Shown: positions 1 to 64,000, numbered from the stretch's first letter. The stretch is DNA of 64,000 nt from a bacterium (GCA_021823685.1 JAKANL010000005.1:5489-69488), one strand, 5' to 3'. Notes: generated by a model not told the origin, from the letters alone. Translations and numbers: made by a program.

Positions 1-871
1 CCGAAAGCGTACTTACCAGCTCAATAGCCGGCGCCAAAGAAAGCCCGCCCTGCACGAGCAGTGACACTGACTGGAAAAAAAACGACATCTGTAAAGACCA
101 ATATATCGTGCGAATGCCATACGCATGCGTTACGATCCAAGCGGTAACCCGCTGCCACCATGCCATACGCATAACCAACCACACACAAAGCGTTATAGCT
201 ATGGCAAAAAGACCAAACCACGCCAACCCCACAGCATGCAGCCAATTACTTACGGCAAAAAGACCTTGAAGACCCTCAGATTGCCTTTGGTTGGTCAGCG
301 CCACCACCTGCTGCAAACGCGGAACAATAACCGTAAAAATAATCAGTGCAATAGCGAAAAAGAAGCCAACCGTTATTAATGGCGCCGCCAGTGCCGCCCA
401 TATTTTTTTACGCACCTGCGAACGTAACCGCAAAAATCGCACAATACGCTCCAGCGAACTCACCAAGGAACCAGCATTTTGCCCGGCAGAAATCAGCGCG
501 ATAATCAGGGGGTCAAAATGTTCGGGATAATGCACAAGAATATCGGAAAGCATACTCCCCTGCGCGACACCACGTTCTAATTCGGTAGCAACGGCACGGC
601 GCGCAGCTGAGCCGTGCTGCGCCATTACCTTCAGTGCTGGCGAAAGCAACAAACCAACCGCCAAGAGTCGATGCAAATGTTCGAAAAAATATAACGCCTC
701 ATCCTGTGTCAGGCGTTTTCCACGAGGGAGCAGTGGTAGGCGCTGAATAAATGATGGCGTCATGGCATGTTTGCTGAGCAGTTCTTTAAGGGCCATTTCA
801 TTGCTCGCCCACGCCGTCCCTTCAAACTCCTCCCCCTGCCCATCAACGGCGTACCAATGATATTGTGGCAT
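1..871 (-). CDS. Type II secretion / type IV pilus platform protein (GspF/PilC family). Only the N-terminal part is present because the gene runs off the left edge.
   Basis: Absent from the ORF track because no stop codon is reached inside the window. My minus-strand translation from ATG (871..869) stays open to position 1: MPQYHWYAVDGQGEEFEGTAWASNEMALKELLSKH...LTQDEALYFFEHLHRLLAVGLLLSPALKVMAQHG...LISAGQNAGSLVSSLERIV. It is followed by the TM helix AALAAPLITVGFFFAIALIIFTVIVP, a layout typical of GspF/PilC. Confidence 0.75.
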   Translation of the reverse strand, partial: MPQYHWYAVDGQGEEFEGTAWASNEMALKELLSKHAMTPSFIQRLPLLPRGKRLTQDEALYFFEHLHRLLAVGLLLSPALKVMAQHGSAARRAVATELERGVAQGSMLSDILVHYPEHFDPLIIALISAGQNAGSLVSSLERIVRFLRLRSQVRKKIWAALAAPLITVGFFFAIALIIFTVIVPRLQQVVALTNQRQSEGLQGLFAVSNWLHAVGLAWFGLFAIAITLCVWLVMRMAWWQRVTAWIVTHAYGIRTIYWSLQMSFFFQSVSLLVQGGLSLAPAIELVSTLS

Positions 872-891
872 ACTCTTCCTTTGCACCAATA

Positions 892-1167
892 TTATGAATG
901 CCAAGCCAACAGTGCGTCAATAACAGCCTGTTGTGATAGATCGATTGTGATTTTAACGAACTTTTTACGATCGGTTAACCCTCCAACAAGGGCCACATCA
1001 AGAGTGCTTATATCGAGCGAATCAGCCAAAAAACGCACCAACTCACTATTAGCTTTATTTTTTTCTGGCGGATTTTTTAAATAGCATTTGAGCACGCCGG
1101 ATTTATCCAATTTCCACGCCTGACGGCCTGAGCTGGGAACAACTTTTATGGCTAATGTAACGGCCAC
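892..1167 (-). CDS. DUF167 (YggU-like) small protein
   Basis: 91-aa ORF. KVVPSSGRQAW...LKCYLKNPPEKNKANSELVRFLADSLDI...LVGGLTDRKKFVKI matches the YggU/DUF167 pattern (PP..GKAN..L..FLA, G.tsR.K.v.i). Confidence 0.7.
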   Translation of the reverse strand: MAVTLAIKVVPSSGRQAWKLDKSGVLKCYLKNPPEKNKANSELVRFLADSLDISTLDVALVGGLTDRKKFVKITIDLSQQAVIDALLAWHS

Positions 1168-1222
1168 ACCATTCCTTGCATTTCAACCAAAAATTCCCTT
1201 CGCTCAGTATATAAATGCCACG

Positions 1223-2488
1223 TTACTTTAACAACGCTCGTTGTTTATGCGCAAGAAATCGCTGCCGTAGCATCGCAGCTCGCGCCAAATCGTCCACCTG
1301 CGAACGCGATGCCAAATACTGCCTAATAAAAGAAACCCATTGGTTTGAAGAAGCAAACGGCGAATTGGCATACGATGGATACAAGACGTAGTATGGAAAA
1401 CAAATAGAAAGGCCCATGGCACGTGAATCTTCGTTGATCGCGGTGGTTGATATAACCGCGTTATGCAAAAGCACAAGCCCAGCTCTTAGTGCGGTTTCCA
1501 ATGATGTTACAATGGATGGATCGGTAACATTAAAATCGCCCAAATTTGCTATCACGGTCTGATACCAACGACCAAGATCAATGTACGAATAGAGGCTGAA
1601 ATGCAGACACGTATTGGAATACAAACAGTTTTGCAGCGTCGTCGAAACCGAGCTCCCAATTTGATTGCTCAAACACCGCTTCAAGAGCGTTGCAACAGTG
1701 TTTACATTACGCTCTAAAAGAAGCATTTTTGATAAGTTGATCGCTGAAAGAGTAACCGATTCCGAGCCATTTTTATAGAAAGCGTAGTAATCGCGCACCA
1801 AGCTTTTTGCAAAATTCACCGAAGACAATGTTCCTGTCCTAAATGGTCGCAACATGGCCGTATAGTTAAAACCATCATCGGGAACCGTCTCTTCAGAACC
1901 CACCATAATCGTGGCATATGGTGCCACCATTGCCCCAACTTCAATCATTTGCATCAAACATGCATCGTAGCCTAAAATGTCTATTTTACGATGTGTTGAT
2001 TGATACGCCGTCCTCAATGCATCGCGCAAATCAACGCTCCGCATCCAGGTTCGGTAGGTTTGGTCATAACAAATCGAACGATCGAGCGCAAAATCACCAG
2101 AGTTAACGTAACCACTGGCATGATCCCAAACATCGACAAAAATCTTTTTTGCTGAAAAATTTCTCATGCCATAAATCAAAAAATCGCTTAATGCTTTCTT
2201 GTTACTCGAATTTACCTTGCCCTGGTACACCAATCGTCGTGAACAATTTTTACAAATGGAGTAGCGCGACGTAGATCCACCAGGTTGCGTAATTTGCACG
2301 ATCACTTTGGCGTTATTATTAGAGCCGTACGTTTGGAGTTGCCGCATATTAAGCTGGGCGTATGGATACAAATTATTATTCGCCGCCATATAGATCAAAA
2401 TTAACCAATCAGAAGCTTCTACGGTAGCGCTTTGCGCAACGGCCAGTAACCCCCCAGCCAGAATCGATTGCCATAACTTCACATACAT
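1223..2488 (-). CDS. Secreted clostripain-like cysteine peptidase (peptidase C11 family)
   Basis: 421-aa ORF with an N-terminal signal-like segment (LAGGLLAVAQSATVEA). It carries WLILIYMAANNNL, VWDHASG and LGYDACLMQMIEV, which resemble the catalytic His/Cys blocks of C11 peptidases. Confidence 0.65.
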   Translation of the reverse strand: MYVKLWQSILAGGLLAVAQSATVEASDWLILIYMAANNNLYPYAQLNMRQLQTYGSNNNAKVIVQITQPGGSTSRYSICKNCSRRLVYQGKVNSSNKKALSDFLIYGMRNFSAKKIFVDVWDHASGYVNSGDFALDRSICYDQTYRTWMRSVDLRDALRTAYQSTHRKIDILGYDACLMQMIEVGAMVAPYATIMVGSEETVPDDGFNYTAMLRPFRTGTLSSVNFAKSLVRDYYAFYKNGSESVTLSAINLSKMLLLERNVNTVATLLKRCLSNQIGSSVSTTLQNCLYSNTCLHFSLYSYIDLGRWYQTVIANLGDFNVTDPSIVTSLETALRAGLVLLHNAVISTTAINEDSRAMGLSICFPYYVLYPSYANSPFASSNQWVSFIRQYLASRSQVDDLARAAMLRQRFLAHKQRALLK

Positions 2489-2615
2489 TCCTTGCGTTAA
2501 AAACTACCGCCAGCGTAGAAAAGAGCATAAATACTTGGCAAGAAATTCTCCAAATGGGTCTTTTTTCTTGATTAAATGGCCAATTCGGTTATCATAAAAG
2601 TATGTGGTTGGTTAG

Positions 2616-2704
2616 GGAGAGGTGGCTGAGCGGTCTAAAGCACTTGCCTGCTAAGCAAGGGTCACGTTAGTGGCGCGAGGGTTCAAATCCCTCCCTCTCC
2701 GCCA
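2616..2704 (+). tRNA. tRNA-Ser (anticodon GCT), CCA encoded
   Basis: Acceptor GGAGAGG pairs with CCTCTCC. Anticodon stem-loop is CTTGC-CTGCTAA-GCAAG. There is a long variable arm, a T-arm GAGGG-TTCAAAT-CCCTC, and a G-CCA end. Confidence 0.9.
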
Positions 2705-2718
2705 GTTGAAATATATAG

Positions 2719-2795
2719 GCGCCCATAGCTCAATTGGATAGAGCATTCGACTACGGATCGAAAGGTTGAAGGTTCGACTCCTTCTGGGCGCACCA
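2719..2795 (+). tRNA. tRNA-Arg (anticodon ACG), CCA encoded
   Basis: Acceptor GCGCCCA pairs with TGGGCGC. Anticodon stem-loop is TTCGA-CTACGGA-TCGAA, the T-arm is GAAGG-TTCGACT-CCTTC, and the end is A-CCA. Confidence 0.9.
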
Positions 2796-2960
2796 GGCTT
2801 CGCTTACGCAGGTATGTCTTCGAAGGCATGCTAAGCTACGCCCGGCTAGCGCCAGTCTCTAGAATTTCTCTGTCTGTACAACTTTAATCTTCGCCTCGTA
2901 GGCATTTCATTCTCCTTCGCTAAAGCAACGAAGAATCCCTCGAAGAATTTCTCGGCTACA
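2796..2960. repeat. GC-rich hairpin repeat element, copy A: two tandem units starting immediately after tRNA-Arg
   Basis: Positions 2798-2854 are 52/57 identical (my manual alignment) to the reverse complement of 38804-38860. A second, more diverged unit (CTTCGCCTCG...GGCTACACCCGCGCCAG) follows. Each unit ends in GCGCCAG. Confidence 0.65.
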
Positions 2961-3105
2961 CCCGCGCCAGTTTTCAAATTACAGCTTTTTTATACGTTTC
3001 GAAATCAAGCATAAAGTCAATATCGGTTTCTGTAGCCATTTTCAACACATTATCAATACGATTATTTGCATCTAACGCCGCTTGGCGGTATGCTAAAAGT
3101 GTATT

Positions 3106-3197
3106 GGAGAGATGGCAGAGTGGTCGAATGCGGCGGTCTTGAAAACCGTTATCCCGAGAGATCGGGATCGTGGGTTCGAATCCCACTCTCTCCTCCA
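3106..3197 (+). tRNA. tRNA-Ser (anticodon TGA), CCA encoded
   Basis: Acceptor GGAGAGA pairs with TCTCTCC. The anticodon loop is CTTGAAA, there is a long variable arm, the T-arm is GTGGG-TTCGAAT-CCCAC, and the end is T-CCA. Confidence 0.9.
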
Positions 3198-3286
3198 GTC
3201 TTTATGCTCGTATATAGCACGTTGGTTTTCGTCAGAGGTAGAATTTGGGACAACGCGAGCAGTTTTTTAGTCGTTTGGGGGAAAAT

Positions 3287-4909
3287 ATGGTTCTCAAAAA
3301 AATAAAAGATAACTGGAAAGCCGGCCTTACCGTAGCGCTCATTTCAATACCGCTTTCTATCTCATTGGCCGTCGCCTCGGGAACAACGCCAACTGTCGGC
3401 ATTATCACGGCCGTGTGGGCCGGTTTGATCGCATCACTTTTTGGCGGAAGTAATTTTAACGTTATTGGTCCTACAGGCGCGCTGGCTGGCATCATTGCCA
3501 CATTTGCATTCGCCAATGGCCCACAAGCGCTCCCTATGCTTACTATTCTTACGGGTCTTTTTATTCTCGCCGCATACACCCTCAAACTCGAACGCTATCT
3601 CATTTTGATTCCATCAAGCGTTATCCACGGTTTCACTTTAGGCGTTGCCTTTATTATCGGGCTAAACCAACTCAACTATGCTTTTGGCCTAAAAAACGTT
3701 CCACAGCATGATCACTTTTTTGCCAATGTGCTCGAATCGTTTAAGCACCTCCCCAACCTATCGCTGATAACATTTGCCATATTCCTGGCATTTTTTGGCG
3801 GACTGTTACTGCTGCGTTTTCTCCTACCGCGCGTCCCGGGAGCTATTGTTCTGGCACCGGTTGGCATAGCCCTGGGATACATGGGAAACGGTCAGCTAAT
3901 CCCATTTCGTCTAGAAACACTCGGCGATAAATTTACCGATCTTTCGTTCAAATTATTTCAAGCGCCAAGTATCACATTTTCAGCCCACATCTTACAAACG
4001 GCAGCAACAGTTGCTTTAATCGCCATTTTGGAAACCATGCTGTCGGCCAAAATAGCTGATGGCATGACGCACACCAAACACAACCCGCGCAAAGAAATGT
4101 TTGGGTTGGGATTAGCAAATCTTATATGCGGTTTTTTTGGCGGCATACCGGCGACAGCAGCATTGGCACGAACGTCGCTTAACATAAAAACGCAAGCCAA
4201 TGACAAAATGGCAGCCACAATTAATGCAATCTTTATCGCGCTCATATCGATTTTTTTACTGCCATTTTTTAAGTTTATTCCCCTCGCCGTTATCGCAGCA
4301 ATCTTGGTGTACGTATCAGTTCAAATGGTCGAAGCGGAACATTTCATTACGTTTTACAAATACGAACGACCCTACTTTTTTGTTTCCATGGCTGTAGCAA
4401 TGGTAACGATTTATAAAGACCCAATCATAGGCATTTTGCTCGGAGCAACCGTTTCGCTTATGCTTCTCGTCGATAAAATCGCGCAAGGTCACTACGATAT
4501 TAAATTGCGCAAACGCCGTGATGATAGCAATGCCACCATCGCCGGAGAACAAACAAAAGAAATAGCGCACACCGATGTCTTGCTCTATTCTATGAAGGGC
4601 AAACTCTGTTACATCAACGGCCGGGCTCATATCACACGCTTTGAAAATATTTTTAGAAAGTATAGATATGTTATTTTACGATTACGCGAAATCTATTTTA
4701 TTGATCTTGATGGCGTCGCCGCACTCAATGAAATCATTGAAATCGGACACGCACGCGGACAAACAATCGTTATCACAAGCGTTTCGCCAAGCACCGTTGA
4801 AATCTTGGAAAAAGCATCGAGCAGTTATCAAAAACTAAAACGCGACAATCTGGTATTCAAGACAACAAACGCTCCGCTTGATTACTTTTCAAAATTGAAC
4901 ATACACTGA
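3287..4909 (+). CDS. SulP-family anion (sulfate/bicarbonate) transporter with C-terminal STAS domain
   Basis: The track ORF is 3245..4909, but its first codon is TTG. ATG at 3287 is preceded by GGGGGA. The protein is polytopic with AGLTVALISIPLSISLAVASG and GLANLICGFFGGIPATAALARTS. The C-terminal block YVILRLREIYFIDLDGVAALNEII is STAS-like. Confidence 0.85.
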   Translation: MVLKKIKDNWKAGLTVALISIPLSISLAVASGTTPTVGIITAVWAGLIASLFGGSNFNVIGPTGALAGIIATFAFANGPQALPMLTILTGLFILAAYTLKLERYLILIPSSVIHGFTLGVAFIIGLNQLNYAFGLKNVPQHDHFFANVLESFKHLPNLSLITFAIFLAFFGGLLLLRFLLPRVPGAIVLAPVGIALGYMGNGQLIPFRLETLGDKFTDLSFKLFQAPSITFSAHILQTAATVALIAILETMLSAKIADGMTHTKHNPRKEMFGLGLANLICGFFGGIPATAALARTSLNIKTQANDKMAATINAIFIALISIFLLPFFKFIPLAVIAAILVYVSVQMVEAEHFITFYKYERPYFFVSMAVAMVTIYKDPIIGILLGATVSLMLLVDKIAQGHYDIKLRKRRDDSNATIAGEQTKEIAHTDVLLYSMKGKLCYINGRAHITRFENIFRKYRYVILRLREIYFIDLDGVAALNEIIEIGHARGQTIVITSVSPSTVEILEKASSSYQKLKRDNLVFKTTNAPLDYFSKLNIH

Positions 4910-4947
4910 TATCAAAAAAATCAGCGTCAATACCACTGCGAGTCATT

Positions 4948-5241
4948 ATGACCCTAAAACTTAATCGTCGCGATCCTCGATTAAAAGAGCTCCAGCAAAT
5001 CCCCGGCGTTGGCCCAAGTATCGCGCAAGATTTATACGATTTGGGAATTTATTCGATTAATGATTTGATTGGCAAATCCCCGGAAAAATTATACCTCGAT
5101 TCGTGCACCCTGCGCGGCATGCATATCGATCGCTGTCTCCTCTATGTTTTCCGCTGCGCAGTATATTATGCCAGCAACAAAAAGCACAATCCAGAATTGC
5201 TTAAATGGTGGCGATGGAAAGATGTGAAGCGCGTACCTTAA
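4948..5241 (+). CDS. Helix-hairpin-helix protein of the Cdd1 ('pathogenicity locus') family
   Basis: 97 aa. LQQIPGVGPSIAQDLYDLGIYSINDL...EKLY...DRCLLYVFRCAVYYA...LLKWWRWKD matches the HhH plus conserved C-terminal pattern of that family. Confidence 0.55.
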   Translation: MTLKLNRRDPRLKELQQIPGVGPSIAQDLYDLGIYSINDLIGKSPEKLYLDSCTLRGMHIDRCLLYVFRCAVYYASNKKHNPELLKWWRWKDVKRVP

Positions 5242-5244
5242 AAA

Positions 5245-5312
5245 CCGGCGTATCGCGCGGAATCTCGGCATAGCCTGGCGTAGCCCCCAAGGCGAAGACG
5301 GGCGACGACGGA
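5245..5312. repeat. GC-rich repeat element, copy B (short variant lacking the central hairpin)
   Basis: The reverse complement reads CTTCGCCTTGGGGGCTACGCCAGGCTATGCC. This is the CTTCGC and GCTACGCCNGGCT ends of the 57-nt unit seen at 2798 and 38804, joined directly. It shares GGCGAAGACGGGC exactly with 54716-54728. Confidence 0.45.
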
Positions 5313-5373
5313 TAAACCATTGAAAAAAGCGGTTTATTTTGCCTAGACTAAAAGCCTATAAAGAAGGGTTTTC

Positions 5374-6003
5374 ATGATAAACAGCCTCATATTCCTCAAA
5401 AGTATTGTTGTCGGTTTTGCCATGTGCGTACCTATTGGGCCAATTGGTATCCTGGTCATTCGCAAGACCATCACACAAAATAAATACAAAGCACTCGTTC
5501 CTGGTTTTGGCAGTTTGACGGCTGACATTTTTTATTCAACCGTAGCCGGATTTGGCATCGTGATTATTGGCGACTTCTTAGCATTCCATCAAAAATACTT
5601 TCAGTTGGGGGCCGCAACCGTTTTGCTCTTAATCGCCATTAATATGCTGCGCACCAAACCGCAACGCCTCCTTGAAAAATCAAAACACGTAACGGCATCA
5701 TTTATAAAAAATTATCTCATGGGCTTCTTTTTGGCATTATTTAACGCTGGAACATTATTTGTCATCACCACCTTAATGACGGCGCTCAAAATCACCACAC
5801 CCGAACATACGCTTAGTTTCGGCCTGGCAGTTACTACCGGCATCTTTTTAGGCGAATTATTGTGGTGGCTTTTCTTGAGCAACGCTGCAGCCATTGCCAA
5901 AAAGCGTATCGGACGCAACGCACCAATCACCATCAATACATTCTCAGGGCTCTTCTTACTTATTTTGAGCACGCTTTTAATTATTCGTATCGTCGCGTTT
6001 TAA
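5374..6003 (+). CDS. LysE/RhtB-family amino-acid efflux protein
   Basis: 209 aa with about 6 TM segments. The N-terminus GFAMCVPIGPIGILVIRKTI...GFGSLTADIFY is typical of the LysE translocator family. Confidence 0.75.
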   Translation: MINSLIFLKSIVVGFAMCVPIGPIGILVIRKTITQNKYKALVPGFGSLTADIFYSTVAGFGIVIIGDFLAFHQKYFQLGAATVLLLIAINMLRTKPQRLLEKSKHVTASFIKNYLMGFFLALFNAGTLFVITTLMTALKITTPEHTLSFGLAVTTGIFLGELLWWLFLSNAAAIAKKRIGRNAPITINTFSGLFLLILSTLLIIRIVAF

Positions 6004-6011
6004 GCGCAAAT

Positions 6012-6043
6012 AAAAAGAGCCGTTTTTTACACCGGCTCTTTTT
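6012..6043. terminator. Bidirectional intrinsic terminator hairpin
   Basis: AAAAAGAGCCG-loop-CGGCTCTTTTT lies between the convergent genes 5374..6003(+) and 6061..6753(-). Confidence 0.7.
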
Positions 6044-6060
6044 ACAATCTCAAAAACTAT

Positions 6061-6753
6061 TTAGTCGTTGCGACGTTGTCCTAAAAACCGCAAAAGATAC
6101 AGAAAAAGGTTGATAAAATCTAGGTAAAGCGAAAGCGCCGATATAATCGAAACTTTGGCCATATCATCGCCTTCACCCAGCATATGCATACCGGCTTGCT
6201 TGATTCGTTGCACATCATAAGCAACAAAAAGCGTGAAAATAATAACGCCAAAGATCGATGTAATAAAATCAAACTGTGCGCTGCGCAAAAACATGTTGAT
6301 CAGACCCGCAATGATCAAACCAACTAAGCCCATGATTAAAAACGTACCCAAACCACTCAAATCCGATTTGGTCATCATGCCGTAGAGTGCCATAGCGCCA
6401 AACATACCGGCGCATACAAAAAACGTCAGCGCCAACGATGCACCCGTGTATACCAGAAAAAGCGTTGAAAATGTCATGCCCGTAAGTAACGCATAAAAAA
6501 CAAAGCAAGCCATTGCGGCTTCCTTTGACATGCGCTGAATACCAAATGATAAAAATAAGACAACGCCCAACTGCATAAGAACAAGAACAAGAATCAAACC
6601 AGGATGTTGTTTAAGCGCCAACTGCATGCCCGGAATCATATTCATGGCAACGGCAGTTACGCCGGTCAGCGAAAGGCCCAGTGTCATCCAGCCAAATACG
6701 CGACGCAAGAGCGTGCTGCCCGCCGATTCCACAGGATATTCAGAATACATCAT
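6061..6753 (-). CDS. Bax-inhibitor-1/YccA family membrane protein
   Basis: 230 aa with 7 predicted TM segments. It has RRVFGWMTLGL, FVAYDVQRIKQ and a basic C-terminal tail, as in BI-1/YccA proteins. Confidence 0.85.
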   Translation of the reverse strand: MMYSEYPVESAGSTLLRRVFGWMTLGLSLTGVTAVAMNMIPGMQLALKQHPGLILVLVLMQLGVVLFLSFGIQRMSKEAAMACFVFYALLTGMTFSTLFLVYTGASLALTFFVCAGMFGAMALYGMMTKSDLSGLGTFLIMGLVGLIIAGLINMFLRSAQFDFITSIFGVIIFTLFVAYDVQRIKQAGMHMLGEGDDMAKVSIISALSLYLDFINLFLYLLRFLGQRRND

Positions 6754-6991
6754 AAATCAATACTCCTTAATGTACGTGTGATTTCCTCACTGTCTACAAG
6801 TATATATCAAATCGAATTTTTTTTACAGGGTCAACCACAACGCCAAAGAAATATAAAATACACGTCATTTGCAATTTTAGCCCAGCCGATTGAGCCATGC
6901 CTTAATCAAAAAGCTGTACCCTAGATTGTTAAAAGTTTTGAATTATTCTATACTGAATATGATATTGGAGAGAATAAAGAAGGGACATTCA

Positions 6992-7330
6992 ATGGCAATT
7001 CGTGACCTTACTCAAGAAAATCTTCAAAAAGATGTTTTAGAAAATGCACAGCCTGTTGTAATTAAAGCATATGCAACGTGGTGCGGGCCATGCATGTATA
7101 TGGCTCCGGTCTTTCAAGAAATTGCCAAAGAATATCAAGAAAAAGCAGTATTTTTCGAGCTTAACGTCGATCACGCGCGTGATTTGGCGATCCACTTTGG
7201 CATTTCGTCAATTCCGACACTTATTTTCGTCAAAAATGGACAAGTCGTCAGCAAAGAGACCGGCTACATGGACCGTGAGGATTTGTCGGCAAAAATTAAG
7301 CAATTTCTGGGCACAGCGCAGGCAAAGTGA
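6992..7330 (+). CDS. trxA: Thioredoxin
   Basis: WCGPC active site, and IPTLIFVKNGQ carries the cis-Pro motif. The track ORF begins at a TTG at 6890. The ATG at 6992 gives a normal protein of about 112 aa and has an AAGAAGGGA RBS. Confidence 0.9.
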   Translation: MAIRDLTQENLQKDVLENAQPVVIKAYATWCGPCMYMAPVFQEIAKEYQEKAVFFELNVDHARDLAIHFGISSIPTLIFVKNGQVVSKETGYMDREDLSAKIKQFLGTAQAK

Positions 7331-7348
7331 AGAAGTGCAATTAAAAAT

Positions 7349-8650
7349 TTACGGCGCCATTAATAATGTTTTATCAACACGCACAAAGATACCACGGTTA
7401 ACCGGACAGTTATGCCCAGCCGCCTGGAGTTGTGGCGCGATATCAACGACAAGATCACTTGTCAGATTATAACGCACGGGATTATATATTTTTGCGGTGG
7501 GGTTTTGAGCAAGCTGTGCTTCATACGCACGTAATGAAAGTCTCATAAGATTCAAGACATCGCCTGGAGCAAAGGCCAACACGCCCTCTCTACCATTTTC
7601 ATCAGTAAAATGTGCCAAATTAATCATGGGACTGGCAAGCGTAAATTGCACATACGAAAAGACCGGATACATGGTCACGCAAATATCTCTTTTTTCGACC
7701 ATTTCAGCGGCAATTTGAACCGAACTCCCCGGAATGCTGATAGTTCCCAAAACACGATAGCCGTCATCAACTCTTTCGCGACCAACCAGCCAATCGTCTC
7801 CCAAAGATTGAGCCCAATCAGCAATATGATCCGGCGTCGTCACAAAACGAGTACCATCAGACAATACCAATGTTCCATACGGAAACATTGTTTTTTGCTC
7901 ACACACCGGTTGTCCATCAATACCCGCATGATTCATCCACCCAACGATAATGCCGTTCGTACGGCTACAAATGAGCGGCTGCCCAACGGCACGCGTTGTC
8001 GCGACCATTTTCACATACGCATCATCATTAATAAGAATATGCCCGCCGCCCGTATCACCGCCCTTAATGTGGTCAAGAGCAACGAGCCGATGTATTCCGG
8101 GAACACCAGCGTGGCCGCGCAAAAGCTTTGTCGCATCAAGAAGAACGGCACAATCGGTGGTTTCACGATTGGAAACAAATAACGCATGGTCTTCTGCTGT
8201 TATACGGCGAGGGGTGGACAAACTTTGGCGTGGAGTCTGCTTCATTTGTAATAATTTACGAACAGCAACCCTCTGGGCCCGATCCGCAAGACCTAGACAT
8301 CGAGGACGCTTGCTCGGTGATTTTGCCAAAGCAACTAACCATGCCACCGCATTCTTCAAATGCGTAGAGGCACTGCTCCATTGCGATGGATTGGGCATAT
8401 CAAGCTTTTCTTCAGCGCGCGCAATAATTTTTTCTGGTCCTGAAGGAGAAAAAGGCATCTGCATTTTTAACGAGGCAAGTAATCGTGCAGGAGTTGATTT
8501 TGGCGCTTTTGGCGGACGTGCAACCGTATCTGCGGGCGTAAGCACCCCGGATGCAGGATGAGCCGCCGGAGCCAAGCCATCGGACGGTTCCATAGCAGAG
8601 AGCATGGCAAAACTCAAACAACATAACCAAACTTTAATGAGCACATTCAT
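7349..8650 (-). CDS. Secreted protein of unknown function with an EndoU-like HxxGGDxGGGH motif
   Basis: The track ORF starts at a TTG at 8692. The ATG at 8650 is preceded by AGGGGGA and gives the signal peptide MNVLIKVWLCCLSFAMLSA|MEP, followed by a Pro/Ala-rich linker. ALDHIKGGDTGGGHIL and the later KTMFPYG resemble the HIL.GD..GGGH ... K(S/T).FP blocks of bacterial EndoU nucleases, but the spacing between them is atypically long. Confidence 0.55.
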   Translation of the reverse strand: MNVLIKVWLCCLSFAMLSAMEPSDGLAPAAHPASGVLTPADTVARPPKAPKSTPARLLASLKMQMPFSPSGPEKIIARAEEKLDMPNPSQWSSASTHLKNAVAWLVALAKSPSKRPRCLGLADRAQRVAVRKLLQMKQTPRQSLSTPRRITAEDHALFVSNRETTDCAVLLDATKLLRGHAGVPGIHRLVALDHIKGGDTGGGHILINDDAYVKMVATTRAVGQPLICSRTNGIIVGWMNHAGIDGQPVCEQKTMFPYGTLVLSDGTRFVTTPDHIADWAQSLGDDWLVGRERVDDGYRVLGTISIPGSSVQIAAEMVEKRDICVTMYPVFSYVQFTLASPMINLAHFTDENGREGVLAFAPGDVLNLMRLSLRAYEAQLAQNPTAKIYNPVRYNLTSDLVVDIAPQLQAAGHNCPVNRGIFVRVDKTLLMAP

Positions 8651-8873
8651 ATGTCCCCCTGACAGCTCAAAATTTATTAAAAAAAGCTCCAAAACTATAC
8701 TCTTTTAGCATATCAGATTTTACAAAAAACGCAAGAAAAATTACTACTTGAAACATCCACCTGGCCAGGATCAAAAAGATGCCTTGGATCGCTCTCAACG
8801 CACATTTCAGAACCTCTCCAAAAGTGTTAGAATAAAGAGACGTAATAACGGGCTCATATTAAGCAAAAACATC

Positions 8874-10079
8874 ATGAAAAATAATACACAATCGTATATC
8901 CCGCTTGCCGAACGCATGCGGCCCACAAAACTTGAGCATTTTTTTGGACAGCAGCACCTTATGGGAATTGATGGTTTTCTGAGAAAGGCCATCGAAGCAG
9001 ATATCATTCCCTCAATGATTCTTTGGGGGCCTCCAGGAACGGGCAAGACAACGCTCGCCTCGATAATAGCAAGCGAAACAAAAGCGGTGTTTACCAGATT
9101 AAGCGGCGTTAACAGTGGCAAACAGGATCTATCTGCCGTAATTACTCGCGCAGGCGAAAATAAATTCTTCGGCAAAAAAACGATTTTATTTATCGATGAA
9201 ATTCACCGCTGGAACAAAGCACAACAAGATGCGCTGTTGCCCCACGTTGAACACGGAACGGTAACACTTATTGGTGCGACAACGGAAAATCCAAGTTTTG
9301 AAGTAATCTCCGCGCTCATTTCGCGCAGTAGGGTACTTGTTTTAAATAAACTTGATGCGCACGATATCCAAGAAATTCTCCGGCGAGCGCTCACCAATAA
9401 AGAAGTCGGCCTTGGCCAACAGCAGATACATATAAACGAAGATATCATCACACAGCTCTCAAAACTCGCCAATGGCGATGCACGCATGGCACTTAATACC
9501 CTTGAGGCTGCCGTTGAACATTCAGCAACGATTACCGAAGACATCATCAAAAAAGTGCTTCAAAAATCACATCTATATTACGATAAAACCGGTGAGGAGC
9601 ATTATAATATCATCTCTGCTCTCCACAAATCTATGCGCGGCGGCAACGCCAACGCAGCACTCTATTGGCTTGCCCGTATGCTTGAGGGCGGCGAAGATCC
9701 GGTATATGTTGCTCGTCGATTATTGCGTTTCGCCGCCGAAGACGTGGGCTTGGCCGATAATTTTGCACTCATACTCGCTAACGCAACGTTTGATGCCTGC
9801 CATAAGCTTGGTATGCCGGAATGCAACGTTCACCTAGCGCAACTGGTCGTTTATCTTGCGCGAACAAAAAAAAGCGTCAGCGCTTATTTTGCTTATGGAC
9901 GCGCAAAAAAGGACGTTGAAACATACGGCAACCTGCCAGTACCTATGCATTTGCGCAATGCTCCAACAAAGTTAATGCAAGAACTGGGCTATTCTAAGGG
10001 ATATAAATACACGCCTATTGAAGATAGCAGCGACCAAGAATATCTGCCCGAAGAGCTCAAAAAGCGAACGTATATCTGA
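8874..10079 (+). CDS. rarA: Replication-associated recombination protein A (AAA+ ATPase RarA/MgsA)
   Basis: PLAERMRP...LEHFFGQQHL, Walker A GPPGTGKTT, Walker B ILFIDEIHR, and the C-terminal MgsA block YYDKTGEEHYNIISALHKSMRG...ALYWLARML. ATG at 8874; the track start at 8748 is TTG. Confidence 0.9.
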   Translation: MKNNTQSYIPLAERMRPTKLEHFFGQQHLMGIDGFLRKAIEADIIPSMILWGPPGTGKTTLASIIASETKAVFTRLSGVNSGKQDLSAVITRAGENKFFGKKTILFIDEIHRWNKAQQDALLPHVEHGTVTLIGATTENPSFEVISALISRSRVLVLNKLDAHDIQEILRRALTNKEVGLGQQQIHINEDIITQLSKLANGDARMALNTLEAAVEHSATITEDIIKKVLQKSHLYYDKTGEEHYNIISALHKSMRGGNANAALYWLARMLEGGEDPVYVARRLLRFAAEDVGLADNFALILANATFDACHKLGMPECNVHLAQLVVYLARTKKSVSAYFAYGRAKKDVETYGNLPVPMHLRNAPTKLMQELGYSKGYKYTPIEDSSDQEYLPEELKKRTYI

Positions 10080-10131
10080 TCAGCAGTTTCATGGCAGACA
10101 CACCCCTGGCCGGCCAAGAGTTTGGCCGCTG

Positions 10132-10150
10132 AAATGGCGCGCCATTTTTT
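10132..10150 (+). terminator. Intrinsic terminator after rarA
   Basis: The perfect palindrome AAATGGCGCGCCATTT is followed by a T-run. Confidence 0.55.
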
Positions 10151-10226
10151 AATCACGGTTCATCGATTTTGATTGAGGCGAGAATATAGTCTATTCTATA
10201 GAAATAGAGATTGAGTTATCGATGCT

Positions 10227-11537
10227 ATGCGAAAACTTTTTATGAAAAAAACAATAAAACTGCTTTTTGGTTTTCTTTTGATCCAGCGTTCGTTGATGGC
10301 TATGGATCTTTTTGACGCTATTAAAACGGAAAAATTTGATTCTGTACGTGCGTTGGTGGGTGAACATCCAGATATGGTAAATTCTAAAGACCGTGATGGC
10401 CGCACCGCGCTTTTAGTATCCGCAAGTTTGGGCAGATTAGAAATGGCGCAGTTCCTGGTTGAACAACGTGCTGATGTAAATGCCAAGACTTTGGCGGGTG
10501 TTACGGCTTTGATGGAGGCATCGAGCGGGGGTTTTCTTCCTATAGTGCAACTATTGCTTAGAAATGGTGCTCATGTAGATTCGCGAAAAGGTCCAGGGGG
10601 TGAAACTGCACTGTTTGTGGCTATGGGCAAGGGAGATCTTTCCTGCGTACGTGAATTAGTTACAACCGGGCATGCTGATTTGCGCATTTGTGATTATCGG
10701 GGGCATTCACTTTGGGATGTTGCGCGTGGTAAATGCAGGCATTCTAAGAATCACTTTACTGCACTACCCAATAAAGTTGAGCTTATTCGCTACCTCAACA
10801 GAATCTTGTATGATCCGGTAGACAAAGGGGATGTTGCATTAGTACAACAACTGCTTGGCCAAGGCGCAAGCGCGGATCCCTTGGAAGAAGAATTTATAAC
10901 ACACGCATCGATTAGTTCTTTGCCCGAGGAGGCTCAAACAGGTGAAACGGTGCTTATGCAAGCAACGGCTGCCGGTAATATAGAAATGACAAAAACCTTG
11001 CTGGCATATGGTGCCAACGTTGATGCACGCCGTAAGGATAATGGTGAAACGGCCATTCGCATAGCAGCGCAAAAGGGACTGGTTGAGATTGCGCAAGAAC
11101 TTCTTGCGCATGGCGCGAATGTCGATATTCCTGATAATCACGGTTATACGCCACTCATGTTGGCATCTATTGATAATATAGTTGGAATAGTCAGGGCGCT
11201 TCTTCCTCATACGCAAGCCATTGATGCCAAAAATAAAGATGGCAAAACTGCGCTCATGCTTGCTGCTAATGAAGTAATTGCGCAATTGCTTATTGATGAA
11301 GGTCATGCAAATGTAAATCTGGCAGACAATGCGGGAAAAACAAATCTTGAATATGCTGCGCAACTTGGCAATGCGCAATTAGTCGCGCTTTTGCTTCAGC
11401 ATAAGGCACGAGCTGGCATGGTAAAGGCATTTCAGTCTGCCTTTGCACGGCAGTCTGCAGAAGGATTCATAGAAACAGCAAAAGAGCTTTCTTTGTATAT
11501 GGCGCTGGAATCACTGCGTGGTAAAAAATCTGCGTGA
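10227..11537 (+). CDS. Secreted ankyrin-repeat protein (about 9-10 ANK repeats)
   Basis: Signal-like N-terminus MKKTIKLLFGFLLIQRSLMA|MD. It contains repeated G.TAL..A...G....V..LL..GA.V(D/N) units, for example DGRTALLVSASLGRLEMAQFLVEQRADVNA and NGETAIRIAAQKGLVEIAQELLAHGANVDI. Confidence 0.9.
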   Translation: MRKLFMKKTIKLLFGFLLIQRSLMAMDLFDAIKTEKFDSVRALVGEHPDMVNSKDRDGRTALLVSASLGRLEMAQFLVEQRADVNAKTLAGVTALMEASSGGFLPIVQLLLRNGAHVDSRKGPGGETALFVAMGKGDLSCVRELVTTGHADLRICDYRGHSLWDVARGKCRHSKNHFTALPNKVELIRYLNRILYDPVDKGDVALVQQLLGQGASADPLEEEFITHASISSLPEEAQTGETVLMQATAAGNIEMTKTLLAYGANVDARRKDNGETAIRIAAQKGLVEIAQELLAHGANVDIPDNHGYTPLMLASIDNIVGIVRALLPHTQAIDAKNKDGKTALMLAANEVIAQLLIDEGHANVNLADNAGKTNLEYAAQLGNAQLVALLLQHKARAGMVKAFQSAFARQSAEGFIETAKELSLYMALESLRGKKSA

Positions 11538-11596
11538 TTTTCTATTCACCATCACCACGTCTCCCCCTTTTATTTAAACCTATCTTTAAAAACAAT

Positions 11597-12307
11597 TTAA
11601 TCTTTTGCCATCGCCTGCAAACGGAGGAAATCAGGCATTTTTTCTACTGAATAGCGCAAGGCCGTACGTGGCATAACCCCTTTATGTTTGACAACATAAT
11701 CAAAAACTTCTTGTTGATGTTCTCTGCTCGCTTCTTTGAGTAACCAGCCATACCCTTTTTGCACCATATCGTCGTTATCACACAAAAGTATGTCGGCAAT
11801 TTCAAAAATACTATCCAAAAATAACCCCTTCTTGGCCGGAATAATAAGTGAAACTGCAGCAGCGCGCCTGAACCACCGATTTGTAGATTTCCCCCACTGT
11901 TTTAATCGAGGCACATATTCTGGGTATCTTTGCATAAATGAACCGATCGCATGATTACATAAATGGTCGCACTTTGCCCAGGTATCTACATAAGCGCCAA
12001 CCCAATGCTCCAAACGATCAAAGTCATCCGGCGTAAATTGTTCATGGATGCGATCAGCCCAGAATCCAGCAATCCACGCATCTTCACCAAAGCCTGAAGC
12101 AAAAAAGTGCTCGCACAGCACAAAAATTTCTTTTTTGGGCAGTTTTTTTACTTCGACAAAATATTTTTTGGCAATACGAGCCACAACGGCAGATTTGACG
12201 CCATAAAACCGTGCATCTTCTTTGAAAAATTTTTGAAAACTATTTTTGATTTTTTCGTCAGCATTGGCGGCAAGTTCTTCACGTACCGCGCTAACAATTT
12301 CGTTCAT
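11597..12307 (-). CDS. DNA alkylation repair protein (AlkD-like HEAT-repeat family)
   Basis: 236 aa. ELAANADEKIKNSFQKFFKEDARFYGVKSAVVARIAKKY and the later W.RRAAAVSLI and GWLLKEASR blocks fit the PF08713-type DNA alkylation repair proteins. Confidence 0.7.
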   Translation of the reverse strand: MNEIVSAVREELAANADEKIKNSFQKFFKEDARFYGVKSAVVARIAKKYFVEVKKLPKKEIFVLCEHFFASGFGEDAWIAGFWADRIHEQFTPDDFDRLEHWVGAYVDTWAKCDHLCNHAIGSFMQRYPEYVPRLKQWGKSTNRWFRRAAAVSLIIPAKKGLFLDSIFEIADILLCDNDDMVQKGYGWLLKEASREHQQEVFDYVVKHKGVMPRTALRYSVEKMPDFLRLQAMAKD

Positions 12308-12453
12308 ATTGCCCCGTTAATTTTAAAAGCTTGTACGTCTTAATTTTACCATTTTTTATCTCACCCGTATCTGGACCAGGTCATCATTACCTGAATTGAA
12401 GCAATCTTCGCCCCCGGACATTTTCATGATATACTGAGTGTGTTGATATGAAC

Positions 12454-12528
12454 GCGGGAATAGCTCAGCGGTAGAGCATTGCCTTCCCAAGGCAAGGGTC
12501 GCGGGTTCAAATCCCGTTTCCCGCTCCA
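12454..12528 (+). tRNA. tRNA-Gly (anticodon CCC), CCA encoded
   Basis: Acceptor GCGGGAA pairs with TTCCCGC. Anticodon stem-loop is TTGCC-TTCCCAA-GGCAA, the T-loop is TTCAAAT, and the end is T-CCA. Confidence 0.9.
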
Positions 12529-12535
12529 AATTTTT

Positions 12536-12730
12536 TTAAGAATTAATCACAAAAATAAATTTAAATACAGTTTCCCAATTCCAACTGTAATAGCGCTTCC
12601 AATCTGGGATACTCGCCAATTTTTGATTAATCTACTTGTTTGTTTTAAAGTGCCACTTTAAAATAGGCAAGTCACGCTGATTTCCCGCAGCTAGAAAACT
12701 CTGCCAACTATGCGCAATCCCGGAAAACAT
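12536..12730 (-). pseudogene. Possible RelE/YafQ-like toxin remnant interrupted by one in-frame TAG
   Basis: My translation is MFSGIAHSWQSFLAAGNQRDLPILKWHFKTNK*INQKLASIPDWKRYYSWNWETVFKFIFVINS*. It starts 10 nt after the decayed antitoxin and ends 8 nt from tRNA-Gly. The DWKRYYS...FKFIFVI part weakly resembles the (G)DWKGY...LIY core of RelE/YafQ toxins. Confidence 0.3.
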
Positions 12731-12738
12731 CGAATCTC

Positions 12739-12934
12739 TTACTTTTTAGATTTTTTTCTCTTAGCCCTCAAAGAGTACTCGCTAAGCTTCCCACTCCGTG
12801 CCTCTTGTCGCGCCATAAGAACGTTTTTTATGAATTCAGGACTCAAGTCAGGATCTTCCGCTGCGGCTTGTTTTTGAGTAAGCTTTTTTAATGGCCAAAT
12901 GAAGTTGTCGTACAAGTTCGGCCTTTGCTAACAT
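12739..12934 (-). pseudogene. ParD-like antitoxin paralog, frameshifted at an A6 run
   Basis: An AAAGGAGAG RBS precedes the ATG at 12934, and frame 1 reads MLAKAELVRQLHLAIKK... before stopping early. A second frame after the A6 run (T-run 12884-12889 on the + strand) reads LTQKQAAAEDPDLSPEFIKNVLMARQEARSGKLSEYSLRAKRKKSKK*. That part is clearly homologous to the intact antitoxin tail AEENPDLTYDFIKNILIARQEAQSGKLGEYPLKVKRKI. Confidence 0.6.
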
Positions 12935-12984
12935 CTCTCCTTTGTTTAGATTGAGTTGTATACGTTGGCTAAAAGGAAGATTAA

Positions 12985-13188
12985 ATGGGCGCAGAAAAAT
13001 CAATAAGCCCCAAAAAAATCCATGTCGCGCCAAAAACTACCAGGCAAAGTATCTTCGGGAAAGCTGCCGATCGGCCTAACAAAAATCTTCTACTAACCGA
13101 AATTGATACCGCATTCAGAAAGTTTAGGCGCAATAAAAAGGCATGGAAACAAGAGCTTGATGAGCGCCGAGAATGGGGGGGGATTTAA
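12985..13188 (+). CDS. Small hypothetical protein (67 aa)
   Basis: An AAAGGAAG RBS lies 5 nt before the ATG, and the ORF ends right at the hairpin at 13189-13211. I recognise no family. Confidence 0.3.
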   Translation: MGAEKSISPKKIHVAPKTTRQSIFGKAADRPNKNLLLTEIDTAFRKFRRNKKAWKQELDERREWGGI

Positions 13189-13211
13189 CCAGAAATTTCT
13201 GCCCCCCTTTT
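13189..13211. terminator. Hairpin/terminator copy 1 (CAGAAATTTCTGCCCCCC+T-run)
   Basis: It shares CAGAAATTTCTGCCCCC-TTTT with 13858-13884. The two copies bracket the intact toxin-antitoxin pair. Confidence 0.5.
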
Positions 13212-13262
13212 TACTTTTGAAAAGATCTTTGATCAACCATTAACTCGTCAGATAGCCGAAAT

Positions 13263-13535
13263 TTATCTTTTTAGATCACGATAAAAATTTTCATGCGGAC
13301 CAACGGAAAGTAAAAAAAGCAACTCATCATCCTCATCAAATTCGTAGGCAAGCAGCGTTAATTGATTAACCATCTTGAACTTATATACCTGAACACCGCA
13401 AAGATCGCCTTTTTTCGCAACACCTATATGCGGATCACGAACAATCTTTTCTATGGCAACGTCTAAATCTTTTTTTTGGTTTTTATTTATCTTTTTTATC
13501 TGTCGAGCAAACGTCGGCGTTTGCAGAACCTTCAT
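13263..13535 (-). CDS. RelE/ParE-family type II toxin
   Basis: 90 aa. MKVLQTPTFARQIKKINKNQKKDLDVAIEKIVRDPHIG...LCGVQVYKFKMVNQLTLLAYEFDEDDELLFLLSVGPHENFYRDLKR follows the RelE/ParE pattern. It overlaps the upstream antitoxin by 4 nt (ATGA). Confidence 0.8.
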   Translation of the reverse strand: MKVLQTPTFARQIKKINKNQKKDLDVAIEKIVRDPHIGVAKKGDLCGVQVYKFKMVNQLTLLAYEFDEDDELLFLLSVGPHENFYRDLKR

Positions 13536-13765
13536 ATCTTTCTCTTAACCTTCAAAGGGTACTCGCCAAGTTTTCCGCTCTGCGCCTCTTGTCGAGCTAT
13601 AAGAATATTTTTTATGAAATCGTAGGTCAAATCCGGATTTTCCTCGGCGATTCTGCCTATTTTTGCCCAATGTTCTATTTGGCCGGCTATGGACCGATTA
13701 ACCGCTTTGGACATGACCTTTGCATCAGCAACGATAGTATCAGATAGTTTCACGGCAGTTGCCAT
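13532..13765 (-). CDS. ParD-like type II antitoxin
   Basis: From the ATG at 13765: MATAVKLSDTIVADAKVMSKAVNRSIAGQIEHWAKIGRIAEENPDLTYDFIKNILIARQEAQSG. This fits the ParD-like (PF11903-type) antitoxins, and the gene is translationally coupled to the toxin. The longer track ORF (to 13849) is probably an overextension. Confidence 0.7.
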   Translation of the reverse strand: MATAVKLSDTIVADAKVMSKAVNRSIAGQIEHWAKIGRIAEENPDLTYDFIKNILIARQEAQSGKLGEYPLKVKRKI

Positions 13766-13857
13766 AATATGCCTTTCTGTGTTCGACATCCCTAGGTAAA
13801 CTTTATGCCAAAATGCAACTTTTTGCAACCAGATACAACCGTAAACCAAGACAGAAA

Positions 13858-13884
13858 GGGGGCAGAAATTTCTGCCCCCTTTTA
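13858..13884. terminator. Hairpin/terminator copy 2, downstream of groEL
   Basis: GGGGGCAGAAATTTCTGCCCCC is a perfect hairpin with T/A runs on both sides, located 34 nt past the groEL stop. Confidence 0.7.
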
Positions 13885-13917
13885 TTAATTACAAATTCAG
13901 CAATCTGAGTTACCAGA

Positions 13918-15573
<1,656 letters not shown>

Positions 15574-15855
15574 CTATTCTACTATGCCCAAAATGTCTTC
15601 TTCGCGAATCACGAGCATGTCGTCGCCCGCATCAGTACCGGCAAACTTGGCAAAAAATACCTTATCACCGACTTTGACAGCCAATGGCAACACTTTGCCA
15701 TCTGCCATCACCCGGCCAGAACCAACGGCCAATACTTTGCCAATTTGAGCTTTTTCTTTCGCCGTTGTCGGTATGACAATCCCCCCGGCAGTCTTTTCAT
15801 CTTCTTCGAGGCGCTGTACCACAACGCGGTCGTATAATGGTCGTATTTTTTTCAT
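15574..15855 (-). CDS. groES: Co-chaperonin GroES (10 kDa)
   Basis: 93 aa. [26 protein letters not shown]...[10 protein letters not shown], located 18 nt upstream of groEL. Confidence 0.97.
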
Positions 15856-15905
15856 ACGATCACTCCCAATAAAAACATTGTTTTATGTAACCTTTAGCAA
15901 TACCT

Positions 15906-15933
15906 AGTATACGCCAAAATAAGGCGTTTGCAA
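15906..15933 (-). promoter_or_regulatory. Putative sigma70-type promoter of groES-groEL
   Basis: The minus strand reads TTGCAA-16 nt-TATACT about 50 nt upstream of groES. The spacer contains the inverted repeat ACGCC-N7-GGCGT. I found no canonical CIRCE (TTAGCACTC-N9-GAGTGCTAA). Confidence 0.3.
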
Positions 15934-15993
15934 GAATAACCTTTATAGAAGTTGACTCAAGTTTTATAACAGAATTAGCAGCAGATTCGAAGA

Positions 15994-16707
15994 TCAGAAA
16001 TTAGCCGACCAAACCGATTCATCAGCCGGCGGAATTTGATTTAAAACGTGGTGCCCAAAAGCCTTTATCCGTTGGCCTTGCACCTGTATTCCATCAAAAA
16101 GATTACTTGAGCGCGCGCACACCGATCGTAATGGACGCAGAAACAAATCGGCAATTTTTGCAGCCACCAAGGTCACTTTGGCAGCGATGGCCACCGGTTT
16201 TTGGATATGTAATTTTGCAAAACGCATTTGCCACCGCTTGATTTGTTCAGCAGCGTTAATGCCGTCATCGTGGCATTCCTGAATATCATTAATCTGTTGT
16301 TGCGGAATATCATTCCACCACTGCACAATCGGAAGCAGCAACCAACGCTTTAAAGGGCTACGCATAAGATCTTCCAGCTGCGCTAGATCGTCAATTTTGT
16401 CGTGAGGGAAACAGGCCACTGAATAAAGGCGCCCAGCGCCAACCAATGGCTGCGTGTGCGTAACAAGTCGGCTCGCTGCGCGGCCCGTTTTGGCTATGGC
16501 AGACATGCCCATACCCAAAACCATGGCGCCAACACCAACGCTCGGCGGCAAAACGTAAGATTGCGAGTGATAATCTCTGACCGGTTTTTGCTGATCGGAC
16601 GTGCTTGTACCGGCGTACCGCAAAACTCCTTGCGGATCGTTAAAAAAATCCGCCCGAATCTTGGTCACGAAAAAAAGGGTAAAAAAACACATCCATTTAA
16701 CGTTCAT
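15994..16707 (-). CDS. Hypothetical secreted/membrane protein
   Basis: 237 aa. Signal-like N-terminus MNVKWMCFFTLFFVTKIRA|DF and an internal hydrophobic segment VGVGAMVLGMGMSAIA. I recognise no family. Confidence 0.5.
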   Translation of the reverse strand: MNVKWMCFFTLFFVTKIRADFFNDPQGVLRYAGTSTSDQQKPVRDYHSQSYVLPPSVGVGAMVLGMGMSAIAKTGRAASRLVTHTQPLVGAGRLYSVACFPHDKIDDLAQLEDLMRSPLKRWLLLPIVQWWNDIPQQQINDIQECHDDGINAAEQIKRWQMRFAKLHIQKPVAIAAKVTLVAAKIADLFLRPLRSVCARSSNLFDGIQVQGQRIKAFGHHVLNQIPPADESVWSANF

Positions 16708-16866
16708 TAAGCATTCCGATCGATAGATTCCAGAAGAGCCATCCCCACGTTTTAAGCATACCTTTTTTGAACAAAAATGTCCAGCGAGAAATATTTTTCA
16801 GCATTTTACAAAAAGAACCTCCAAACGTATGTTGAGAGGGTATATTTTTAACCGAAAGGATATGCC

Positions 16867-17709
16867 ATGAAATTATTGGCTCCTATTATCATGTTTTCTT
16901 GCTGCTGCACTATGCATGTGCTTAAGCCAGTTTGCTGTTCAACGTGCCCCTGCAACAAAAAGGCGCGCGACACTAAAGAATTAGTCAGACAAGCCTACGG
17001 CAAAGTCGCTCAAACGGGCGATTGTTGCGCCTGCGTTGGCGGCTGCTGCGGCGGCGGCAAAGATCTCTCGAAATATATTGGCTATTCTGAAGAAGAGCTC
17101 AAAAGTATTCCAGAGGCAGCTAACTTGGGGCTCGGGTGCGGCAATCCAGTTATGCTCGGCGAAATCAAAAAAGGGGCTACGGTTCTTGACCTGGGCTCTG
17201 GCGCTGGTATCGATTGCTTTTTGGCAGCCAGAAAGGTTGGGCCAACGGGTAACGTGATCGGCGTTGATATGACGCCTGATATGATCAAAAAAGCACGGGA
17301 AAACGCCAGCAAGCACCATTTTACGAACGTTGAGTTCCGGCTGGGAGATATCGAGCAATTGCCCGTCAAAAGCGATTCGGTTGATATCATTATAAGCAAC
17401 TGCGTTATCAATCTGGCGCCGCATAAAGATAGGGTATTTAAAGAAGCATATCGTGTCTTGAAAAAAGGCGGTAGCATGTATGTTTCTGATGTCGTTTTAC
17501 TTGCCCCGCTCACGCGAGCCCAGCATGACGACGTTAAATTACTCTGCGCCTGCGTTTCTGGGGCACTTCCTAAAAACGAATGCATCAAACGGCTCCAAGA
17601 AACCGGATTTAGCGTTAAAGTCGTAGGCCTAGATACCAGCATCAATAAAAAGTGGTTCAACGACAGCAAGCTGCCAATTGCTAGCCTTAAATTCATTGCA
17701 ACAAAGTAA
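16867..17709 (+). CDS. arsM: Arsenite S-adenosylmethionine methyltransferase (ArsM-like) with an extra Cys-rich N-terminus
   Basis: GLGCGNP, VLDLGSGAGIDCF (SAM motif I), SNCVINL and LLCACVSGAL match the conserved cysteine-bearing blocks of ArsM. The N-terminus has CCC, CC, CPC and CCACVGGCCGGG clusters. Confidence 0.75.
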   Translation: MKLLAPIIMFSCCCTMHVLKPVCCSTCPCNKKARDTKELVRQAYGKVAQTGDCCACVGGCCGGGKDLSKYIGYSEEELKSIPEAANLGLGCGNPVMLGEIKKGATVLDLGSGAGIDCFLAARKVGPTGNVIGVDMTPDMIKKARENASKHHFTNVEFRLGDIEQLPVKSDSVDIIISNCVINLAPHKDRVFKEAYRVLKKGGSMYVSDVVLLAPLTRAQHDDVKLLCACVSGALPKNECIKRLQETGFSVKVVGLDTSINKKWFNDSKLPIASLKFIATK

Positions 17710-17716
17710 CCGTATA

Positions 17717-17751
17717 CTAAGGGCCCCGATTAAATCGGGGCCCTTAGATTT
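17717..17751. terminator. Bidirectional intrinsic terminator
   Basis: CTAAGGGCCCCGAT-TAA-ATCGGGGCCCTTAG is a perfect hairpin followed by a T-run. It lies between convergent arsM and the VOC gene. Confidence 0.8.
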
Positions 17752-18171
17752 TTAAGCTTCGTTTTTCTTTGCCGCGCCTTCTTGCTCTTTCATCTTTTTG
17801 ACCAGCTCTTCGACCTTTTCTGGTGTTGGCTGGTACAAATCGATCACATTGCCACCCGGGTCTTTGATGCTTGTCATGATGCCATGAACGGCCTGGAAGG
17901 GCTCGCGAACAAATTCAACGCCAGCGGCCTTAAAATCGTTGTAGGCACCCTGAACATCAGAAACCTCTAAAATGATACCCGTGTGCCGGTCAGGAAGCTC
18001 CTGGTCGGTTGGGCATAGCCCCAACTTAATATCGCCGATCATAAGCTCTGCCCATTTGCCCTGCAAGTGGAAAGCCAGCGTAAATCCCATCTTTTGGTAA
18101 AACGCGATAGCTTTTTCGATATCCCGCTCCATGACAATAAGCATGCCTACTTTGATTTGGTATGTGGCCAT
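17752..18171 (-). CDS. VOC (glyoxalase/bleomycin-resistance/dioxygenase) family protein
   Basis: 139 aa. VGMLIVMERDIEKAIAFYQKMGF...HTGIILEVSDVQGAYNDFKAAGVEFVREP...IKDPGGNVIDLYQP is a typical paired beta-alpha-beta-beta-beta VOC pattern. Confidence 0.75.
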   Translation of the reverse strand: MATYQIKVGMLIVMERDIEKAIAFYQKMGFTLAFHLQGKWAELMIGDIKLGLCPTDQELPDRHTGIILEVSDVQGAYNDFKAAGVEFVREPFQAVHGIMTSIKDPGGNVIDLYQPTPEKVEELVKKMKEQEGAAKKNEA

Positions 18172-18368
18172 TAAATCACCTCTTTATGCCTAGTTCATCG
18201 TATATTCTACCGTCTTATCACGTAAAAAACCATGCTTTAGTGAGCACCTGTCATAAATCTCAGTCTGATATAAAATTATACTTTACTTAGCAAAATATTG
18301 CTTTATATAAAAAAATAATATAGGCTTAATAGCGAAATGGGCCATTTGGTAAATTAGGGGTTTTAGCT

Positions 18369-19028
18369 ATGGTTAAAATATTTCCATCACTCATGTCGGC
18401 AAATATCTTAGAACTAAAAAAAGAAATAGAATTACTTGAGCCGCATTGTGATGGTTTCCATTTAGATGTCATGGACCTGCATTTCGTGCCCAATCTCACC
18501 TGGGGGCCCACCATTATCAACGCAATTGCCAAAGCGGTAACCAAGGAACTTTTTATCCACCTAATGGTTGAAGAACCAGAAAAAGTTATTGAGTACTTAC
18601 AGCTCCCAGAAAATTCAATTATCTCTTTTCATAAAATAAGCACGGCCAAACCAAGTTCCGTCATCAAAAACATCAATAAAAAAGGCTGGCGCGCAAGCTT
18701 AGCCATGAGCCCTGACGACCCAGCCGACGGCGTTATTCCGCTTATTGATCAAATACACCAGGTACTCGTTATGGCAGTCAGACCGGGATCTTCAGGACAA
18801 GAATTTATTCCGCAAACGCTCGATAAAGTTAAATTCTTGGATAAATACCGCAAAGAACACGATTTATCATTCCGCATCGCCATCGATGGCGGTATTAATG
18901 AAGATAATATTAAAAAGGTCGTTAAAGCTGGCGTTGATGACATTGCTATGGCCTCGGCGATTTTTAAAGCCGAAGATCGCATACAGGCCCTCAAAAAATT
19001 GAGAAAATTAGCTGGCGATAAAGAATAG
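18369..19028 (+). CDS. rpe: Ribulose-phosphate 3-epimerase
   Basis: 219 aa. IFPSLMSANILELKKEI...DGFHLDVMDLHFVPNLTWGP...VMAVRPGSSGQEFIP...IAIDGGIN. Confidence 0.9.
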   Translation: MVKIFPSLMSANILELKKEIELLEPHCDGFHLDVMDLHFVPNLTWGPTIINAIAKAVTKELFIHLMVEEPEKVIEYLQLPENSIISFHKISTAKPSSVIKNINKKGWRASLAMSPDDPADGVIPLIDQIHQVLVMAVRPGSSGQEFIPQTLDKVKFLDKYRKEHDLSFRIAIDGGINEDNIKKVVKAGVDDIAMASAIFKAEDRIQALKKLRKLAGDKE

Positions 19029-19066
19029 AGAACATTATCAAGCATGCCGGCGAGAGCCAAATAGAT

Positions 19067-19140
19067 TGCGCCTGGCTGGATTCGAACCAGCGACCTACGG
19101 ATTAGAAATCCGTTGCTCTATCCAACTGAGCTACAGGCGC
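19067..19140 (-). tRNA. tRNA-Arg (anticodon TCT), CCA not encoded
   Basis: The reverse complement is GCGCCTGTAGCTCAGTTGGATAGAGCAACGGATTTCTAATCCGTAGGTCGCTGGTTCGAATCCAGCCAGGCGCA. Acceptor GCGCCTG pairs with CAGGCGC, and the anticodon loop is TTTCTAA. Confidence 0.9.
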
Positions 19141-19198
19141 GTCACTCTATCAAAGTATATCGATAATACGCTCTGAAATCCAGGTTCAGCTCCTACCA

Positions 19199-19519
19199 TC
19201 ACACGTGCTCGTGAGTTTCGGCATATTCGTTCAAGCCATCTTGAATGATAAACATGCCAATCCACCCAACCAAAGCGATTACAAGCAGATACAACAGAGG
19301 CTCAGAACCTTTTTTGATGTACGTCGTATAGGCTTGCGCATATTTATACCAAAAATAGAAATTGGCTACGGGTATGATCAGTAAAAACGCTGTCGGAATC
19401 CGGCCTCCCATGCCGTTGAGTTCGTTTTTAGTTTTCACCGTCCAGTACAGATAATAGATACCAAAGGTAAAAATGCTCAAAAAAAACATCGCCACCAAAC
19501 TTCTTTTTTCTACAGGCAT
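19199..19519 (-). CDS. DUF4234-like small membrane protein
   Basis: 106 aa. LSIFTFGIYYLYWTVKTKNELN is the hallmark DUF4234 segment, and there are 3 TM helices. Confidence 0.65.
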   Translation of the reverse strand: MPVEKRSLVAMFFLSIFTFGIYYLYWTVKTKNELNGMGGRIPTAFLLIIPVANFYFWYKYAQAYTTYIKKGSEPLLYLLVIALVGWIGMFIIQDGLNEYAETHEHV

Positions 19520-19666
19520 ACGGTAACTCCGCCGTTAAAACTATCTTGGCCAGAAGATGGCACGATCAGCCAAAAATGTCACGCCTTTACTCGCTAAAAA
19601 ACCCTCGACAAACAACCACTTTTGTGCTATCTTAACATTGAATGTTAAAGTAGCACAGGATTCCGC

Positions 19667-20881
19667 ATGTATGCCCGTGAGATGAAAAAGATCATTAAAG
19701 AGTATGAAAACTTCCCCGTGATCGCCTTTCTCGGCCCTCGGCAATCCGGAAAAACGACCCTTGCTCAATTGGCTTTTCCTAAACACAAATTTGTTTCTTT
19801 GGAGCATCAGCCTACCCGGCAATTTGCCATGACCGAGCCGGAACGGTTTTTACAAACACACGAAAATGAACATGGAATTATTTTAGACGAGTTTCAAAAC
19901 GTCCCGGAAATCCTTTCATATATTCAGCTCGAAGTTGATGCAAAAAAGAGAAAGGGCTATTTCATCTTAACCGGCTCACAAAATTTTTTGATGAATCAAG
20001 CAATTACCCAATCGCTTGCCGGACGCGTCGGTATTCTCACGCTCATGCCGCTTTCACTGCAAGAACTCACCAGCAATCATTTATTGCCTAAAGACGTTCA
20101 TGAAATTGTTTTCAACGGTTTTTATCCGCGGCTTTACCAGGAAAAGCTTAAGCCTGATCGCTTTTACCCGTCATACCTTCAAACGTACGTCGAACGAGAT
20201 GTCCGCCAATTAATTAATGTTGGCGATTTGGCCACCTTTCAAAAATTTATCCAACTCTGCGCCGCGCGCATTGGCAATCTTCTTAATCTTTCAGACTTGG
20301 CAACCGTATGCGGTATAAGTGTTACCACGGCCCGCCGGTGGATATCGCTATTACAGGCTAGCTATATTATCTTTTTGCTCGAGCCGCATTTTAAAAATTT
20401 CAATAAACGCCTCACTAAAATGCCCAAGCTCTATTTTTATGACACCGGCCTGGCATGCGATTTATTGCGCATTGAGTCGCCCCAAGACCTCTTAATTAAC
20501 CCGTATTGGGGCGGTCTGTTTGAATGTTTTATGATTGCTGATATCGCAAAACAATACCTCAATCAGGGTAAACGTCCACCCATATACTTTTGGCGCGACA
20601 AAAACGGCCGAATTGAAATTGACTGTTTGATTGATCGCGGCGGCACATTAATTCCAATCGAAATCAAGGGAAGCCAACGAGTCACGCAAGAATTTCTTGA
20701 TGGATTGAAACAATGGAATGAGCTGGCTCATGGCTCAAAAACATCAACACCGGCAAGCAAGAAAAGTTTTCTTCTGTATGCCGGAATGGAGGCGCAATCG
20801 CGTAAAGATGCCATCGTTGTACCGTGGACAAAATGTGCGCAACTAATCAAACGCATAACCGCTAAAAAATCAGCAAACTAA
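19667..20881 (+). CDS. AAA-type ATPase with C-terminal DUF4143-like domain
   Basis: 404 aa. Walker A LGPRQSGKTTLA, Walker B GIILDEFQ, YLQTYVERDV, and the C-terminal YFWRDKNGRIEIDCLI...IPIEIK, which is typical of the ATPase/DUF4143 family. Confidence 0.8.
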   Translation: MYAREMKKIIKEYENFPVIAFLGPRQSGKTTLAQLAFPKHKFVSLEHQPTRQFAMTEPERFLQTHENEHGIILDEFQNVPEILSYIQLEVDAKKRKGYFILTGSQNFLMNQAITQSLAGRVGILTLMPLSLQELTSNHLLPKDVHEIVFNGFYPRLYQEKLKPDRFYPSYLQTYVERDVRQLINVGDLATFQKFIQLCAARIGNLLNLSDLATVCGISVTTARRWISLLQASYIIFLLEPHFKNFNKRLTKMPKLYFYDTGLACDLLRIESPQDLLINPYWGGLFECFMIADIAKQYLNQGKRPPIYFWRDKNGRIEIDCLIDRGGTLIPIEIKGSQRVTQEFLDGLKQWNELAHGSKTSTPASKKSFLLYAGMEAQSRKDAIVVPWTKCAQLIKRITAKKSAN

Positions 20882-20901
20882 ATATACTTGAAAGAATTAC
20901 T

Positions 20902-21528
20902 ATGCAGTCAAACTCATTAACGATTAAAACCATCGCCTGCACACTTTTGTTACTCTTATCCGGATGCGCCAGCCAGCAGCCCAAAAAGCCGCTTGTCCTA
21001 AGCGATCAAAACGGCGACACGAATGCCGCAGGAATGATCGTTCTCAAAAATGCCAACGTCAGACAACCGCTGGTCACCTACGGCGCAACAACGATTATTA
21101 ATAGCGCGTTATATAGCCCAGCTTCGATCACCGGAAATGCCATACTCCGCAAGGTCACCGCACATCAACCAATTATTATTATCGGCAGCGCCACATTGGA
21201 TAAAAGCACATTATACGCACCGGTAACCATCACCGGCGGATTTAATATCAATAATTGCACGTTGGGAGATCTTATCTTATACACAGCAGGTACCCAACGA
21301 CTCTTTCACACCACCATCCAAAATATTATTGTCGATCACAGCTCAAACGAACGGCCATTCACGCTGGAACTCATAGATAGCACCATTGATGGTATAGCCA
21401 CGTTTCATGGCCCAAATCAGGCAACGATCATATTAAAGGGGAATTCGGCTATTACCGGAGAAATTCTTGGCGCGACTATTAAGCAAAGCATGCAGGCAAC
21501 AACGGACTTGCGCATTGCACAATCATAA
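20902..21528 (+). CDS. Lipoprotein with beta-helix-like (bactofilin-like) repeats
   Basis: Lipobox LLLLSGC|AS. It has repetitive short beta-strand motifs (ITGNAIL, IIIIGSATL, VTITGGFNI, IILKGNSAITGEILG). Confidence 0.5.
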   Translation: MQSNSLTIKTIACTLLLLLSGCASQQPKKPLVLSDQNGDTNAAGMIVLKNANVRQPLVTYGATTIINSALYSPASITGNAILRKVTAHQPIIIIGSATLDKSTLYAPVTITGGFNINNCTLGDLILYTAGTQRLFHTTIQNIIVDHSSNERPFTLELIDSTIDGIATFHGPNQATIILKGNSAITGEILGATIKQSMQATTDLRIAQS

Positions 21529-21567
21529 GCTAGAATCGCCGTAGAAAGTTAATTTCAAAGGAATTGC

Positions 21568-22269
21568 ATGCGTGTTTTCGTGTTTCTCTTCGCATTTTTA
21601 TTTTTGATTACGCAAGCACAAGAAGTCACTGACAATAAGACACTCATCGACCGCGTTTATCAAAACATCAGCGGCTATCATATCGATGATCAAGAACGTC
21701 AACTCATTGAAAAAAGTGGTGGCAATCCAACGTATGGCGAAATTACCCACGCAGGTTCACAAAAATTGGCCGAAGTTATGGAGCTCACCAAAAAAGACGT
21801 TTTTTATGATTTGGGCAGCGGTGTCGGCGCAAATGTTATTAGAATTTACCTGGAAACACCGGTAAAAAAAGCAATTGGCGTGGAACTTGCTGCGTCTCGC
21901 CATGCTGGTGCACAAAAAGCCAAAGAAGAACTACTCAAACAAAAAAAGTTGAACAAAAAACGCAAACTCGAATTTCGTGAGGGCGATATCGCTTTGGCTA
22001 AAATTGATGACGCCACCGCAGTCTTTATGAATTCGCTTTGTTTTTCCAATGATTTTATGAAGGTACTCACAGAAAAACTTTCGCGCCTCAAACCGGGATT
22101 GCGCGTTGCCACGCTACGGCAAATTGAAGATCAAGAACATTTTAAACTCAAAGGAATTTATACCATTCCAATGTCCTGGTCAAAGAATTCAACGGTATAT
22201 GTTTACACGCTCGAAAAGCGTAATAAAGCCAAGAAAAAACACGTAAACAAACCATCAATAAAAGAATAA
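21568..22269 (+). CDS. DOT1-like SAM-dependent methyltransferase with N-terminal signal peptide
   Basis: Signal-like MRVFVFLFAFLFLITQAQ|E. The ordered blocks YGEI, DVFYDLGSGVGANV, IGVE, REGDI, AVFMNSLCF, LSRLKPGLRV and MSWSKNSTVYVYTL parallel DOT1L blocks YGET, DLFVDLGSGVGQVV, YGVE, ERGDF, VIFVNNFAF, FANMKEGGRIV and VSWTGKPVSYYLHT. Confidence 0.7.
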   Translation: MRVFVFLFAFLFLITQAQEVTDNKTLIDRVYQNISGYHIDDQERQLIEKSGGNPTYGEITHAGSQKLAEVMELTKKDVFYDLGSGVGANVIRIYLETPVKKAIGVELAASRHAGAQKAKEELLKQKKLNKKRKLEFREGDIALAKIDDATAVFMNSLCFSNDFMKVLTEKLSRLKPGLRVATLRQIEDQEHFKLKGIYTIPMSWSKNSTVYVYTLEKRNKAKKKHVNKPSIKE

Positions 22270-22279
22270 AGGAGTTACC

Positions 22280-22471
22280 ATGAAGATTCTTGACAACTTA
22301 ACGTCCATGCAAAAAGGGATTCTTTTTGTTGTCAGCGGACTTCTTATCGTGCTCGATGCTTTTAAAATTTTAAGCAATACCATCCATTATGTTTTTGCCC
22401 TTTTTGGCCTCGGGCTTATTTTTTACGGGATCTCGCTTACCAAGATCTTTGAAGGCTGGGGCAAAAAATAA
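22280..22471 (+). CDS. Small two-TM membrane protein
   Basis: 63 aa with two hydrophobic helices. It starts 10 nt after the preceding gene, and the RBS is AAGGAG. Confidence 0.4.
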   Translation: MKILDNLTSMQKGILFVVSGLLIVLDAFKILSNTIHYVFALFGLGLIFYGISLTKIFEGWGKK

Positions 22472-25400
22472 TCAAAGCGTTTCGTCAATAATTTCGGCGA
22501 TATCTTCGTCAGTTGTGTTGTCGACAGACTTTGTCGGATATGAAGTTCTGACATGCCGCGTTGGCACGGCAAATTCTATATTGCGTTTTTTGAATTCTTG
22601 AGCAAGCGCCAGGCGCACATCACTGCGCAAATCCCATTGCATCGAGACCTGCGATGCACTCAAAAAGCCACGTAGCATAAATTCAAAGCCGTCCTGCCCA
22701 AAATCGTTCACGCGAACGATAGGCGCGGGGTTTTTCAACACCATTGCATTATTTGCCAAAACCTCAAGTACGATCGTTTTTACTTTGACCGGGTCTGTGC
22801 GATAACTTACCGTAAAATAAATATCATCAAAAGCAATAACACCATGCGCATAGTTCCAGTTAGAAAATGGCGTATTGATTACTTTTGAATTGGGCACCAC
22901 AATGTAAAAACTGTTATCTTTACGCAACACAACCGAACGCGGCGTAATTTTACGAACGATGCCTGAAATTTCACGGTCTGAATCATTAAGCCGCACATAA
23001 TCGCCAATTTTGACCGATCGCTCAATGAGCAAAATAAAATACGCAAAGAAATCGCTTATCGAGTCTTTAAGCGCCCAACCAATGGCAAATACAACTACGG
23101 AAACCCACCATGGCACCCACGCACCCAATCCAATCTGCTGCAGACCAATAACCAAGGCAATCAAAAAGATAATATAGCCGCTGATGCGATTGACCGTATT
23201 TTGCACCCCTGAATCAACCTCTAAAAGCAGGAAAAGACGCTGTAAAATAAAACGGTTAAAAAGTAACGTTACAAAAAAACCACCGAAAATAATCGCCACA
23301 AACAAAAGAATTGCGCGAACGGTGATCGACGTAGATTGGCCTGGCAATTCGCCACGTAGCCGCACGAACTCAAGATTGAAAAATTCCCCAATCTGCTCAA
23401 ATGAAACTTTGTAACCCCAAATATTGGCAAAGAGGACAAAGGCTACAATACCCAAAAATACCATACCCAGAATCAAAAAGAGCACATACCAGGTCTTCGC
23501 GTGTGAAAAACGTTCACGCGGAGCCTCCCCAACCGAAGAAAAAAAGAGATGCGAAGAATGCTGCTTCATTACCTTGTGCACAAACCACAAACCAACGCCA
23601 AGAAGAATCGTGCATAAAGCACCCTGCACGATCGTTGAAACTAAATGACCATAGCCAACATATGGGTCACTTAAAATAATTAAAAGCGCAATGAGCAACC
23701 AAAAAACCGTATAAAAACGCTCAATAAATATACGAATCCCCGCCCACAGGCTCCCGCGTTTGGGAAAAAGCCCAAGTAACATTTCGTGATTGGCCAAGAG
23801 TATAATAAGAATAACCCGCACACTTAATGATTGCAGCGCACTGATTAATGTTGGCAATTCCGAATGGCCATACAGCGTAGCCAAAAATGCTTCTCTAAAA
23901 AACTGAAGCCCAATAAAAAGATATAAAAGAATTTGTCCCATCACCAATAACTGCCGCTGAAACGGCTTACTCAACCATAAAGCGACAAAATGTACGTACG
24001 TGCGTATAAACACGTTGGCCAAATAGCAAAAATACGGTATGGAAACCAGATAAAAAATCATTTTGAGTCGCCCACCAGCATCAAAAACAATATCATAACG
24101 CAAAACGACCAAGAGTGCGGTCCAGACCACCAAGCTGAGCATGTGCGCATACACAACGTTGGCCACAGCCTGCAGCGAACGTACAATAACTCGCGGGCCG
24201 TAACGCTGCTCAAATCCAGAAAGCACGCGGATTATAAGTGGCAAAGCAAGCAACAAAAAGAAATAGAACACAAAAATAATAACTATGGAAAAAATTCCGT
24301 TAAGCACGGCGATCGGATCGCCAAAAAATGCTTTGAACCAACCCGCAACTTCCGATACGCGCGTTTGCCAAAGTGTTGCCATCAAATCGTCCCAGAAAAA
24401 CTGCAAATCGGGTACCGTGCTTTTAATGCCATCCCACGTAAGCGCACCAACCGAGCGCTGCCAAATGCCGCCGCTATTTTCGAGCTTATTAACCGCAATT
24501 TCAGCCTGCAGCTTCATATCAACTAAGAGCGCCTCTATCGCAGAATATGCTTTGACCAATTGGCCACTCACATTGAGCTGGCGATTAATATTTTCTTGCG
24601 ATTTGGCTAACGCATTGCGCGCTTCATTAAAAGCTTTATCGCCATACTTTTTGATAAACGTTGATCGATTGGCAAGCAAATCGGCCCGTCGCTGTTTAAC
24701 TTGCGTCAACACACGAGATTGAACGCTGATAGCCGTCGCCGCAGCGGCACTTTTATTTTTTATATCTTGTACTTCGCGTTCAATTTCGGCTTTTTTGTCG
24801 TTAAAAAATCTGAGTTGAACGCCTTGGTCCATCTCATCGCCAATACGTTTCCGCCCCTTGGTCGCCCCCCACGCCTTCATTGCGTCGGCCTGTAATTCCT
24901 GCGATTGCAAACGCATTTTTTCCAGCTCTTGTTTGGCATCAAGAAGCGCTAACTCGCGATCGACCGTCTGTATAGCATCGTTGGTCCACGCAACGTGATA
25001 AAAAAGCGATTCATCGCCAACCGATTTGGGGTCGATGAGCCACTCGGTAAGCTGCCGCGCGTCAGTTATCGGCAATAATAATCGCTGATTAAGCGCAGAG
25101 AAGCTTTTTTGCAAGCGAGCACGCAGCTCAGTAAAATCGGCAATCCGTTTGGCATATTCGCCCATTTTTTTGGCAATTGTCTGCTTGGCTTCATCCAAAG
25201 TTGCCGCGACTTTGGTTAGGTCGCTTTCACCAATCCAAATCTTACGATCAACTTTGGCAAGCTCTTTGCGCAACGCATTACGCTTGGTCTTTGCCAAGGC
25301 AACTTGTAGATCAACCAATTCGAGCGTTTTCGCCAGCTCACTGCGTTTTTCTTGAGCAGCCTCTATTTTTAAACGATTTTGTTTGATCAATACATCGAGC

Positions 25401-26113
25401 AAATCGCTTTGTTGAAGAATGTCACCACGCCCATTTTTACGTTCATTTTCGGGCGAAAATTTGGCGCGCGCACTCTCATTTTGCCGCAGCTCCTGCTCGA
25501 ACTGTGCTATTTTTTGCGTAATTTTTTTAAGTTCATCTTCAAGACGCTTCTTTTCAGATTGATGGCCGTTTATTTCCTCTTGCGCACTCAGTAATTGTTT
25601 TGACAACGCTTGAAAATCTGCAAACTGATACGTGGATTTATCGCTGGTACGTGCCTGATCAGCCGGAGAAGATGCAATAGCGCCTTCAAGCGTTTTTATA
25701 CATTCTTTGAGCTGGTAAGTGCGTTGTATACGGCTTTGAGAAATACTGGCAAGCGATTGCTGCATATCGCGAAGCGCCGCCTCTTTTTTGCTGATCAGCT
25801 CATAGTTATGCCGCGAACCACGCGTTTTTTTGTCGGCAAGCAACGCAAGCTCTCGCTCAATTTCTGCGCTACGGTTTTTGATCTCTTGTACCTGCTCTTT
25901 TTCTTTGGATTCGCTCGCTGCAAGCTCGGTTTTAAAGGCCTCCAATCGCTGCACGCGCTCTTCTTGCTCGCTAATAAACAATGGCGTCTTTACATCGTTA
26001 TCAAATAACCTCAACCCAAACATACCCAAAGCGGTCGTTTGCAAACACAAGCCAACGGTAAGCATGAACACTATTGCGTATTTTTTTAACGTCTTCATCG
26101 CTTTTCGTCCCAC
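22472..26113 (-). CDS. MscK/KefA-like mechanosensitive channel (MscS family) with a long coiled-coil N-terminal domain
   Basis: 1213 aa with a signal peptide, about 550 aa of coiled coil and about 11 TM helices. The MscS core is IGDYVRLNDSDREISGIVRKITPRSVVLRKDNSFYIVVPNSKVINTPFSNWNY. Confidence 0.85.
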   Translation of the reverse strand: MGRKAMKTLKKYAIVFMLTVGLCLQTTALGMFGLRLFDNDVKTPLFISEQEERVQRLEAFKTELAASESKEKEQVQEIKNRSAEIERELALLADKKTRGSRHNYELISKKEAALRDMQQSLASISQSRIQRTYQLKECIKTLEGAIASSPADQARTSDKSTYQFADFQALSKQLLSAQEEINGHQSEKKRLEDELKKITQKIAQFEQELRQNESARAKFSPENERKNGRGDILQQSDLLDVLIKQNRLKIEAAQEKRSELAKTLELVDLQVALAKTKRNALRKELAKVDRKIWIGESDLTKVAATLDEAKQTIAKKMGEYAKRIADFTELRARLQKSFSALNQRLLLPITDARQLTEWLIDPKSVGDESLFYHVAWTNDAIQTVDRELALLDAKQELEKMRLQSQELQADAMKAWGATKGRKRIGDEMDQGVQLRFFNDKKAEIEREVQDIKNKSAAAATAISVQSRVLTQVKQRRADLLANRSTFIKKYGDKAFNEARNALAKSQENINRQLNVSGQLVKAYSAIEALLVDMKLQAEIAVNKLENSGGIWQRSVGALTWDGIKSTVPDLQFFWDDLMATLWQTRVSEVAGWFKAFFGDPIAVLNGIFSIVIIFVFYFFLLLALPLIIRVLSGFEQRYGPRVIVRSLQAVANVVYAHMLSLVVWTALLVVLRYDIVFDAGGRLKMIFYLVSIPYFCYLANVFIRTYVHFVALWLSKPFQRQLLVMGQILLYLFIGLQFFREAFLATLYGHSELPTLISALQSLSVRVILIILLANHEMLLGLFPKRGSLWAGIRIFIERFYTVFWLLIALLIILSDPYVGYGHLVSTIVQGALCTILLGVGLWFVHKVMKQHSSHLFFSSVGEAPRERFSHAKTWYVLFLILGMVFLGIVAFVLFANIWGYKVSFEQIGEFFNLEFVRLRGELPGQSTSITVRAILLFVAIIFGGFFVTLLFNRFILQRLFLLLEVDSGVQNTVNRISGYIIFLIALVIGLQQIGLGAWVPWWVSVVVFAIGWALKDSISDFFAYFILLIERSVKIGDYVRLNDSDREISGIVRKITPRSVVLRKDNSFYIVVPNSKVINTPFSNWNYAHGVIAFDDIYFTVSYRTDPVKVKTIVLEVLANNAMVLKNPAPIVRVNDFGQDGFEFMLRGFLSASQVSMQWDLRSDVRLALAQEFKKRNIEFAVPTRHVRTSYPTKSVDNTTDEDIAEIIDETL

Positions 26114-26712
26114 ACCAAAAAGTTAACTGTTTTTAACCATTTTTTCGCCGGATGTTGGCCGATACAATGATAAATAAAAAGCTCCAACTCACGGACCTGA
26201 TCAACATTCAAAACTGTTTTTTTTAATTGCTCATATGAATGATGAAGCACACAAGTCATACCTATCTGATCAATGCTATGTGGATATTGCCCACAAGCAA
26301 ATAAGAGTTTGGCCAACGCAATTTTTTGCTGAACATTATCAAGCGCAAGCATATCCAATTCGCTGATAATAGCGCTCACCAACGCAAAAACCTCGCCATT
26401 GCCTGCTTGAATAGGTAAACTTACAAAGCATAACTCTAAAACATGGTGCAAAAACCCCATAGCCGCGGCATTTTTGTATACTGGAAGCGCACATAGCTCA
26501 ATTGCCTCTATAAAGCACGTCCCGTCACAATCACGCAAATCATACGCTATAAACGCCCCTGGCGCAGCATAAGAAGCCCATCCCCAATTGGCGGGAATAA
26601 CGGTAATATGCCCACGACTCTTATCCAAAATGGACAATTTACATCGATGCGGAAAATGTTTGCGTAAAATAAACCCCGCGCTCGCCACTGATGCTATCGT
26701 CTTTTTCATCAA
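26095..26712 (-). CDS. Possible DNA repair protein RecO (tentative)
   Basis: 205 aa. The N-terminal OB-like pattern (GFILRKHFPHRCKLSILDKSRGHITVI), the central HHVLELCF...EVFALV and the later KIALAKLLFACGQYP loosely follow the RecO layout. It overlaps the mscK-like start by 19 nt. Confidence 0.35.
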   Translation of the reverse strand: MMKKTIASVASAGFILRKHFPHRCKLSILDKSRGHITVIPANWGWASYAAPGAFIAYDLRDCDGTCFIEAIELCALPVYKNAAAMGFLHHVLELCFVSLPIQAGNGEVFALVSAIISELDMLALDNVQQKIALAKLLFACGQYPHSIDQIGMTCVLHHSYEQLKKTVLNVDQVRELELFIYHCIGQHPAKKWLKTVNFLVWDEKR

Positions 26713-26868
26713 CTACTACCATATTTTTCAGTATACCATCTACGTTAGTTTTATACAAAAACCAAGCCACTTTTCTAGTGTTTATCACTTTATTCGGGGC
26801 AACCATTTACATTTCAAACAAAAATATGCAACTATTAAAATAGAAAGCCGTGGAAAAATGGAGCGATT

Positions 26869-28557
26869 ATGCTGAAGAAAACTTTCTCTCTTTTTGTGTC
26901 TTTTTTCTGTTTAACACTTTCGATTCAGGCTGTTGGCAAACCCAAAGTAGTCGTTGTTCTCGTTATTGACCAACTCGGAATATACTATCTTAATGAAACA
27001 CCATTTTTATCCCATGGATTCTATGATTTATTTCATAACGGCATCGTTTTCACGCAAGCCCACCAACCACATGCCATCACCTCAACAGCGGTCGGCCATG
27101 CAGGCATCGGCACTGGCGCTCTACCAGGACGCTCAACCACTGTGCCATTAGGGCATGGCATCGTTGCCAATAGTTGGTTCGATGCCCAAAATAACGAAAT
27201 AGAACCAAATAGCACTGACGCTCGCTTTATGAATCTTCCAACACTTAACAAGAGCTTTTTAGCGGCCAATCCACACAATAAAGCCGTCGCCATAACCGTC
27301 AAAACACGCTCGGTTTTGGGCATGGTTGGCGGTGATGCGCCATCCATTTGGCTGGGCAAAGATCAATTTATAACGAATTCTTCAGATCCAGCGATTAAAA
27401 AAATTCTTAGGCGGTTCAACACCAATTACCCGCTTATGCACCATCAAGCGCTCACGTGGATACCGGCTTATGAAGACCAACGCTTTTATCAGTTGCCGGA
27501 TATTGATAATTACGATTACGCTGGCGAGCCAAGCCTCATCAAACAATTATCAACCCGTGGTAAAAAAATGAAGCGCGATTCGTATTTCAGCACCCTATTC
27601 AAACTACCGCAATCGAACAAACTTCTTCTCGATCTAGCAACTAAATACATTAAAAAAACAGTGCCAACCCTTGATGACGGCACCTTACTCGTATGGATTA
27701 GCTTGGGAAGCTTGGATAAAATGGGGCACGTATACGGACCGCAAAGCCGCGAAGCAATCGACACGCTCTATCACCTGGACAAACAAATTCAGGAGTTTAT
27801 GCACAACCTGAAAACCATTCTTCCACCGCAAGAAACACTTCTTATCCTTACGGCTGATCATGGCATTATACCCATTCCCGAATTAGCCAAAAAACGCCAC
27901 CCAGAGGCAATGCGCCTGAGCGCCCCCACCATTACGCTGAACATCAATCAAGCCGTACAAAAAGCATTTGGCCTTCCAAACATCATCGCCAAAATTGAAT
28001 CGCCGTTTATTTATCTTGATATGGGCACATTGAATACGCTTGATAAAGCCAAACAGCAAGCAGTAGTAAACCGCGTAATCGAAGAATTCGCCAAAATTCC
28101 TGGCATCAATAACGTATACCGTTCAGACGAATTATCTAAAATCAAACCAATGGAGGGTTCCGTTGAATGGCTCATGCAAAACCAGCTCTTTCCCGGCCGC
28201 AACGGGCAGCTCATGCTCAGGTTGAAACCATATGTCATTTTAACGGAATACCGACGCGGCACCAAACACGTTTCACCATATGATACCACCACGCATGTTC
28301 CGCTCGTTTGGTACGAACCGGGCGTCTATGAACATAAAACAATTAATCAACGAGTATGGGTGCCTCAGTTTAACGCAACACTGGCTGCCGTGCTGGGTGT
28401 CCCGCCGGCATCAGTGCAATCGCTTAAACCGCTTCCGGGAATTTTAGATGCAACAAATGTTCGAGAACCAAGCGGCTCCAGGGCTCAAACGAAGAAGTTT
28501 GAGCAATTGCGCGTAAAGGCGTTAGCACTCCAGTCTTTAGCTCGGAACGTACCGTAA
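26869..28557 (+). CDS. Secreted alkaline-phosphatase-superfamily enzyme (phosphodiesterase/nucleotide pyrophosphatase-like)
   Basis: Signal peptide, VVVLVIDQLG, TSTAVGHAGIGTG (nucleophile region), LGSLDKMGHVYGP and LTADHG are metal-ligand blocks of the AlkP superfamily. The last approximately 40 codons overlap the convergent gene and may be an overextension. Confidence 0.75.
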   Translation: MLKKTFSLFVSFFCLTLSIQAVGKPKVVVVLVIDQLGIYYLNETPFLSHGFYDLFHNGIVFTQAHQPHAITSTAVGHAGIGTGALPGRSTTVPLGHGIVANSWFDAQNNEIEPNSTDARFMNLPTLNKSFLAANPHNKAVAITVKTRSVLGMVGGDAPSIWLGKDQFITNSSDPAIKKILRRFNTNYPLMHHQALTWIPAYEDQRFYQLPDIDNYDYAGEPSLIKQLSTRGKKMKRDSYFSTLFKLPQSNKLLLDLATKYIKKTVPTLDDGTLLVWISLGSLDKMGHVYGPQSREAIDTLYHLDKQIQEFMHNLKTILPPQETLLILTADHGIIPIPELAKKRHPEAMRLSAPTITLNINQAVQKAFGLPNIIAKIESPFIYLDMGTLNTLDKAKQQAVVNRVIEEFAKIPGINNVYRSDELSKIKPMEGSVEWLMQNQLFPGRNGQLMLRLKPYVILTEYRRGTKHVSPYDTTTHVPLVWYEPGVYEHKTINQRVWVPQFNATLAAVLGVPPASVQSLKPLPGILDATNVREPSGSRAQTKKFEQLRVKALALQSLARNVP

Positions 28558-29059
28558 TCATTGAACTCTCCAGCATAACCAGGTACACGACACCAAAATG
28601 CACACGTCCTACGGGGTTGCTATCGTCATTAATAAACCCCAAAAAAGCTGTTTGGCAATCGCCTTCGTAGCAAATTTCTTCGCGCCATTCACGGGCTGCC
28701 CAGGAAAAAATATCGCTCCCGCTCACATCGCTTGCACGAATATGGCCGCCGATTCCCACGCTCAGTAACCGCGCCAACCGCTGCTCACTGGCACTTGAAC
28801 GACGTTGGACCACAAAAATGTTTTCGCGATACATAACAACAATATAGGGAATAATTTGCTTGAAGTTTTCGTCTGTTTCAACCAAGCTTCGTGGCAAAAA
28901 CTGTTTGTGCCGCATGATTGTTTGGGCATACCAATCACAATTGGCTACGAAGAAACCCTGCCGCGCCCCCTCGCGCGCAAAAAGAAGATCGCGCGGAACG
29001 ACTAACACTTCTTCATGTACTTTTTGTTCTTGGCTGGAACGCGCACTCGTTATTTGCAT
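28424..29059 (-). CDS. Nudix-family hydrolase (divergent Nudix box)
   Basis: GIGGHIRASDVSGSDIFSWAAREWREEICYEG approximates GX5EX7REUXEEXGU. The ATG at 29059 is preferred because the track start at 29116 is TTG and lies within a hairpin. Confidence 0.55.
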   Translation of the reverse strand: MQITSARSSQEQKVHEEVLVVPRDLLFAREGARQGFFVANCDWYAQTIMRHKQFLPRSLVETDENFKQIIPYIVVMYRENIFVVQRRSSASEQRLARLLSVGIGGHIRASDVSGSDIFSWAAREWREEICYEGDCQTAFLGFINDDSNPVGRVHFGVVYLVMLESSMITVRSELKTGVLTPLRAIAQTSSFEPWSRLVLEHLLHLKFPEAV

Positions 29060-29349
29060 GTAACCCCTTATTAAACGCAAAAAGCGTTGGGCCTTGAAGG
29101 CAAGGCCAACGCTCAACTACTCATCTCCCATTCCATCGCAAAGCTCAATTTGATTGAGATCGCATTCACCTTAAAACAATTAGAAAAAAATAACAAGATA
29201 TCAAACGATCTGCCAACGTTTTACAAAAAAAGCTGCCATACTAGAAGGAGGACCAGAGAGTAATGGCGGGCAAGCTCGATCTCGTATCATCAAGAACGCT
29301 TTTTTATGCTAGAATGAAGAACAAATAACCGCCTGCGCAAAGGACCATT

Positions 29350-31791
29350 ATGGCTTATAACCCGCAAGAAATTGAAAAAAAATGGCAAAAACACTGGCAA
29401 ACCGAACCAGATGCCGTCACGCTTCCTGATCACACAAAAACCAAATTTTATTGTTTAGACATGTTTCCCTATCCATCAGGCGCGGGAATTCATATGGGGC
29501 ACGTCAAAAATTATGTTTTTTCGGATATGTATGCCCGTTGCAAATGGCTGCAGGGATATAATGTTCTTCACCCCATGGGCTGGGACGCCTTCGGATTACC
29601 GGCAGAAAACGCCGCTATCAAACAGGGTGTCCACCCACAAAAAAGCACACAACAAAGTATTGCGACGTTTACCAAGCAACTCAAAAGCCTTGGTCTTTTT
29701 TACGACTGGACCAAAGAAATAAATACCACGGATCCGGAATATTATAAGTGGACACAGTGGATTTTTTTGAAAATGTATAACGCCGATTTGGCCTATTGTG
29801 CCAATAAGCCAATCAACTGGTGCCCTTCATGCAAGACCGGCCTGGCCAATGAAGAAGTAGTTAACGGCGGCTGCGAACGCTGCGGCACGAAAGTGGAACA
29901 AAAACAAATTCCACAATGGGTGCTCAAAATTACCCAATATGCGCAAAAATTAATTGATGGGTTAGAAGAGCTTGATTGGTCGGATAAAGTTAAGCAAATG
30001 CAGCGTAATTGGATTGGCAAAAGTGAAGGCACGCTGGTTACTTTTACGGCTAAAGATCATCACGGCAAACCACTTAATATTGAAATATTTACTACGCGCC
30101 CGGATACCCTTTTTGGCGTGACCTATCTCGTGGTAGCGCCCGATGCGCCTATTGTCCAAGATATTATTGCGCCACAACACGTTGATGCCGTCCGCGCATA
30201 TCAAGAACACGTCAAAAAAATGTCGCCTTTCGAGCGCCAGCTTGACCGCGAAAAAACCGGCGTTTTTACCGGCACCTACGCGCAACATCCGATCACCGGC
30301 AAAGATATTCCGGTATGGCTTGCCAGCTACGTCTTAAGCGATTATGGCACCGGAGCGGTTATGGCCGTCCCTGCGCACGATACCCGTGATTTTGAATTTG
30401 CACAAAAATATGGTTTACCCGTTATACAAGTCATTGAAAGCCCGGAAGCTGCGCACGACGCCTCGGGGAAATTAACCGCTGCCTATGAAGGCGATGGGAT
30501 ACTCATTAATAGCGGACAATTTAATGGCGTCGAGTGCACAAAAGCTACTGCAGAAATCACCAAGTTACTCGCTAGCAAACGCATGGGCAATCATCACGTG
30601 CAATATAAACTGCGCGATTGGATTTTTTCGCGCCAGCGTTACTGGGGTGAGCCAATTCCGCTGATTCATTGCCCAACATGCGGTACTGTTCCCGTCCCGG
30701 AAAAAGATTTACCGGTGTTATTGCCCGATGTTGAACGGTATGAACCGACCGGCACGGGTCAATCGCCGCTTGCTGCTATTGATTCATGGGTAAATGTGTC
30801 CTGCCCACGCTGCAAAGGGCCGGCCAAACGCGAAACGAACACAATGCCACAATGGGCCGGTTCATGCTGGTATTTCTTGCGTTATCCAAATCCAGGGCTC
30901 AAAGACCGCGCATTTGATGTTGAAGACATGAGTTATTGGATGCCGGTCGATTTATATATTGGCGGCATCGAACACGCAATTTTGCACTTACTCTACGCGC
31001 GTTTTTACATCAAAGTATTGGCAGATTTGGGATATCTTTCATTTAACGAGCCATTCAAAAAACTTTATAACCAGGGCATGATCCTAAAATACTCAGAAAA
31101 GAGCGGCCAAGTTGAAAAGATGTCGAAATCCAAAGGTAATGTCGTCAACCCTGATGATATTGCCGCCGCCTACGGCGTTGATGCGCTTCGTTTATACATT
31201 ATGTTTATGGGCCCCGTTGAAATGGATTGCGAGTGGCAAGAAAACGGCCTTGAAGGCATGAAGCGTTTCCTCAATCGTTTGTGGACATATCTGACCACCC
31301 AAGGAACTATTTTAGCCGATAACGCCTCTGAAGATGCACAAGTTTCAGCGCGTATCCAGTTATTCTTAATCGAATTTCAAGATCGCGTTGCTCAATTCAA
31401 ACCCAATACTGCCATTTCAGCCATGATGGAATTGCTTAACGATTTAATGGCGCGTCAAGCTAAGATCAGCAGAAAAAGCGTAGAAAGCATGCTCGTTTCA
31501 CTTTCGATCATTGCACCGCATATTGCCAGCGAATTGCTCGAGCAATTATTACATAAAAAGCTTCGCGATTGTTCCTGGCCCGTTGGAGATAAAAGCGCCC
31601 TTCAAGCGCAGCCAGTAGTTATAGCCATTCAGATTAATGGCAAGACGCGCTGCACCATATCAGTGGCTCAGGGAACGGATAAAAAAACAATCGAAAACCA
31701 AGCACACATTGCAGCCAAAAAATGGCTCGCGCAGGCAATGATTAAAAAAGTTATTTTTGTCCCCGATCGATTAATTAATTTTGTGGTGTAA
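29350..31791 (+). CDS. leuS: Leucyl-tRNA synthetase
   Basis: 813 aa. HIGH-type GIHMGHVKNY, KMSKS (EKMSKSKGN), and a CP1 editing domain with TTRPDTLFGVTYLVVAP. Confidence 0.97.
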   Translation: MAYNPQEIEKKWQKHWQTEPDAVTLPDHTKTKFYCLDMFPYPSGAGIHMGHVKNYVFSDMYARCKWLQGYNVLHPMGWDAFGLPAENAAIKQGVHPQKSTQQSIATFTKQLKSLGLFYDWTKEINTTDPEYYKWTQWIFLKMYNADLAYCANKPINWCPSCKTGLANEEVVNGGCERCGTKVEQKQIPQWVLKITQYAQKLIDGLEELDWSDKVKQMQRNWIGKSEGTLVTFTAKDHHGKPLNIEIFTTRPDTLFGVTYLVVAPDAPIVQDIIAPQHVDAVRAYQEHVKKMSPFERQLDREKTGVFTGTYAQHPITGKDIPVWLASYVLSDYGTGAVMAVPAHDTRDFEFAQKYGLPVIQVIESPEAAHDASGKLTAAYEGDGILINSGQFNGVECTKATAEITKLLASKRMGNHHVQYKLRDWIFSRQRYWGEPIPLIHCPTCGTVPVPEKDLPVLLPDVERYEPTGTGQSPLAAIDSWVNVSCPRCKGPAKRETNTMPQWAGSCWYFLRYPNPGLKDRAFDVEDMSYWMPVDLYIGGIEHAILHLLYARFYIKVLADLGYLSFNEPFKKLYNQGMILKYSEKSGQVEKMSKSKGNVVNPDDIAAAYGVDALRLYIMFMGPVEMDCEWQENGLEGMKRFLNRLWTYLTTQGTILADNASEDAQVSARIQLFLIEFQDRVAQFKPNTAISAMMELLNDLMARQAKISRKSVESMLVSLSIIAPHIASELLEQLLHKKLRDCSWPVGDKSALQAQPVVIAIQINGKTRCTISVAQGTDKKTIENQAHIAAKKWLAQAMIKKVIFVPDRLINFVV

Positions 31792-31808
31792 CACGCATCC
31801 AAAGCAAC

Positions 31809-31847
31809 AAAAAGCGTCGCCATTTGGAATGGCGACGCTTTTTATTT
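31809..31847. terminator. Bidirectional intrinsic terminator
   Basis: AAAAAGCGTCGCCATT-TGG-AATGGCGACGCTTTTT lies between leuS(+) and the convergent gene 31847..33013(-). Confidence 0.8.
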
Positions 31848-33013
31848 TATGTGGCAGAATCCCCTTCGGAAACTGGTGATGGTGAACGAGCCGACCGCCC
31901 AAGCGCACCCTCGGGTAAACTCAAGTGCCATGTATCGGTAATCTCGGTCAAAAGCGCAGGGGCTACTGAGCGAATCGCGCAACTAAAATCACCCCAAAAA
32001 GCTTTGAGCGCAGCACGCTGAGTAAACCAATCGCTGGAGCCCACGGCGCGCCGTTGCGGCGTCGCATACACTTTGAATTTTTTAAGCGGATCAGCAGCAA
32101 GATCAGCAAGTGCGTCATACTGGTGTTCACCAAAGGCATTAAGCAATTGCTTGAGCTCGATAATTTTATCTTTCTGGTCAGGAAGTTTACCAATAAATTC
32201 TTTGCACGAGGCCAAAACTTCAGCACTATTTTCGGGTATTTTTTGATCGGCAGAATCAAGAATTTTGCTAATCACATAGACACGTGTACCCATTAACTTG
32301 ATCGTGCTCATAAATCGCTCAACAAGCACCCCATGTTGGATCTGCATTAATTGTGCCTGCATTGCCGCAACGCCTCTTGAGCACGCTTCTGCTTCTTCAG
32401 TTTGCGCACCAGCCGGATTTTGAACGATAGAAAGCGTACGCGATACTGCACCCCTCAGCGCATCGAGATCCTCACCGGCTGATTCGGACTTTTCCTCGGC
32501 TTTTGTTGTTACACTATCAGTCTGTATAAATTCATCCTGAAAGGCACGCATCGCAGGTGCCTCTGATTCCACAAGACCATCTGTCTGCGTACTTTTTTCT
32601 TGGCAATCAGCAGCCGATCGCTCAATAGAGAAAAGAGCATCCTGAGTCTGCGCACCAACTGATCTTCTTTCGCGCGTCTCAGCCGACGTTCGCATTCGTG
32701 GCGCCAAAAACAACCGCTGCAAGCGATCAAGTTCTGCGCGCTGCGATACCAGCGACTTTAATGCGTCCAACTCACCGGCAAGTTGCCACCAACTCCGATA
32801 TCTCCGCGACTCCGGCTGAAGGGAGGTGATAAGTGGTTGCGCCAAATCTTTTTTGCGCGCAGCAAAACCGACATGCAGTAATACGTTAATGCGCAGTTTT
32901 TCGGATAAAAATGTTTGTTGATTGTGAAGAACTTCACGTTTTTGTGCTGCAAAAAGAGAACCGATCGTCAATGATATCATCAGTACAAGATACCCAAACG
33001 TACGTTTGACCAT
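31847..33013 (-). CDS. Hypothetical secreted protein
   Basis: 388 aa with the signal peptide MVKRTFGYLVLMISLTIGSLFA|AQ. I recognise no family. The last approximately 40 codons lie in GC-rich, repeat-related sequence. Confidence 0.55.
   Translation of the reverse strand: MVKRTFGYLVLMISLTIGSLFAAQKREVLHNQQTFLSEKLRINVLLHVGFAARKKDLAQPLITSLQPESRRYRSWWQLAGELDALKSLVSQRAELDRLQRLFLAPRMRTSAETRERRSVGAQTQDALFSIERSAADCQEKSTQTDGLVESEAPAMRAFQDEFIQTDSVTTKAEEKSESAGEDLDALRGAVSRTLSIVQNPAGAQTEEAEACSRGVAAMQAQLMQIQHGVLVERFMSTIKLMGTRVYVISKILDSADQKIPENSAEVLASCKEFIGKLPDQKDKIIELKQLLNAFGEHQYDALADLAADPLKKFKVYATPQRRAVGSSDWFTQRAALKAFWGDFSCAIRSVAPALLTEITDTWHLSLPEGALGRSARSPSPVSEGDSAT
31855..31980. repeat. GC-rich repeat-related segment, copy C (weak)
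   Basis: ACCCTCGGGTAAACTCAAGTGCCATG resembles ACCCTTCGGTAAACTCAGGATGCATG at 38904-38929. By eye it is richer in GC than the flanks. Confidence 0.3.
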
Positions 33014-33038
33014 CGCGATTTAAATCCCCTGGTTGTTT

Positions 33039-34934
33039 TTAGCCCGGCAAGTAACCCGTCGCAACGCTAGCCGCTGAAGCAAGACCGCGAGCCAATTCTG
33101 CTGTTCTGGCTGCCGTTGACGCGCTTATCATGGGCGATTCAGGTGCGGTAACTTTCTCGGCAAGCATGCCCGTAAGTTTTGTCACGGCAGAAGGATCTTC
33201 CTGCGCCAACTGCTTAAACATAAGCCCAGCGATATCGGCTTCCGGCTGACTGGATGAGATTACCATTTTTGGCTCTGCAGCACCAGCTGGACTTGAAACG
33301 ATCGGTTCAAAAGATTCCTGAAAAGCCGTTGTCGGCTCACCAATAGAAAGTTCTATGGGGCCACGTACCGGTGCAACCGGTACATCCGTCGATTCGGCTG
33401 CCAAGCGCTCGCGCGCCTCTCTAGGATTAAACCATTCAAACATCGTTGAAAGCTTGTTGATGACGCGCTGGGTAACGCCCGCTTCTGGGGCCTTTTGTGC
33501 AGGTCTGGCTTGTGCGGGGAAAACAGCTGGGCCGGGAAGTTCAGCGTGCACAGTTGGACGTGTAAGATCGGTAATTTTTTGATTTAGCCCCTCGATAGCG
33601 CTTTTTTGCGCGCGAACAACGCTGGAAAGCTGCCCAATACGTACTTTGTCGGTTATGTTGGATGGGCGCTGCACAGCAGCAAGTTTCTGTTGAATGAGCC
33701 CGGGTTTTACAAACATCTCTTCTATTCTTGCGCGCATGGCAGATTGCCGTAAATTGCTCATCTCTTTATTTTTTGCGGTGACCGCTGCTTCAAGTTTGGC
33801 GCGATCACTTTCAATTTTAGCGGCAGCTTGCCGTTGATCAGCGAGCACCTTATCGGCATCTGCCAAACGCTGATCTTTGGTGCGCATCTCAGCAGTTACT
33901 TTATCGATTTCCTGCTCGTGGCGCTTAACGGCGATCTCGAGTTCTTCGGCGCGCTTTTGGGCGATATCACGCTCTTGAGCCGCTTTTGCAGCCTGCACGG
34001 TATCGAGCCGGTGCTGTTCTTGCGCCCTCGCCGCCGCATCCGTTATTTCTTTTTCATGGATTTCTTTTTGGGTAACAGCCTCTTGCTCATGACGTTTAAC
34101 GGCCGTCTCGAGTTCTTCAGCGCGCTTTTGGGCAATATCACGCTCTTGGGCCGCTTTTGCGGCCTGCGCGGTATCGAGCCGGTGCTGTTCTTGCGCCCTC
34201 GCCGCCGCATCAGTTATTTCTTTTTCATGGATTTCTTTTTGAGCAACAGCCTCTTGCTCATGACGTTTAACGGCCGTCTCGAGTTCTTCAGCGCGCCTTT
34301 GGGCAATATCACGCTCTTGGGCCGCTTTTGCAGCCTGCACGGTATCGAGCCGGTGCTGTTCTTGCGCCTTCGCCGCCGCATCAGTTGTTTCTTTTTCATG
34401 GATTTCTTTTTGGGTAACAGCCTCTTGCTCATGACGCTTAATGGCCGTATCGAGTACCTCAGCGCGCTTTTGGACAACAGCACGATCTTGGACAATTTGT
34501 TCTAAACGCTCTTTTAGATGCGCTGATTCTTGCGCGGTTTTGCTCATGGCATTTTTTGCTTCCTGGCAGCCTGTGCGTTCAGTCACAAGCAGCTTCTTAA
34601 TCGATTGAGCCCGTTGGCGCAAAAGCTCCATGTTGCTATTGTACGAAAATTGTTGCGATCTAATCCGCTTGGCAAGCGCATCCATCTCGCGCTGAATATT
34701 TTTACGCATGGAAACAGCCCCTTTGCCAAAACGATCCCCAAGCTTTCTACGCACACTCCCATGGATCACCTCAGGCTGAAGCTTGCCAAGCGCTAAAAGA
34801 CGCTCAACATCACTGCGCGCACTACGATAGGCATCGACGGCATCACCTGCCATCAAACCCGGTACGGAACAAAGGATAAAAAAGATACTGCGATATAATC
34901 GTGAAATAACCACCATTTCCCCTTTCAGGTCCAT
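33039..34934 (-). CDS. Secreted coiled-coil protein with 57-aa tandem repeats
   Basis: 631 aa with the signal-like segment SIFFILCSVPGLMA|GD. A long heptad-rich, charged region contains about 3.3 copies of RAEELETAVKRHEQEAV.QKEIHEKEITDAAARAQEQHRLDT.QAAKAAQERDIAQK. Confidence 0.8.
   Translation of the reverse strand: MDLKGEMVVISRLYRSIFFILCSVPGLMAGDAVDAYRSARSDVERLLALGKLQPEVIHGSVRRKLGDRFGKGAVSMRKNIQREMDALAKRIRSQQFSYNSNMELLRQRAQSIKKLLVTERTGCQEAKNAMSKTAQESAHLKERLEQIVQDRAVVQKRAEVLDTAIKRHEQEAVTQKEIHEKETTDAAAKAQEQHRLDTVQAAKAAQERDIAQRRAEELETAVKRHEQEAVAQKEIHEKEITDAAARAQEQHRLDTAQAAKAAQERDIAQKRAEELETAVKRHEQEAVTQKEIHEKEITDAAARAQEQHRLDTVQAAKAAQERDIAQKRAEELEIAVKRHEQEIDKVTAEMRTKDQRLADADKVLADQRQAAAKIESDRAKLEAAVTAKNKEMSNLRQSAMRARIEEMFVKPGLIQQKLAAVQRPSNITDKVRIGQLSSVVRAQKSAIEGLNQKITDLTRPTVHAELPGPAVFPAQARPAQKAPEAGVTQRVINKLSTMFEWFNPREARERLAAESTDVPVAPVRGPIELSIGEPTTAFQESFEPIVSSPAGAAEPKMVISSSQPEADIAGLMFKQLAQEDPSAVTKLTGMLAEKVTAPESPMISASTAARTAELARGLASAASVATGYLPG
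33936..34448. repeat. Tandem repeat, 171 bp x 3 full copies (plus partial copies on both sides), in-frame coding
   Basis: The unit start CTCGAGTTCTTC recurs at 33936, 34107 and 34278. The units differ at only a handful of positions. Confidence 0.9.
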
Positions 34935-35046
34935 TTATTACAGTATACGCCAAATACCCACAAAGGTCAAGGAAAAATGCTAATTGAAAATTAGATGCCG
35001 AGCGCCAACCGAAGCGTAATTAAGACGGATTGCTCTCAGAAAGCAC

Positions 35047-35083
35047 AAAAAAGAGGGGCCTCGCTTCCAGGCCCCTCTTTTTT
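35047..35083. terminator. Intrinsic terminator hairpin
   Basis: AAAAAAGAGGGGCC-loop-GGCCCCTCTTTTTT lies between 33039..34934 and 35099..36661, both on the minus strand. Confidence 0.75.
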
Positions 35084-35098
35084 AAACAAGCTACAAAT

Positions 35099-36661
35099 TT
35101 AAATAGAAACACCCAGCTTAATCCAGGCGAGCCAACGGTTAGTTACCGTATTTGCATGTCCTGATTCATACGAACCACCGATACTGATAAATGTTGGATA
35201 TTCAATATCTTTCCAGGCATATGACAATGCACCATAAATAATCTGCGACATACAGCCAGGATATGCTGCTGAATTTTCTTCGATATCGTCATTGGTGATA
35301 GCAATATACGTTGGAACTTTTGCGCCCTGCGTTTGGATATCAGGATTACCCAATGGGAAGTTATCAATATCAAAAACAGGAGAATTTGGTTTGGCAAGAC
35401 TACGCGTATACGGCGTATTGACTCCGTTAGCCCACGCAGCCATCGCCGGAATACCTACGCGCTTGCTGCACTTGCCACATAAACAAATATCTTCGGCGTG
35501 GCGCATGAGCAAATTGGCACCACCTTCAGCGCTAAAACCACCCTCGTTGTAACGCAATGCAATGTTAATATCAATATTGTAGTGTGGATGCACTTCAACG
35601 CACATCGTCGTGTAGTTGATCAAGTAATCGAGATAGTCTGAGTTGCCTATAACTGCGTCATCTGCGGTCCAATCGGGCAGGAGCGCATCGGTTTTATAGC
35701 AAACCATGTAACGACTCCACGGTTTACCCTTTAAATCAAATGAACGTTTTTGCTTGTTTGGCACAAGATAGCGCAAAACCGACTCGCACAAGCACGTAAC
35801 CGTACGCCCTTTTTTATCGTTCAACAATTCTAATTCGTTGTTGGAACCAAAAAGAAGCTCAACGTGCCCATTGTTGCCCAAAATTGGTTCAAATAAATAA
35901 CGCGAACATGGTTTATTGCCGGTTGGAATTGTAATACCTACAAACCATCCGTGTAGACACTCTTCACTTTTATGCACGTCATAACCGAAGCGAGCCTCAA
36001 CTTGCGGAACCCCGGTTTTACGCAGACATCTATTCGTCATACGGCCGTAGCAACGCTTGGTATTGCAATCGCCCATGGCGCTGATAAACGAACCAAACGC
36101 ACCATCAGGCACATTGCCATTACCGGCATGAAGAGGGGTCTCGCACATATTTAAGCGATTTTCGATACGAACGACGGGTAGCGAGATATCAAACCAAAAA
36201 TTGCGCGGCAAGCGTTGGAAGTAAGAAAAGCCAACGCCAAACGATCGCTGCTTAGGGCAAAAACGAACGCGGCTGGCATAGCTGAGTGGTGTCAGATTAT
36301 CGATATCAACGGGAGCCGTCTGAATACCCAGGTTGTAAGCATTGATATCAACCGGTTGGACAAACGATGAGGTTGGAGCGTCGTCTTCAGCAACGATAAT
36401 TTCGTAACCTTCATTGGGCAAGAAATACTTTGCAATTTTGTTTGCCTGTGTGGTTTCACCGCCAAAAACGGTGGCCTGCAATGATGCTCCGTGGCCATCC
36501 TCACGCACACTACGAAAATCTCTGAAGATTGATATCAGTTCAGGCCGTTCTACTTTATAGAGTGGTGGTATTGGTAAAAATGTAAGTCCATAAACGTCGG
36601 CAAAGAGCCGTGCCGCCGGCATTGAGATTAAAAGAACAAGCAGTAGCTTTCGCGCCATCAT
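35099..36661 (-). CDS. Cysteine-rich putative outer-membrane beta-barrel protein / porin
   Basis: ATG at 36661 (AAGGA RBS; the track start at 36688 is TTG). Signal peptide MMARKLLLVLLISMPAARLFA|DV. It has many alternating-polarity strands (FGVGFSYFQ, WFDISLPVV, EARFGYDV, INIALRYN, ISIGGSYE) and ends in an amphipathic strand, WLAWIKLGVSI. I count about 15 Cys. Confidence 0.5.
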   Translation of the reverse strand: MMARKLLLVLLISMPAARLFADVYGLTFLPIPPLYKVERPELISIFRDFRSVREDGHGASLQATVFGGETTQANKIAKYFLPNEGYEIIVAEDDAPTSSFVQPVDINAYNLGIQTAPVDIDNLTPLSYASRVRFCPKQRSFGVGFSYFQRLPRNFWFDISLPVVRIENRLNMCETPLHAGNGNVPDGAFGSFISAMGDCNTKRCYGRMTNRCLRKTGVPQVEARFGYDVHKSEECLHGWFVGITIPTGNKPCSRYLFEPILGNNGHVELLFGSNNELELLNDKKGRTVTCLCESVLRYLVPNKQKRSFDLKGKPWSRYMVCYKTDALLPDWTADDAVIGNSDYLDYLINYTTMCVEVHPHYNIDINIALRYNEGGFSAEGGANLLMRHAEDICLCGKCSKRVGIPAMAAWANGVNTPYTRSLAKPNSPVFDIDNFPLGNPDIQTQGAKVPTYIAITNDDIEENSAAYPGCMSQIIYGALSYAWKDIEYPTFISIGGSYESGHANTVTNRWLAWIKLGVSI

Positions 36662-36737
36662 AATTATCCTTTCTTGATTGGCCAACAAAAAACCTACTCC
36701 TGTTCTACTACACTGAACAATGTAATGTAAACAAAAA

Positions 36738-36765
36738 GAAGAGGCAGTTTTTTAACTGCCTCTTC
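36738..36765. terminator. Intrinsic terminator hairpin
   Basis: GAAGAGGCAGTT-TTTT-AACTGCCTCTTC lies just downstream of the gene 36785..38437(-). Confidence 0.7.
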
Positions 36766-36784
36766 AAGAATAATCTAAAAAGAG

Positions 36785-38437
36785 TTATTTCGCAGATGCT
36801 GGTTGTGCTGGTTTAGAAGCTTCAGAAGTTGGAGTTTTTGATCCACGCAACCAACCGAACCAACGACGAGCCTCCGGTTGCGCTTGAGGTGCTACCGGCG
36901 TTGCTACAACAGGTTTTGGTTGTTGAACTACCGGAGTTACTGCTTGTGGCGTTGTTTCTGGTTTTGCTACTGGACTAACATTTTTTGACCAACGAAGCCA
37001 GTTAAACCAACCACCAACGGCTGCTTGCGCTTGAGGCGCTACCGGTGTTGTTACAGCAGGTTTCGCTTCTGGTTGCACGGCATAGAGCTCTTGCAATTCT
37101 TGAGTGAGACCTTCCAAGCTAGCAAAGATTCTTTGCGAAGGAAGCGTCACTTTTTGTTCGACCAACTTACCATTGGCATCTTTTGCAAATACCTTGTTAC
37201 CATTGGCATCTCTAGCCGATACCTTGATAGCATCATACTGCTTTTCGCCATTTTCAGCCTTCTTCAGGTTGACCTTGAGGCCCGGTTCATAAACCATAAC
37301 ATCGGCATAGTCATCAACGAGCTCATTGAGTTTAGCAACAAGCCGGGCATTGTTGGCCATGAGAGTCGCATTGAGACGTTGCGATTCGGAAAGACGAGCA
37401 TTAACTTGTTCAACCTGATCATGGTTGGTACGTTGCAATTCAGCGAGACGAACGTTAGCCTGATCAAGCTGATTATGCAATGCACGGTCGCCGTTTTCTA
37501 AGCAAACGCCGCGATGCATGGCACGGCTAAACGAATCGTTAACATTTTGCAATTCAGCATTTTTAGCGTTCAACTCTTGAACTTTAGCATTCAACAAGCG
37601 GTCTTTTTCGCTGACGCTATTGGTCAACGCAGCCACTTGTTGCTCAGCATTCTGCAATTCGGCGGTTTTTACGTCCAATTCTTGAACTTTGGCATTCAGC
37701 AAGCCGTCTTTTTCGCTGACGCTATTGGTCAACGCAACCACTTGCCGTTCAGTATTCTGCAATTCGACGTTTTTCGCGTCCAATTCTTGAACTTTGGCAT
37801 TCAGCAAGCCGTCTTTTTCGCTGACGCTATTGGTCAACGCAGCCACTTGCCGCTCAGTATTCTGCAATTCGGCGTTTTTAGTGTCCAATTCTTGAACTTT
37901 AGCATTCAACGAGCAGTCTTTTTCGCTAACGTTATCGGTCAGCGTAGCCACTTGCCGCTCACTATTTTGCAATTCAGCGTCCTTTGCGCTCAACTCTTGG
38001 CCTTTAACGACCATGGCTCGGTTAACTTCAGCTAATTTGGCATTTTTGGCCGTCAATTCTTGCGTCTTGGCAACCAAAGCCTTATCAAATTTAGCCAACT
38101 CGGCCTTCTTGTGTTCATTTACTTTGCGCACGATAGCACCAACGCCACGTACACCCTTGAAAGAAAGGCCCTTCACGCGCTTATCTGACGATTTCTTCAA
38201 AGAGGCAAGCGTAGCTTGTAACTTTGAAACGGCACCTTCAAGCCCAGAAATATTTTTTTGAGCTATCAACGCCTTCACTTGCGCATTAAATTGCCCAATA
38301 GTCTTGGCAATTTGATCTACCTTTTTCACTTGTTTTGCTGGAGCTGGTTTTTTGACCGGCTTAACCGCTTTAGGTTGTGCCGCCGACAAACCAAATCCGC
38401 TCAACAAAAGAACAGGCAATAATATCTTCTTGTACAT
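36785..38437 (-). CDS. Secreted coiled-coil protein with 35-aa tandem repeats and a duplicated C-terminal WFxWLRxSK motif
   Basis: ATG at 38437 is preceded by GGAGG (the track start at 38485 is further upstream). Signal peptide MYKKILLPVLLLSGFGLSA|AQP. There are about 4.5 copies of NAKVQELD.KNAELQNTERQVAALTNSVSEKDGLL. Confidence 0.8.
   Translation of the reverse strand: MYKKILLPVLLLSGFGLSAAQPKAVKPVKKPAPAKQVKKVDQIAKTIGQFNAQVKALIAQKNISGLEGAVSKLQATLASLKKSSDKRVKGLSFKGVRGVGAIVRKVNEHKKAELAKFDKALVAKTQELTAKNAKLAEVNRAMVVKGQELSAKDAELQNSERQVATLTDNVSEKDCSLNAKVQELDTKNAELQNTERQVAALTNSVSEKDGLLNAKVQELDAKNVELQNTERQVVALTNSVSEKDGLLNAKVQELDVKTAELQNAEQQVAALTNSVSEKDRLLNAKVQELNAKNAELQNVNDSFSRAMHRGVCLENGDRALHNQLDQANVRLAELQRTNHDQVEQVNARLSESQRLNATLMANNARLVAKLNELVDDYADVMVYEPGLKVNLKKAENGEKQYDAIKVSARDANGNKVFAKDANGKLVEQKVTLPSQRIFASLEGLTQELQELYAVQPEAKPAVTTPVAPQAQAAVGGWFNWLRWSKNVSPVAKPETTPQAVTPVVQQPKPVVATPVAPQAQPEARRWFGWLRGSKTPTSEASKPAQPASAK
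37546..38010. repeat. Tandem repeat, 105 bp x about 4.5 copies, in-frame coding
   Basis: The (T)TGCAATTC phase marker recurs with its TGC ending at 37550, 37655, 37760, 37865 and 37970, an exact 105-bp period. Confidence 0.9.
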
Positions 38438-38619
38438 AAGAAACCTCCAGTTTGTACAATTAAACTTCGGAAACTTAAACCGCATTACTTTACCCCCCCA
38501 AAAGGGAGGCTTTTCACGCCTATTTAAAGGTTCCTGCCATTACAATATACAGAATATACTAATTAAAAAAAATTGCAAGTTTATTTTAACTGAAAATAAT
38601 TTTCCAACGAGAGGAAGTA

Positions 38620-39100
38620 TTCCTGCGCCAGATGGTTTTTGGGGAAATGCGGCCCCAAATAGCGCTGCCATTCGGCGCATCCGACCGCAACCTAAGGCAC
38701 CAGCGCCCCGTGGGCAGGCAGGACAAGCGAAAGTAAGATTGAGAGCCGGCAGGTAGGAATTTAGACTGCCCCCTTCGACAAGCTCCCGCCGCCGCCACGG
38801 CTATGGCGCCAGCCAGGCGTAGCTTAGCATTTCTTCGAAGAAATACCTGCGTAAGCGAAGACTGGCGCGCAGGCAGGGAGAGCGGGGGAAATTTAGCCTG
38901 TGTACCCTTCGGTAAACTCAGGATGCATGGGAAATAAGAGATTTTCGTAGGAAATGGTGGAGCGCTAGGCGTACGGAATATAACCATCACACAAACCGCT
39001 CACCATGGGCCATATCCCGCTCATTCTGCCCGATACCGTCCCCGCTCATTCTGAGCTTGTCGAAGAATGTCGTGCCCCGGCATGCGGGCCGTAGAAAACA
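38620..39100. repeat. Composite GC-rich repeat region, copy D, filling an intergenic gap
   Basis: It contains the 57-nt hairpin unit (38804-38860, inverted relative to 2798-2854). A 13-nt perfect inverted repeat is CTTCGACAAGCTC (38773-38785) paired with GAGCTTGTCGAAG (39053-39065). The direct repeat CCCGCTCATTCTG occurs at 39016 and 39041. ORFs predicted here read as low-complexity word salad (LSLPKG, AKLRLAG). Confidence 0.7.
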
Positions 39101-39102
39101 CC

Positions 39103-41181
39103 CTAATCAGCCAAACCGAACTGTTTTAAAAGGGCATCAACGGTAGGTTTGCGCCCCAAAAACCGCTCAAGCAACAATTCCGGATCAACAGCCCCGCCCT
39201 TGCCCAAAACTTGGTCAACAAACTTCTTGCCAACGGCTGGATTGATCAACCCCTGCTCTTTGATGGCCGAAAAGAGGTCCAAAGCAAACACCTTCGACCA
39301 TAAATAACTGTAATATTTGGCGGCATAGCCCGTCAGATGCCCAAAATTGGCCGGCAGATGCACGGCGTCATCCCAGGCGATATAAGGCTCATCGACCGAC
39401 CGCATGATATCGACATATACCCGCTGAATATCCTTCTTACCCTCAGCATGGAGCCGCAACGAAAGCAGCGTCTTGCCCAGTTGATCAAGCATAAACAAGC
39501 CCGCATCAAAACGGTCAATAGCGCCCAATGTCGCAATCATATCGTCGGACAACGGTTGACCGCTACGATAGTGCTTGGAAAGCTTTTTAAGAATACCCGG
39601 CTCTTTAACCCACTGCTCAAACATCTGAGAAGGCATTTCGACAAAATCACGCTTGACGCTTGTGCCAGAAAAACTAAACATGCGTGTCGCCCCAACCATA
39701 CCATGCATGGCATGGCCGAATTCGTGGAAAAACGTTTCCACATCGGCAAATTTGAGCAAGCCCGGCCTATCCGTCGTTGCGTGCGGAAAATTGGCAATAA
39801 TGGCAATAACAGCCGGACAAAGCACGTCACCCTCTTTTTGTGCTGATACCACATCAATCATACAGGCATGCGAATACTTGTTGGGGCGGGGGTATAAATC
39901 AAATAATAAATAACCGCGCAGGCGCCCCGCATCGGTATCGTAAACGGCAAAACAATACACAGATTCATGCCATAAGCCCGCACAGGTAACGCGCTCAAAG
40001 CGCAACCCTAAAAATTGCTGATAGATCGCACAAATAGCGTCGATAACGTGATCAACCGGAAAATACTCTGAAAGCAACTGGTCGTTAAGCTGCAAATGCT
40101 TTTGTTTGTAGTACTCTTTGACGTATGCAACATCCCACGGCTGTAAAACACCATCAGCGGCCAACGTAATGCCCTGCGGTAAATCGCCCAGCCACGCGTT
40201 GAATTCTTGGGCGCGCTTACGCTCTAATTTGGGCCGCAGTTCGCCTAAAAACGCCTCAACGGCCTGCGGTTGCTTGGCCATTTCGCTATCTAAATCGTAG
40301 GAGGCAAAATCAGGAAAACCAAGCATCTTTGCTTTTTGGTCACGCAACGTAATAATCTCATCAAGCAGCTTGTAATTTGCGGGATACGCACGATTATTAA
40401 ATGCTTCATGCACACGCTTGCGCGTTTGGCTATTGCGCGCGAATTTGATCACGGTTTTGGCCGTGGGATAATCCATCGTAACCAAAAAGTTACCCTGCCC
40501 GTCTTTTGCCAAATGCTCTAGAACGCTGGCCGGCACACCTTCAAGCTCGGCCTCCGAACAGGCAACACGCGTAGCATCCGAAGAAATATTTTTATCAAAT
40601 TGCAGCGAAAGCTCGCTTATTTTGTTGGTTAACGCAATAACCGCAGCAAGCCGATCATCGGGTAATAGCATACCATTGCGCTTGAAATCGCGCATGAGTT
40701 CCTGGTTAAAATACTGCTGCTCATCATCGAGCACTTCAGTTTTACTGTTACCATCGATGTACGTCTGAATGGCCTTAAAAAGATCTTTATTTTGGAGCAC
40801 GTGCTTTTGCACAAAGGGGTTAAGCTCGAGTAATGCATCAAAACAGGCCTGACGAACTGCCGCATCCGGACTTACTTCATTAAGCACCTCAAGCGGCGCC
40901 ATCAGGCGCTTGGCCGTACGTAAAAGCGTGTCATACGCCTGCATAGTATTAGCAAATGTGCGGCTTTCAGCGGAAATATCCAGTATCGTTTGAGTATCAT
41001 CCAGTATTTTTGTTTTAAGCACAGCAGTGCGCGTTTCCACCTGCTTCACCGTTGATGGAAAAAGCGTAACAACATCGGCAATATCGGCTATGGAACACAC
41101 AAAAATATCCTTCGGTTGATTGTTTTTGATACACGAACAAGAACAGAACAAAAAACTGATAACCACACAAAACTTTTTCAT
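39103..41181 (-). CDS. M3-family zinc metallopeptidase (oligopeptidase A / thimet-like), possibly a lipoprotein
   Basis: It has the HEFGH zinc motif (FFHEFGHAMHG), the downstream EMPSQMFEQW, and the N-terminus MKKFCVVISFLFCSCSC. ATG at 41181. Confidence 0.88.
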   Translation of the reverse strand: MKKFCVVISFLFCSCSCIKNNQPKDIFVCSIADIADVVTLFPSTVKQVETRTAVLKTKILDDTQTILDISAESRTFANTMQAYDTLLRTAKRLMAPLEVLNEVSPDAAVRQACFDALLELNPFVQKHVLQNKDLFKAIQTYIDGNSKTEVLDDEQQYFNQELMRDFKRNGMLLPDDRLAAVIALTNKISELSLQFDKNISSDATRVACSEAELEGVPASVLEHLAKDGQGNFLVTMDYPTAKTVIKFARNSQTRKRVHEAFNNRAYPANYKLLDEIITLRDQKAKMLGFPDFASYDLDSEMAKQPQAVEAFLGELRPKLERKRAQEFNAWLGDLPQGITLAADGVLQPWDVAYVKEYYKQKHLQLNDQLLSEYFPVDHVIDAICAIYQQFLGLRFERVTCAGLWHESVYCFAVYDTDAGRLRGYLLFDLYPRPNKYSHACMIDVVSAQKEGDVLCPAVIAIIANFPHATTDRPGLLKFADVETFFHEFGHAMHGMVGATRMFSFSGTSVKRDFVEMPSQMFEQWVKEPGILKKLSKHYRSGQPLSDDMIATLGAIDRFDAGLFMLDQLGKTLLSLRLHAEGKKDIQRVYVDIMRSVDEPYIAWDDAVHLPANFGHLTGYAAKYYSYLWSKVFALDLFSAIKEQGLINPAVGKKFVDQVLGKGGAVDPELLLERFLGRKPTVDALLKQFGLAD

Positions 41182-41262
41182 ATACAAAACTCCAAAATCT
41201 CGCCTTGTATATCGTAATCGCAACAATAGTTTTTGTAAAAAAATGGCGCGAAAACCGATGGA

Positions 41263-43218
41263 TTAATCCGTAGATTTTAATATCTGCAGTTCATTGCGTA
41301 GTTTAATCGCCAATTCAAAATCAAGATTTTCTGCAGCCTGGCGCATATTTTGCTCAAGCTCGACCATGCGTTTAATGCGCGCATTTTTATCCAGGCGCGT
41401 ACTGCGGCTGCCATGTTTTTTGTACGCTTTAGCGGCTGCAAGCGGTGAGCCGGTGATACTTTTAACGACTTCGCGGGTAACGGTGCGCGGTTGAATCCCG
41501 TGATCTTTGTTATAGGCTAGCTGCAAGTTACGCCGACGCGCTGTTTCATCCATAGCAACACGCATCGATTCGGTAATCTTATCGGCATACAAAAGCACTT
41601 TGGCCTCGCTATTGCGCGCAGCACGGCCGATCGTTTGTATTAATGAGCGGCGATCGCGCAAAAAACCTTCAATATCGGCGTCCATGATCGCCACGAGCGC
41701 AACCTCGGGCAGATCAAGGCCTTCGCGCAATAAGTTTACGCCGACCAAACAATCAAAAACGCCCAAACGCAATTTTTGCAAAATATCAGTTCGTTCTGGT
41801 GTTTTAATCTCGCTGTGCAGATAACACACTTTAATCTGGTTATTTTCAAGATGATCGGCCAATTCTTCGGCCATCTGCTTGGTCAAAACAGTTACTAAAC
41901 AGCGAAAGCCTCGCTTGGCCGTCTGACGAATATGCTCAATTAAATCGTTCACCTGGTTCACCCGGCTGCGCACCTCAACAACTGGATCAACCAATCCGGT
42001 TGGACGAATAACTTGTTCGACAACGCCTTGGCTCTGCGCAAGCTCATATTGGCCAGGGGTGGCTGATACAAAAATAACGTCACGCAAATACTTTTCAATT
42101 TCATCAAACTTGAGCGGACGGTTATCCAAAGCCGAAGGCAATCTAAAACCAAAATCAATCAGCGATTGTTTGCGTGAGCGATCGCCTGAATACATACCAC
42201 CAAGCTGCGGGACAGCAATATGCGATTCATCGATGATGCACAAAAAATCTTCCGGAAAAAAGTCAAATAAACAAAATGGCGCTTGTCCGCCGGCACGGCC
42301 GTCAAAGTGGCTGGAATAATTTTCGATGCCATTACAATAGCCATATTGCTCCAAAAGCTCTAAATCGTGCGCAACCCGGCGCCCAATACGATCTTGATAA
42401 AGCGGATTAGCCATTTTGGGCAACCACTCATTAAGTTCACGCTTAATGCTCATAATCGCTGAATTCTTTTTATCTTGCGTAGTTACAAAGTGTTTGGCAG
42501 GAAAAACAATCGTATGATCAACGCTCTCGATAACGGTATTATGCTGGCGATCGACCCAGGCCATATGTTCAATCGTATTGCCAAAAAACTCTATGCGCAG
42601 CTTATGCGCGGCGTAGGGCGCCTGGATTTCAACAGTATTACCCACAACCTGAAACGTTCCCGATGCTCGTTGGACATCGTTACGTTCGTATTGGATAAAA
42701 ATCAATTTGTGTAACAAATCGTTACGAGAAATCTTGTCACCAATATTAATCGGCAGCGCTAACTCACGATAAGCGGTTGGGTCACCCAACGAATAAATAC
42801 ACGAAACAGAAGCAATCATAATCACATCACGGCGGTTCATTAACGATGCCGTTGCTTCAACGCGCAAACGCTCAATCTCGCGGTTTACTTTGGTTTCCTT
42901 GGGAATATAAATATCCTGTGCCGGCAGGTACGATTCAGGCTGGTAAAAATCGTAATAGCTCACAAAATAACAAACTTTATTGTGCGGAAAGAATTGGTAA
43001 AACTCTTCGTATAACTGCGCGGCAAGCGTTTTATTAGGCGATAAAATAAGCACGGGCCGATCTTGCCCAGCAATCACATTAGCTAACGTAAACGTCTTGC
43101 CCGAACCGGTCACACCCATGAGCGTTGAGCGCCCGGGACGCTGGTCAGAGAGCTGGGCAATAGCGCCCGGCTGACTGCCAGCAGGCTGATACGGTGAAAC
43201 AAGTTTAAATAACGACAC
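41263..43218 (-). CDS. uvrB: Excinuclease ABC subunit B
   Basis: Walker A GVTGSGKTF, helicase motifs (DESH, TVLTKQMAEEL) and a C-terminal UVR domain. I prefer the GTG at 43218 (AAGGGGG RBS), which gives MSLFKLVSPYQPAGSQP, like E. coli MSKPFKLNSAFKPSGDQP. Confidence 0.95.
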   Translation of the reverse strand: MSLFKLVSPYQPAGSQPGAIAQLSDQRPGRSTLMGVTGSGKTFTLANVIAGQDRPVLILSPNKTLAAQLYEEFYQFFPHNKVCYFVSYYDFYQPESYLPAQDIYIPKETKVNREIERLRVEATASLMNRRDVIMIASVSCIYSLGDPTAYRELALPINIGDKISRNDLLHKLIFIQYERNDVQRASGTFQVVGNTVEIQAPYAAHKLRIEFFGNTIEHMAWVDRQHNTVIESVDHTIVFPAKHFVTTQDKKNSAIMSIKRELNEWLPKMANPLYQDRIGRRVAHDLELLEQYGYCNGIENYSSHFDGRAGGQAPFCLFDFFPEDFLCIIDESHIAVPQLGGMYSGDRSRKQSLIDFGFRLPSALDNRPLKFDEIEKYLRDVIFVSATPGQYELAQSQGVVEQVIRPTGLVDPVVEVRSRVNQVNDLIEHIRQTAKRGFRCLVTVLTKQMAEELADHLENNQIKVCYLHSEIKTPERTDILQKLRLGVFDCLVGVNLLREGLDLPEVALVAIMDADIEGFLRDRRSLIQTIGRAARNSEAKVLLYADKITESMRVAMDETARRRNLQLAYNKDHGIQPRTVTREVVKSITGSPLAAAKAYKKHGSRSTRLDKNARIKRMVELEQNMRQAAENLDFELAIKLRNELQILKSTD

Positions 43219-43385
43219 GTTTTTAACCCCCTTGGCAAGAACCAATCGCGCAATCGCAATATATGAACGGGCGAATACCAGTTCTTTTATTAGAGTATCA
43301 CAAATGGCTTATTTTGGCCAAAAAACCAGACTTTTGAGGTAAGCTTTAGAAGAACGCCAAAAGTTTTTAAAAGCAGGTAAAAAAT

Positions 43386-43703
43386 ATGAACAAAGGTAAA
43401 AGTTATAACAATTTACTCATTAAATCACTCAAAAAGCCTCAAGAAGCGGTTGCTTACTTAAATGCTGCTTTGGAGGAATGCAAAGATGGCAGCGTAGAAT
43501 CTCAAAAACTTCTCTTTATCGCCTTTAAAAATGTCGCGCTCGCACAGGGCGGTTTTTCAAATCTTGCAACCAAGACAGGTCTAGGCCGTGAAAGCCTCTA
43601 TAAAACGCTGTCAAAAAGGGGTAATCCAAAACTAACCACCTTAACAACATTGATCAGCGCAATGGGTTTTGACTTAAAAATAAGTTTGCCACAAAAACGC
43701 TAG
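43386..43703 (+). CDS. HigA-type addiction-module antidote protein (HTH), apparently orphan
   Basis: 105 aa. LKKPQEAVAYLNAALEE...FLIAFKNVALAQGGFSNLATKTGLGRESLYKTLSKRGNPKLTTLTTLISAMGF matches the TIGR02684-type antidote proteins. There is no intact toxin ORF upstream. Confidence 0.75.
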   Translation: MNKGKSYNNLLIKSLKKPQEAVAYLNAALEECKDGSVESQKLLFIAFKNVALAQGGFSNLATKTGLGRESLYKTLSKRGNPKLTTLTTLISAMGFDLKISLPQKR

Positions 43704-43757
43704 AGCTTTCCCAAATGCCACCATTTTGTTATAGAGCAAATCACGCCTATTGAGAAC

Positions 43758-43791
43758 AAAAAAAGGGAGCGGTAAACCGCTCCCTAAAAAA
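43758..43791. terminator. Bidirectional intrinsic terminator
   Basis: AAAAAGGGAGCGG-TAAA-CCGCTCCCTAAAAAA lies between convergent genes. Confidence 0.75.
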
Positions 43792-43806
43792 TTACTTTGA
43801 ACTGCG

Positions 43807-44451
43807 TTACTTAACTTTTGAAAGCAACGTCATTAATTCGCAGATCTGCGCTTCACTGAGCACGTTAACCACATTTGGATCAGCCAAAACATCTTTGCAT
43901 AGGCTATATGGATTAGAGGTTGCAACCACGCGGCTTAATGGCGTTTGGTTAAACCAACGAGCTAATTTAAGCAACCCGTAAGATGAACCGCCAAACACAG
44001 CACCCCTGAGCACATCGTACGGCAAAATGTACTTTGCAAAATTGGTTAAGTGAAGTTGGCCGGGAAGGAATGCGCCGCTCGTCAAGGACGAAACTTTTGC
44101 ATCATATGCACCTTTCAAGTAAGACGCATATCCTTCGTCCAATGCATTATGTGCAATGTAGACAGTGCACAAAGCAGCGCCTGCAGCGCACACCATTGCA
44201 GCTAGCGCGGCTTTTTTAAAACGAGGACGCTCCGCTTCAGCCAATTTGATAGCTAAACCAAAGTCGGAAGCGTTAGCAAAAGAACGACCGCCTGATAAAA
44301 CAGCCGGATGGCTGGCGACAAATGCACGAGCAAAATCAGCACAGTTTTGTGCGTTAATTTTAACAACATCCGCTCGCAGCGGCGCAAGCATCGCCACCAC
44401 AGCCAGCAATCCAAAGAAACACGACTTACGTACCATGAAAATCCCTTTCAC
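43807..44451 (-). CDS. Small secreted protein, array member 1
   Basis: 214 aa. Signal peptide FFGLLAVVAMLAPLRA|DV, N-terminal NCADFARAF motif, internal hydrophobic segments, and a C-terminal SLCKDVLADPNVVNVL motif. Confidence 0.6.
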   Translation of the reverse strand: MKGIFMVRKSCFFGLLAVVAMLAPLRADVVKINAQNCADFARAFVASHPAVLSGGRSFANASDFGLAIKLAEAERPRFKKAALAAMVCAAGAALCTVYIAHNALDEGYASYLKGAYDAKVSSLTSGAFLPGQLHLTNFAKYILPYDVLRGAVFGGSSYGLLKLARWFNQTPLSRVVATSNPYSLCKDVLADPNVVNVLSEAQICELMTLLSKVK

Positions 44452-44572
44452 TAAAAATTAACTCATTGCAGTATATGATGCCCTAATACCAAAAAATGTC
44501 TATCAAAAAGTAGGATTTTTGCCCGAAGTTAGGCGCATTTACACGTTCCGGCGTATTTTTTCGTTGGCAATA

Positions 44573-45277
44573 TCACAAAAACTTGGCAGCCAAAATCAAT
44601 ACGCCGGCACCGATTGCCAAATAATTCGGCTTGCGCGGCCATATACCGCTCCTGGCAATTCCAAGAACATTTATTCCATACCCTACCTCAATAAACGGCA
44701 TTTCTTGCGCCCATTTTACCCGCTTGGCAGCAGCCCACGCGCGCAATTCATCGAGAACCCGCGCATCAAAAAGTCCGGCCAACTCCGGGCAAACAAGCAC
44801 GCGTTCAACCAACAAAAAATCGTCAAAATTTTTCAGCGCCTGACGCACCATGATACGATCACTACGCTTGCCCTTCCCCGCGCGCAAAGCGCAACCAGAA
44901 GCCCGTTGCACCAAAAAACGTAACACCTCTCCCAAACAAGAAAAATCATCTTTGTTCTTTTCAATGGCTTCTTGACTTTTTGCAAGAGCTTCTAAATCTC
45001 CAGCAAGCGTTTTTTGAGCTTCTTCAAGACCTTTTCGTTCATCACCCAATGCCGAACAGCCTTTCCAGGCAAAAATGGCCATCACGGCATATGCAAGCGC
45101 TCCCTTCCAAGCCATTTGATAATCGGCATCTTCTTTGGCATAAATCTGCTTAATCTTTTTTGAAAGTTCTGCCGCGCGTGCTGATAAAAAATCAGCGCTA
45201 CACGATGGCGCAACTTTTTGCATGGCCAGGCAGCTACTCGTTACCACCAAAGAAGCAAAAAAAACGAGACAACGCAT
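44573..45277 (-). CDS. Small secreted/membrane protein, array member 2
   Basis: ATG at 45277 (the track start at 45304 is TTG). Signal peptide MRCLVFFASLVVTSSCLA|MQ, SCSADFLSARA motif, LVCPELAGLFDARVL motif, and a C-terminal TM segment, YLAIGAGVLILAAKFL. Confidence 0.6.
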   Translation of the reverse strand: MRCLVFFASLVVTSSCLAMQKVAPSCSADFLSARAAELSKKIKQIYAKEDADYQMAWKGALAYAVMAIFAWKGCSALGDERKGLEEAQKTLAGDLEALAKSQEAIEKNKDDFSCLGEVLRFLVQRASGCALRAGKGKRSDRIMVRQALKNFDDFLLVERVLVCPELAGLFDARVLDELRAWAAAKRVKWAQEMPFIEVGYGINVLGIARSGIWPRKPNYLAIGAGVLILAAKFL

Positions 45278-45290
45278 ATTAAAATTTTCT

Positions 45291-45977
45291 TTAAGAAGGC
45301 TCAACCGTTAACCCAGCAACGGCACACATACCATCAAGTACGGCATCACCGGGCATGGCAGCTTGGCACCACGTATCAATTAAGACCGGATTATCCAATA
45401 ATAACTGTTTTAAACATACCGGGCACAACCCTTTCCCAACGCGCTTGCCCGTTTGATAATCGGTTGCCTTAATTCCAAGACGCCAAGAACTGTACCCCAG
45501 GGCCGTTGCAGCGCACAGACGGGAGAATGCGCCACTCCGCCGAGCGAAGAAATTAAACATGCCTGAAGCGCCAAATTTGACCGCATAAATTGCACAAAAC
45601 GCGGCCGCCGGCAGATATAAATAGCGTTTTTCTTGTTCATCCTGCACCGTCTTTGCCAGCACGCTTGCATCATGCAAGCACTGCCCATGATGGGTCGCCT
45701 TGAAATATGGCAAAAGCCCTATTCTGGGAAAGCGCGGCACGGGCGAAACTTTTTGTTCTTGTGGTATGGGTTCTGGCTTGGCCGACTCACGGGCCACGGG
45801 CGCAACAGGTGCCGCTGGAGCTGGGGGCGTCACTTCTTTTTCAGAAACTGGCGGGACTTGTTGAACAACAGGAGCCTGAATAACCACGGATTGAGCAGTG
45901 GCCGGCTCCATCGCCAAACACCGGCATGTACCACTAATACCCAAAATGAACATCGTTATATGTGCACGCGTTGCCAT
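45291..45977 (-). CDS. Small secreted protein, array member 3 (Pro-rich linker)
   Basis: 228 aa. Signal peptide ...FILGISGTCRCLA|MEP, a Pro/Val/Ala-rich spacer, hydrophobic segments, and a C-terminal GLCPVCLKQLLLDNPVL. Confidence 0.6.
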   Translation of the reverse strand: MATRAHITMFILGISGTCRCLAMEPATAQSVVIQAPVVQQVPPVSEKEVTPPAPAAPVAPVARESAKPEPIPQEQKVSPVPRFPRIGLLPYFKATHHGQCLHDASVLAKTVQDEQEKRYLYLPAAAFCAIYAVKFGASGMFNFFARRSGAFSRLCAATALGYSSWRLGIKATDYQTGKRVGKGLCPVCLKQLLLDNPVLIDTWCQAAMPGDAVLDGMCAVAGLTVEPS

Positions 45978-46070
45978 ACTTTTCCTCGTATTTTTAAAGA
46001 TAAAATCTGGGTATCATTATGGACAAAGAACGAAAAAAATCAATCGATTTCAGCGTATATCACGTTACAA

Positions 46071-46340
46071 TCAGCCACTTATTTGCGCATCCAAAAACAA
46101 TTTTGTCCAATCAATACGCCATAACGGTCTAACCGACTTCATATCTGGCAAACACAAAGCGCACAACCACGGCACCGTCGTACGTCGCGGATCCGGCTTA
46201 TGTGCACGTTGCAAAACCGCACTCGTCATAACCGGACCAAGCGAATCAAAACTAGGTGAACGTTCAATCCGCCGCTTCTGCCCGCCGGCATTCAAGCTCA
46301 TAACCGTGGCGGCAATCAACACAAACATTATTTTTTTCAT
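46071..46340 (-). CDS. Small secreted protein, array member 4
   Basis: ATG at 46340 with a GAGGGG RBS. Signal peptide MKKIMFVLIAATVMSLNA|GG, and the motif WLCALCLPDM. Confidence 0.45.
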   Translation of the reverse strand: MKKIMFVLIAATVMSLNAGGQKRRIERSPSFDSLGPVMTSAVLQRAHKPDPRRTTVPWLCALCLPDMKSVRPLWRIDWTKLFLDAQISG

Positions 46341-46357
46341 AAATCCCCTCAACTTAA

Positions 46358-46864
46358 TTAAATATCTGCAAGTCCCTCACGCATGCCACGCAGCAATTCT
46401 GGATGCAAGCACGCGCAGGCTTCCTGGTTTACCACAATGTGTTTGGCGATGTGTGGCATCGCACGCGATACAAACGCTCCGCGGCTGTAAAGACTATGCC
46501 AAGCTGCCGTCATGAAAAAAGCGGTAAGTGCAGATATGAGCACGGCGCTATCCAGGTAGATCGGCCAATAGTTCGCCTTGGAAAATATATCGCTCTGAAC
46601 GTCTTGTATTTTTCTCAAGTCACACGCAACGGCGTATCCGGCTTTTGCTGCCGCTGCAGCAAAAAACAATTTGTAGAAAAATTTTGGTCCGAAATAACCC
46701 GTTTTTGCCTGACAAAAAGTATTGAGCTGCTGCGCAAAACCGACTATTGGTACCGATCGATTTTTATCAGAATTCACCGCACTCGATTTTGGCTCCATGG
46801 CACCAAGCCCGCCCCCACCAATGGTACTTGCTAAACAAAACACCGCAAATACTACGCTCTTCAT
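46358..46864 (-). CDS. Small secreted protein, array member 5 (clear paralog of member 6)
   Basis: 168 aa. Signal peptide ...ASTIGGGGLGA|MEP. FAQQLNTFCQAK and NQEACACLHPELLRGMREGLA align with LAEQLNAFCHRQ and DENACKSLDQDLLRGLREGFA of the next gene. Confidence 0.65.
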   Translation of the reverse strand: MKSVVFAVFCLASTIGGGGLGAMEPKSSAVNSDKNRSVPIVGFAQQLNTFCQAKTGYFGPKFFYKLFFAAAAAKAGYAVACDLRKIQDVQSDIFSKANYWPIYLDSAVLISALTAFFMTAAWHSLYSRGAFVSRAMPHIAKHIVVNQEACACLHPELLRGMREGLADI

Positions 46865-46877
46865 GAACTACTCCCCA

Positions 46878-47414
46878 TCACTTTGTTCTATCGCTTCCTG
46901 TACAAGCAAAGCCCTCACGCAACCCGCGCAATAAATCTTGATCTAACGATTTGCAGGCATTTTCGTCGGCAAGAATACGCACAACCATATCCGGCTCCTC
47001 GTGGGCAAAAAAACGCCCCAGCCTAGCGCGCTGTACCCCAGATGTCGCCAGCGCAAAACCAACCAAAGATGCCAGTATTAACGTGCCATCTATACCAATG
47101 GTCCAGTTACTCCTATCGTCTTTTTTTACTTCCTGCACAATATCACAGCCAAGTTTAACCATAAGCGCCGCCATGAATGTCTGGAAAAAACTGCCGGTTG
47201 AAACAGCAGAAACCTGCCTGTGGCAAAAAGCATTCAATTGTTCGGCCAACTCTACGGCCGTAGGCGCCGGTTTTTCTTGTTTTACGGTCTCTTTTGGCGC
47301 ATCGCCCTGTGGCACCTTAATTTGTACCGTTGACCCCAATTCTACGCGCATCATCGCATCAAGGCGACTGCCACCGCTTCCCAAAAGAAGCGCTACCCAT
47401 ACCAATTTCTTCAT
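46878..47414 (-). CDS. Small secreted protein, array member 6
   Basis: The ATG at 47414 gives MKKLVWVALLLGSGGSRLDA|MM. It is a paralog of 46358..46864. The longer track ORF (to 47573) adds an implausible N-terminus. Confidence 0.6.
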   Translation of the reverse strand: MKKLVWVALLLGSGGSRLDAMMRVELGSTVQIKVPQGDAPKETVKQEKPAPTAVELAEQLNAFCHRQVSAVSTGSFFQTFMAALMVKLGCDIVQEVKKDDRSNWTIGIDGTLILASLVGFALATSGVQRARLGRFFAHEEPDMVVRILADENACKSLDQDLLRGLREGFACTGSDRTK

Positions 47415-47566
47415 AAAGCACTCCCAACTAAAATTATTTGTATTATGGAAACAATAACGACAAAAAGCAAGCGCCCAAAGCCATTTTTTGGATAAAAAAC
47501 GCAATTCTTGCATTTTCATGAGCCAATCAAATAAAATTAACAATAGAAATAAAAAGGGGTTGCGCA

Positions 47567-48394
47567 ATGACACCTGTATTTAAGAAATATATAAGCTTTT
47601 TAGGCATTCTGACATGCATGGTGTGGCATACCAATCAAGCAATTATTGTTTTTACTTATAAACAACCAGAAACCGTAACCATCAATAAAGTAGATTTATC
47701 CCTGACCGCCGATAAAGTTGATGATTTCTTGGTTACCGACCTTGATTATTTTTCAACCAGTGGCCCCTTCGGAACAAAAACCCATGCTGAAAAATCCAAA
47801 AAGGGCGAAACAGAAAAAGAACCGCAAAAAATCGTAGAGCCACCCTGCACTGATTGGTATTGTACACCATACGCAAGAGAATCGTTCACTAAGCTTGAAA
47901 AACCTAAACCAGTCAAAAAAGACATATCAATCGACAACGAATTCGAGTACGGAAAATTATTTAATCAAACAGTTTCTGCACCAACCAACTACAAGTTCTT
48001 TGAAAAAGACTCATTTAACCTGCTTTCGCGCGCTAGCTTTGAGCTCACTTACCGACCATCAGATTTCTACACGACAACCGACTTGTTTAAAACCGACCCA
48101 CAACTCAATTCTATTATCGATTACTACGTCAATGGGCAAAAGATGGAACCGGGAGAAACGCTTTTTGCTTACCAGCAAACCGCTTACTTGGAAGTCGTGC
48201 GTAAAGATGAAGTCTCTTTTGGTGGTAGTTACTCTCAAACACCTTCTGTCTATCAGATTACCTGCCCGGCTGGTCGCCGCGTTGAATTTGACGTCTCTGA
48301 AATTGAAGGCCTGCCAACCTACCACATCACCACACGAACAAAAGGCTGCAATATCACCCTTACTGGATATGTTGGTGCCGCGTTTGCTGGATAA
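47567..48394 (+). CDS. Hypothetical secreted protein
   Basis: 275 aa with an AAAAGGGG RBS and an N-terminal hydrophobic segment ISFLGILTCMVW. I recognise no family. It is transcribed divergently from the array. Confidence 0.55.
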   Translation: MTPVFKKYISFLGILTCMVWHTNQAIIVFTYKQPETVTINKVDLSLTADKVDDFLVTDLDYFSTSGPFGTKTHAEKSKKGETEKEPQKIVEPPCTDWYCTPYARESFTKLEKPKPVKKDISIDNEFEYGKLFNQTVSAPTNYKFFEKDSFNLLSRASFELTYRPSDFYTTTDLFKTDPQLNSIIDYYVNGQKMEPGETLFAYQQTAYLEVVRKDEVSFGGSYSQTPSVYQITCPAGRRVEFDVSEIEGLPTYHITTRTKGCNITLTGYVGAAFAG

Positions 48395-48550
48395 ATGCGA
48401 ACGAACAAAATTTGACGATCAGTCAAAAAAACGCTACTATTAAAGCGATTATCGTGTATGTGTAACCTTGTAACCTCTTAGCTTTCTACAGCCGTTAAGA
48501 GCTTGTGCTTATTTTCAATAAGCACCGATCGGTTCAGGAGTTTTTTCTTT

Positions 48551-50335
48551 ATGCCTAAAAAAGTGCTTAAGCCAAGTCAATTTGGCAAAGCGTACGTACC
48601 ATTCGAAACGGACGTTGTACTCAGCGGTGAACAGTCGCAGGAACTCAACCAGTTATATGAAGCTGCCAGCGTTCATATCAGAGCAGGCAAACTGATTAAT
48701 GGCAAAGTTCTCGCCGTTGACCAAGGCGGCGTTCTTGTTGATATCGATTATAAATCAAACGGTTTGATCCCGGCCTATGAATTTGGAGAACATGAATTAC
48801 GCGCACTTAAACCGGGCGCCATCATTGATGTTATTATTTCTGAAATTGAAAATGCCGAAGGAACCGTAAGCCTTTCTTACGAACGCGCCAAGGCGCTTAA
48901 AGCGTGGGAAAAGATTACCAAACTTCACGAAGAGGGCAAACCGGTTGAAGGTATTGTTACCCAAACAGTTAAAGGCGGCTTGAGCGTTGATATCGGTGTC
49001 CCTGCATTCTTGCCAGGATCGCAGGTTGATATCCAACGCGTGGTCGACTTCGACCAATATATCGGTAAATCTATTATCGCTGAAATTATTAAAATTAATA
49101 AAAAACGCGGCAACGTAATTATTTCCCGCCGCAAGTATTTGTCTGAGGAACGCGCATCGGCTCGTAAAAAGGCCATGGAAACCTTACAAGAAGGCCAAGT
49201 TCTTCAGGGCGTCGTCAAAAACATCACCAATTACGGGGTGTTTATTGATATCGGCGGCGTCGATGGATTACTGCATATCACCGATATGACCTGGGGCCGC
49301 ATTGCTCACCCAAGTGAAGTTGTCAGAATCGGCGAAACCGTTACGGTTAAGGTTTTATCAATCGATAAAGATAACGGCAAAATTTCGTTGGGCATGAAGC
49401 AGCTCACCGACAATCCTTGGAGCACCCTCGATCCTAAAATCCAAATCGGCTCAAAAATCAAGGGACGTATTGCCAGCATTACGGATTACGGACTTTTCGT
49501 TGAAGTCAAAGAAGGCGTGGAAGGGCTTGTTCACATTTCTGAAATTTCGTGGACCAGCCGCGTTGATAACCTCAACGCTCTATACAAAGTCGGCGACATG
49601 ATCGATGTGTACGTGGTATCCCTCGATAAAGACAATCGCCGCATGTCATTGAGCGTTAAACAGCTGCAAGATGATCCATGGAAATCAGTTAATGAAAAAT
49701 TCAAGGTCGGCCAAGTAATTAAAGGCGCTATCTCCAACGTTACCGATTTCGGTATTTTTATCCAGCTGATTCCGGGCGTTGATGGCTTAGCACACGTTTC
49801 AGACTTGTCATGGACTGAACATATTGATCATCCATCACATCTGTATAAACGCGGGCAAGACGTAGAAGCCGTTATTTTAAATATCGACGAAGCCAATAAA
49901 AAAGTTTCATTGGGTATCAAACAATTAACGCCAGATCCACTCGAAGCATTTGCCAAAGAACATGCAATTGGGTCGCTGGTTGAAGGCGAAATCACCAAGT
50001 TCACCAACATTGGCGCTTTTGTCAAAATTGCCGACGGCATTGAAGGATTAATCCACAACAGTGAATTAGCAATAAAGAACGGCAAAAAAGAAACCAAGAC
50101 TGGCGAACCGCTTGAAATTGGCATGAAACGGCAGCTTCGTTTGATCAATATTAACTTGGAAGAACGCAAAGTCGATCTTTCAATCCATCTTGATGAACAA
50201 GCCGAACGTATTGCCAAAGAGCCTAAGATCCGCGCCAAGAAAAAAGAATCTGCGGCTCCTATGCCTAAGGCCAAGAACCAATTACAATTGGCTCTTGAAC
50301 GGCTTGAATCACGCGAAGATATTGAAGAACAATAA
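48551..50335 (+). CDS. rpsA: 30S ribosomal protein S1 (six S1 domains)
   Basis: It has repeated S1 OB-fold units (GKVLAVDQGGVLVDI, GIVTQTVKGGLSVDI, GVVKNITNYGVFIDIGGVDGLLHITDM, and others). ATG at 48551 is preceded by CAGGAG. Confidence 0.95.
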   Translation: MPKKVLKPSQFGKAYVPFETDVVLSGEQSQELNQLYEAASVHIRAGKLINGKVLAVDQGGVLVDIDYKSNGLIPAYEFGEHELRALKPGAIIDVIISEIENAEGTVSLSYERAKALKAWEKITKLHEEGKPVEGIVTQTVKGGLSVDIGVPAFLPGSQVDIQRVVDFDQYIGKSIIAEIIKINKKRGNVIISRRKYLSEERASARKKAMETLQEGQVLQGVVKNITNYGVFIDIGGVDGLLHITDMTWGRIAHPSEVVRIGETVTVKVLSIDKDNGKISLGMKQLTDNPWSTLDPKIQIGSKIKGRIASITDYGLFVEVKEGVEGLVHISEISWTSRVDNLNALYKVGDMIDVYVVSLDKDNRRMSLSVKQLQDDPWKSVNEKFKVGQVIKGAISNVTDFGIFIQLIPGVDGLAHVSDLSWTEHIDHPSHLYKRGQDVEAVILNIDEANKKVSLGIKQLTPDPLEAFAKEHAIGSLVEGEITKFTNIGAFVKIADGIEGLIHNSELAIKNGKKETKTGEPLEIGMKRQLRLININLEERKVDLSIHLDEQAERIAKEPKIRAKKKESAAPMPKAKNQLQLALERLESREDIEEQ

Positions 50336-50358
50336 TCAATCATCACTGAAAGTTAGTT

Positions 50359-50901
50359 ATGGCAAATAAAATGGAACACACACTCGGCATTATAAAGCCG
50401 GACGCGGTAGCTCAGGGACATACCGGCGATATCATTAGCATGCTCGAAAAACAAGGCTTCACCATAGACCGCATGGAAAAGGGGCTTATTGGCAAAGAAT
50501 ATGCCGCAATGTTTTACGATGTGCATAAAGATAAGCCATTTTTCAATGAGCTTGTCGATCACATTTCATCCGGCCCTATCGTAGTTATGGCGTTACGCAA
50601 AGAAAATGCCATTGCCGATTGGCGTAAACTTATGGGAAGCACCAATCCAGCAGGCGCCGAAGAGGGCACTATTCGCAAGAAATTTGGTACCAACATCGGC
50701 AAAAATGCCGTCCATGGTTCCGATTCTCCTGAAACGGCTGCGCGCGAACTGATGATTTTCTTTGGCGGTGAACAACACAAAGAATCCAAAGACGATTCTT
50801 GCGCATGCGGCTGCACCCAGGAGGGTGATGAGTGCCCAGAAGGCAAGGGTTGCGAAGATTGCCCATGCTGCCACGATTGTTCCGGTTGCCATAGGAAATA
50901 A
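50359..50901 (+). CDS. ndk: Nucleoside diphosphate kinase with a C-terminal Cys-rich extension
   Basis: The core is EHTLGIIKPDAV...GPIVVMAL...NAVHGSD (active-site His). Residues from about 139 to 180 form an extra tail, HKESKDDSCACGCTQEGDECPEGKGCEDCPCCHDCSGCHRK. Confidence 0.9.
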   Translation: MANKMEHTLGIIKPDAVAQGHTGDIISMLEKQGFTIDRMEKGLIGKEYAAMFYDVHKDKPFFNELVDHISSGPIVVMALRKENAIADWRKLMGSTNPAGAEEGTIRKKFGTNIGKNAVHGSDSPETAARELMIFFGGEQHKESKDDSCACGCTQEGDECPEGKGCEDCPCCHDCSGCHRK

Positions 50902-50917
50902 CTACTTTTATTAAAGC

Positions 50918-50959
50918 AAAAGTCCCCGTCATTTCGATCATGAAATGACGGGGACTTTT
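50918..50959. terminator. Bidirectional intrinsic terminator
   Basis: AAAAGTCCCCGTCATTTC-GATCAT-GAAATGACGGGGACTTTT lies between convergent ndk and nusB. Confidence 0.8.
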
Positions 50960-50981
50960 AGTTTTCTTACGCTATTATTTT

Positions 50982-51473
50982 TTAAGATTCTAAGGGCTCT
51001 GACGATTTCGATTTTAGTTCATCGCGTTTAGTGGCAACCTGATCGAGTACACCATTAATAAATTTGTAGGCATCTTTTTCAGCAAAATCTTTGGCCAATT
51101 CAATAGCCTCATTGATCACAATATTTGACGGGGTATCGGTGAAGAGCAATTCCCAAACGCCGATGCGCAAAATAAGCCGCGTACAAATACCCAGGCGGCT
51201 TAAGCGCCAGTTTTCAAGCACTGATTGGATGCTCGCATCTAAATATTCGCGCTTATCAATAATTTCTTGGGTCACGTGTGCGATATGCCCATCGGCAGGA
51301 ACTTTTTGGTCGTAGCCACGATTAAGATTTTCAATAGCAGTCGATAATGGCTGATCGTATTCGTAGCCCTCAATAATATAAAGCAAATGAAAAATCAGAG
51401 AGCGCATCTGGGTGCGCGTATAGCCACCTTCAACAATTTCTGATAATCCGAGCGTTTCGTTTTCACCGGCCAT
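50982..51473 (-). CDS. nusB: Transcription antitermination factor NusB
   Basis: 163 aa. RTQMRSLIFHLLY..., RLSRLGICTRLILRIGVWELLF..TP..IVINEAIELAK.F and KFINGVLD are NusB hallmarks. Confidence 0.85.
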   Translation of the reverse strand: MAGENETLGLSEIVEGGYTRTQMRSLIFHLLYIIEGYEYDQPLSTAIENLNRGYDQKVPADGHIAHVTQEIIDKREYLDASIQSVLENWRLSRLGICTRLILRIGVWELLFTDTPSNIVINEAIELAKDFAEKDAYKFINGVLDQVATKRDELKSKSSEPLES

Positions 51474-51498
51474 AAAAACCTCCCCCTAACATACCCAT

Positions 51499-52065
51499 CT
51501 ATTTTTTCACGCGTTCAACGTACTTGCCGTCGCGCGTATCGATTTTAATCACATCTTCTTCGTTAACAAAGAGCGGAACCTGTAGAATCATCCCTGACTC
51601 AAGTGTTGCCGGCTTAGTCGCTGCCCCTTGAGCAGTGTCGCCTCGCACCCCTGGTGGAGCTTCGACTACTTTAAGCTCCATGAAAATCGGCGGCGTAACT
51701 TCAATAGGCCGATCGTTAAAATATAAGATTGAATAAGCCGAACTTTCTTTTAAGTATGGCAACACATCTTCAAGATATTTTTTGGATATAACGATTTGAT
51801 CGTAAGTCTCTTGATCCATGAAGTGATAATCATCGCCTTCATGATAGAGATATTGCATGTCTTTGTGCTGTAAATCGGGAACTTCAAACTTTTCTTCAGT
51901 ACGGAACGTTTCCTCATACGTAGAACCCGTGATCATGTTACGCATTTTGGTGCGCATAAAGGCGCCACCTTTTCCTGGTTTTACGTGTTGATAGCCCACC
52001 ACGATGTGTGGCTCGTTTTTATAGAGAAACTTTGAACCTTTACGAAAATCGCCAGCACTTATCAA
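51499..52065 (-). CDS. efp: Elongation factor P
   Basis: HVKPGKGGAFMRTKMRN carries the conserved modified-Lys loop. I prefer the TTG start at 52065 (AAGGAAG RBS 4 nt upstream), giving (M)ISAGDFRKG and 188 aa. The track ORF start (ATG 52161) adds a hydrophobic 32-aa extension and lies upstream of a near-consensus promoter. Confidence 0.9.
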   Translation of the reverse strand: MISAGDFRKGSKFLYKNEPHIVVGYQHVKPGKGGAFMRTKMRNMITGSTYEETFRTEEKFEVPDLQHKDMQYLYHEGDDYHFMDQETYDQIVISKKYLEDVLPYLKESSAYSILYFNDRPIEVTPPIFMELKVVEAPPGVRGDTAQGAATKPATLESGMILQVPLFVNEEDVIKIDTRDGKYVERVKK

Positions 52066-52123
52066 GAAACTTCCTTTACTTGCAGACACCAAACCGCTTG
52101 CCCAAACCCCCAGCACTATTTTA

Positions 52124-52152
52124 AGTATAAAAAATAGTGCCAAAAGCGTCAA
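52124..52152 (-). promoter_or_regulatory. Putative sigma70 promoter of efp-nusB
   Basis: The minus strand reads TTGACG-17 nt-TATACT, located between the ATG at 52161 and the TTG at 52065. Confidence 0.5.
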
Positions 52153-52205
52153 ATTGGGCATCCAACACGGCTATTTTTTGGTATACTAAATATTAGGTAA
52201 ACGAT

Positions 52206-53360
52206 ATGTATGATAAAGAGCTTTACTCCCTGATATCGCAAGAAAATGACCGACAAAAGCGGGCGATTAATTTGATCGCCTCAGAAAATATCGCTCCATA
52301 CGAAGTGCGCCGCGCGCTCAGTTCAGTTTTAACGAATAAATACGCTGAAGGGTACCCGGGAAAACGGTACTACGCCGGGTGCGAAGTAATCGATCGCATT
52401 GAGCAAGTGGCCATCGATCGGGCAAAACAACTTTTTGGTGCCGAACATGCCAATGTCCAGCCGCACTCAGGAACACAAGCCAATATGGCTGTATACCAGG
52501 CAATGCTCAAGCCTGGCGATACTATTTTGGCCATGCATATGCTGAGCGGCGGGCACCTTTCTCACGGCTCTCCGGCCAATTTTTCAGGCAATCTCTATCG
52601 CTTTATATTTTACGGCGTTGACCAGGCAACCGAACGGCTTGATTATGAAGCGATTGAAAAGCTTGCACTCGAACATCGCCCAAAGCTTATCGTCGCCGGC
52701 GCTTCAGCGTATTCACGCGCCATAGATTTTGAACGTTTTGCGCATATCGCCCAAAAAGTTAGCGCCTATCTGATGGCAGATATGGCCCACATCGTCGGAT
52801 TAGTAGCCGTAGGATTGCACCAAAACCCCACCCCCTACGCTGATTTTGTGACGAGTAGCACGCAAAAAACGTTGCGCGGCCCACGTGGTGGGTTTATTTT
52901 ATGCAAAAAACAGCATGCTTGCGCTATCGATAAAGCTGTCATGCCCGGCATTCAGGGCGGCCCATGCATGAACGTTATCGCGGCAAAAGCCATCGCTTTT
53001 GAACTGGCCAAATCGCCAGCTTTTAAAAAATATCAAGAGCGCGTTATCGCCAATGCCCAGGCGATGGCTGACGAACTATCCAAGCGCGGCTATCGTATCG
53101 TCAGTGGGGGGACGGATAATCACCTCTTTCTCGTTGATCTACGCCCACAGGGGCTGACCGGCAAACAAGCCGAAGAAATTTTGCAAAAAGCCGGTATTTT
53201 AGTTAACCGCAACGCAATCCCCGGCGATCAGTTATCGCCGCTCGTCGCCAGCGGCATCAGGATTGGCACGCCAGCTGTGACTTCACGCGGCATGACCGAG
53301 AAACAAGCGCGCCGCATCGCCAGACGCATTGCTCAAATATTGACGAACGCCCGTGTTTAA
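52206..53360 (+). CDS. glyA: Serine hydroxymethyltransferase (short C-terminus, atypical PLP-lysine motif)
   Basis: [35 protein letters not shown] and GGHLSHG are present. The PLP site reads [14 protein letters not shown] instead of the usual TTTTHKTL. The protein is 384 aa. Confidence 0.9.
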
Positions 53361-54630
53361 AACGCATTACCCCATTATCAAAAACATAGTCATGTATTCC
53401 ATCGGCGCCGTTGTTTTGCGCAGCATGACTGCTGTCACGGCCCTTTTGGTACTTCATGTGCTCACACCGGCAGAATTTGGTTTGTTAGCGCTCGTCAACA
53501 CGGCGTTGCGCATTGTTCCCGTTTTTTTGGGGCTTGGGCTGCGCCAGGCATTCTGGCTTGAGTATTTCCACAAAACTCCTCACGAACGCAAACACGTGCT
53601 CAATACGATCATGGTTATTTATCTATGCGTTGCCATTCCGCTTCTTGCGCTGGGATTTTTACACGCGGACACGATTAGTCACTATCTCTTTATCAATCAA
53701 GCAAATCGCACTATTATTGCGCTTGCGCTCGGTTATTGTTTTTTACAATTTTTTTCAGAACTTTTTTTGCAAGTTTTACGCTACCAAATGCGCGCGCTGT
53801 TCCTGGCAAGCATACAGCTGGGTGCAGCAGCGGTGACCATTATCGCTAATCTACTTTTTGTTTTTTATTTTAACTGGGGCGTTACCGGCGTTATTGGCGC
53901 CAACACGCTGGGTATTTTTAGCATCGTCGTCATCGCAGCAACCAAATACTTCATCAATGGCGCTCATCGTTTGATCAAGCTGCAAGACATGCCTACAAAC
54001 GCCAAAAGGCTTCTTATTTTGGGATTTCCGTTTATTCCCAATATTGCCCTTTCCTGGCTTCTTTCGGCCGGCAACCGCTGGATACTGGCATATTTTACCT
54101 CGATGGAGCTGGTGGGTATTTACGCACTTGCCGATATGGCTGGACAAATATTTGTTATGTGTGCGTTAGAACCAGTAGCCAACGCCTATGTCCCTTACAT
54201 GCTCGAGCAATACGCGGCACACAAAGAGCCCATAAACACCATTGAACACAGAAATACGCGCACCATGTGGTGGGCCATGGTTGGGGCGGGAGTACTGATC
54301 ACCCTAGGAACATGCATGGCATTTATGATTGGTCCATATATCTTGCCTGCAGCCTACCAACAGGCGCTGCGCTACGTCTGGTTTATTTTGTTCGCCAACA
54401 TTTTCCTGTTGGGAACGTATTTCAGTTCGTGTTCGCTCGTTTTTGCTAAAAAATCGTGGACTATTTTATGGCTTAATGCCGTCGCCGCCGGAACTAATAT
54501 TGGACTCAATATTTTACTCGTGCCCATTTTTGGTATCAGTGGCTGCGTAGCCGCACTTATCGGATCATACGGACTCTTTTTCTACCTCAATCGGCAAGCA
54601 ACTAAAAAACTGGTCACGAGCGCCGGATAA
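53353..54630 (+). CDS. Polysaccharide flippase (Wzx / MOP superfamily)
   Basis: 425 aa with about 12 TM helices. The N-terminus [36 protein letters not shown] is typical of oligosaccharide flippases. The GTG start overlaps the glyA stop by 8 nt. Confidence 0.75.
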
Positions 54631-54632
54631 AA

Positions 54633-54735
54633 AGCGCATACGCAAGTGCGGCGACTCAGCGAAACCCGAGCGTAGCCACACCCAGCCGTCGCCCAAATGG
54701 GCTATGGAGGGCACGGGGCGAAGACGGGCAGCGCT
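54633..54735. repeat. GC-rich repeat element, copy E
   Basis: GGCGAAGACGGGC is identical to 5290-5302. It shares GGCTATGG, GCGTAGCC and CGCAAGTGCGGCGACTCAGCG-type words with copies B and D. It overlaps the last approximately 27 codons of 54656..55639(-). Confidence 0.45.
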
Positions 54736-55639
54736 TAATAAATTCAAAATCGTGTTCTTCGTGCGGTGATCGGTTATTGACGTGTAAAAATCTATCAATA
54801 TTGATCTCGTAACCTTCATTAAATTTATCAAGCAGCGTTTGAGGTGAATACCCATTTTTTGCATGACGATTTTTGCCATACTGTGTCACAATATTGGTCG
54901 GAATATTAATAATCTGTGAATGGTCAAAACATAAACCACGCCGTTTGCAATCTGATGCACGACCATTCCACGCCGCTTCAAAATGGGGATTCCTGAAAGG
55001 CGTTTTATTAAAAAATTCATACACATCAGCTTTGCGATAAATGGCCATATCCATACTATTTTGATATCTCCAATCGCCGCGCCCGCTACCAAAGCGCCAT
55101 GAATACATCCCCTCGCCAATATCTTTGAGCAGAGGAACGGGCGTAGCAAGCGAACGGTTAGAACGCGTTGCATAGCAATGATCAATATTTCTACCTAAAC
55201 GTAGATGAATACAATATGTTTTCGTTTCCTCTAATTTACGCAAACATAACCCTAAATTTACGTCATGCGTCACAATAATGTCATCAACGCTAAACATGAG
55301 ATATCCATCTCGACGCGCAAACGCACATTGCATGGTTAACGGTTTATAATCCTGCGACGGACTGACACCCTGCTTATAAAATCTTATTTCAGGAAAAGCC
55401 GTTTTAACAATTTCGTAGGCCGCGTCATATTCTTTGTCAGCACGATAAATCACATTAATATCCGCAAGTTCGGGGATATGCCGTCGCACAGATTTTAAAT
55501 GTGCGTAAAGCTGCATGGGACGATTAAACGAATTACAAACGCAGGTCAATAATCCGGGATCAACAACCAACGGTTTTTTTGAAGGCTCAGTGCACAAACT
55601 TCCCAAGATAACCAACATCAACCACAATAACCTTTTCAT
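54656..55639 (-). CDS. Signal-anchored putative glycosyltransferase (family uncertain)
   Basis: The ATG at 55639 overlaps the stop of the upstream GT2 gene (TGATG). The N-terminal anchor is MKRLLWLMLVILGSL. CNSFNRPMQL resembles the GT-A start (..NR..). It sits within a glycosyltransferase operon. Confidence 0.4.
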   Translation of the reverse strand: MKRLLWLMLVILGSLCTEPSKKPLVVDPGLLTCVCNSFNRPMQLYAHLKSVRRHIPELADINVIYRADKEYDAAYEIVKTAFPEIRFYKQGVSPSQDYKPLTMQCAFARRDGYLMFSVDDIIVTHDVNLGLCLRKLEETKTYCIHLRLGRNIDHCYATRSNRSLATPVPLLKDIGEGMYSWRFGSGRGDWRYQNSMDMAIYRKADVYEFFNKTPFRNPHFEAAWNGRASDCKRRGLCFDHSQIINIPTNIVTQYGKNRHAKNGYSPQTLLDKFNEGYEINIDRFLHVNNRSPHEEHDFEFIKRCPSSPRALHSPFGRRLGVATLGFR

Positions 55640-56550
55640 CAAGCATCCTTTCGATACCAAGCATCACTCAAACCATCCCAATAACCCAAAATAGCCAGTT
55701 TATTTCTTCCGACAACGGCTTCTACAAATAATCCTATAACACTCCACCAGTAACCGATAATTTTTAGCTTATTATGCGGATAAAAATTTTTAAAAAATAA
55801 ATACGTATAATTACGCAGATATAATGCACGATTTTTTCTAAGCGCATCACGATTGTGCGGACTCTGGCGATGATCAAGCACCGCCAATGGATTATAAAAA
55901 AGTTTATAATTTCCTGAAATGCGCTTAGAAATATCAGCATCTTCCATATATGAATACGCCCCCAAAAATTCATCAAATAAAAACTTTCGCGCGACATCTG
56001 CGCGCAAGCACATGCAGCACCCGCCTAAAACGGTTACGGGTAAAAACCTACAACGACCGTACGCATGAGTTGGCATCCCTGAAAACGTGAATTTTCCATC
56101 TGCGTTTTCACGCTGGAGCAAAAAAATACAACGTATTAAACGGCTCACGCACCACCCGGTTTTTGGTTTGCTAACCGTTCCCATGCCACCAACATAATCT
56201 GGAAAAGCTACAAATGCTTCGTGCATACACCGGCAGTAATCGGGCTCTAAAACAACGTCGTCATCTAAAAAATGGATCACATCCCCGCGGCATAGCGTAA
56301 TACCAACATTACGCTGATACGCAGCACCTCGTCGTAAAACATGCTGGTATTGGATGGCTATGCCAGCATGTTCGCAAGCTGAACGCGCGCCAACAAAAAA
56401 CAAGTCATGCTCGATCGGCTGGTCACTGCCATCAACAATAACAAGCTCTAATGGTTTTTCAGTTTGCGTGCACAGACTGCTCATCATGATCGCCACATCG
56501 CGCACACGATTGCGCGTCGGCACTATCACACTGGCGCGTATATTGGTCAT
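55639..56550 (-). CDS. Family 2 glycosyltransferase
   Basis: 303 aa. ASVIVPTRNRVRDVAIMMSSLCTQT...ELVIVDGSD and the later FLDDDV (DxD) are GT2 hallmarks. Confidence 0.85.
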   Translation of the reverse strand: MTNIRASVIVPTRNRVRDVAIMMSSLCTQTEKPLELVIVDGSDQPIEHDLFFVGARSACEHAGIAIQYQHVLRRGAAYQRNVGITLCRGDVIHFLDDDVVLEPDYCRCMHEAFVAFPDYVGGMGTVSKPKTGWCVSRLIRCIFLLQRENADGKFTFSGMPTHAYGRCRFLPVTVLGGCCMCLRADVARKFLFDEFLGAYSYMEDADISKRISGNYKLFYNPLAVLDHRQSPHNRDALRKNRALYLRNYTYLFFKNFYPHNKLKIIGYWWSVIGLFVEAVVGRNKLAILGYWDGLSDAWYRKDA

Positions 56551-57541
56551 AAACGGTTTTTACTTTCGCTAAAAAATCTTCGTAATTGCCCGACTCAAAA
56601 AGCACGCACGGCTCGGGCCGAACACACGCGTTACTAGCAATAACAGGTTTGCCCAAAAAAAGCGCTTCTTGGATACTCACACTCGCCGTATCCCAACGCG
56701 TTGGCCGCAGTAAACAATCGGCTCGTTTGATCAGCGGCCACAGCTCTGCGTGGCAACCGGTCATAACATAAACTTTTTCTGACCAACGATCTAACGCGCT
56801 CATCACGCTATCATGATACCGTTGATTGTTTATTGCGCCAACCACACAAATCAAACCGCAATCTTCGGGTAAATCAGCCAATAACGTGATAGCCAAATCA
56901 AAACCATATAAATCCTGGTTTTGCCACAGCGAAATACTCGAAGCGTTTAAAATAAACAACATATTTTTTGTGCGCATAAATTGCCATAGTACGTCAGGGT
57001 ATTGCTGTATATGCGTAAATTCTTCGCTGGAGTCTGGCTCAATAAATGCCTGTGCCATGCACATCGATGGCAATAACACCATGTCATTATCACGATATGC
57101 CTGTACCATGGGCTGCCCCATAAGGATTTGTTCATCAACGCCAACGCAAATACACATGTTAAGTATTTTTTTATATAACCACGAACGCGCATACAGGAAA
57201 CGCCCGCTGTGCTCTACGATAACAAGTTTCGAGCCACGGCACCACTTAAGCATGATCAGTAAGATAAGCTCTACAAAGTTGCTGCGCAACGAAAGCGTGT
57301 GATAATACACAACGTGTGGCTGGAAAGAAAGTACCCGACGCATCAAAGACCATGCATACCCAATTTTTGAGCGCACTGCTGATTCTTTGCAGACATCAAT
57401 CACATATACCTGTGCCCCATGCGCACGCAAAAAAGCACATTTGCGTTTGATGTGCACACCAATACCGCCAAGCGGCGGAGGCAACATCCCGACAATCAGA
57501 ACGCGCTGCTTAACACATTGTTCAAAATAATACATTGCCAT
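56459..57541 (-). CDS. GT-B fold glycosyltransferase (GT4/GT1-like)
   Basis: 360 aa. The N-terminus VLIVGMLPPPLGGIGVHI, and the C-terminal half with LRPTRWDTASVSIQEALFLGKPVIASN (an E-x7-E-like region). Its 3' end overlaps the next gene by 92 nt. Confidence 0.7.
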   Translation of the reverse strand: MAMYYFEQCVKQRVLIVGMLPPPLGGIGVHIKRKCAFLRAHGAQVYVIDVCKESAVRSKIGYAWSLMRRVLSFQPHVVYYHTLSLRSNFVELILLIMLKWCRGSKLVIVEHSGRFLYARSWLYKKILNMCICVGVDEQILMGQPMVQAYRDNDMVLLPSMCMAQAFIEPDSSEEFTHIQQYPDVLWQFMRTKNMLFILNASSISLWQNQDLYGFDLAITLLADLPEDCGLICVVGAINNQRYHDSVMSALDRWSEKVYVMTGCHAELWPLIKRADCLLRPTRWDTASVSIQEALFLGKPVIASNACVRPEPCVLFESGNYEDFLAKVKTVYDQYTRQCDSADAQSCARCGDHDEQSVHAN

Positions 57542-57558
57542 GTAATCGCAGATCCCGG

Positions 57559-58890
57559 CTATGCTTTGCGATCCTGCACTTCAATACCTAATTGGCGAAG
57601 TTGATCACGCAACTCATCCGATTTTTTCCAATCCCTTTCTTGGCGTGCTTTTTCGCGTGCATCAAGAAGTGCCTGAATTTCAGGCGTAATCTCTACCTGC
57701 TGCTCAGGCAATGGCAAAAGCGTAAGCCCCATCAAATCTTGAAAGAGCGCTTTGACCGCAGAGCGTTCTTGCTCGTTATTTTTGAGCTCATCCCATTTTT
57801 CAAATAAAACACCAAATAATGCTGCGCCGTTCAGATCATCACACAGCTTATCGATCATAAGCGAGGCTGTTGGCGATTGATTAAACTCATCGGCTGAGCA
57901 CGTTTCGTCAAAGAACGCACATAAACGGCGATAATTTTTTTCAGCAACCTGTAATCCCTCAAATGAAAAATCGAGTGGGTTGGTATAGTTATGATTTAAA
58001 TAATAATAACGAACAACCATCGGATCAAATTGCTCAAAAACCTGCTTTAACGTAAAAAAATTATTGAGCGACTTGGACATTTTTTCTTTATTGACCTGCA
58101 CAAAAGCATTATGCACCCAACAGCGCGCAAAACGCGGACCGAAAAGCCCTTCTGATTGTGCAATTTCGTTTTCATGGTGGGGGAAAATAAGATCCATCCC
58201 GCCACCATGAATATCGATATGCGCACCTAAAAATTTTGATGCCATTGCCGAACATTCGATGTGCCAACCAGGACGGCCGTAGCCCCAAGGACTATGCCAA
58301 AAAGATCCCGCAGGCTCACCCTTCCATAAGGCAAAATCAAGCGGATCATGCTTTTTATCATTTACTTCAACGCGCGCGCCAACCTGTAAATCATCAAGCG
58401 TCCTACGTGATAATTTGCCGTAATCAGGAAAGCTACGTACCGCATAATAAACGTCGCCATCAACGGCGTAGGCGTGTCCCTTATCGATCAAACCCTGCAC
58501 AAAACGGATAATATCTGGGATAACCTGCGTTACCCGCGGCTCGACGGTTGGTTTCATGCAGTTAAGTTTTTCCATGTCATCAGTAAACGAATCAATATAA
58601 TGCTGAGCAACTTCGCCAAAACGCATACGATCGCCTAATTCTTTTTCGGCGCGATTGAGGAGTTTATCATCAACGTCAGTAAAATTACGCGCGTATGTCA
58701 CTTCGTATTCAAGCTGTTGCAATAAACGAAACAAAACATCAAAGGTAACGTAACAACGACCATGACCAATATGAGCTTCATCGTATGGTGTTACACCGCA
58801 TACGTACATAAGAACGCTGTTGGGGTTGCGCGGTTCAAATAGTTCTTTTTTACCGCTCAAGGTATTAGTCAGCATTAACGGCTTTTTCAT
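57559..58890 (-). CDS. cysS: Cysteinyl-tRNA synthetase
   Basis: 443 aa. HIGH-type DEAHIGHGRCY, KMSKS (EKMSKSLNN), and the zinc-binding-region pattern WHIECSAM. Confidence 0.96.
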   Translation of the reverse strand: MKKPLMLTNTLSGKKELFEPRNPNSVLMYVCGVTPYDEAHIGHGRCYVTFDVLFRLLQQLEYEVTYARNFTDVDDKLLNRAEKELGDRMRFGEVAQHYIDSFTDDMEKLNCMKPTVEPRVTQVIPDIIRFVQGLIDKGHAYAVDGDVYYAVRSFPDYGKLSRRTLDDLQVGARVEVNDKKHDPLDFALWKGEPAGSFWHSPWGYGRPGWHIECSAMASKFLGAHIDIHGGGMDLIFPHHENEIAQSEGLFGPRFARCWVHNAFVQVNKEKMSKSLNNFFTLKQVFEQFDPMVVRYYYLNHNYTNPLDFSFEGLQVAEKNYRRLCAFFDETCSADEFNQSPTASLMIDKLCDDLNGAALFGVLFEKWDELKNNEQERSAVKALFQDLMGLTLLPLPEQQVEITPEIQALLDAREKARQERDWKKSDELRDQLRQLGIEVQDRKA

Positions 58891-59204
58891 AGGTCATTTC
58901 CATTTTACGCTGGTAATAAAATTAACGTGGTTGCCGTAGATTGTATCACTGTACACGTAAAAAGCCATCCCCATAACCTATGAGATGGAGATCTTATGGG
59001 GCTTGTGGCCCCCACGGCGCTTGGAGTATTGTCCGAAAAACTCAGGGGGAGCGGCTGACATGCGGAGTATTAACATCCGCCGAAATCTATTGTGCTGGCG
59101 TATTCATCAAAAACTTAGTATCATGAAAGGCGATTTACATACCATATAGGTGACTGCAGGCGCGCACATTGCGCCTACTTGCGTGAACAATCCGGAGAGA
59201 ATCA

Positions 59205-61703
59205 ATGCTCAGTACATGCATAGGTAAGAATTTTCGCTGTATATTGTTTTTGGCAATTATCGCTATCGTTTCACGTGCGCATGCCGACGAAGAACCTGCA
59301 ACAACGTCAAAAACTCTTATCGCAGCGCCTCAAGAACGTATCGTTAATAAGATTTCTATCGTACGAAAAAATCCGAACAAATATTTGACCCAAGAATCAA
59401 TCGCCAGCTTTATCCCCTTCAAAGAGGGTGAGCCGTTTGATCGCACAAAGACAAATGCATTCATAAAAAAATTATATCAAACAGGATACTTCGAACATGT
59501 CGCCGTTCGCGCCACTGATATTGAGCCAGGTAAGATTGATCTTTTTATTGTGCTCAAGGAACTTCCCGAGGTTGTTGATATTGAATTAACCGGTAATAGC
59601 CAAATAAGCGATACTAAAATCGAACAAACACTTAAATTAAGCGAATTGCGCGCCATTAACCAAGCACGCTTAAACAGCATCATTAAAAAATTGAAAAAAT
59701 TATACCAGGAAAAAGATTATCACCTCGTTGATATCGATGGGCAGATAAAAATAACGCCAGATAATAAAGCAACGATTATTATAACGATCAAAGAAGGTGG
59801 CAAGTCGTTAATTAAGCGTATTTACTTCAAAGGCAATACGCACGTTTCAGAAAAAATGCTCAAAAAATCAATCTTCACCCGCGAAGATTGGCTGTTTGGT
59901 TTCATGAGCAAAGCGGGAAGCTTTCAGCCCGATAAATTTGAGAAGGATAAACGTTATTTAGAAAATTATTATAAAACGCTGGGTTATTTAACCGCAAAAG
60001 TCACCGATGCAACCGTCACACAAGATCCGACAACCAAACAATACTCCGTCACCTTTACTATTCAAGAAGGAGACCTATACCACATCAAAGATATCCACGT
60101 TCAAGGAACCGAACAATTGAGCGAACAAGAACTCCTCAGATATTTACCTATAAAAACAGGCATGCTCTATTCAATCAAAGATATCATGGACTGCATGGAA
60201 AAATTAAAAGATATCTTCGGCGATTACGGATATCTTTTTATTGATGTGCAGCCCAACATTGTACCCGACGAAGTAACTAAAACAGTAAATGTATCTTTCG
60301 ATATCGAACTTGGTAAAAAAGTTCATTTGGGGCGCCTCACAATCAAGGGCAATAAAAAAACGCGCGAACATGTTATTCGTCGCAAAATTAATATCGCCGA
60401 AGGGGAATTGATATCCCATCGAGCCATGGAAGCAAGTAAAGAGCGCGTTGAAGCCCTTTCGTTTTGGGAGCATGAAAATGGCGTTACGTGGAAAACAAAT
60501 CGCGTAAACGACGAAACGGCAGATCTTGAACTGCTGCTCAAGGAAGCCAAAACGGGTAAAATTTATGGCACGATTGGTTACGGCGGTAACCAAAGTAACC
60601 CAAATTTCCCATCGTCAGGTTTCAATGGATCGCTCAACATTCATGATATTAACTTTTTGGGCAAGGGACTCCAGGCAAGCTTGGGCATTTCTGGATCAGT
60701 AGGCGCGTGGGCAACCGCTCTTGATTTCACTGAACCATATTTTATGGATTACCCAGTCGCCCTAGGGTTTAACTTCCACTTTAATAACATCAACCGTAGC
60801 CAAGAACTCGATAAAATTAATGATCTTTCTGAACGATTTGTGGGAAGTTCCCTGCATGCTGGCTACATAACGTCACGCTGGACGATCGACACTATCTTCC
60901 GTAGCTTACTCGGCTTTGAAAACATTAGTCTCAACCGCCCACCAAGCCTTTCTAATAATGCTCAGGGTGCCGGAAGACTCGCGTATCAAAAATTAATTTG
61001 CGATGAATTCCGCAGCGGAACTATTTACTACCTTACGCAAGAAATTGGGCAAGACTGCCGCAACCATATTATTCACCCATCAGGTGGTTTTCAGTGGGGG
61101 TTTGTTGGTAAATTGGGCGCCCCAATCGGCACCTTTGGTTTTTTCAAACTCGATGCTGATTACAGCTGGTATACTTCACTCATCGATGAATACGGCTTAA
61201 CGCTTGGATTCCATACGCATGCCGGCTATGTCCGCGCTTTATCACGGAAATGCATTCCATACAACGAATTGTATAATATCGGTGGGCCGGCTACCGTACG
61301 CGGCTTTGAATGGGGCGAGATTAGCCCAACATTTAATTTGAATCCAGGGTTTGTTCGCCCTGAGGACGATAGCAGTGAATACCGCTGTGGTGAACCTATT
61401 GGCGGACGAAAGGCATTTTACATCAACCTTGAATTGAGCTTCCCTATTAAACGCGATTATTCTATCAAGGGGGCGCTCTTTTATGATGGCGGCTCGGGAT
61501 GGTGCCCACCGGCATTAAACCTCACGCAACGTGAATTCAATCGCTACGTATGCAATAGCTGCTTTGATTATCGCCAATCAATCGGCATTGGTATTCGCAT
61601 GGTTCAACCGCAACCATTGACCATCGACTGGGGCTTCAAACTCGATCGACGTCCCGGCGAAAGCCCATACGCTGTTCACTTTGGCATGTATCGCGAATTT
61701 TAA
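59205..61703 (+). CDS. bamA: Outer membrane protein assembly factor BamA
   Basis: 832 aa. Signal peptide ...AIVSRAHA|DE, five POTRA-like repeats (for example IKRIYFKGNTHVSEKML and LGRLTIKGNKKTREHVIRR), and a C-terminal Omp85 barrel ending in ...FGMYREF. Confidence 0.9.
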   Translation: MLSTCIGKNFRCILFLAIIAIVSRAHADEEPATTSKTLIAAPQERIVNKISIVRKNPNKYLTQESIASFIPFKEGEPFDRTKTNAFIKKLYQTGYFEHVAVRATDIEPGKIDLFIVLKELPEVVDIELTGNSQISDTKIEQTLKLSELRAINQARLNSIIKKLKKLYQEKDYHLVDIDGQIKITPDNKATIIITIKEGGKSLIKRIYFKGNTHVSEKMLKKSIFTREDWLFGFMSKAGSFQPDKFEKDKRYLENYYKTLGYLTAKVTDATVTQDPTTKQYSVTFTIQEGDLYHIKDIHVQGTEQLSEQELLRYLPIKTGMLYSIKDIMDCMEKLKDIFGDYGYLFIDVQPNIVPDEVTKTVNVSFDIELGKKVHLGRLTIKGNKKTREHVIRRKINIAEGELISHRAMEASKERVEALSFWEHENGVTWKTNRVNDETADLELLLKEAKTGKIYGTIGYGGNQSNPNFPSSGFNGSLNIHDINFLGKGLQASLGISGSVGAWATALDFTEPYFMDYPVALGFNFHFNNINRSQELDKINDLSERFVGSSLHAGYITSRWTIDTIFRSLLGFENISLNRPPSLSNNAQGAGRLAYQKLICDEFRSGTIYYLTQEIGQDCRNHIIHPSGGFQWGFVGKLGAPIGTFGFFKLDADYSWYTSLIDEYGLTLGFHTHAGYVRALSRKCIPYNELYNIGGPATVRGFEWGEISPTFNLNPGFVRPEDDSSEYRCGEPIGGRKAFYINLELSFPIKRDYSIKGALFYDGGSGWCPPALNLTQREFNRYVCNSCFDYRQSIGIGIRMVQPQPLTIDWGFKLDRRPGESPYAVHFGMYREF

Positions 61704-61781
61704 TCACTTGGCCATCGTATAGATCTCTTCCCTTCTCTATTGCACCGGCGTTAGACTGCTGACAGAGAAGGGTTATGAGTC

Positions 61782-62060
61782 ATGAAAAAAAATCGCGCCA
61801 TGCTTATTATTGCGCTATTGGCAATTGCGGCTATTTTTCTACTTATCTATAAACAAACGTGGATTACGCAGCTTGTTTATGAACAGCAACGGCTTACCAT
61901 TAAGCGCACTGAACTCAAAAAAGAGCTTGAAGAACGTTCGCGACAGTTATATCAGCTCAAAGATCCTCAACGCGTTTATCAGTACGCCACCACAACGCTA
62001 GGCATGAAAAAAATGTCGCTCAACCAGGCTAAAGCAATCAAGCAAGAAAGTAAGCAATGA
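61782..62060 (+). CDS. ftsL: Cell division protein FtsL-like
   Basis: 92 aa, a single N-terminal TM helix followed by a coiled coil. It lies immediately upstream of ftsI and overlaps it by 4 nt. Confidence 0.65.
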   Translation: MKKNRAMLIIALLAIAAIFLLIYKQTWITQLVYEQQRLTIKRTELKKELEERSRQLYQLKDPQRVYQYATTTLGMKKMSLNQAKAIKQESKQ

Positions 62061-63694
62061 TTGCCGCACGCAAACTACGCTCAACCATCATATTTTTAAT
62101 TCTTTTTGGTGCATATTGCATTATCATCGTTATGCTTTTTTATTTGCAAATTTTTAACAGTTCATTTTTTTTACACCTGGGTAAACAACAATACACCGTC
62201 TCGGCGACCGTCAATCCCCCGCGAGCGCCCATTTATGATCGCAATAACAAGCCCGTCGCCATGAACGCCGAGTGCCTTTCAGCCTTTTTATTACCCCGCC
62301 AACTCGAGCAGGCGCAGCGGACAGCCAGCTTTTTGCAAAAAAATTTTCCAGCAGCATATCGACGCTTACAAACACATCACGATCGACACTTTTTATACAT
62401 AAAAAGACGTTTGGCACCGTATGAAATTGCGCTCATTGAAAAAAACGGTACCGACGACATAAAAATCGTCAAAGAGCCGTGCCGCTTCTATCCTTTTCAA
62501 ACGATGGGGACACTTATTGGAATAACTGATATCGATAACGATGGATTATCGGGACTTGAGCTGATGTTTAACCAACAGCTCAAGGGTAAAACAACCACCT
62601 GCAGCCTGGAACGCGACGCCCGTTCGGGTCACTTTTATTTCAATAAAATACTTCACCAGCAAGGATCCCAGGGAACCCCGATCCAATTAACCATCGATAG
62701 CGATTTACAATTCTTAGCGTATACCGAACTCAAAGACAGCATGGAACGTTTCAAAGCACGTGAGGGCGGTGTTGTCATCATAGATCCGACAACTGGCGAA
62801 CTTATCGTCAGTGTATCGGCACCTGACTTTAACCCGAATAGCAGCAAGATTCCCGACCCAAACACCATGAAAAATTTTCCGTTCACACAGGCTTTTGAAG
62901 CCGGCTCGGTTATTAAGACATTTGCAGCAATGGCTGCCCTGGAAGCCGGTGTGGTAACCCCCGACGAGCTCATCGATTGCCAAAACACCAAAACGGGTTA
63001 CGTAAACGGCATGAAGATTAATACGGTGCACGAAGACGGCGTGGTGACGTTTAGCAAGGTTATTGAAGACTCTAATAACATCGGAACCGTTAAAGTTATT
63101 TTACGCGTTGGGCCAAAACTCTACGATTATTACCGCCGCTTTGGTTTTGCACAAAAAACGCCAATCAACTTCCCCGGCCAGCAAGCCGGATTCATTAATC
63201 ACCCTCATAATTGGACGAAACGATCTATTGTTTCGCTTTCATTTGGATACGAAATTCGCGTTACGCTCATTCAATTGGCGCAAGCCTTTGGACTCATCGC
63301 CAATAATGGCCGCCCGGTCACGCTTCATATTTTAAAAAATGAACAGCCAAAACAACATAAACAGCCCGTATTTAGCCCAAAAGTACTTGCACAAATGCGT
63401 GAAATTTTAACCAAAACGGTACTCGAAGGAACGGCACAACATGCGCGCATCAAGGGATACACCGTCATGGGGAAAACCGGCACGGCTAATCTCATAGAGC
63501 ATGGGCGTTATAACGAAAATAAGAACGTATACACATTTGCCGGCATCATAGAAAAGGGCCCGTATAAACGCGTTATCGTTACCTATATCAACGACGTAAC
63601 TATACCGCACTATCATCTTTACGCGTCAAACGTCACCGTACCTCTTTTTGAGCGCGTAGCCGAAAAAATGCTCATTCATGATCATATGGTCTAA
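62057..63694 (+). CDS. ftsI: Peptidoglycan D,D-transpeptidase FtsI (class B PBP)
   Basis: 545 aa. N-terminal TM helix, then SxxK (AGSVIKTF), SxN (DSNNIG) and KTG (GKTGTA) motifs in the correct order. Confidence 0.9.
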   Translation: MIAARKLRSTIIFLILFGAYCIIIVMLFYLQIFNSSFFLHLGKQQYTVSATVNPPRAPIYDRNNKPVAMNAECLSAFLLPRQLEQAQRTASFLQKNFPAAYRRLQTHHDRHFLYIKRRLAPYEIALIEKNGTDDIKIVKEPCRFYPFQTMGTLIGITDIDNDGLSGLELMFNQQLKGKTTTCSLERDARSGHFYFNKILHQQGSQGTPIQLTIDSDLQFLAYTELKDSMERFKAREGGVVIIDPTTGELIVSVSAPDFNPNSSKIPDPNTMKNFPFTQAFEAGSVIKTFAAMAALEAGVVTPDELIDCQNTKTGYVNGMKINTVHEDGVVTFSKVIEDSNNIGTVKVILRVGPKLYDYYRRFGFAQKTPINFPGQQAGFINHPHNWTKRSIVSLSFGYEIRVTLIQLAQAFGLIANNGRPVTLHILKNEQPKQHKQPVFSPKVLAQMREILTKTVLEGTAQHARIKGYTVMGKTGTANLIEHGRYNENKNVYTFAGIIEKGPYKRVIVTYINDVTIPHYHLYASNVTVPLFERVAEKMLIHDHMV

Positions 63695-63776
63695 GAGCCG
63701 AATTCCCCGTTTTCGCCCTTGCAAAAAACCATAATTTTGCTATACTAATAGAAATAAACAAAATGGGGGCGTTTTT

Positions 63777-64000
63777 ATGTTTTTGTTATTCAAATTCCTA
63801 CTTTTTATTGGATATCTCGCCGGATCGATTCCGACGGCGATCAGCGATTTGCTGTTCAAAAAAAGTCAGCAAAACGTCACGATTTCCGGCATAAACAAGA
63901 CGTATGCAAAACCCGTCGTAGCGCACGTATTTATCCATGGAACGCGGCTTCCTGGGTTTATTTTTCTTGATCCGCAGGCAGCGTTCAAACACCGCATTAC
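63777..64000 (+). CDS. Hypothetical membrane-anchored protein, 5' part only (runs off the right edge)
   Basis: My translation from the ATG at 63777 is MFLLFKFLLFIGYLAGSIPTAISDLLFKKSQQNVTISGINKTYAKPVVAHVFIHGTRLPGFIFLD..., open to the end of the window. VFIHGT hints at an alpha/beta-hydrolase fold. Confidence 0.35.
   Translation, partial: MFLLFKFLLFIGYLAGSIPTAISDLLFKKSQQNVTISGINKTYAKPVVAHVFIHGTRLPGFIFLDPQAAFKHRI

Follow-up and report, generated by a model that had tools for sequence, protein, structure and literature searches.

Positions 43807-47414 of the window (the whole 64,000-nt stretch of bacterial DNA analysed here) carry six consecutive minus-strand open reading frames. These are probably best explained as an ordinary co-directional cluster of fast-evolving exported orphans, belonging to at least five families, in a variable slot of a Babeliales-like genome. 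The products are most likely accessory, cysteine-rich envelope or secreted proteins. The six frames (m1 to m6, with lengths from the best start codons) and their surroundings are:

41263..43245, minus strand: uvrB, conserved anchor at one edge of the slot
43386..43703, plus strand: HigA-like antitoxin gene (dnstrm_HI1420 family)
43764..43785, minus strand: intrinsic-terminator-like hairpin with a T run behind its 9-bp stem (7 G-C pairs)
43807..44436, minus strand: m1, ORF of 209 aa
44573..45277, minus strand: m2, ORF of 234 aa
45291..45977, minus strand: m3, ORF of 228 aa
46071..46340, minus strand: m4, ORF of 89 aa
46358..46864, minus strand: m5, ORF of 168 aa
46878..47414, minus strand: m6, ORF of 178 aa
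47567..48394, plus strand: p7, 275-aa orphan with a signal-peptide-like N-terminus, divergently transcribed
48503..50335, plus strand: rpsA (ribosomal protein S1), conserved anchor at the other edge of the slot

The source is very probably an uncultured Babeliales/Dependentiae-like intracellular bacterium, judging by one marker gene and by gene content. The nearest named relatives of the window UvrB are metagenome-assembled genomes of Babeliales (61-66% identity), and the window also codes for BamA, for a C11 and an M3 peptidase and for an ankyrin protein with a signal peptide. Secreted M3 and C11 peptidases are listed for Chromulinavorax destructans; signal peptides are found on 78% of its ankyrin-repeat proteins and on 44% of all its CDS, with ORFans enriched (Deeg et al. 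2019, PMC6561590). The intracellular habit assumed in an earlier reading made from the sequence alone (the sequence-only reading) is thus very probable.

All six frames are real genes, and their exact products are present in public gene calls. Orthologues in a sister strain (Logan sample SRR22387874) establish this for m1-m4 and m6, since dN/dS is 0.25 (m1), 0.19 (m2), 0.22 (m3), 0.17 (m4) and 0.21 (m6) and each is full-length with its reading frame intact at a dS of about 0.5-1.2. Nowhere that it could be estimated did dN/dS reach 1. The rpsA gene has a similar dS and a dN/dS of 0.025; dN of the cluster genes is roughly ten times the rpsA value. Five of the six genes have a Shine-Dalgarno-like sequence ahead of the start codon (GAGGGG upstream of the m4 ATG), and intergenic gaps are 13-136 nt. 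Chance open frames in non-coding or decaying DNA, for some or all of the six, would be in keeping with the lack of domains and of homologues beyond the lineage, and with the mere 89 aa of m4. It is barely credible that this explains the cluster, given intact full-length orthologues under constraint for five of the six genes, a clear paralogue (m6) for m5 and ribosome-binding sites ahead of the genes; for m1-m4 and m6 it is rejected on the orthologues. Small, real, signal-peptide-bearing genes with no known domain, evolving rapidly in a single lineage, were therefore correctly recognised before. The terminator-like hairpin, a strong one, lies 21 nt past the m1 stop codon and probably marks where the transcription unit or units of the cluster end; in the sister strain it is 95% conserved after each of two m1 copies, m1a and m1b.

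The six genes do not form one family. Only m5 and m6 are related, as had been proposed: BLASTP gives E 7.7e-19 and 29% identity over 181 columns, full-length identity is 33%, Smith-Waterman alignment calibrated on 300 shuffles gives z = 30, and both proteins have two hydrophobic segments as well as the motifs LN[AT]FC and, towards the C-terminus, C-x-[CS]-L-x3-LLRG-x-REG. Every other pair has a BLASTP E above 1 and z of at most 1.7. Profile HMMs of m5+m6 and of the m1 family score the remaining members at about 0-2 bits, and HHalign with orthologue- or paralogue-enriched profiles, shallow at 2-4 sequences so that very remote homology might escape them, assigns pairs other than m5-m6 a probability of at most 4.4%. 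Because no pair but m5-m6 exceeds chance in any comparison, the claim of a six-member family produced by duplication and divergence fails; the all-against-all alignment and profile-profile comparison proposed for checking it yielded nothing significant beyond m5-m6, a result which the sequence-only reading had itself named as contrary to its claim. On these comparisons there are at least five unrelated orphan families (m1; m2; m3; m4; m5 with m6) and duplication is confined to two separate small ones, m5/m6 and the m1 family.

The motifs and architecture thought to unite the six do not do so. The C-terminal pattern C-x2-(C/K/S)-L-x3-LL, as written, matches m3 only (CPVCLKQLLL); once the pattern is relaxed, five of the six fit it, but the relaxed form had been derived from those very sequences. 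The N-terminal cysteine strings fall into two sets that are not related to each other: m1 and m2 have C(x)ADF, m5 and m6 have LN[TA]FC, and neither string occurs at the N-termini of m3 and m4. Hydrophobic scores, calibrated on window proteins known to be membrane-bound or soluble, give one transmembrane-grade segment each in m1, m5 and m6, a marginal one in m2 and none in m4, while m3 resembles a soluble protein.

Tandem duplication of one ancestral gene, with similarity since erased everywhere except in m5-m6, is an unlikely origin for the cluster. The common strand and tight spacing fit it, as do the presence of a signal peptide on all six and their composition (Cys 3.0%, compared with 1.3% for the remaining window; Ala likewise unusually abundant). 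AlphaFold2 models of m5 (all-helical, pLDDT 51) and m3 (pLDDT 39) are both helical, but too poor for fold comparison, so that a shared fold or very distant common origin is conceivable, and the m5 model has no Foldseek match in the PDB with E < 1. Further hints are C(x)ADF directly past the cleavage site in m1 and m2, an Ala-Met junction at that site in four of the six, LCxxCL in both m3 and m4 (Smith-Waterman z 1.6) and, near the C-terminus of five of the six, a Cys followed by Leu and hydrophobic residues. The weakest is an HHalign match of the m1 family to m5/m6 (E 0.012, probability 3.7%), which leaves the Cys motifs unaligned. Against common ancestry, significant similarity is absent from every test, lengths (89-234 aa) and hydrophobic architecture are unequal, and in orthologues of 72-85% identity each gene keeps its own distinct pattern. 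The C-terminal motif was fitted post hoc, and both signal peptides and the Ala-Met junction are seen elsewhere in the window in proteins unrelated to the six, the ankyrin protein at 10227-11537 being one example.

The genes of this multi-family cluster are orphans. None of m1-m6 has a match in Pfam, NCBIfam, PHROG, PADLOC or the PDB. At E up to 0.1, PHROG and PADLOC profiles find no family for m1-m6 or p7, and on this ground phage and defence-system proteins were rejected as relatives of the six. A profile of m5+m6 searched against 1.84 billion representatives recovers only itself and one orthologue, and m5, m3 and m1 searched against 5.8 billion clusters have no matches outside the same species and the sister strain. 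Beyond m6, m5 has no homologue in either collection; the only homologue of m3 among the 5.8 billion clusters is its orthologue P0014 (72% identity). For m2 and m4 the scope was an exact-cluster look-up, with one metagenome scan in addition for m2. Scans of JGI metagenomes and IMG/VR returned no relatives.

The cluster lies in a slot between rpsA and uvrB which is filled by m1-m6, p7 and an orphan antitoxin gene, and whose cargo differs in related species. In L003 the slot holds one glycosyltransferase only; in L004 it holds an unrelated 348-aa ORF and a 1795-aa repeat protein. The HigA-like antitoxin (Pfam E 1.9e-15; TIGR02684 above cut-off) borders the cluster on the uvrB side and has no toxin gene next to it; in the sister strain it lies between m1b and a third copy, m1c. 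On the rpsA side the border is p7, part of the same lineage-specific insert but unrelated to m1-m6. It matches no profile family; its orthologue is 90% identical (dN/dS 0.145), and p7 is absent from the slot in both L003 and L004. The orphan antitoxin, the differing slot contents and an inverted-repeat-bounded insertion within the sister-strain cluster could all be expected if the cluster were what is left of a mobile element, prophage lysis cassette or defence island acquired recently by horizontal transfer. Such an origin is nevertheless very unlikely: PHROG and PADLOC give zero matches, IMG/VR has no relatives of the m1 family, GC3 of m1-m6 (0.42-0.50) is inside the window range of 0.45 +/- 0.05, and tRNA, integrase and flanking repeats were looked for and none found.

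The N-termini of all six proteins have the n-h-c organisation of a signal peptide, in agreement with the sequence-only reading. They were assessed with a home-made heuristic (positive n-region, hydrophobic h-region of 9-16 residues, small residues at -3 and -1), and the corresponding regions of the orthologues are hydrophobic and in frame despite divergence. No N-terminus has a lipobox ([LVI][ASTVI][GAS]C), so bacterial lipoproteins are not indicated. In four of the six a Met stands exactly at the predicted cleavage site, and the NCBI start of m2 is that Met; forms lacking the signal peptide are therefore conceivable. The 216-aa NCBI model of m2 is itself probably too short, since the sister strain keeps the m2 signal-peptide codons in frame. 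A run of six such genes is within chance expectation, because 44% of genes carry signal peptides in a Dependentiae genome: at that frequency P is 0.19 among 54 genes and rises to 0.98 among 1000. In the window, about 24 of the 54 genes have one, including those for the ankyrin protein and the C11 peptidase. The signal-peptide ORFans of C. destructans are comparable in that they are also numerous and presumed to be exported by Sec (Deeg et al. 2019, PMC6561590). That organism has no protein with a detected sequence relationship to the cluster; unlike its ORFans, m1-m6 are packed together in one direction within a defined variable slot, and two of their families show duplication or copy-number change. 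Arrays of type II pseudopilins or type IV minor pilins likewise have four to six small co-directional genes with a hydrophobic N-terminus. They were rejected as a model, as none of m1-m6 has a class III leader (G, then F/M-x3-E after the cleavage point) or a pilin or N-methyl Pfam match, even at E up to 1. The six cannot be core machinery of this kind, because the genes are missing from the closest related species.

The individual proteins differ in layout. The m1 protein, sole member of its family in the window, has a signal peptide (MVRKSCFFGLLAVVAMLAPLRA, then DV), a conserved N-domain, a strong hydrophobic helix (residues 76-94; score 0.1, with soluble controls at 5.6 or above) and a conserved C-domain. 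In the singleton m2, the signal peptide (MRCLVFFASLVVTSSCLA, then MQ) is followed by the marginal hydrophobic helix, a helical charged middle and a short hydrophobic C-terminal tail. The m3 protein, also a singleton, consists of a signal peptide, a variable Pro/Ala-rich linker and, over the C-terminal 140 aa or so, a well conserved Cys-rich domain including LCPVCL; its hydrophobic score is 5.5. The singleton m4 has a signal peptide (MKKIMFVLIAATVMSLNA, then GG) and a hydrophilic mature part with LCALCL, and its sister-strain orthologue is 85% identical. In m5 and m6 the signal peptide is accompanied by the single transmembrane-grade helix, at residues 107-125 (score 2.3) and 105-123 respectively.

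The m1 family varies in copy number between strains. The sister strain has at least three tandem copies, m1a, m1b and m1c, which are 48-60% identical to m1; pairwise identities within the family are 44-61% (an m1 profile search finds P0015 at E 1.2e-40). The N- and C-terminal parts are conserved (omega 0.13-0.39) and contain the invariant blocks N-x-Q-N-C and SLCKDVL-x-D-x-NV-x-NVL, while the centre is mosaic and barely alignable. Each of m1a, m1b and m1c has two hydrophobic segments, about 20-40 residues apart. The family probably evolves through changes of copy number accompanied by mosaic middle parts.

In the most probable mechanism, Sec would export all six proteins into the oxidising envelope, where disulfide bonds may form. 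The hydrophobic helices of m1, m5, m6 and possibly m2 would act as anchors in the inner membrane, with the conserved domains on its periplasmic side; m3 and m4 would be soluble in the periplasm, or secreted onwards, for example by a type II system or in outer-membrane vesicles. In a comparison of TM6 genomes, type II secretion components are in the phylum core genome and type IV-pilus components are also reported; type III secretion is unmentioned (Yeoh et al. 2016, PMC4776705).

The sequence-only reading had speculated that such proteins insert into host membranes. In its fullest form, at least the m1 family and m5/m6 would be effectors which leave the cell by Sec and then type II secretion or vesicles, and whose paired helices enter a host-derived membrane. 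The organism probably lives as an intracellular parasite in protists, and an arms race between host and parasite would account for rapid gene evolution, for the hypervariable, mosaic middle of the m1 family and for its strain-dependent copy number; the paired segments of m1a-c suit insertion. Nonetheless this is an improbable role. The m1 protein itself has a single strong hydrophobic segment, m3 and m4 lack any, type III secretion goes unmentioned in the TM6 paper (PMC4776705), and dN/dS stays below 1 wherever it can be estimated. Host-membrane insertion is weakened by the Sec-type signal peptides combined with the uneven hydrophobic architecture. A protein with a Sec signal peptide and a transmembrane-grade helix behind it normally stays in the inner membrane of the bacterium by stop-transfer, which is where envelope anchoring would place m1, m5 and m6.

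A functional parallel to such effectors would be the Inc proteins of Chlamydia, which are also small, lineage-specific and fast-evolving proteins with hydrophobic segments from an intracellular bacterium; the m1-family members with two segments add to the likeness. Inc proteins have a bilobed hydrophobic domain of two closely spaced transmembrane helices; they leave the cell through type III secretion and carry no cleavable Sec signal peptide. Unlike them, m1-m6 all have Sec-type signal peptides. The bilobed domain is not found among the six, where m1, m5 and m6 have one transmembrane-grade segment, m2 a marginal one and m3 and m4 none; two segments were seen in the sister-strain m1a-c only. 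A type III route is likewise unsupported, given the Sec-type N-termini and the silence of the TM6 paper (PMC4776705). It is improbable that the m1 family and m5/m6 are Dependentiae-specific, Sec-dependent, membrane-inserting host-interface proteins analogous in function to Inc. If they were, type II secretion or vesicles would carry them to the host-derived membrane, the hypervariable mosaic hydrophobic centre and the copy-number shifts would record an arms race with the protist host, and the remaining cluster members would be co-secreted partners. Among tandem surface-protein families of intracellular bacteria, Anaplasma MSP2/P44 resembles the m1 family in its conserved ends, hypervariable centre and tandem copies differing in number. 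MSP2/P44 proteins are larger outer-membrane beta-barrels of a recognised Pfam family; m1 proteins, in contrast, are about 200 aa long, with helical hydrophobic segments, no Pfam match and no evident expression-site mechanism.

In the multi-family envelope cluster, rapid evolution probably proceeds by point substitution, by an old duplication (m5/m6) and by recombination between paralogues, besides the copy-number change of the m1 family. As a separate gene, m5 appears to be missing from the sister strain, where m6 and m5 seem to be fused into one chimeric gene. The m6 orthologue there, P0011, is 77% identical to m6, and its last 45 nt or so are m5-like, with 41/45 matches to m5 against 31/45 to m6 as counted on the alignment.

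The interval between uvrB and rpsA contains nine features: a HigA-like antitoxin gene, a terminator-like hairpin, six neighbouring minus-strand ORFs (m1 to m6), and a plus-strand ORF, p7. Their positions are as follows.

41263-43245, minus strand: uvrB, bounding the interval
43386-43703, plus strand: HigA-like antitoxin gene
43764-43785, minus strand: terminator-like hairpin
43807-44436, minus strand: m1, 209 aa
44573-45277, minus strand: m2, 234 aa
45291-45977, minus strand: m3, 228 aa
46071-46340, minus strand: m4, 89 aa
46358-46864, minus strand: m5, 168 aa
46878-47414, minus strand: m6, 178 aa
47567-48394, plus strand: p7, 275 aa, divergent from m6
48503-50335, plus strand: rpsA, bounding the interval

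Lengths of m1 to m6 are based on the most plausible start codons, and public gene calls contain the exact products, with the contig assigned to NCBI assembly GCA_027347085.1. The gaps within the cluster are 13, 17, 93, 13, and 136 nt, five of the six start codons have a Shine-Dalgarno-like sequence on their 5' side, and a strong hairpin with a T run behind it begins 21 nt past the m1 stop codon. The sequence-only reading was thus correct in its coordinates and in its count of six genes. A promoter scan gave 6 matches against 8.0 expected in shuffled sequence, no excess over chance; no relevant DNA repeat, tRNA or Rfam family was found near the cluster.

The same reading treated the six products as one secreted-protein family with shared motifs. 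By sequence comparison they are instead five unrelated orphan families. In an all-against-all BLASTP search, m5 and m6 match with an E-value of 7.7e-19 and every other pair has E > 1; when Smith-Waterman scores are set against 300 shuffles, m5-m6 reaches z = 30 and no other pair among the six exceeds z = 1.7. An HMM built from m5 and m6 scores m1 to m4 at about 0-2 bits. HHalign comparison of profiles enriched with sister-strain orthologues (plus three paralogues for m1) gives a probability of at most 4.4% for any pair, and in the best of these, m1 against m5/6, the proposed Cys motifs stay unaligned. The C-terminal motif as originally written matches m3 only; a loosened version fits five of the six, but it was derived from those same sequences. 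Hydrophobic architecture also differs among the six. The paralogy of m5 and m6 holds; no significant similarity was found beyond that pair, an outcome which the sequence-only reading had itself named as telling against a single family. An extremely remote ancestor common to all six could escape profiles this shallow. AlphaFold2 models of m5 (pLDDT 51, 3-sequence alignment) and m3 (pLDDT 39, 2 sequences) are too poor for comparison, and the best Foldseek match to the PDB, from a poor model, has E 1.4. Such an ancestor is considered improbable. Kinship of m1 and m2 through a C(x)ADF motif was also considered and rejected (Smith-Waterman z -0.9, HHalign probability 0.1%).

No relatives of the cluster genes were found outside a narrow lineage. 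No match to Pfam, NCBIfam, PHROGs or PADLOC was found for m1 to m6 or p7, which agrees with the earlier statement that no known domain is present; four m1-family members likewise have no Pfam match, and a PDB sequence search with the m5/6 profile, m1 and m2 returned nothing meaningful. An exhaustive search of 1.84 billion representative proteins with the m5+m6 profile recovered m5 and one m6 orthologue (P0011); two other matches are repeat proteins aligned over short stretches only. Word-indexed searches of 5.8 billion clusters (m5, m3 and the m1 profile) found only the same species or a sister strain, and scans of JGI metagenomes and IMG/VR returned no homologues. The proposed lineage restriction is therefore supported, with matches confined to this species and a single sister strain.

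Within this clade the content of the rpsA-uvrB interval varies, making it a variable slot. The two nearest genomes at species level (UvrB 74% and 71% identical) still have rpsA adjoining uvrB, and m1 to m6 are absent from the interval of both. One (contig L003, 7524-9066) has a single 403-aa glycosyltransferase; the other (contig L004, 2727-9979) has an unrelated 348-aa ORF and a 1795-aa protein of many tandem repeats. Because the closest species carry different genes here, m1 to m6, p7 and the antitoxin gene are a species-specific filling of the slot. A mobile element was considered and rejected, as no tRNA, integrase, flanking repeat, phage or defence signature was found with the cluster. 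The records of L003 and L004 are labelled 'uncultured Pseudomonadota'; the nearest named relatives of their UvrB-like proteins are Babeliales, and the labels are probably wrong. The p7 product has a signal-peptide-like N-terminus, is absent from the related species and is unrelated to m1 to m6. The antitoxin (dnstrm_HI1420) has no adjoining toxin gene; the sister strain retains it, between two m1 paralogues (L021 1033-1350).

In the sister strain (Logan sample SRR22387874) the m1-m6 region is spread over three contigs (L019, L020, and L021), with a 19-nt overlap between L020 and L021. Window genes compare with their sister-strain orthologues as follows.

Amino acid identity and dN/dS of orthologue pairs
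m1: 62% identity, dN/dS 0.25
m2: 76% identity, dN/dS 0.19
m3: 74% identity, dN/dS 0.22
m4: 85% identity, dN/dS 0.17
m6: 77% identity, dN/dS 0.21
p7: 90% identity, dN/dS 0.145
rpsA: 98% identity, dN/dS 0.025

m1 to m6 are real genes. The orthologue dN/dS values place the cluster genes under purifying selection, and the possibility that they are spurious ORFs is rejected on this basis. They also evolve fast, with a dN about ten times that of the housekeeping neighbour rpsA. These estimates are taken from orthologue pairs in place of m5-m6, for which the proposed dN/dS check is uninformative, as synonymous sites are saturated (pS 0.77). The 234-aa model of m2 is preferable to the 216-aa NCBI call because the signal-peptide codons are kept in frame in the sister strain.

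Gene content has changed between these close strains. With 33% identity and saturated synonymous sites, m5 and m6 are an old pair. P0011, the sister-strain orthologue of m6, is m6-like over most of its length; its last ~45 nt match m5 at 41 of 45 positions and m6 at 31 of 45 (our count from the alignment). Downstream of P0011 the sequence runs into the m5-m4 spacer; it is split by an insertion with inverted repeats at its ends, and the assembly is broken at that point. A word-indexed search with m5 found no m5 orthologue from SRR22387874. On the simplest reading, unequal recombination at the conserved C-terminal LLRG-x-REG region deleted m5 and left an m6::m5 chimera; this is likely, with the reservation that the assembly gap lies in this stretch. 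The insertion itself (L019 10514-10546 and L020 1-28, between the chimera and m4) is bounded by 16-nt inverted repeats, GGGCCTATCCCTAAAT and ATTTAGGGATAGGCCC, flanked by TATA(T); it could represent either a hairpin or a small element of MITE type.

The m1 family varies in copy number, with one copy in the window and at least three in the sister strain, in the order m1a, m1b (P0015), antitoxin, m1c. Any two members share 44-61% identity. Their N- and C-terminal domains are conserved (omega 0.13-0.39), while identity drops to 21-43% over the central 60-75 residues, where the hydrophobic segments lie. When m1 is compared with m1a, identity in the flanks is 78-84% but the centre is saturated at synonymous sites, which points to a mosaic origin of the centre rather than faster point substitution. 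The terminator hairpin recurs behind both m1a and m1b; the duplicated unit was therefore gene plus terminator.

By a home-made heuristic, each of the six N-termini combines a charged n-region with a hydrophobic core of 9-16 residues and has small residues at positions -3 and -1, so that the signal peptides described earlier stand as predictions. Cys makes up 3.0% of m1 to m6 and 1.3% of the other 48 window proteins; for Ala the values are 14% and 8.9%. This composition is compatible with exported, disulfide-bonded proteins, and the normal GC3 gives no sign of recent foreign origin. Hydrophobicity was scored in 19-residue windows calibrated on window proteins (soluble >= 5.6; membrane, several segments <= 3.5). 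One TM-grade segment each is predicted in m1 (0.1), m5 (2.3) and m6 (3.3); m2 is marginal (4.1), m3 is soluble-like (5.5) and m4 has no segment. Pilin and lipoprotein readings were rejected.

Met directly follows the predicted cleavage site in six signal peptides: m2, m3, m5, m6, 7349-8692 (minus strand), and 10227-11537 (plus strand). The forms are A/ME, A/MQ, A/MD, and A/MM, for example LSA/MEP and CLA/MEP, and they are far commoner than the frequency of Met predicts. A cleavage preference peculiar to the lineage might explain this, as might a second start codon giving an isoform without signal peptide. The NCBI start of m2 is the Met which coincides with the predicted cleavage site.

A run of six such genes is unremarkable in this organism. 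Among named groups its UvrB is closest to Candidatus Babeliales MAGs (61-66% identity), with Bdellovibrionota next (54%). In the Dependentiae isolate Chromulinavorax destructans, 44% of CDS have a putative signal peptide; this subset is enriched in ORFans, and Sec was proposed as the export route (Deeg et al., PMC6561590). About 24 of 54 larger window ORFs look signal-peptide-bearing, after our filtering of 34 flagged by a lenient heuristic. At 44%, the probability of a run of at least six is 0.19 for 54 genes, rising to 0.98 for a genome of 1000 genes. The window also encodes an ankyrin-repeat protein (10227-11537, plus strand), a C11 (clostripain) peptidase (1223-2488, minus strand), BamA and an M3 peptidase; the first two bear signal peptides and belong to classes described as presumed secreted host-interaction factors in C. 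destructans (PMC6561590). Four consecutive large signal-peptide-bearing proteins of 388, 631, 529, and 566 aa (31847-38485, minus strand), just upstream of the M3 peptidase and uvrB, have no convincing Pfam domain and form a further run of predicted exported orphans. The m1-m6 cluster is typical of the orphan-rich secretome predicted for Dependentiae.

If exported, m1 to m6 would enter the Sec pathway. m1, m5, m6, and perhaps m2 would then stay in the inner membrane, their conserved domains, which contain Cys, lying in the periplasm; m3 and m4 would be soluble there or exported further. The core genes of the phylum include type II secretion components (PMC4776705), and putative outer-membrane vesicles have been described as possible effector carriers (Deeg et al., PMC6561590). 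Their confinement to one lineage and their turnover point to an accessory function, at the envelope or the host interface. Insertion into host membranes in the manner of Inc proteins may apply to the m1 family, in which the sister-strain copies carry two hydrophobic segments. It is unlikely for the set as a whole, given the predicted Sec-type signal peptides, the single TM segment of m1, m5, and m6, the lack of any in m3 and m4, and the fact that no type III system is reported for the phylum.

As it stands the cluster matters little: it adds a further case to the large, orphan-rich secretome already predicted for Dependentiae, and the six-member family fails. What it offers is modest and descriptive. 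The rpsA-uvrB interval is defined as a variable slot in one Babeliales clade, m5/m6 and m1 (with its mosaic centre) as two small families specific to the lineage, and gene content is shown to change between close strains, through an apparent m6::m5 fusion and one against at least three m1 copies. Should such proteins be shown to reach the host, an uncultured and poorly understood phylum would have its first defined effector families.

Elsewhere in the window, a 233-aa protein (21568-22269, plus strand) with a signal-peptide-like N-terminus, MRVFVFLFAFLFLITQA/QEV, has a DOT1 histone H3K79 methyltransferase domain (Pfam E 1.4e-20; PDB human DOT1L E 9e-9; chain 9ne1_A E 4.6e-16). This candidate for a secreted, eukaryote-like modifier of chromatin is arguably of more interest than the m1-m6 cluster. 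A complete ParE-like toxin/ParD-like antitoxin pair (13263-13849, minus strand; Pfam E 2.8e-35 and 1.4e-21) adjoins groEL/groES.
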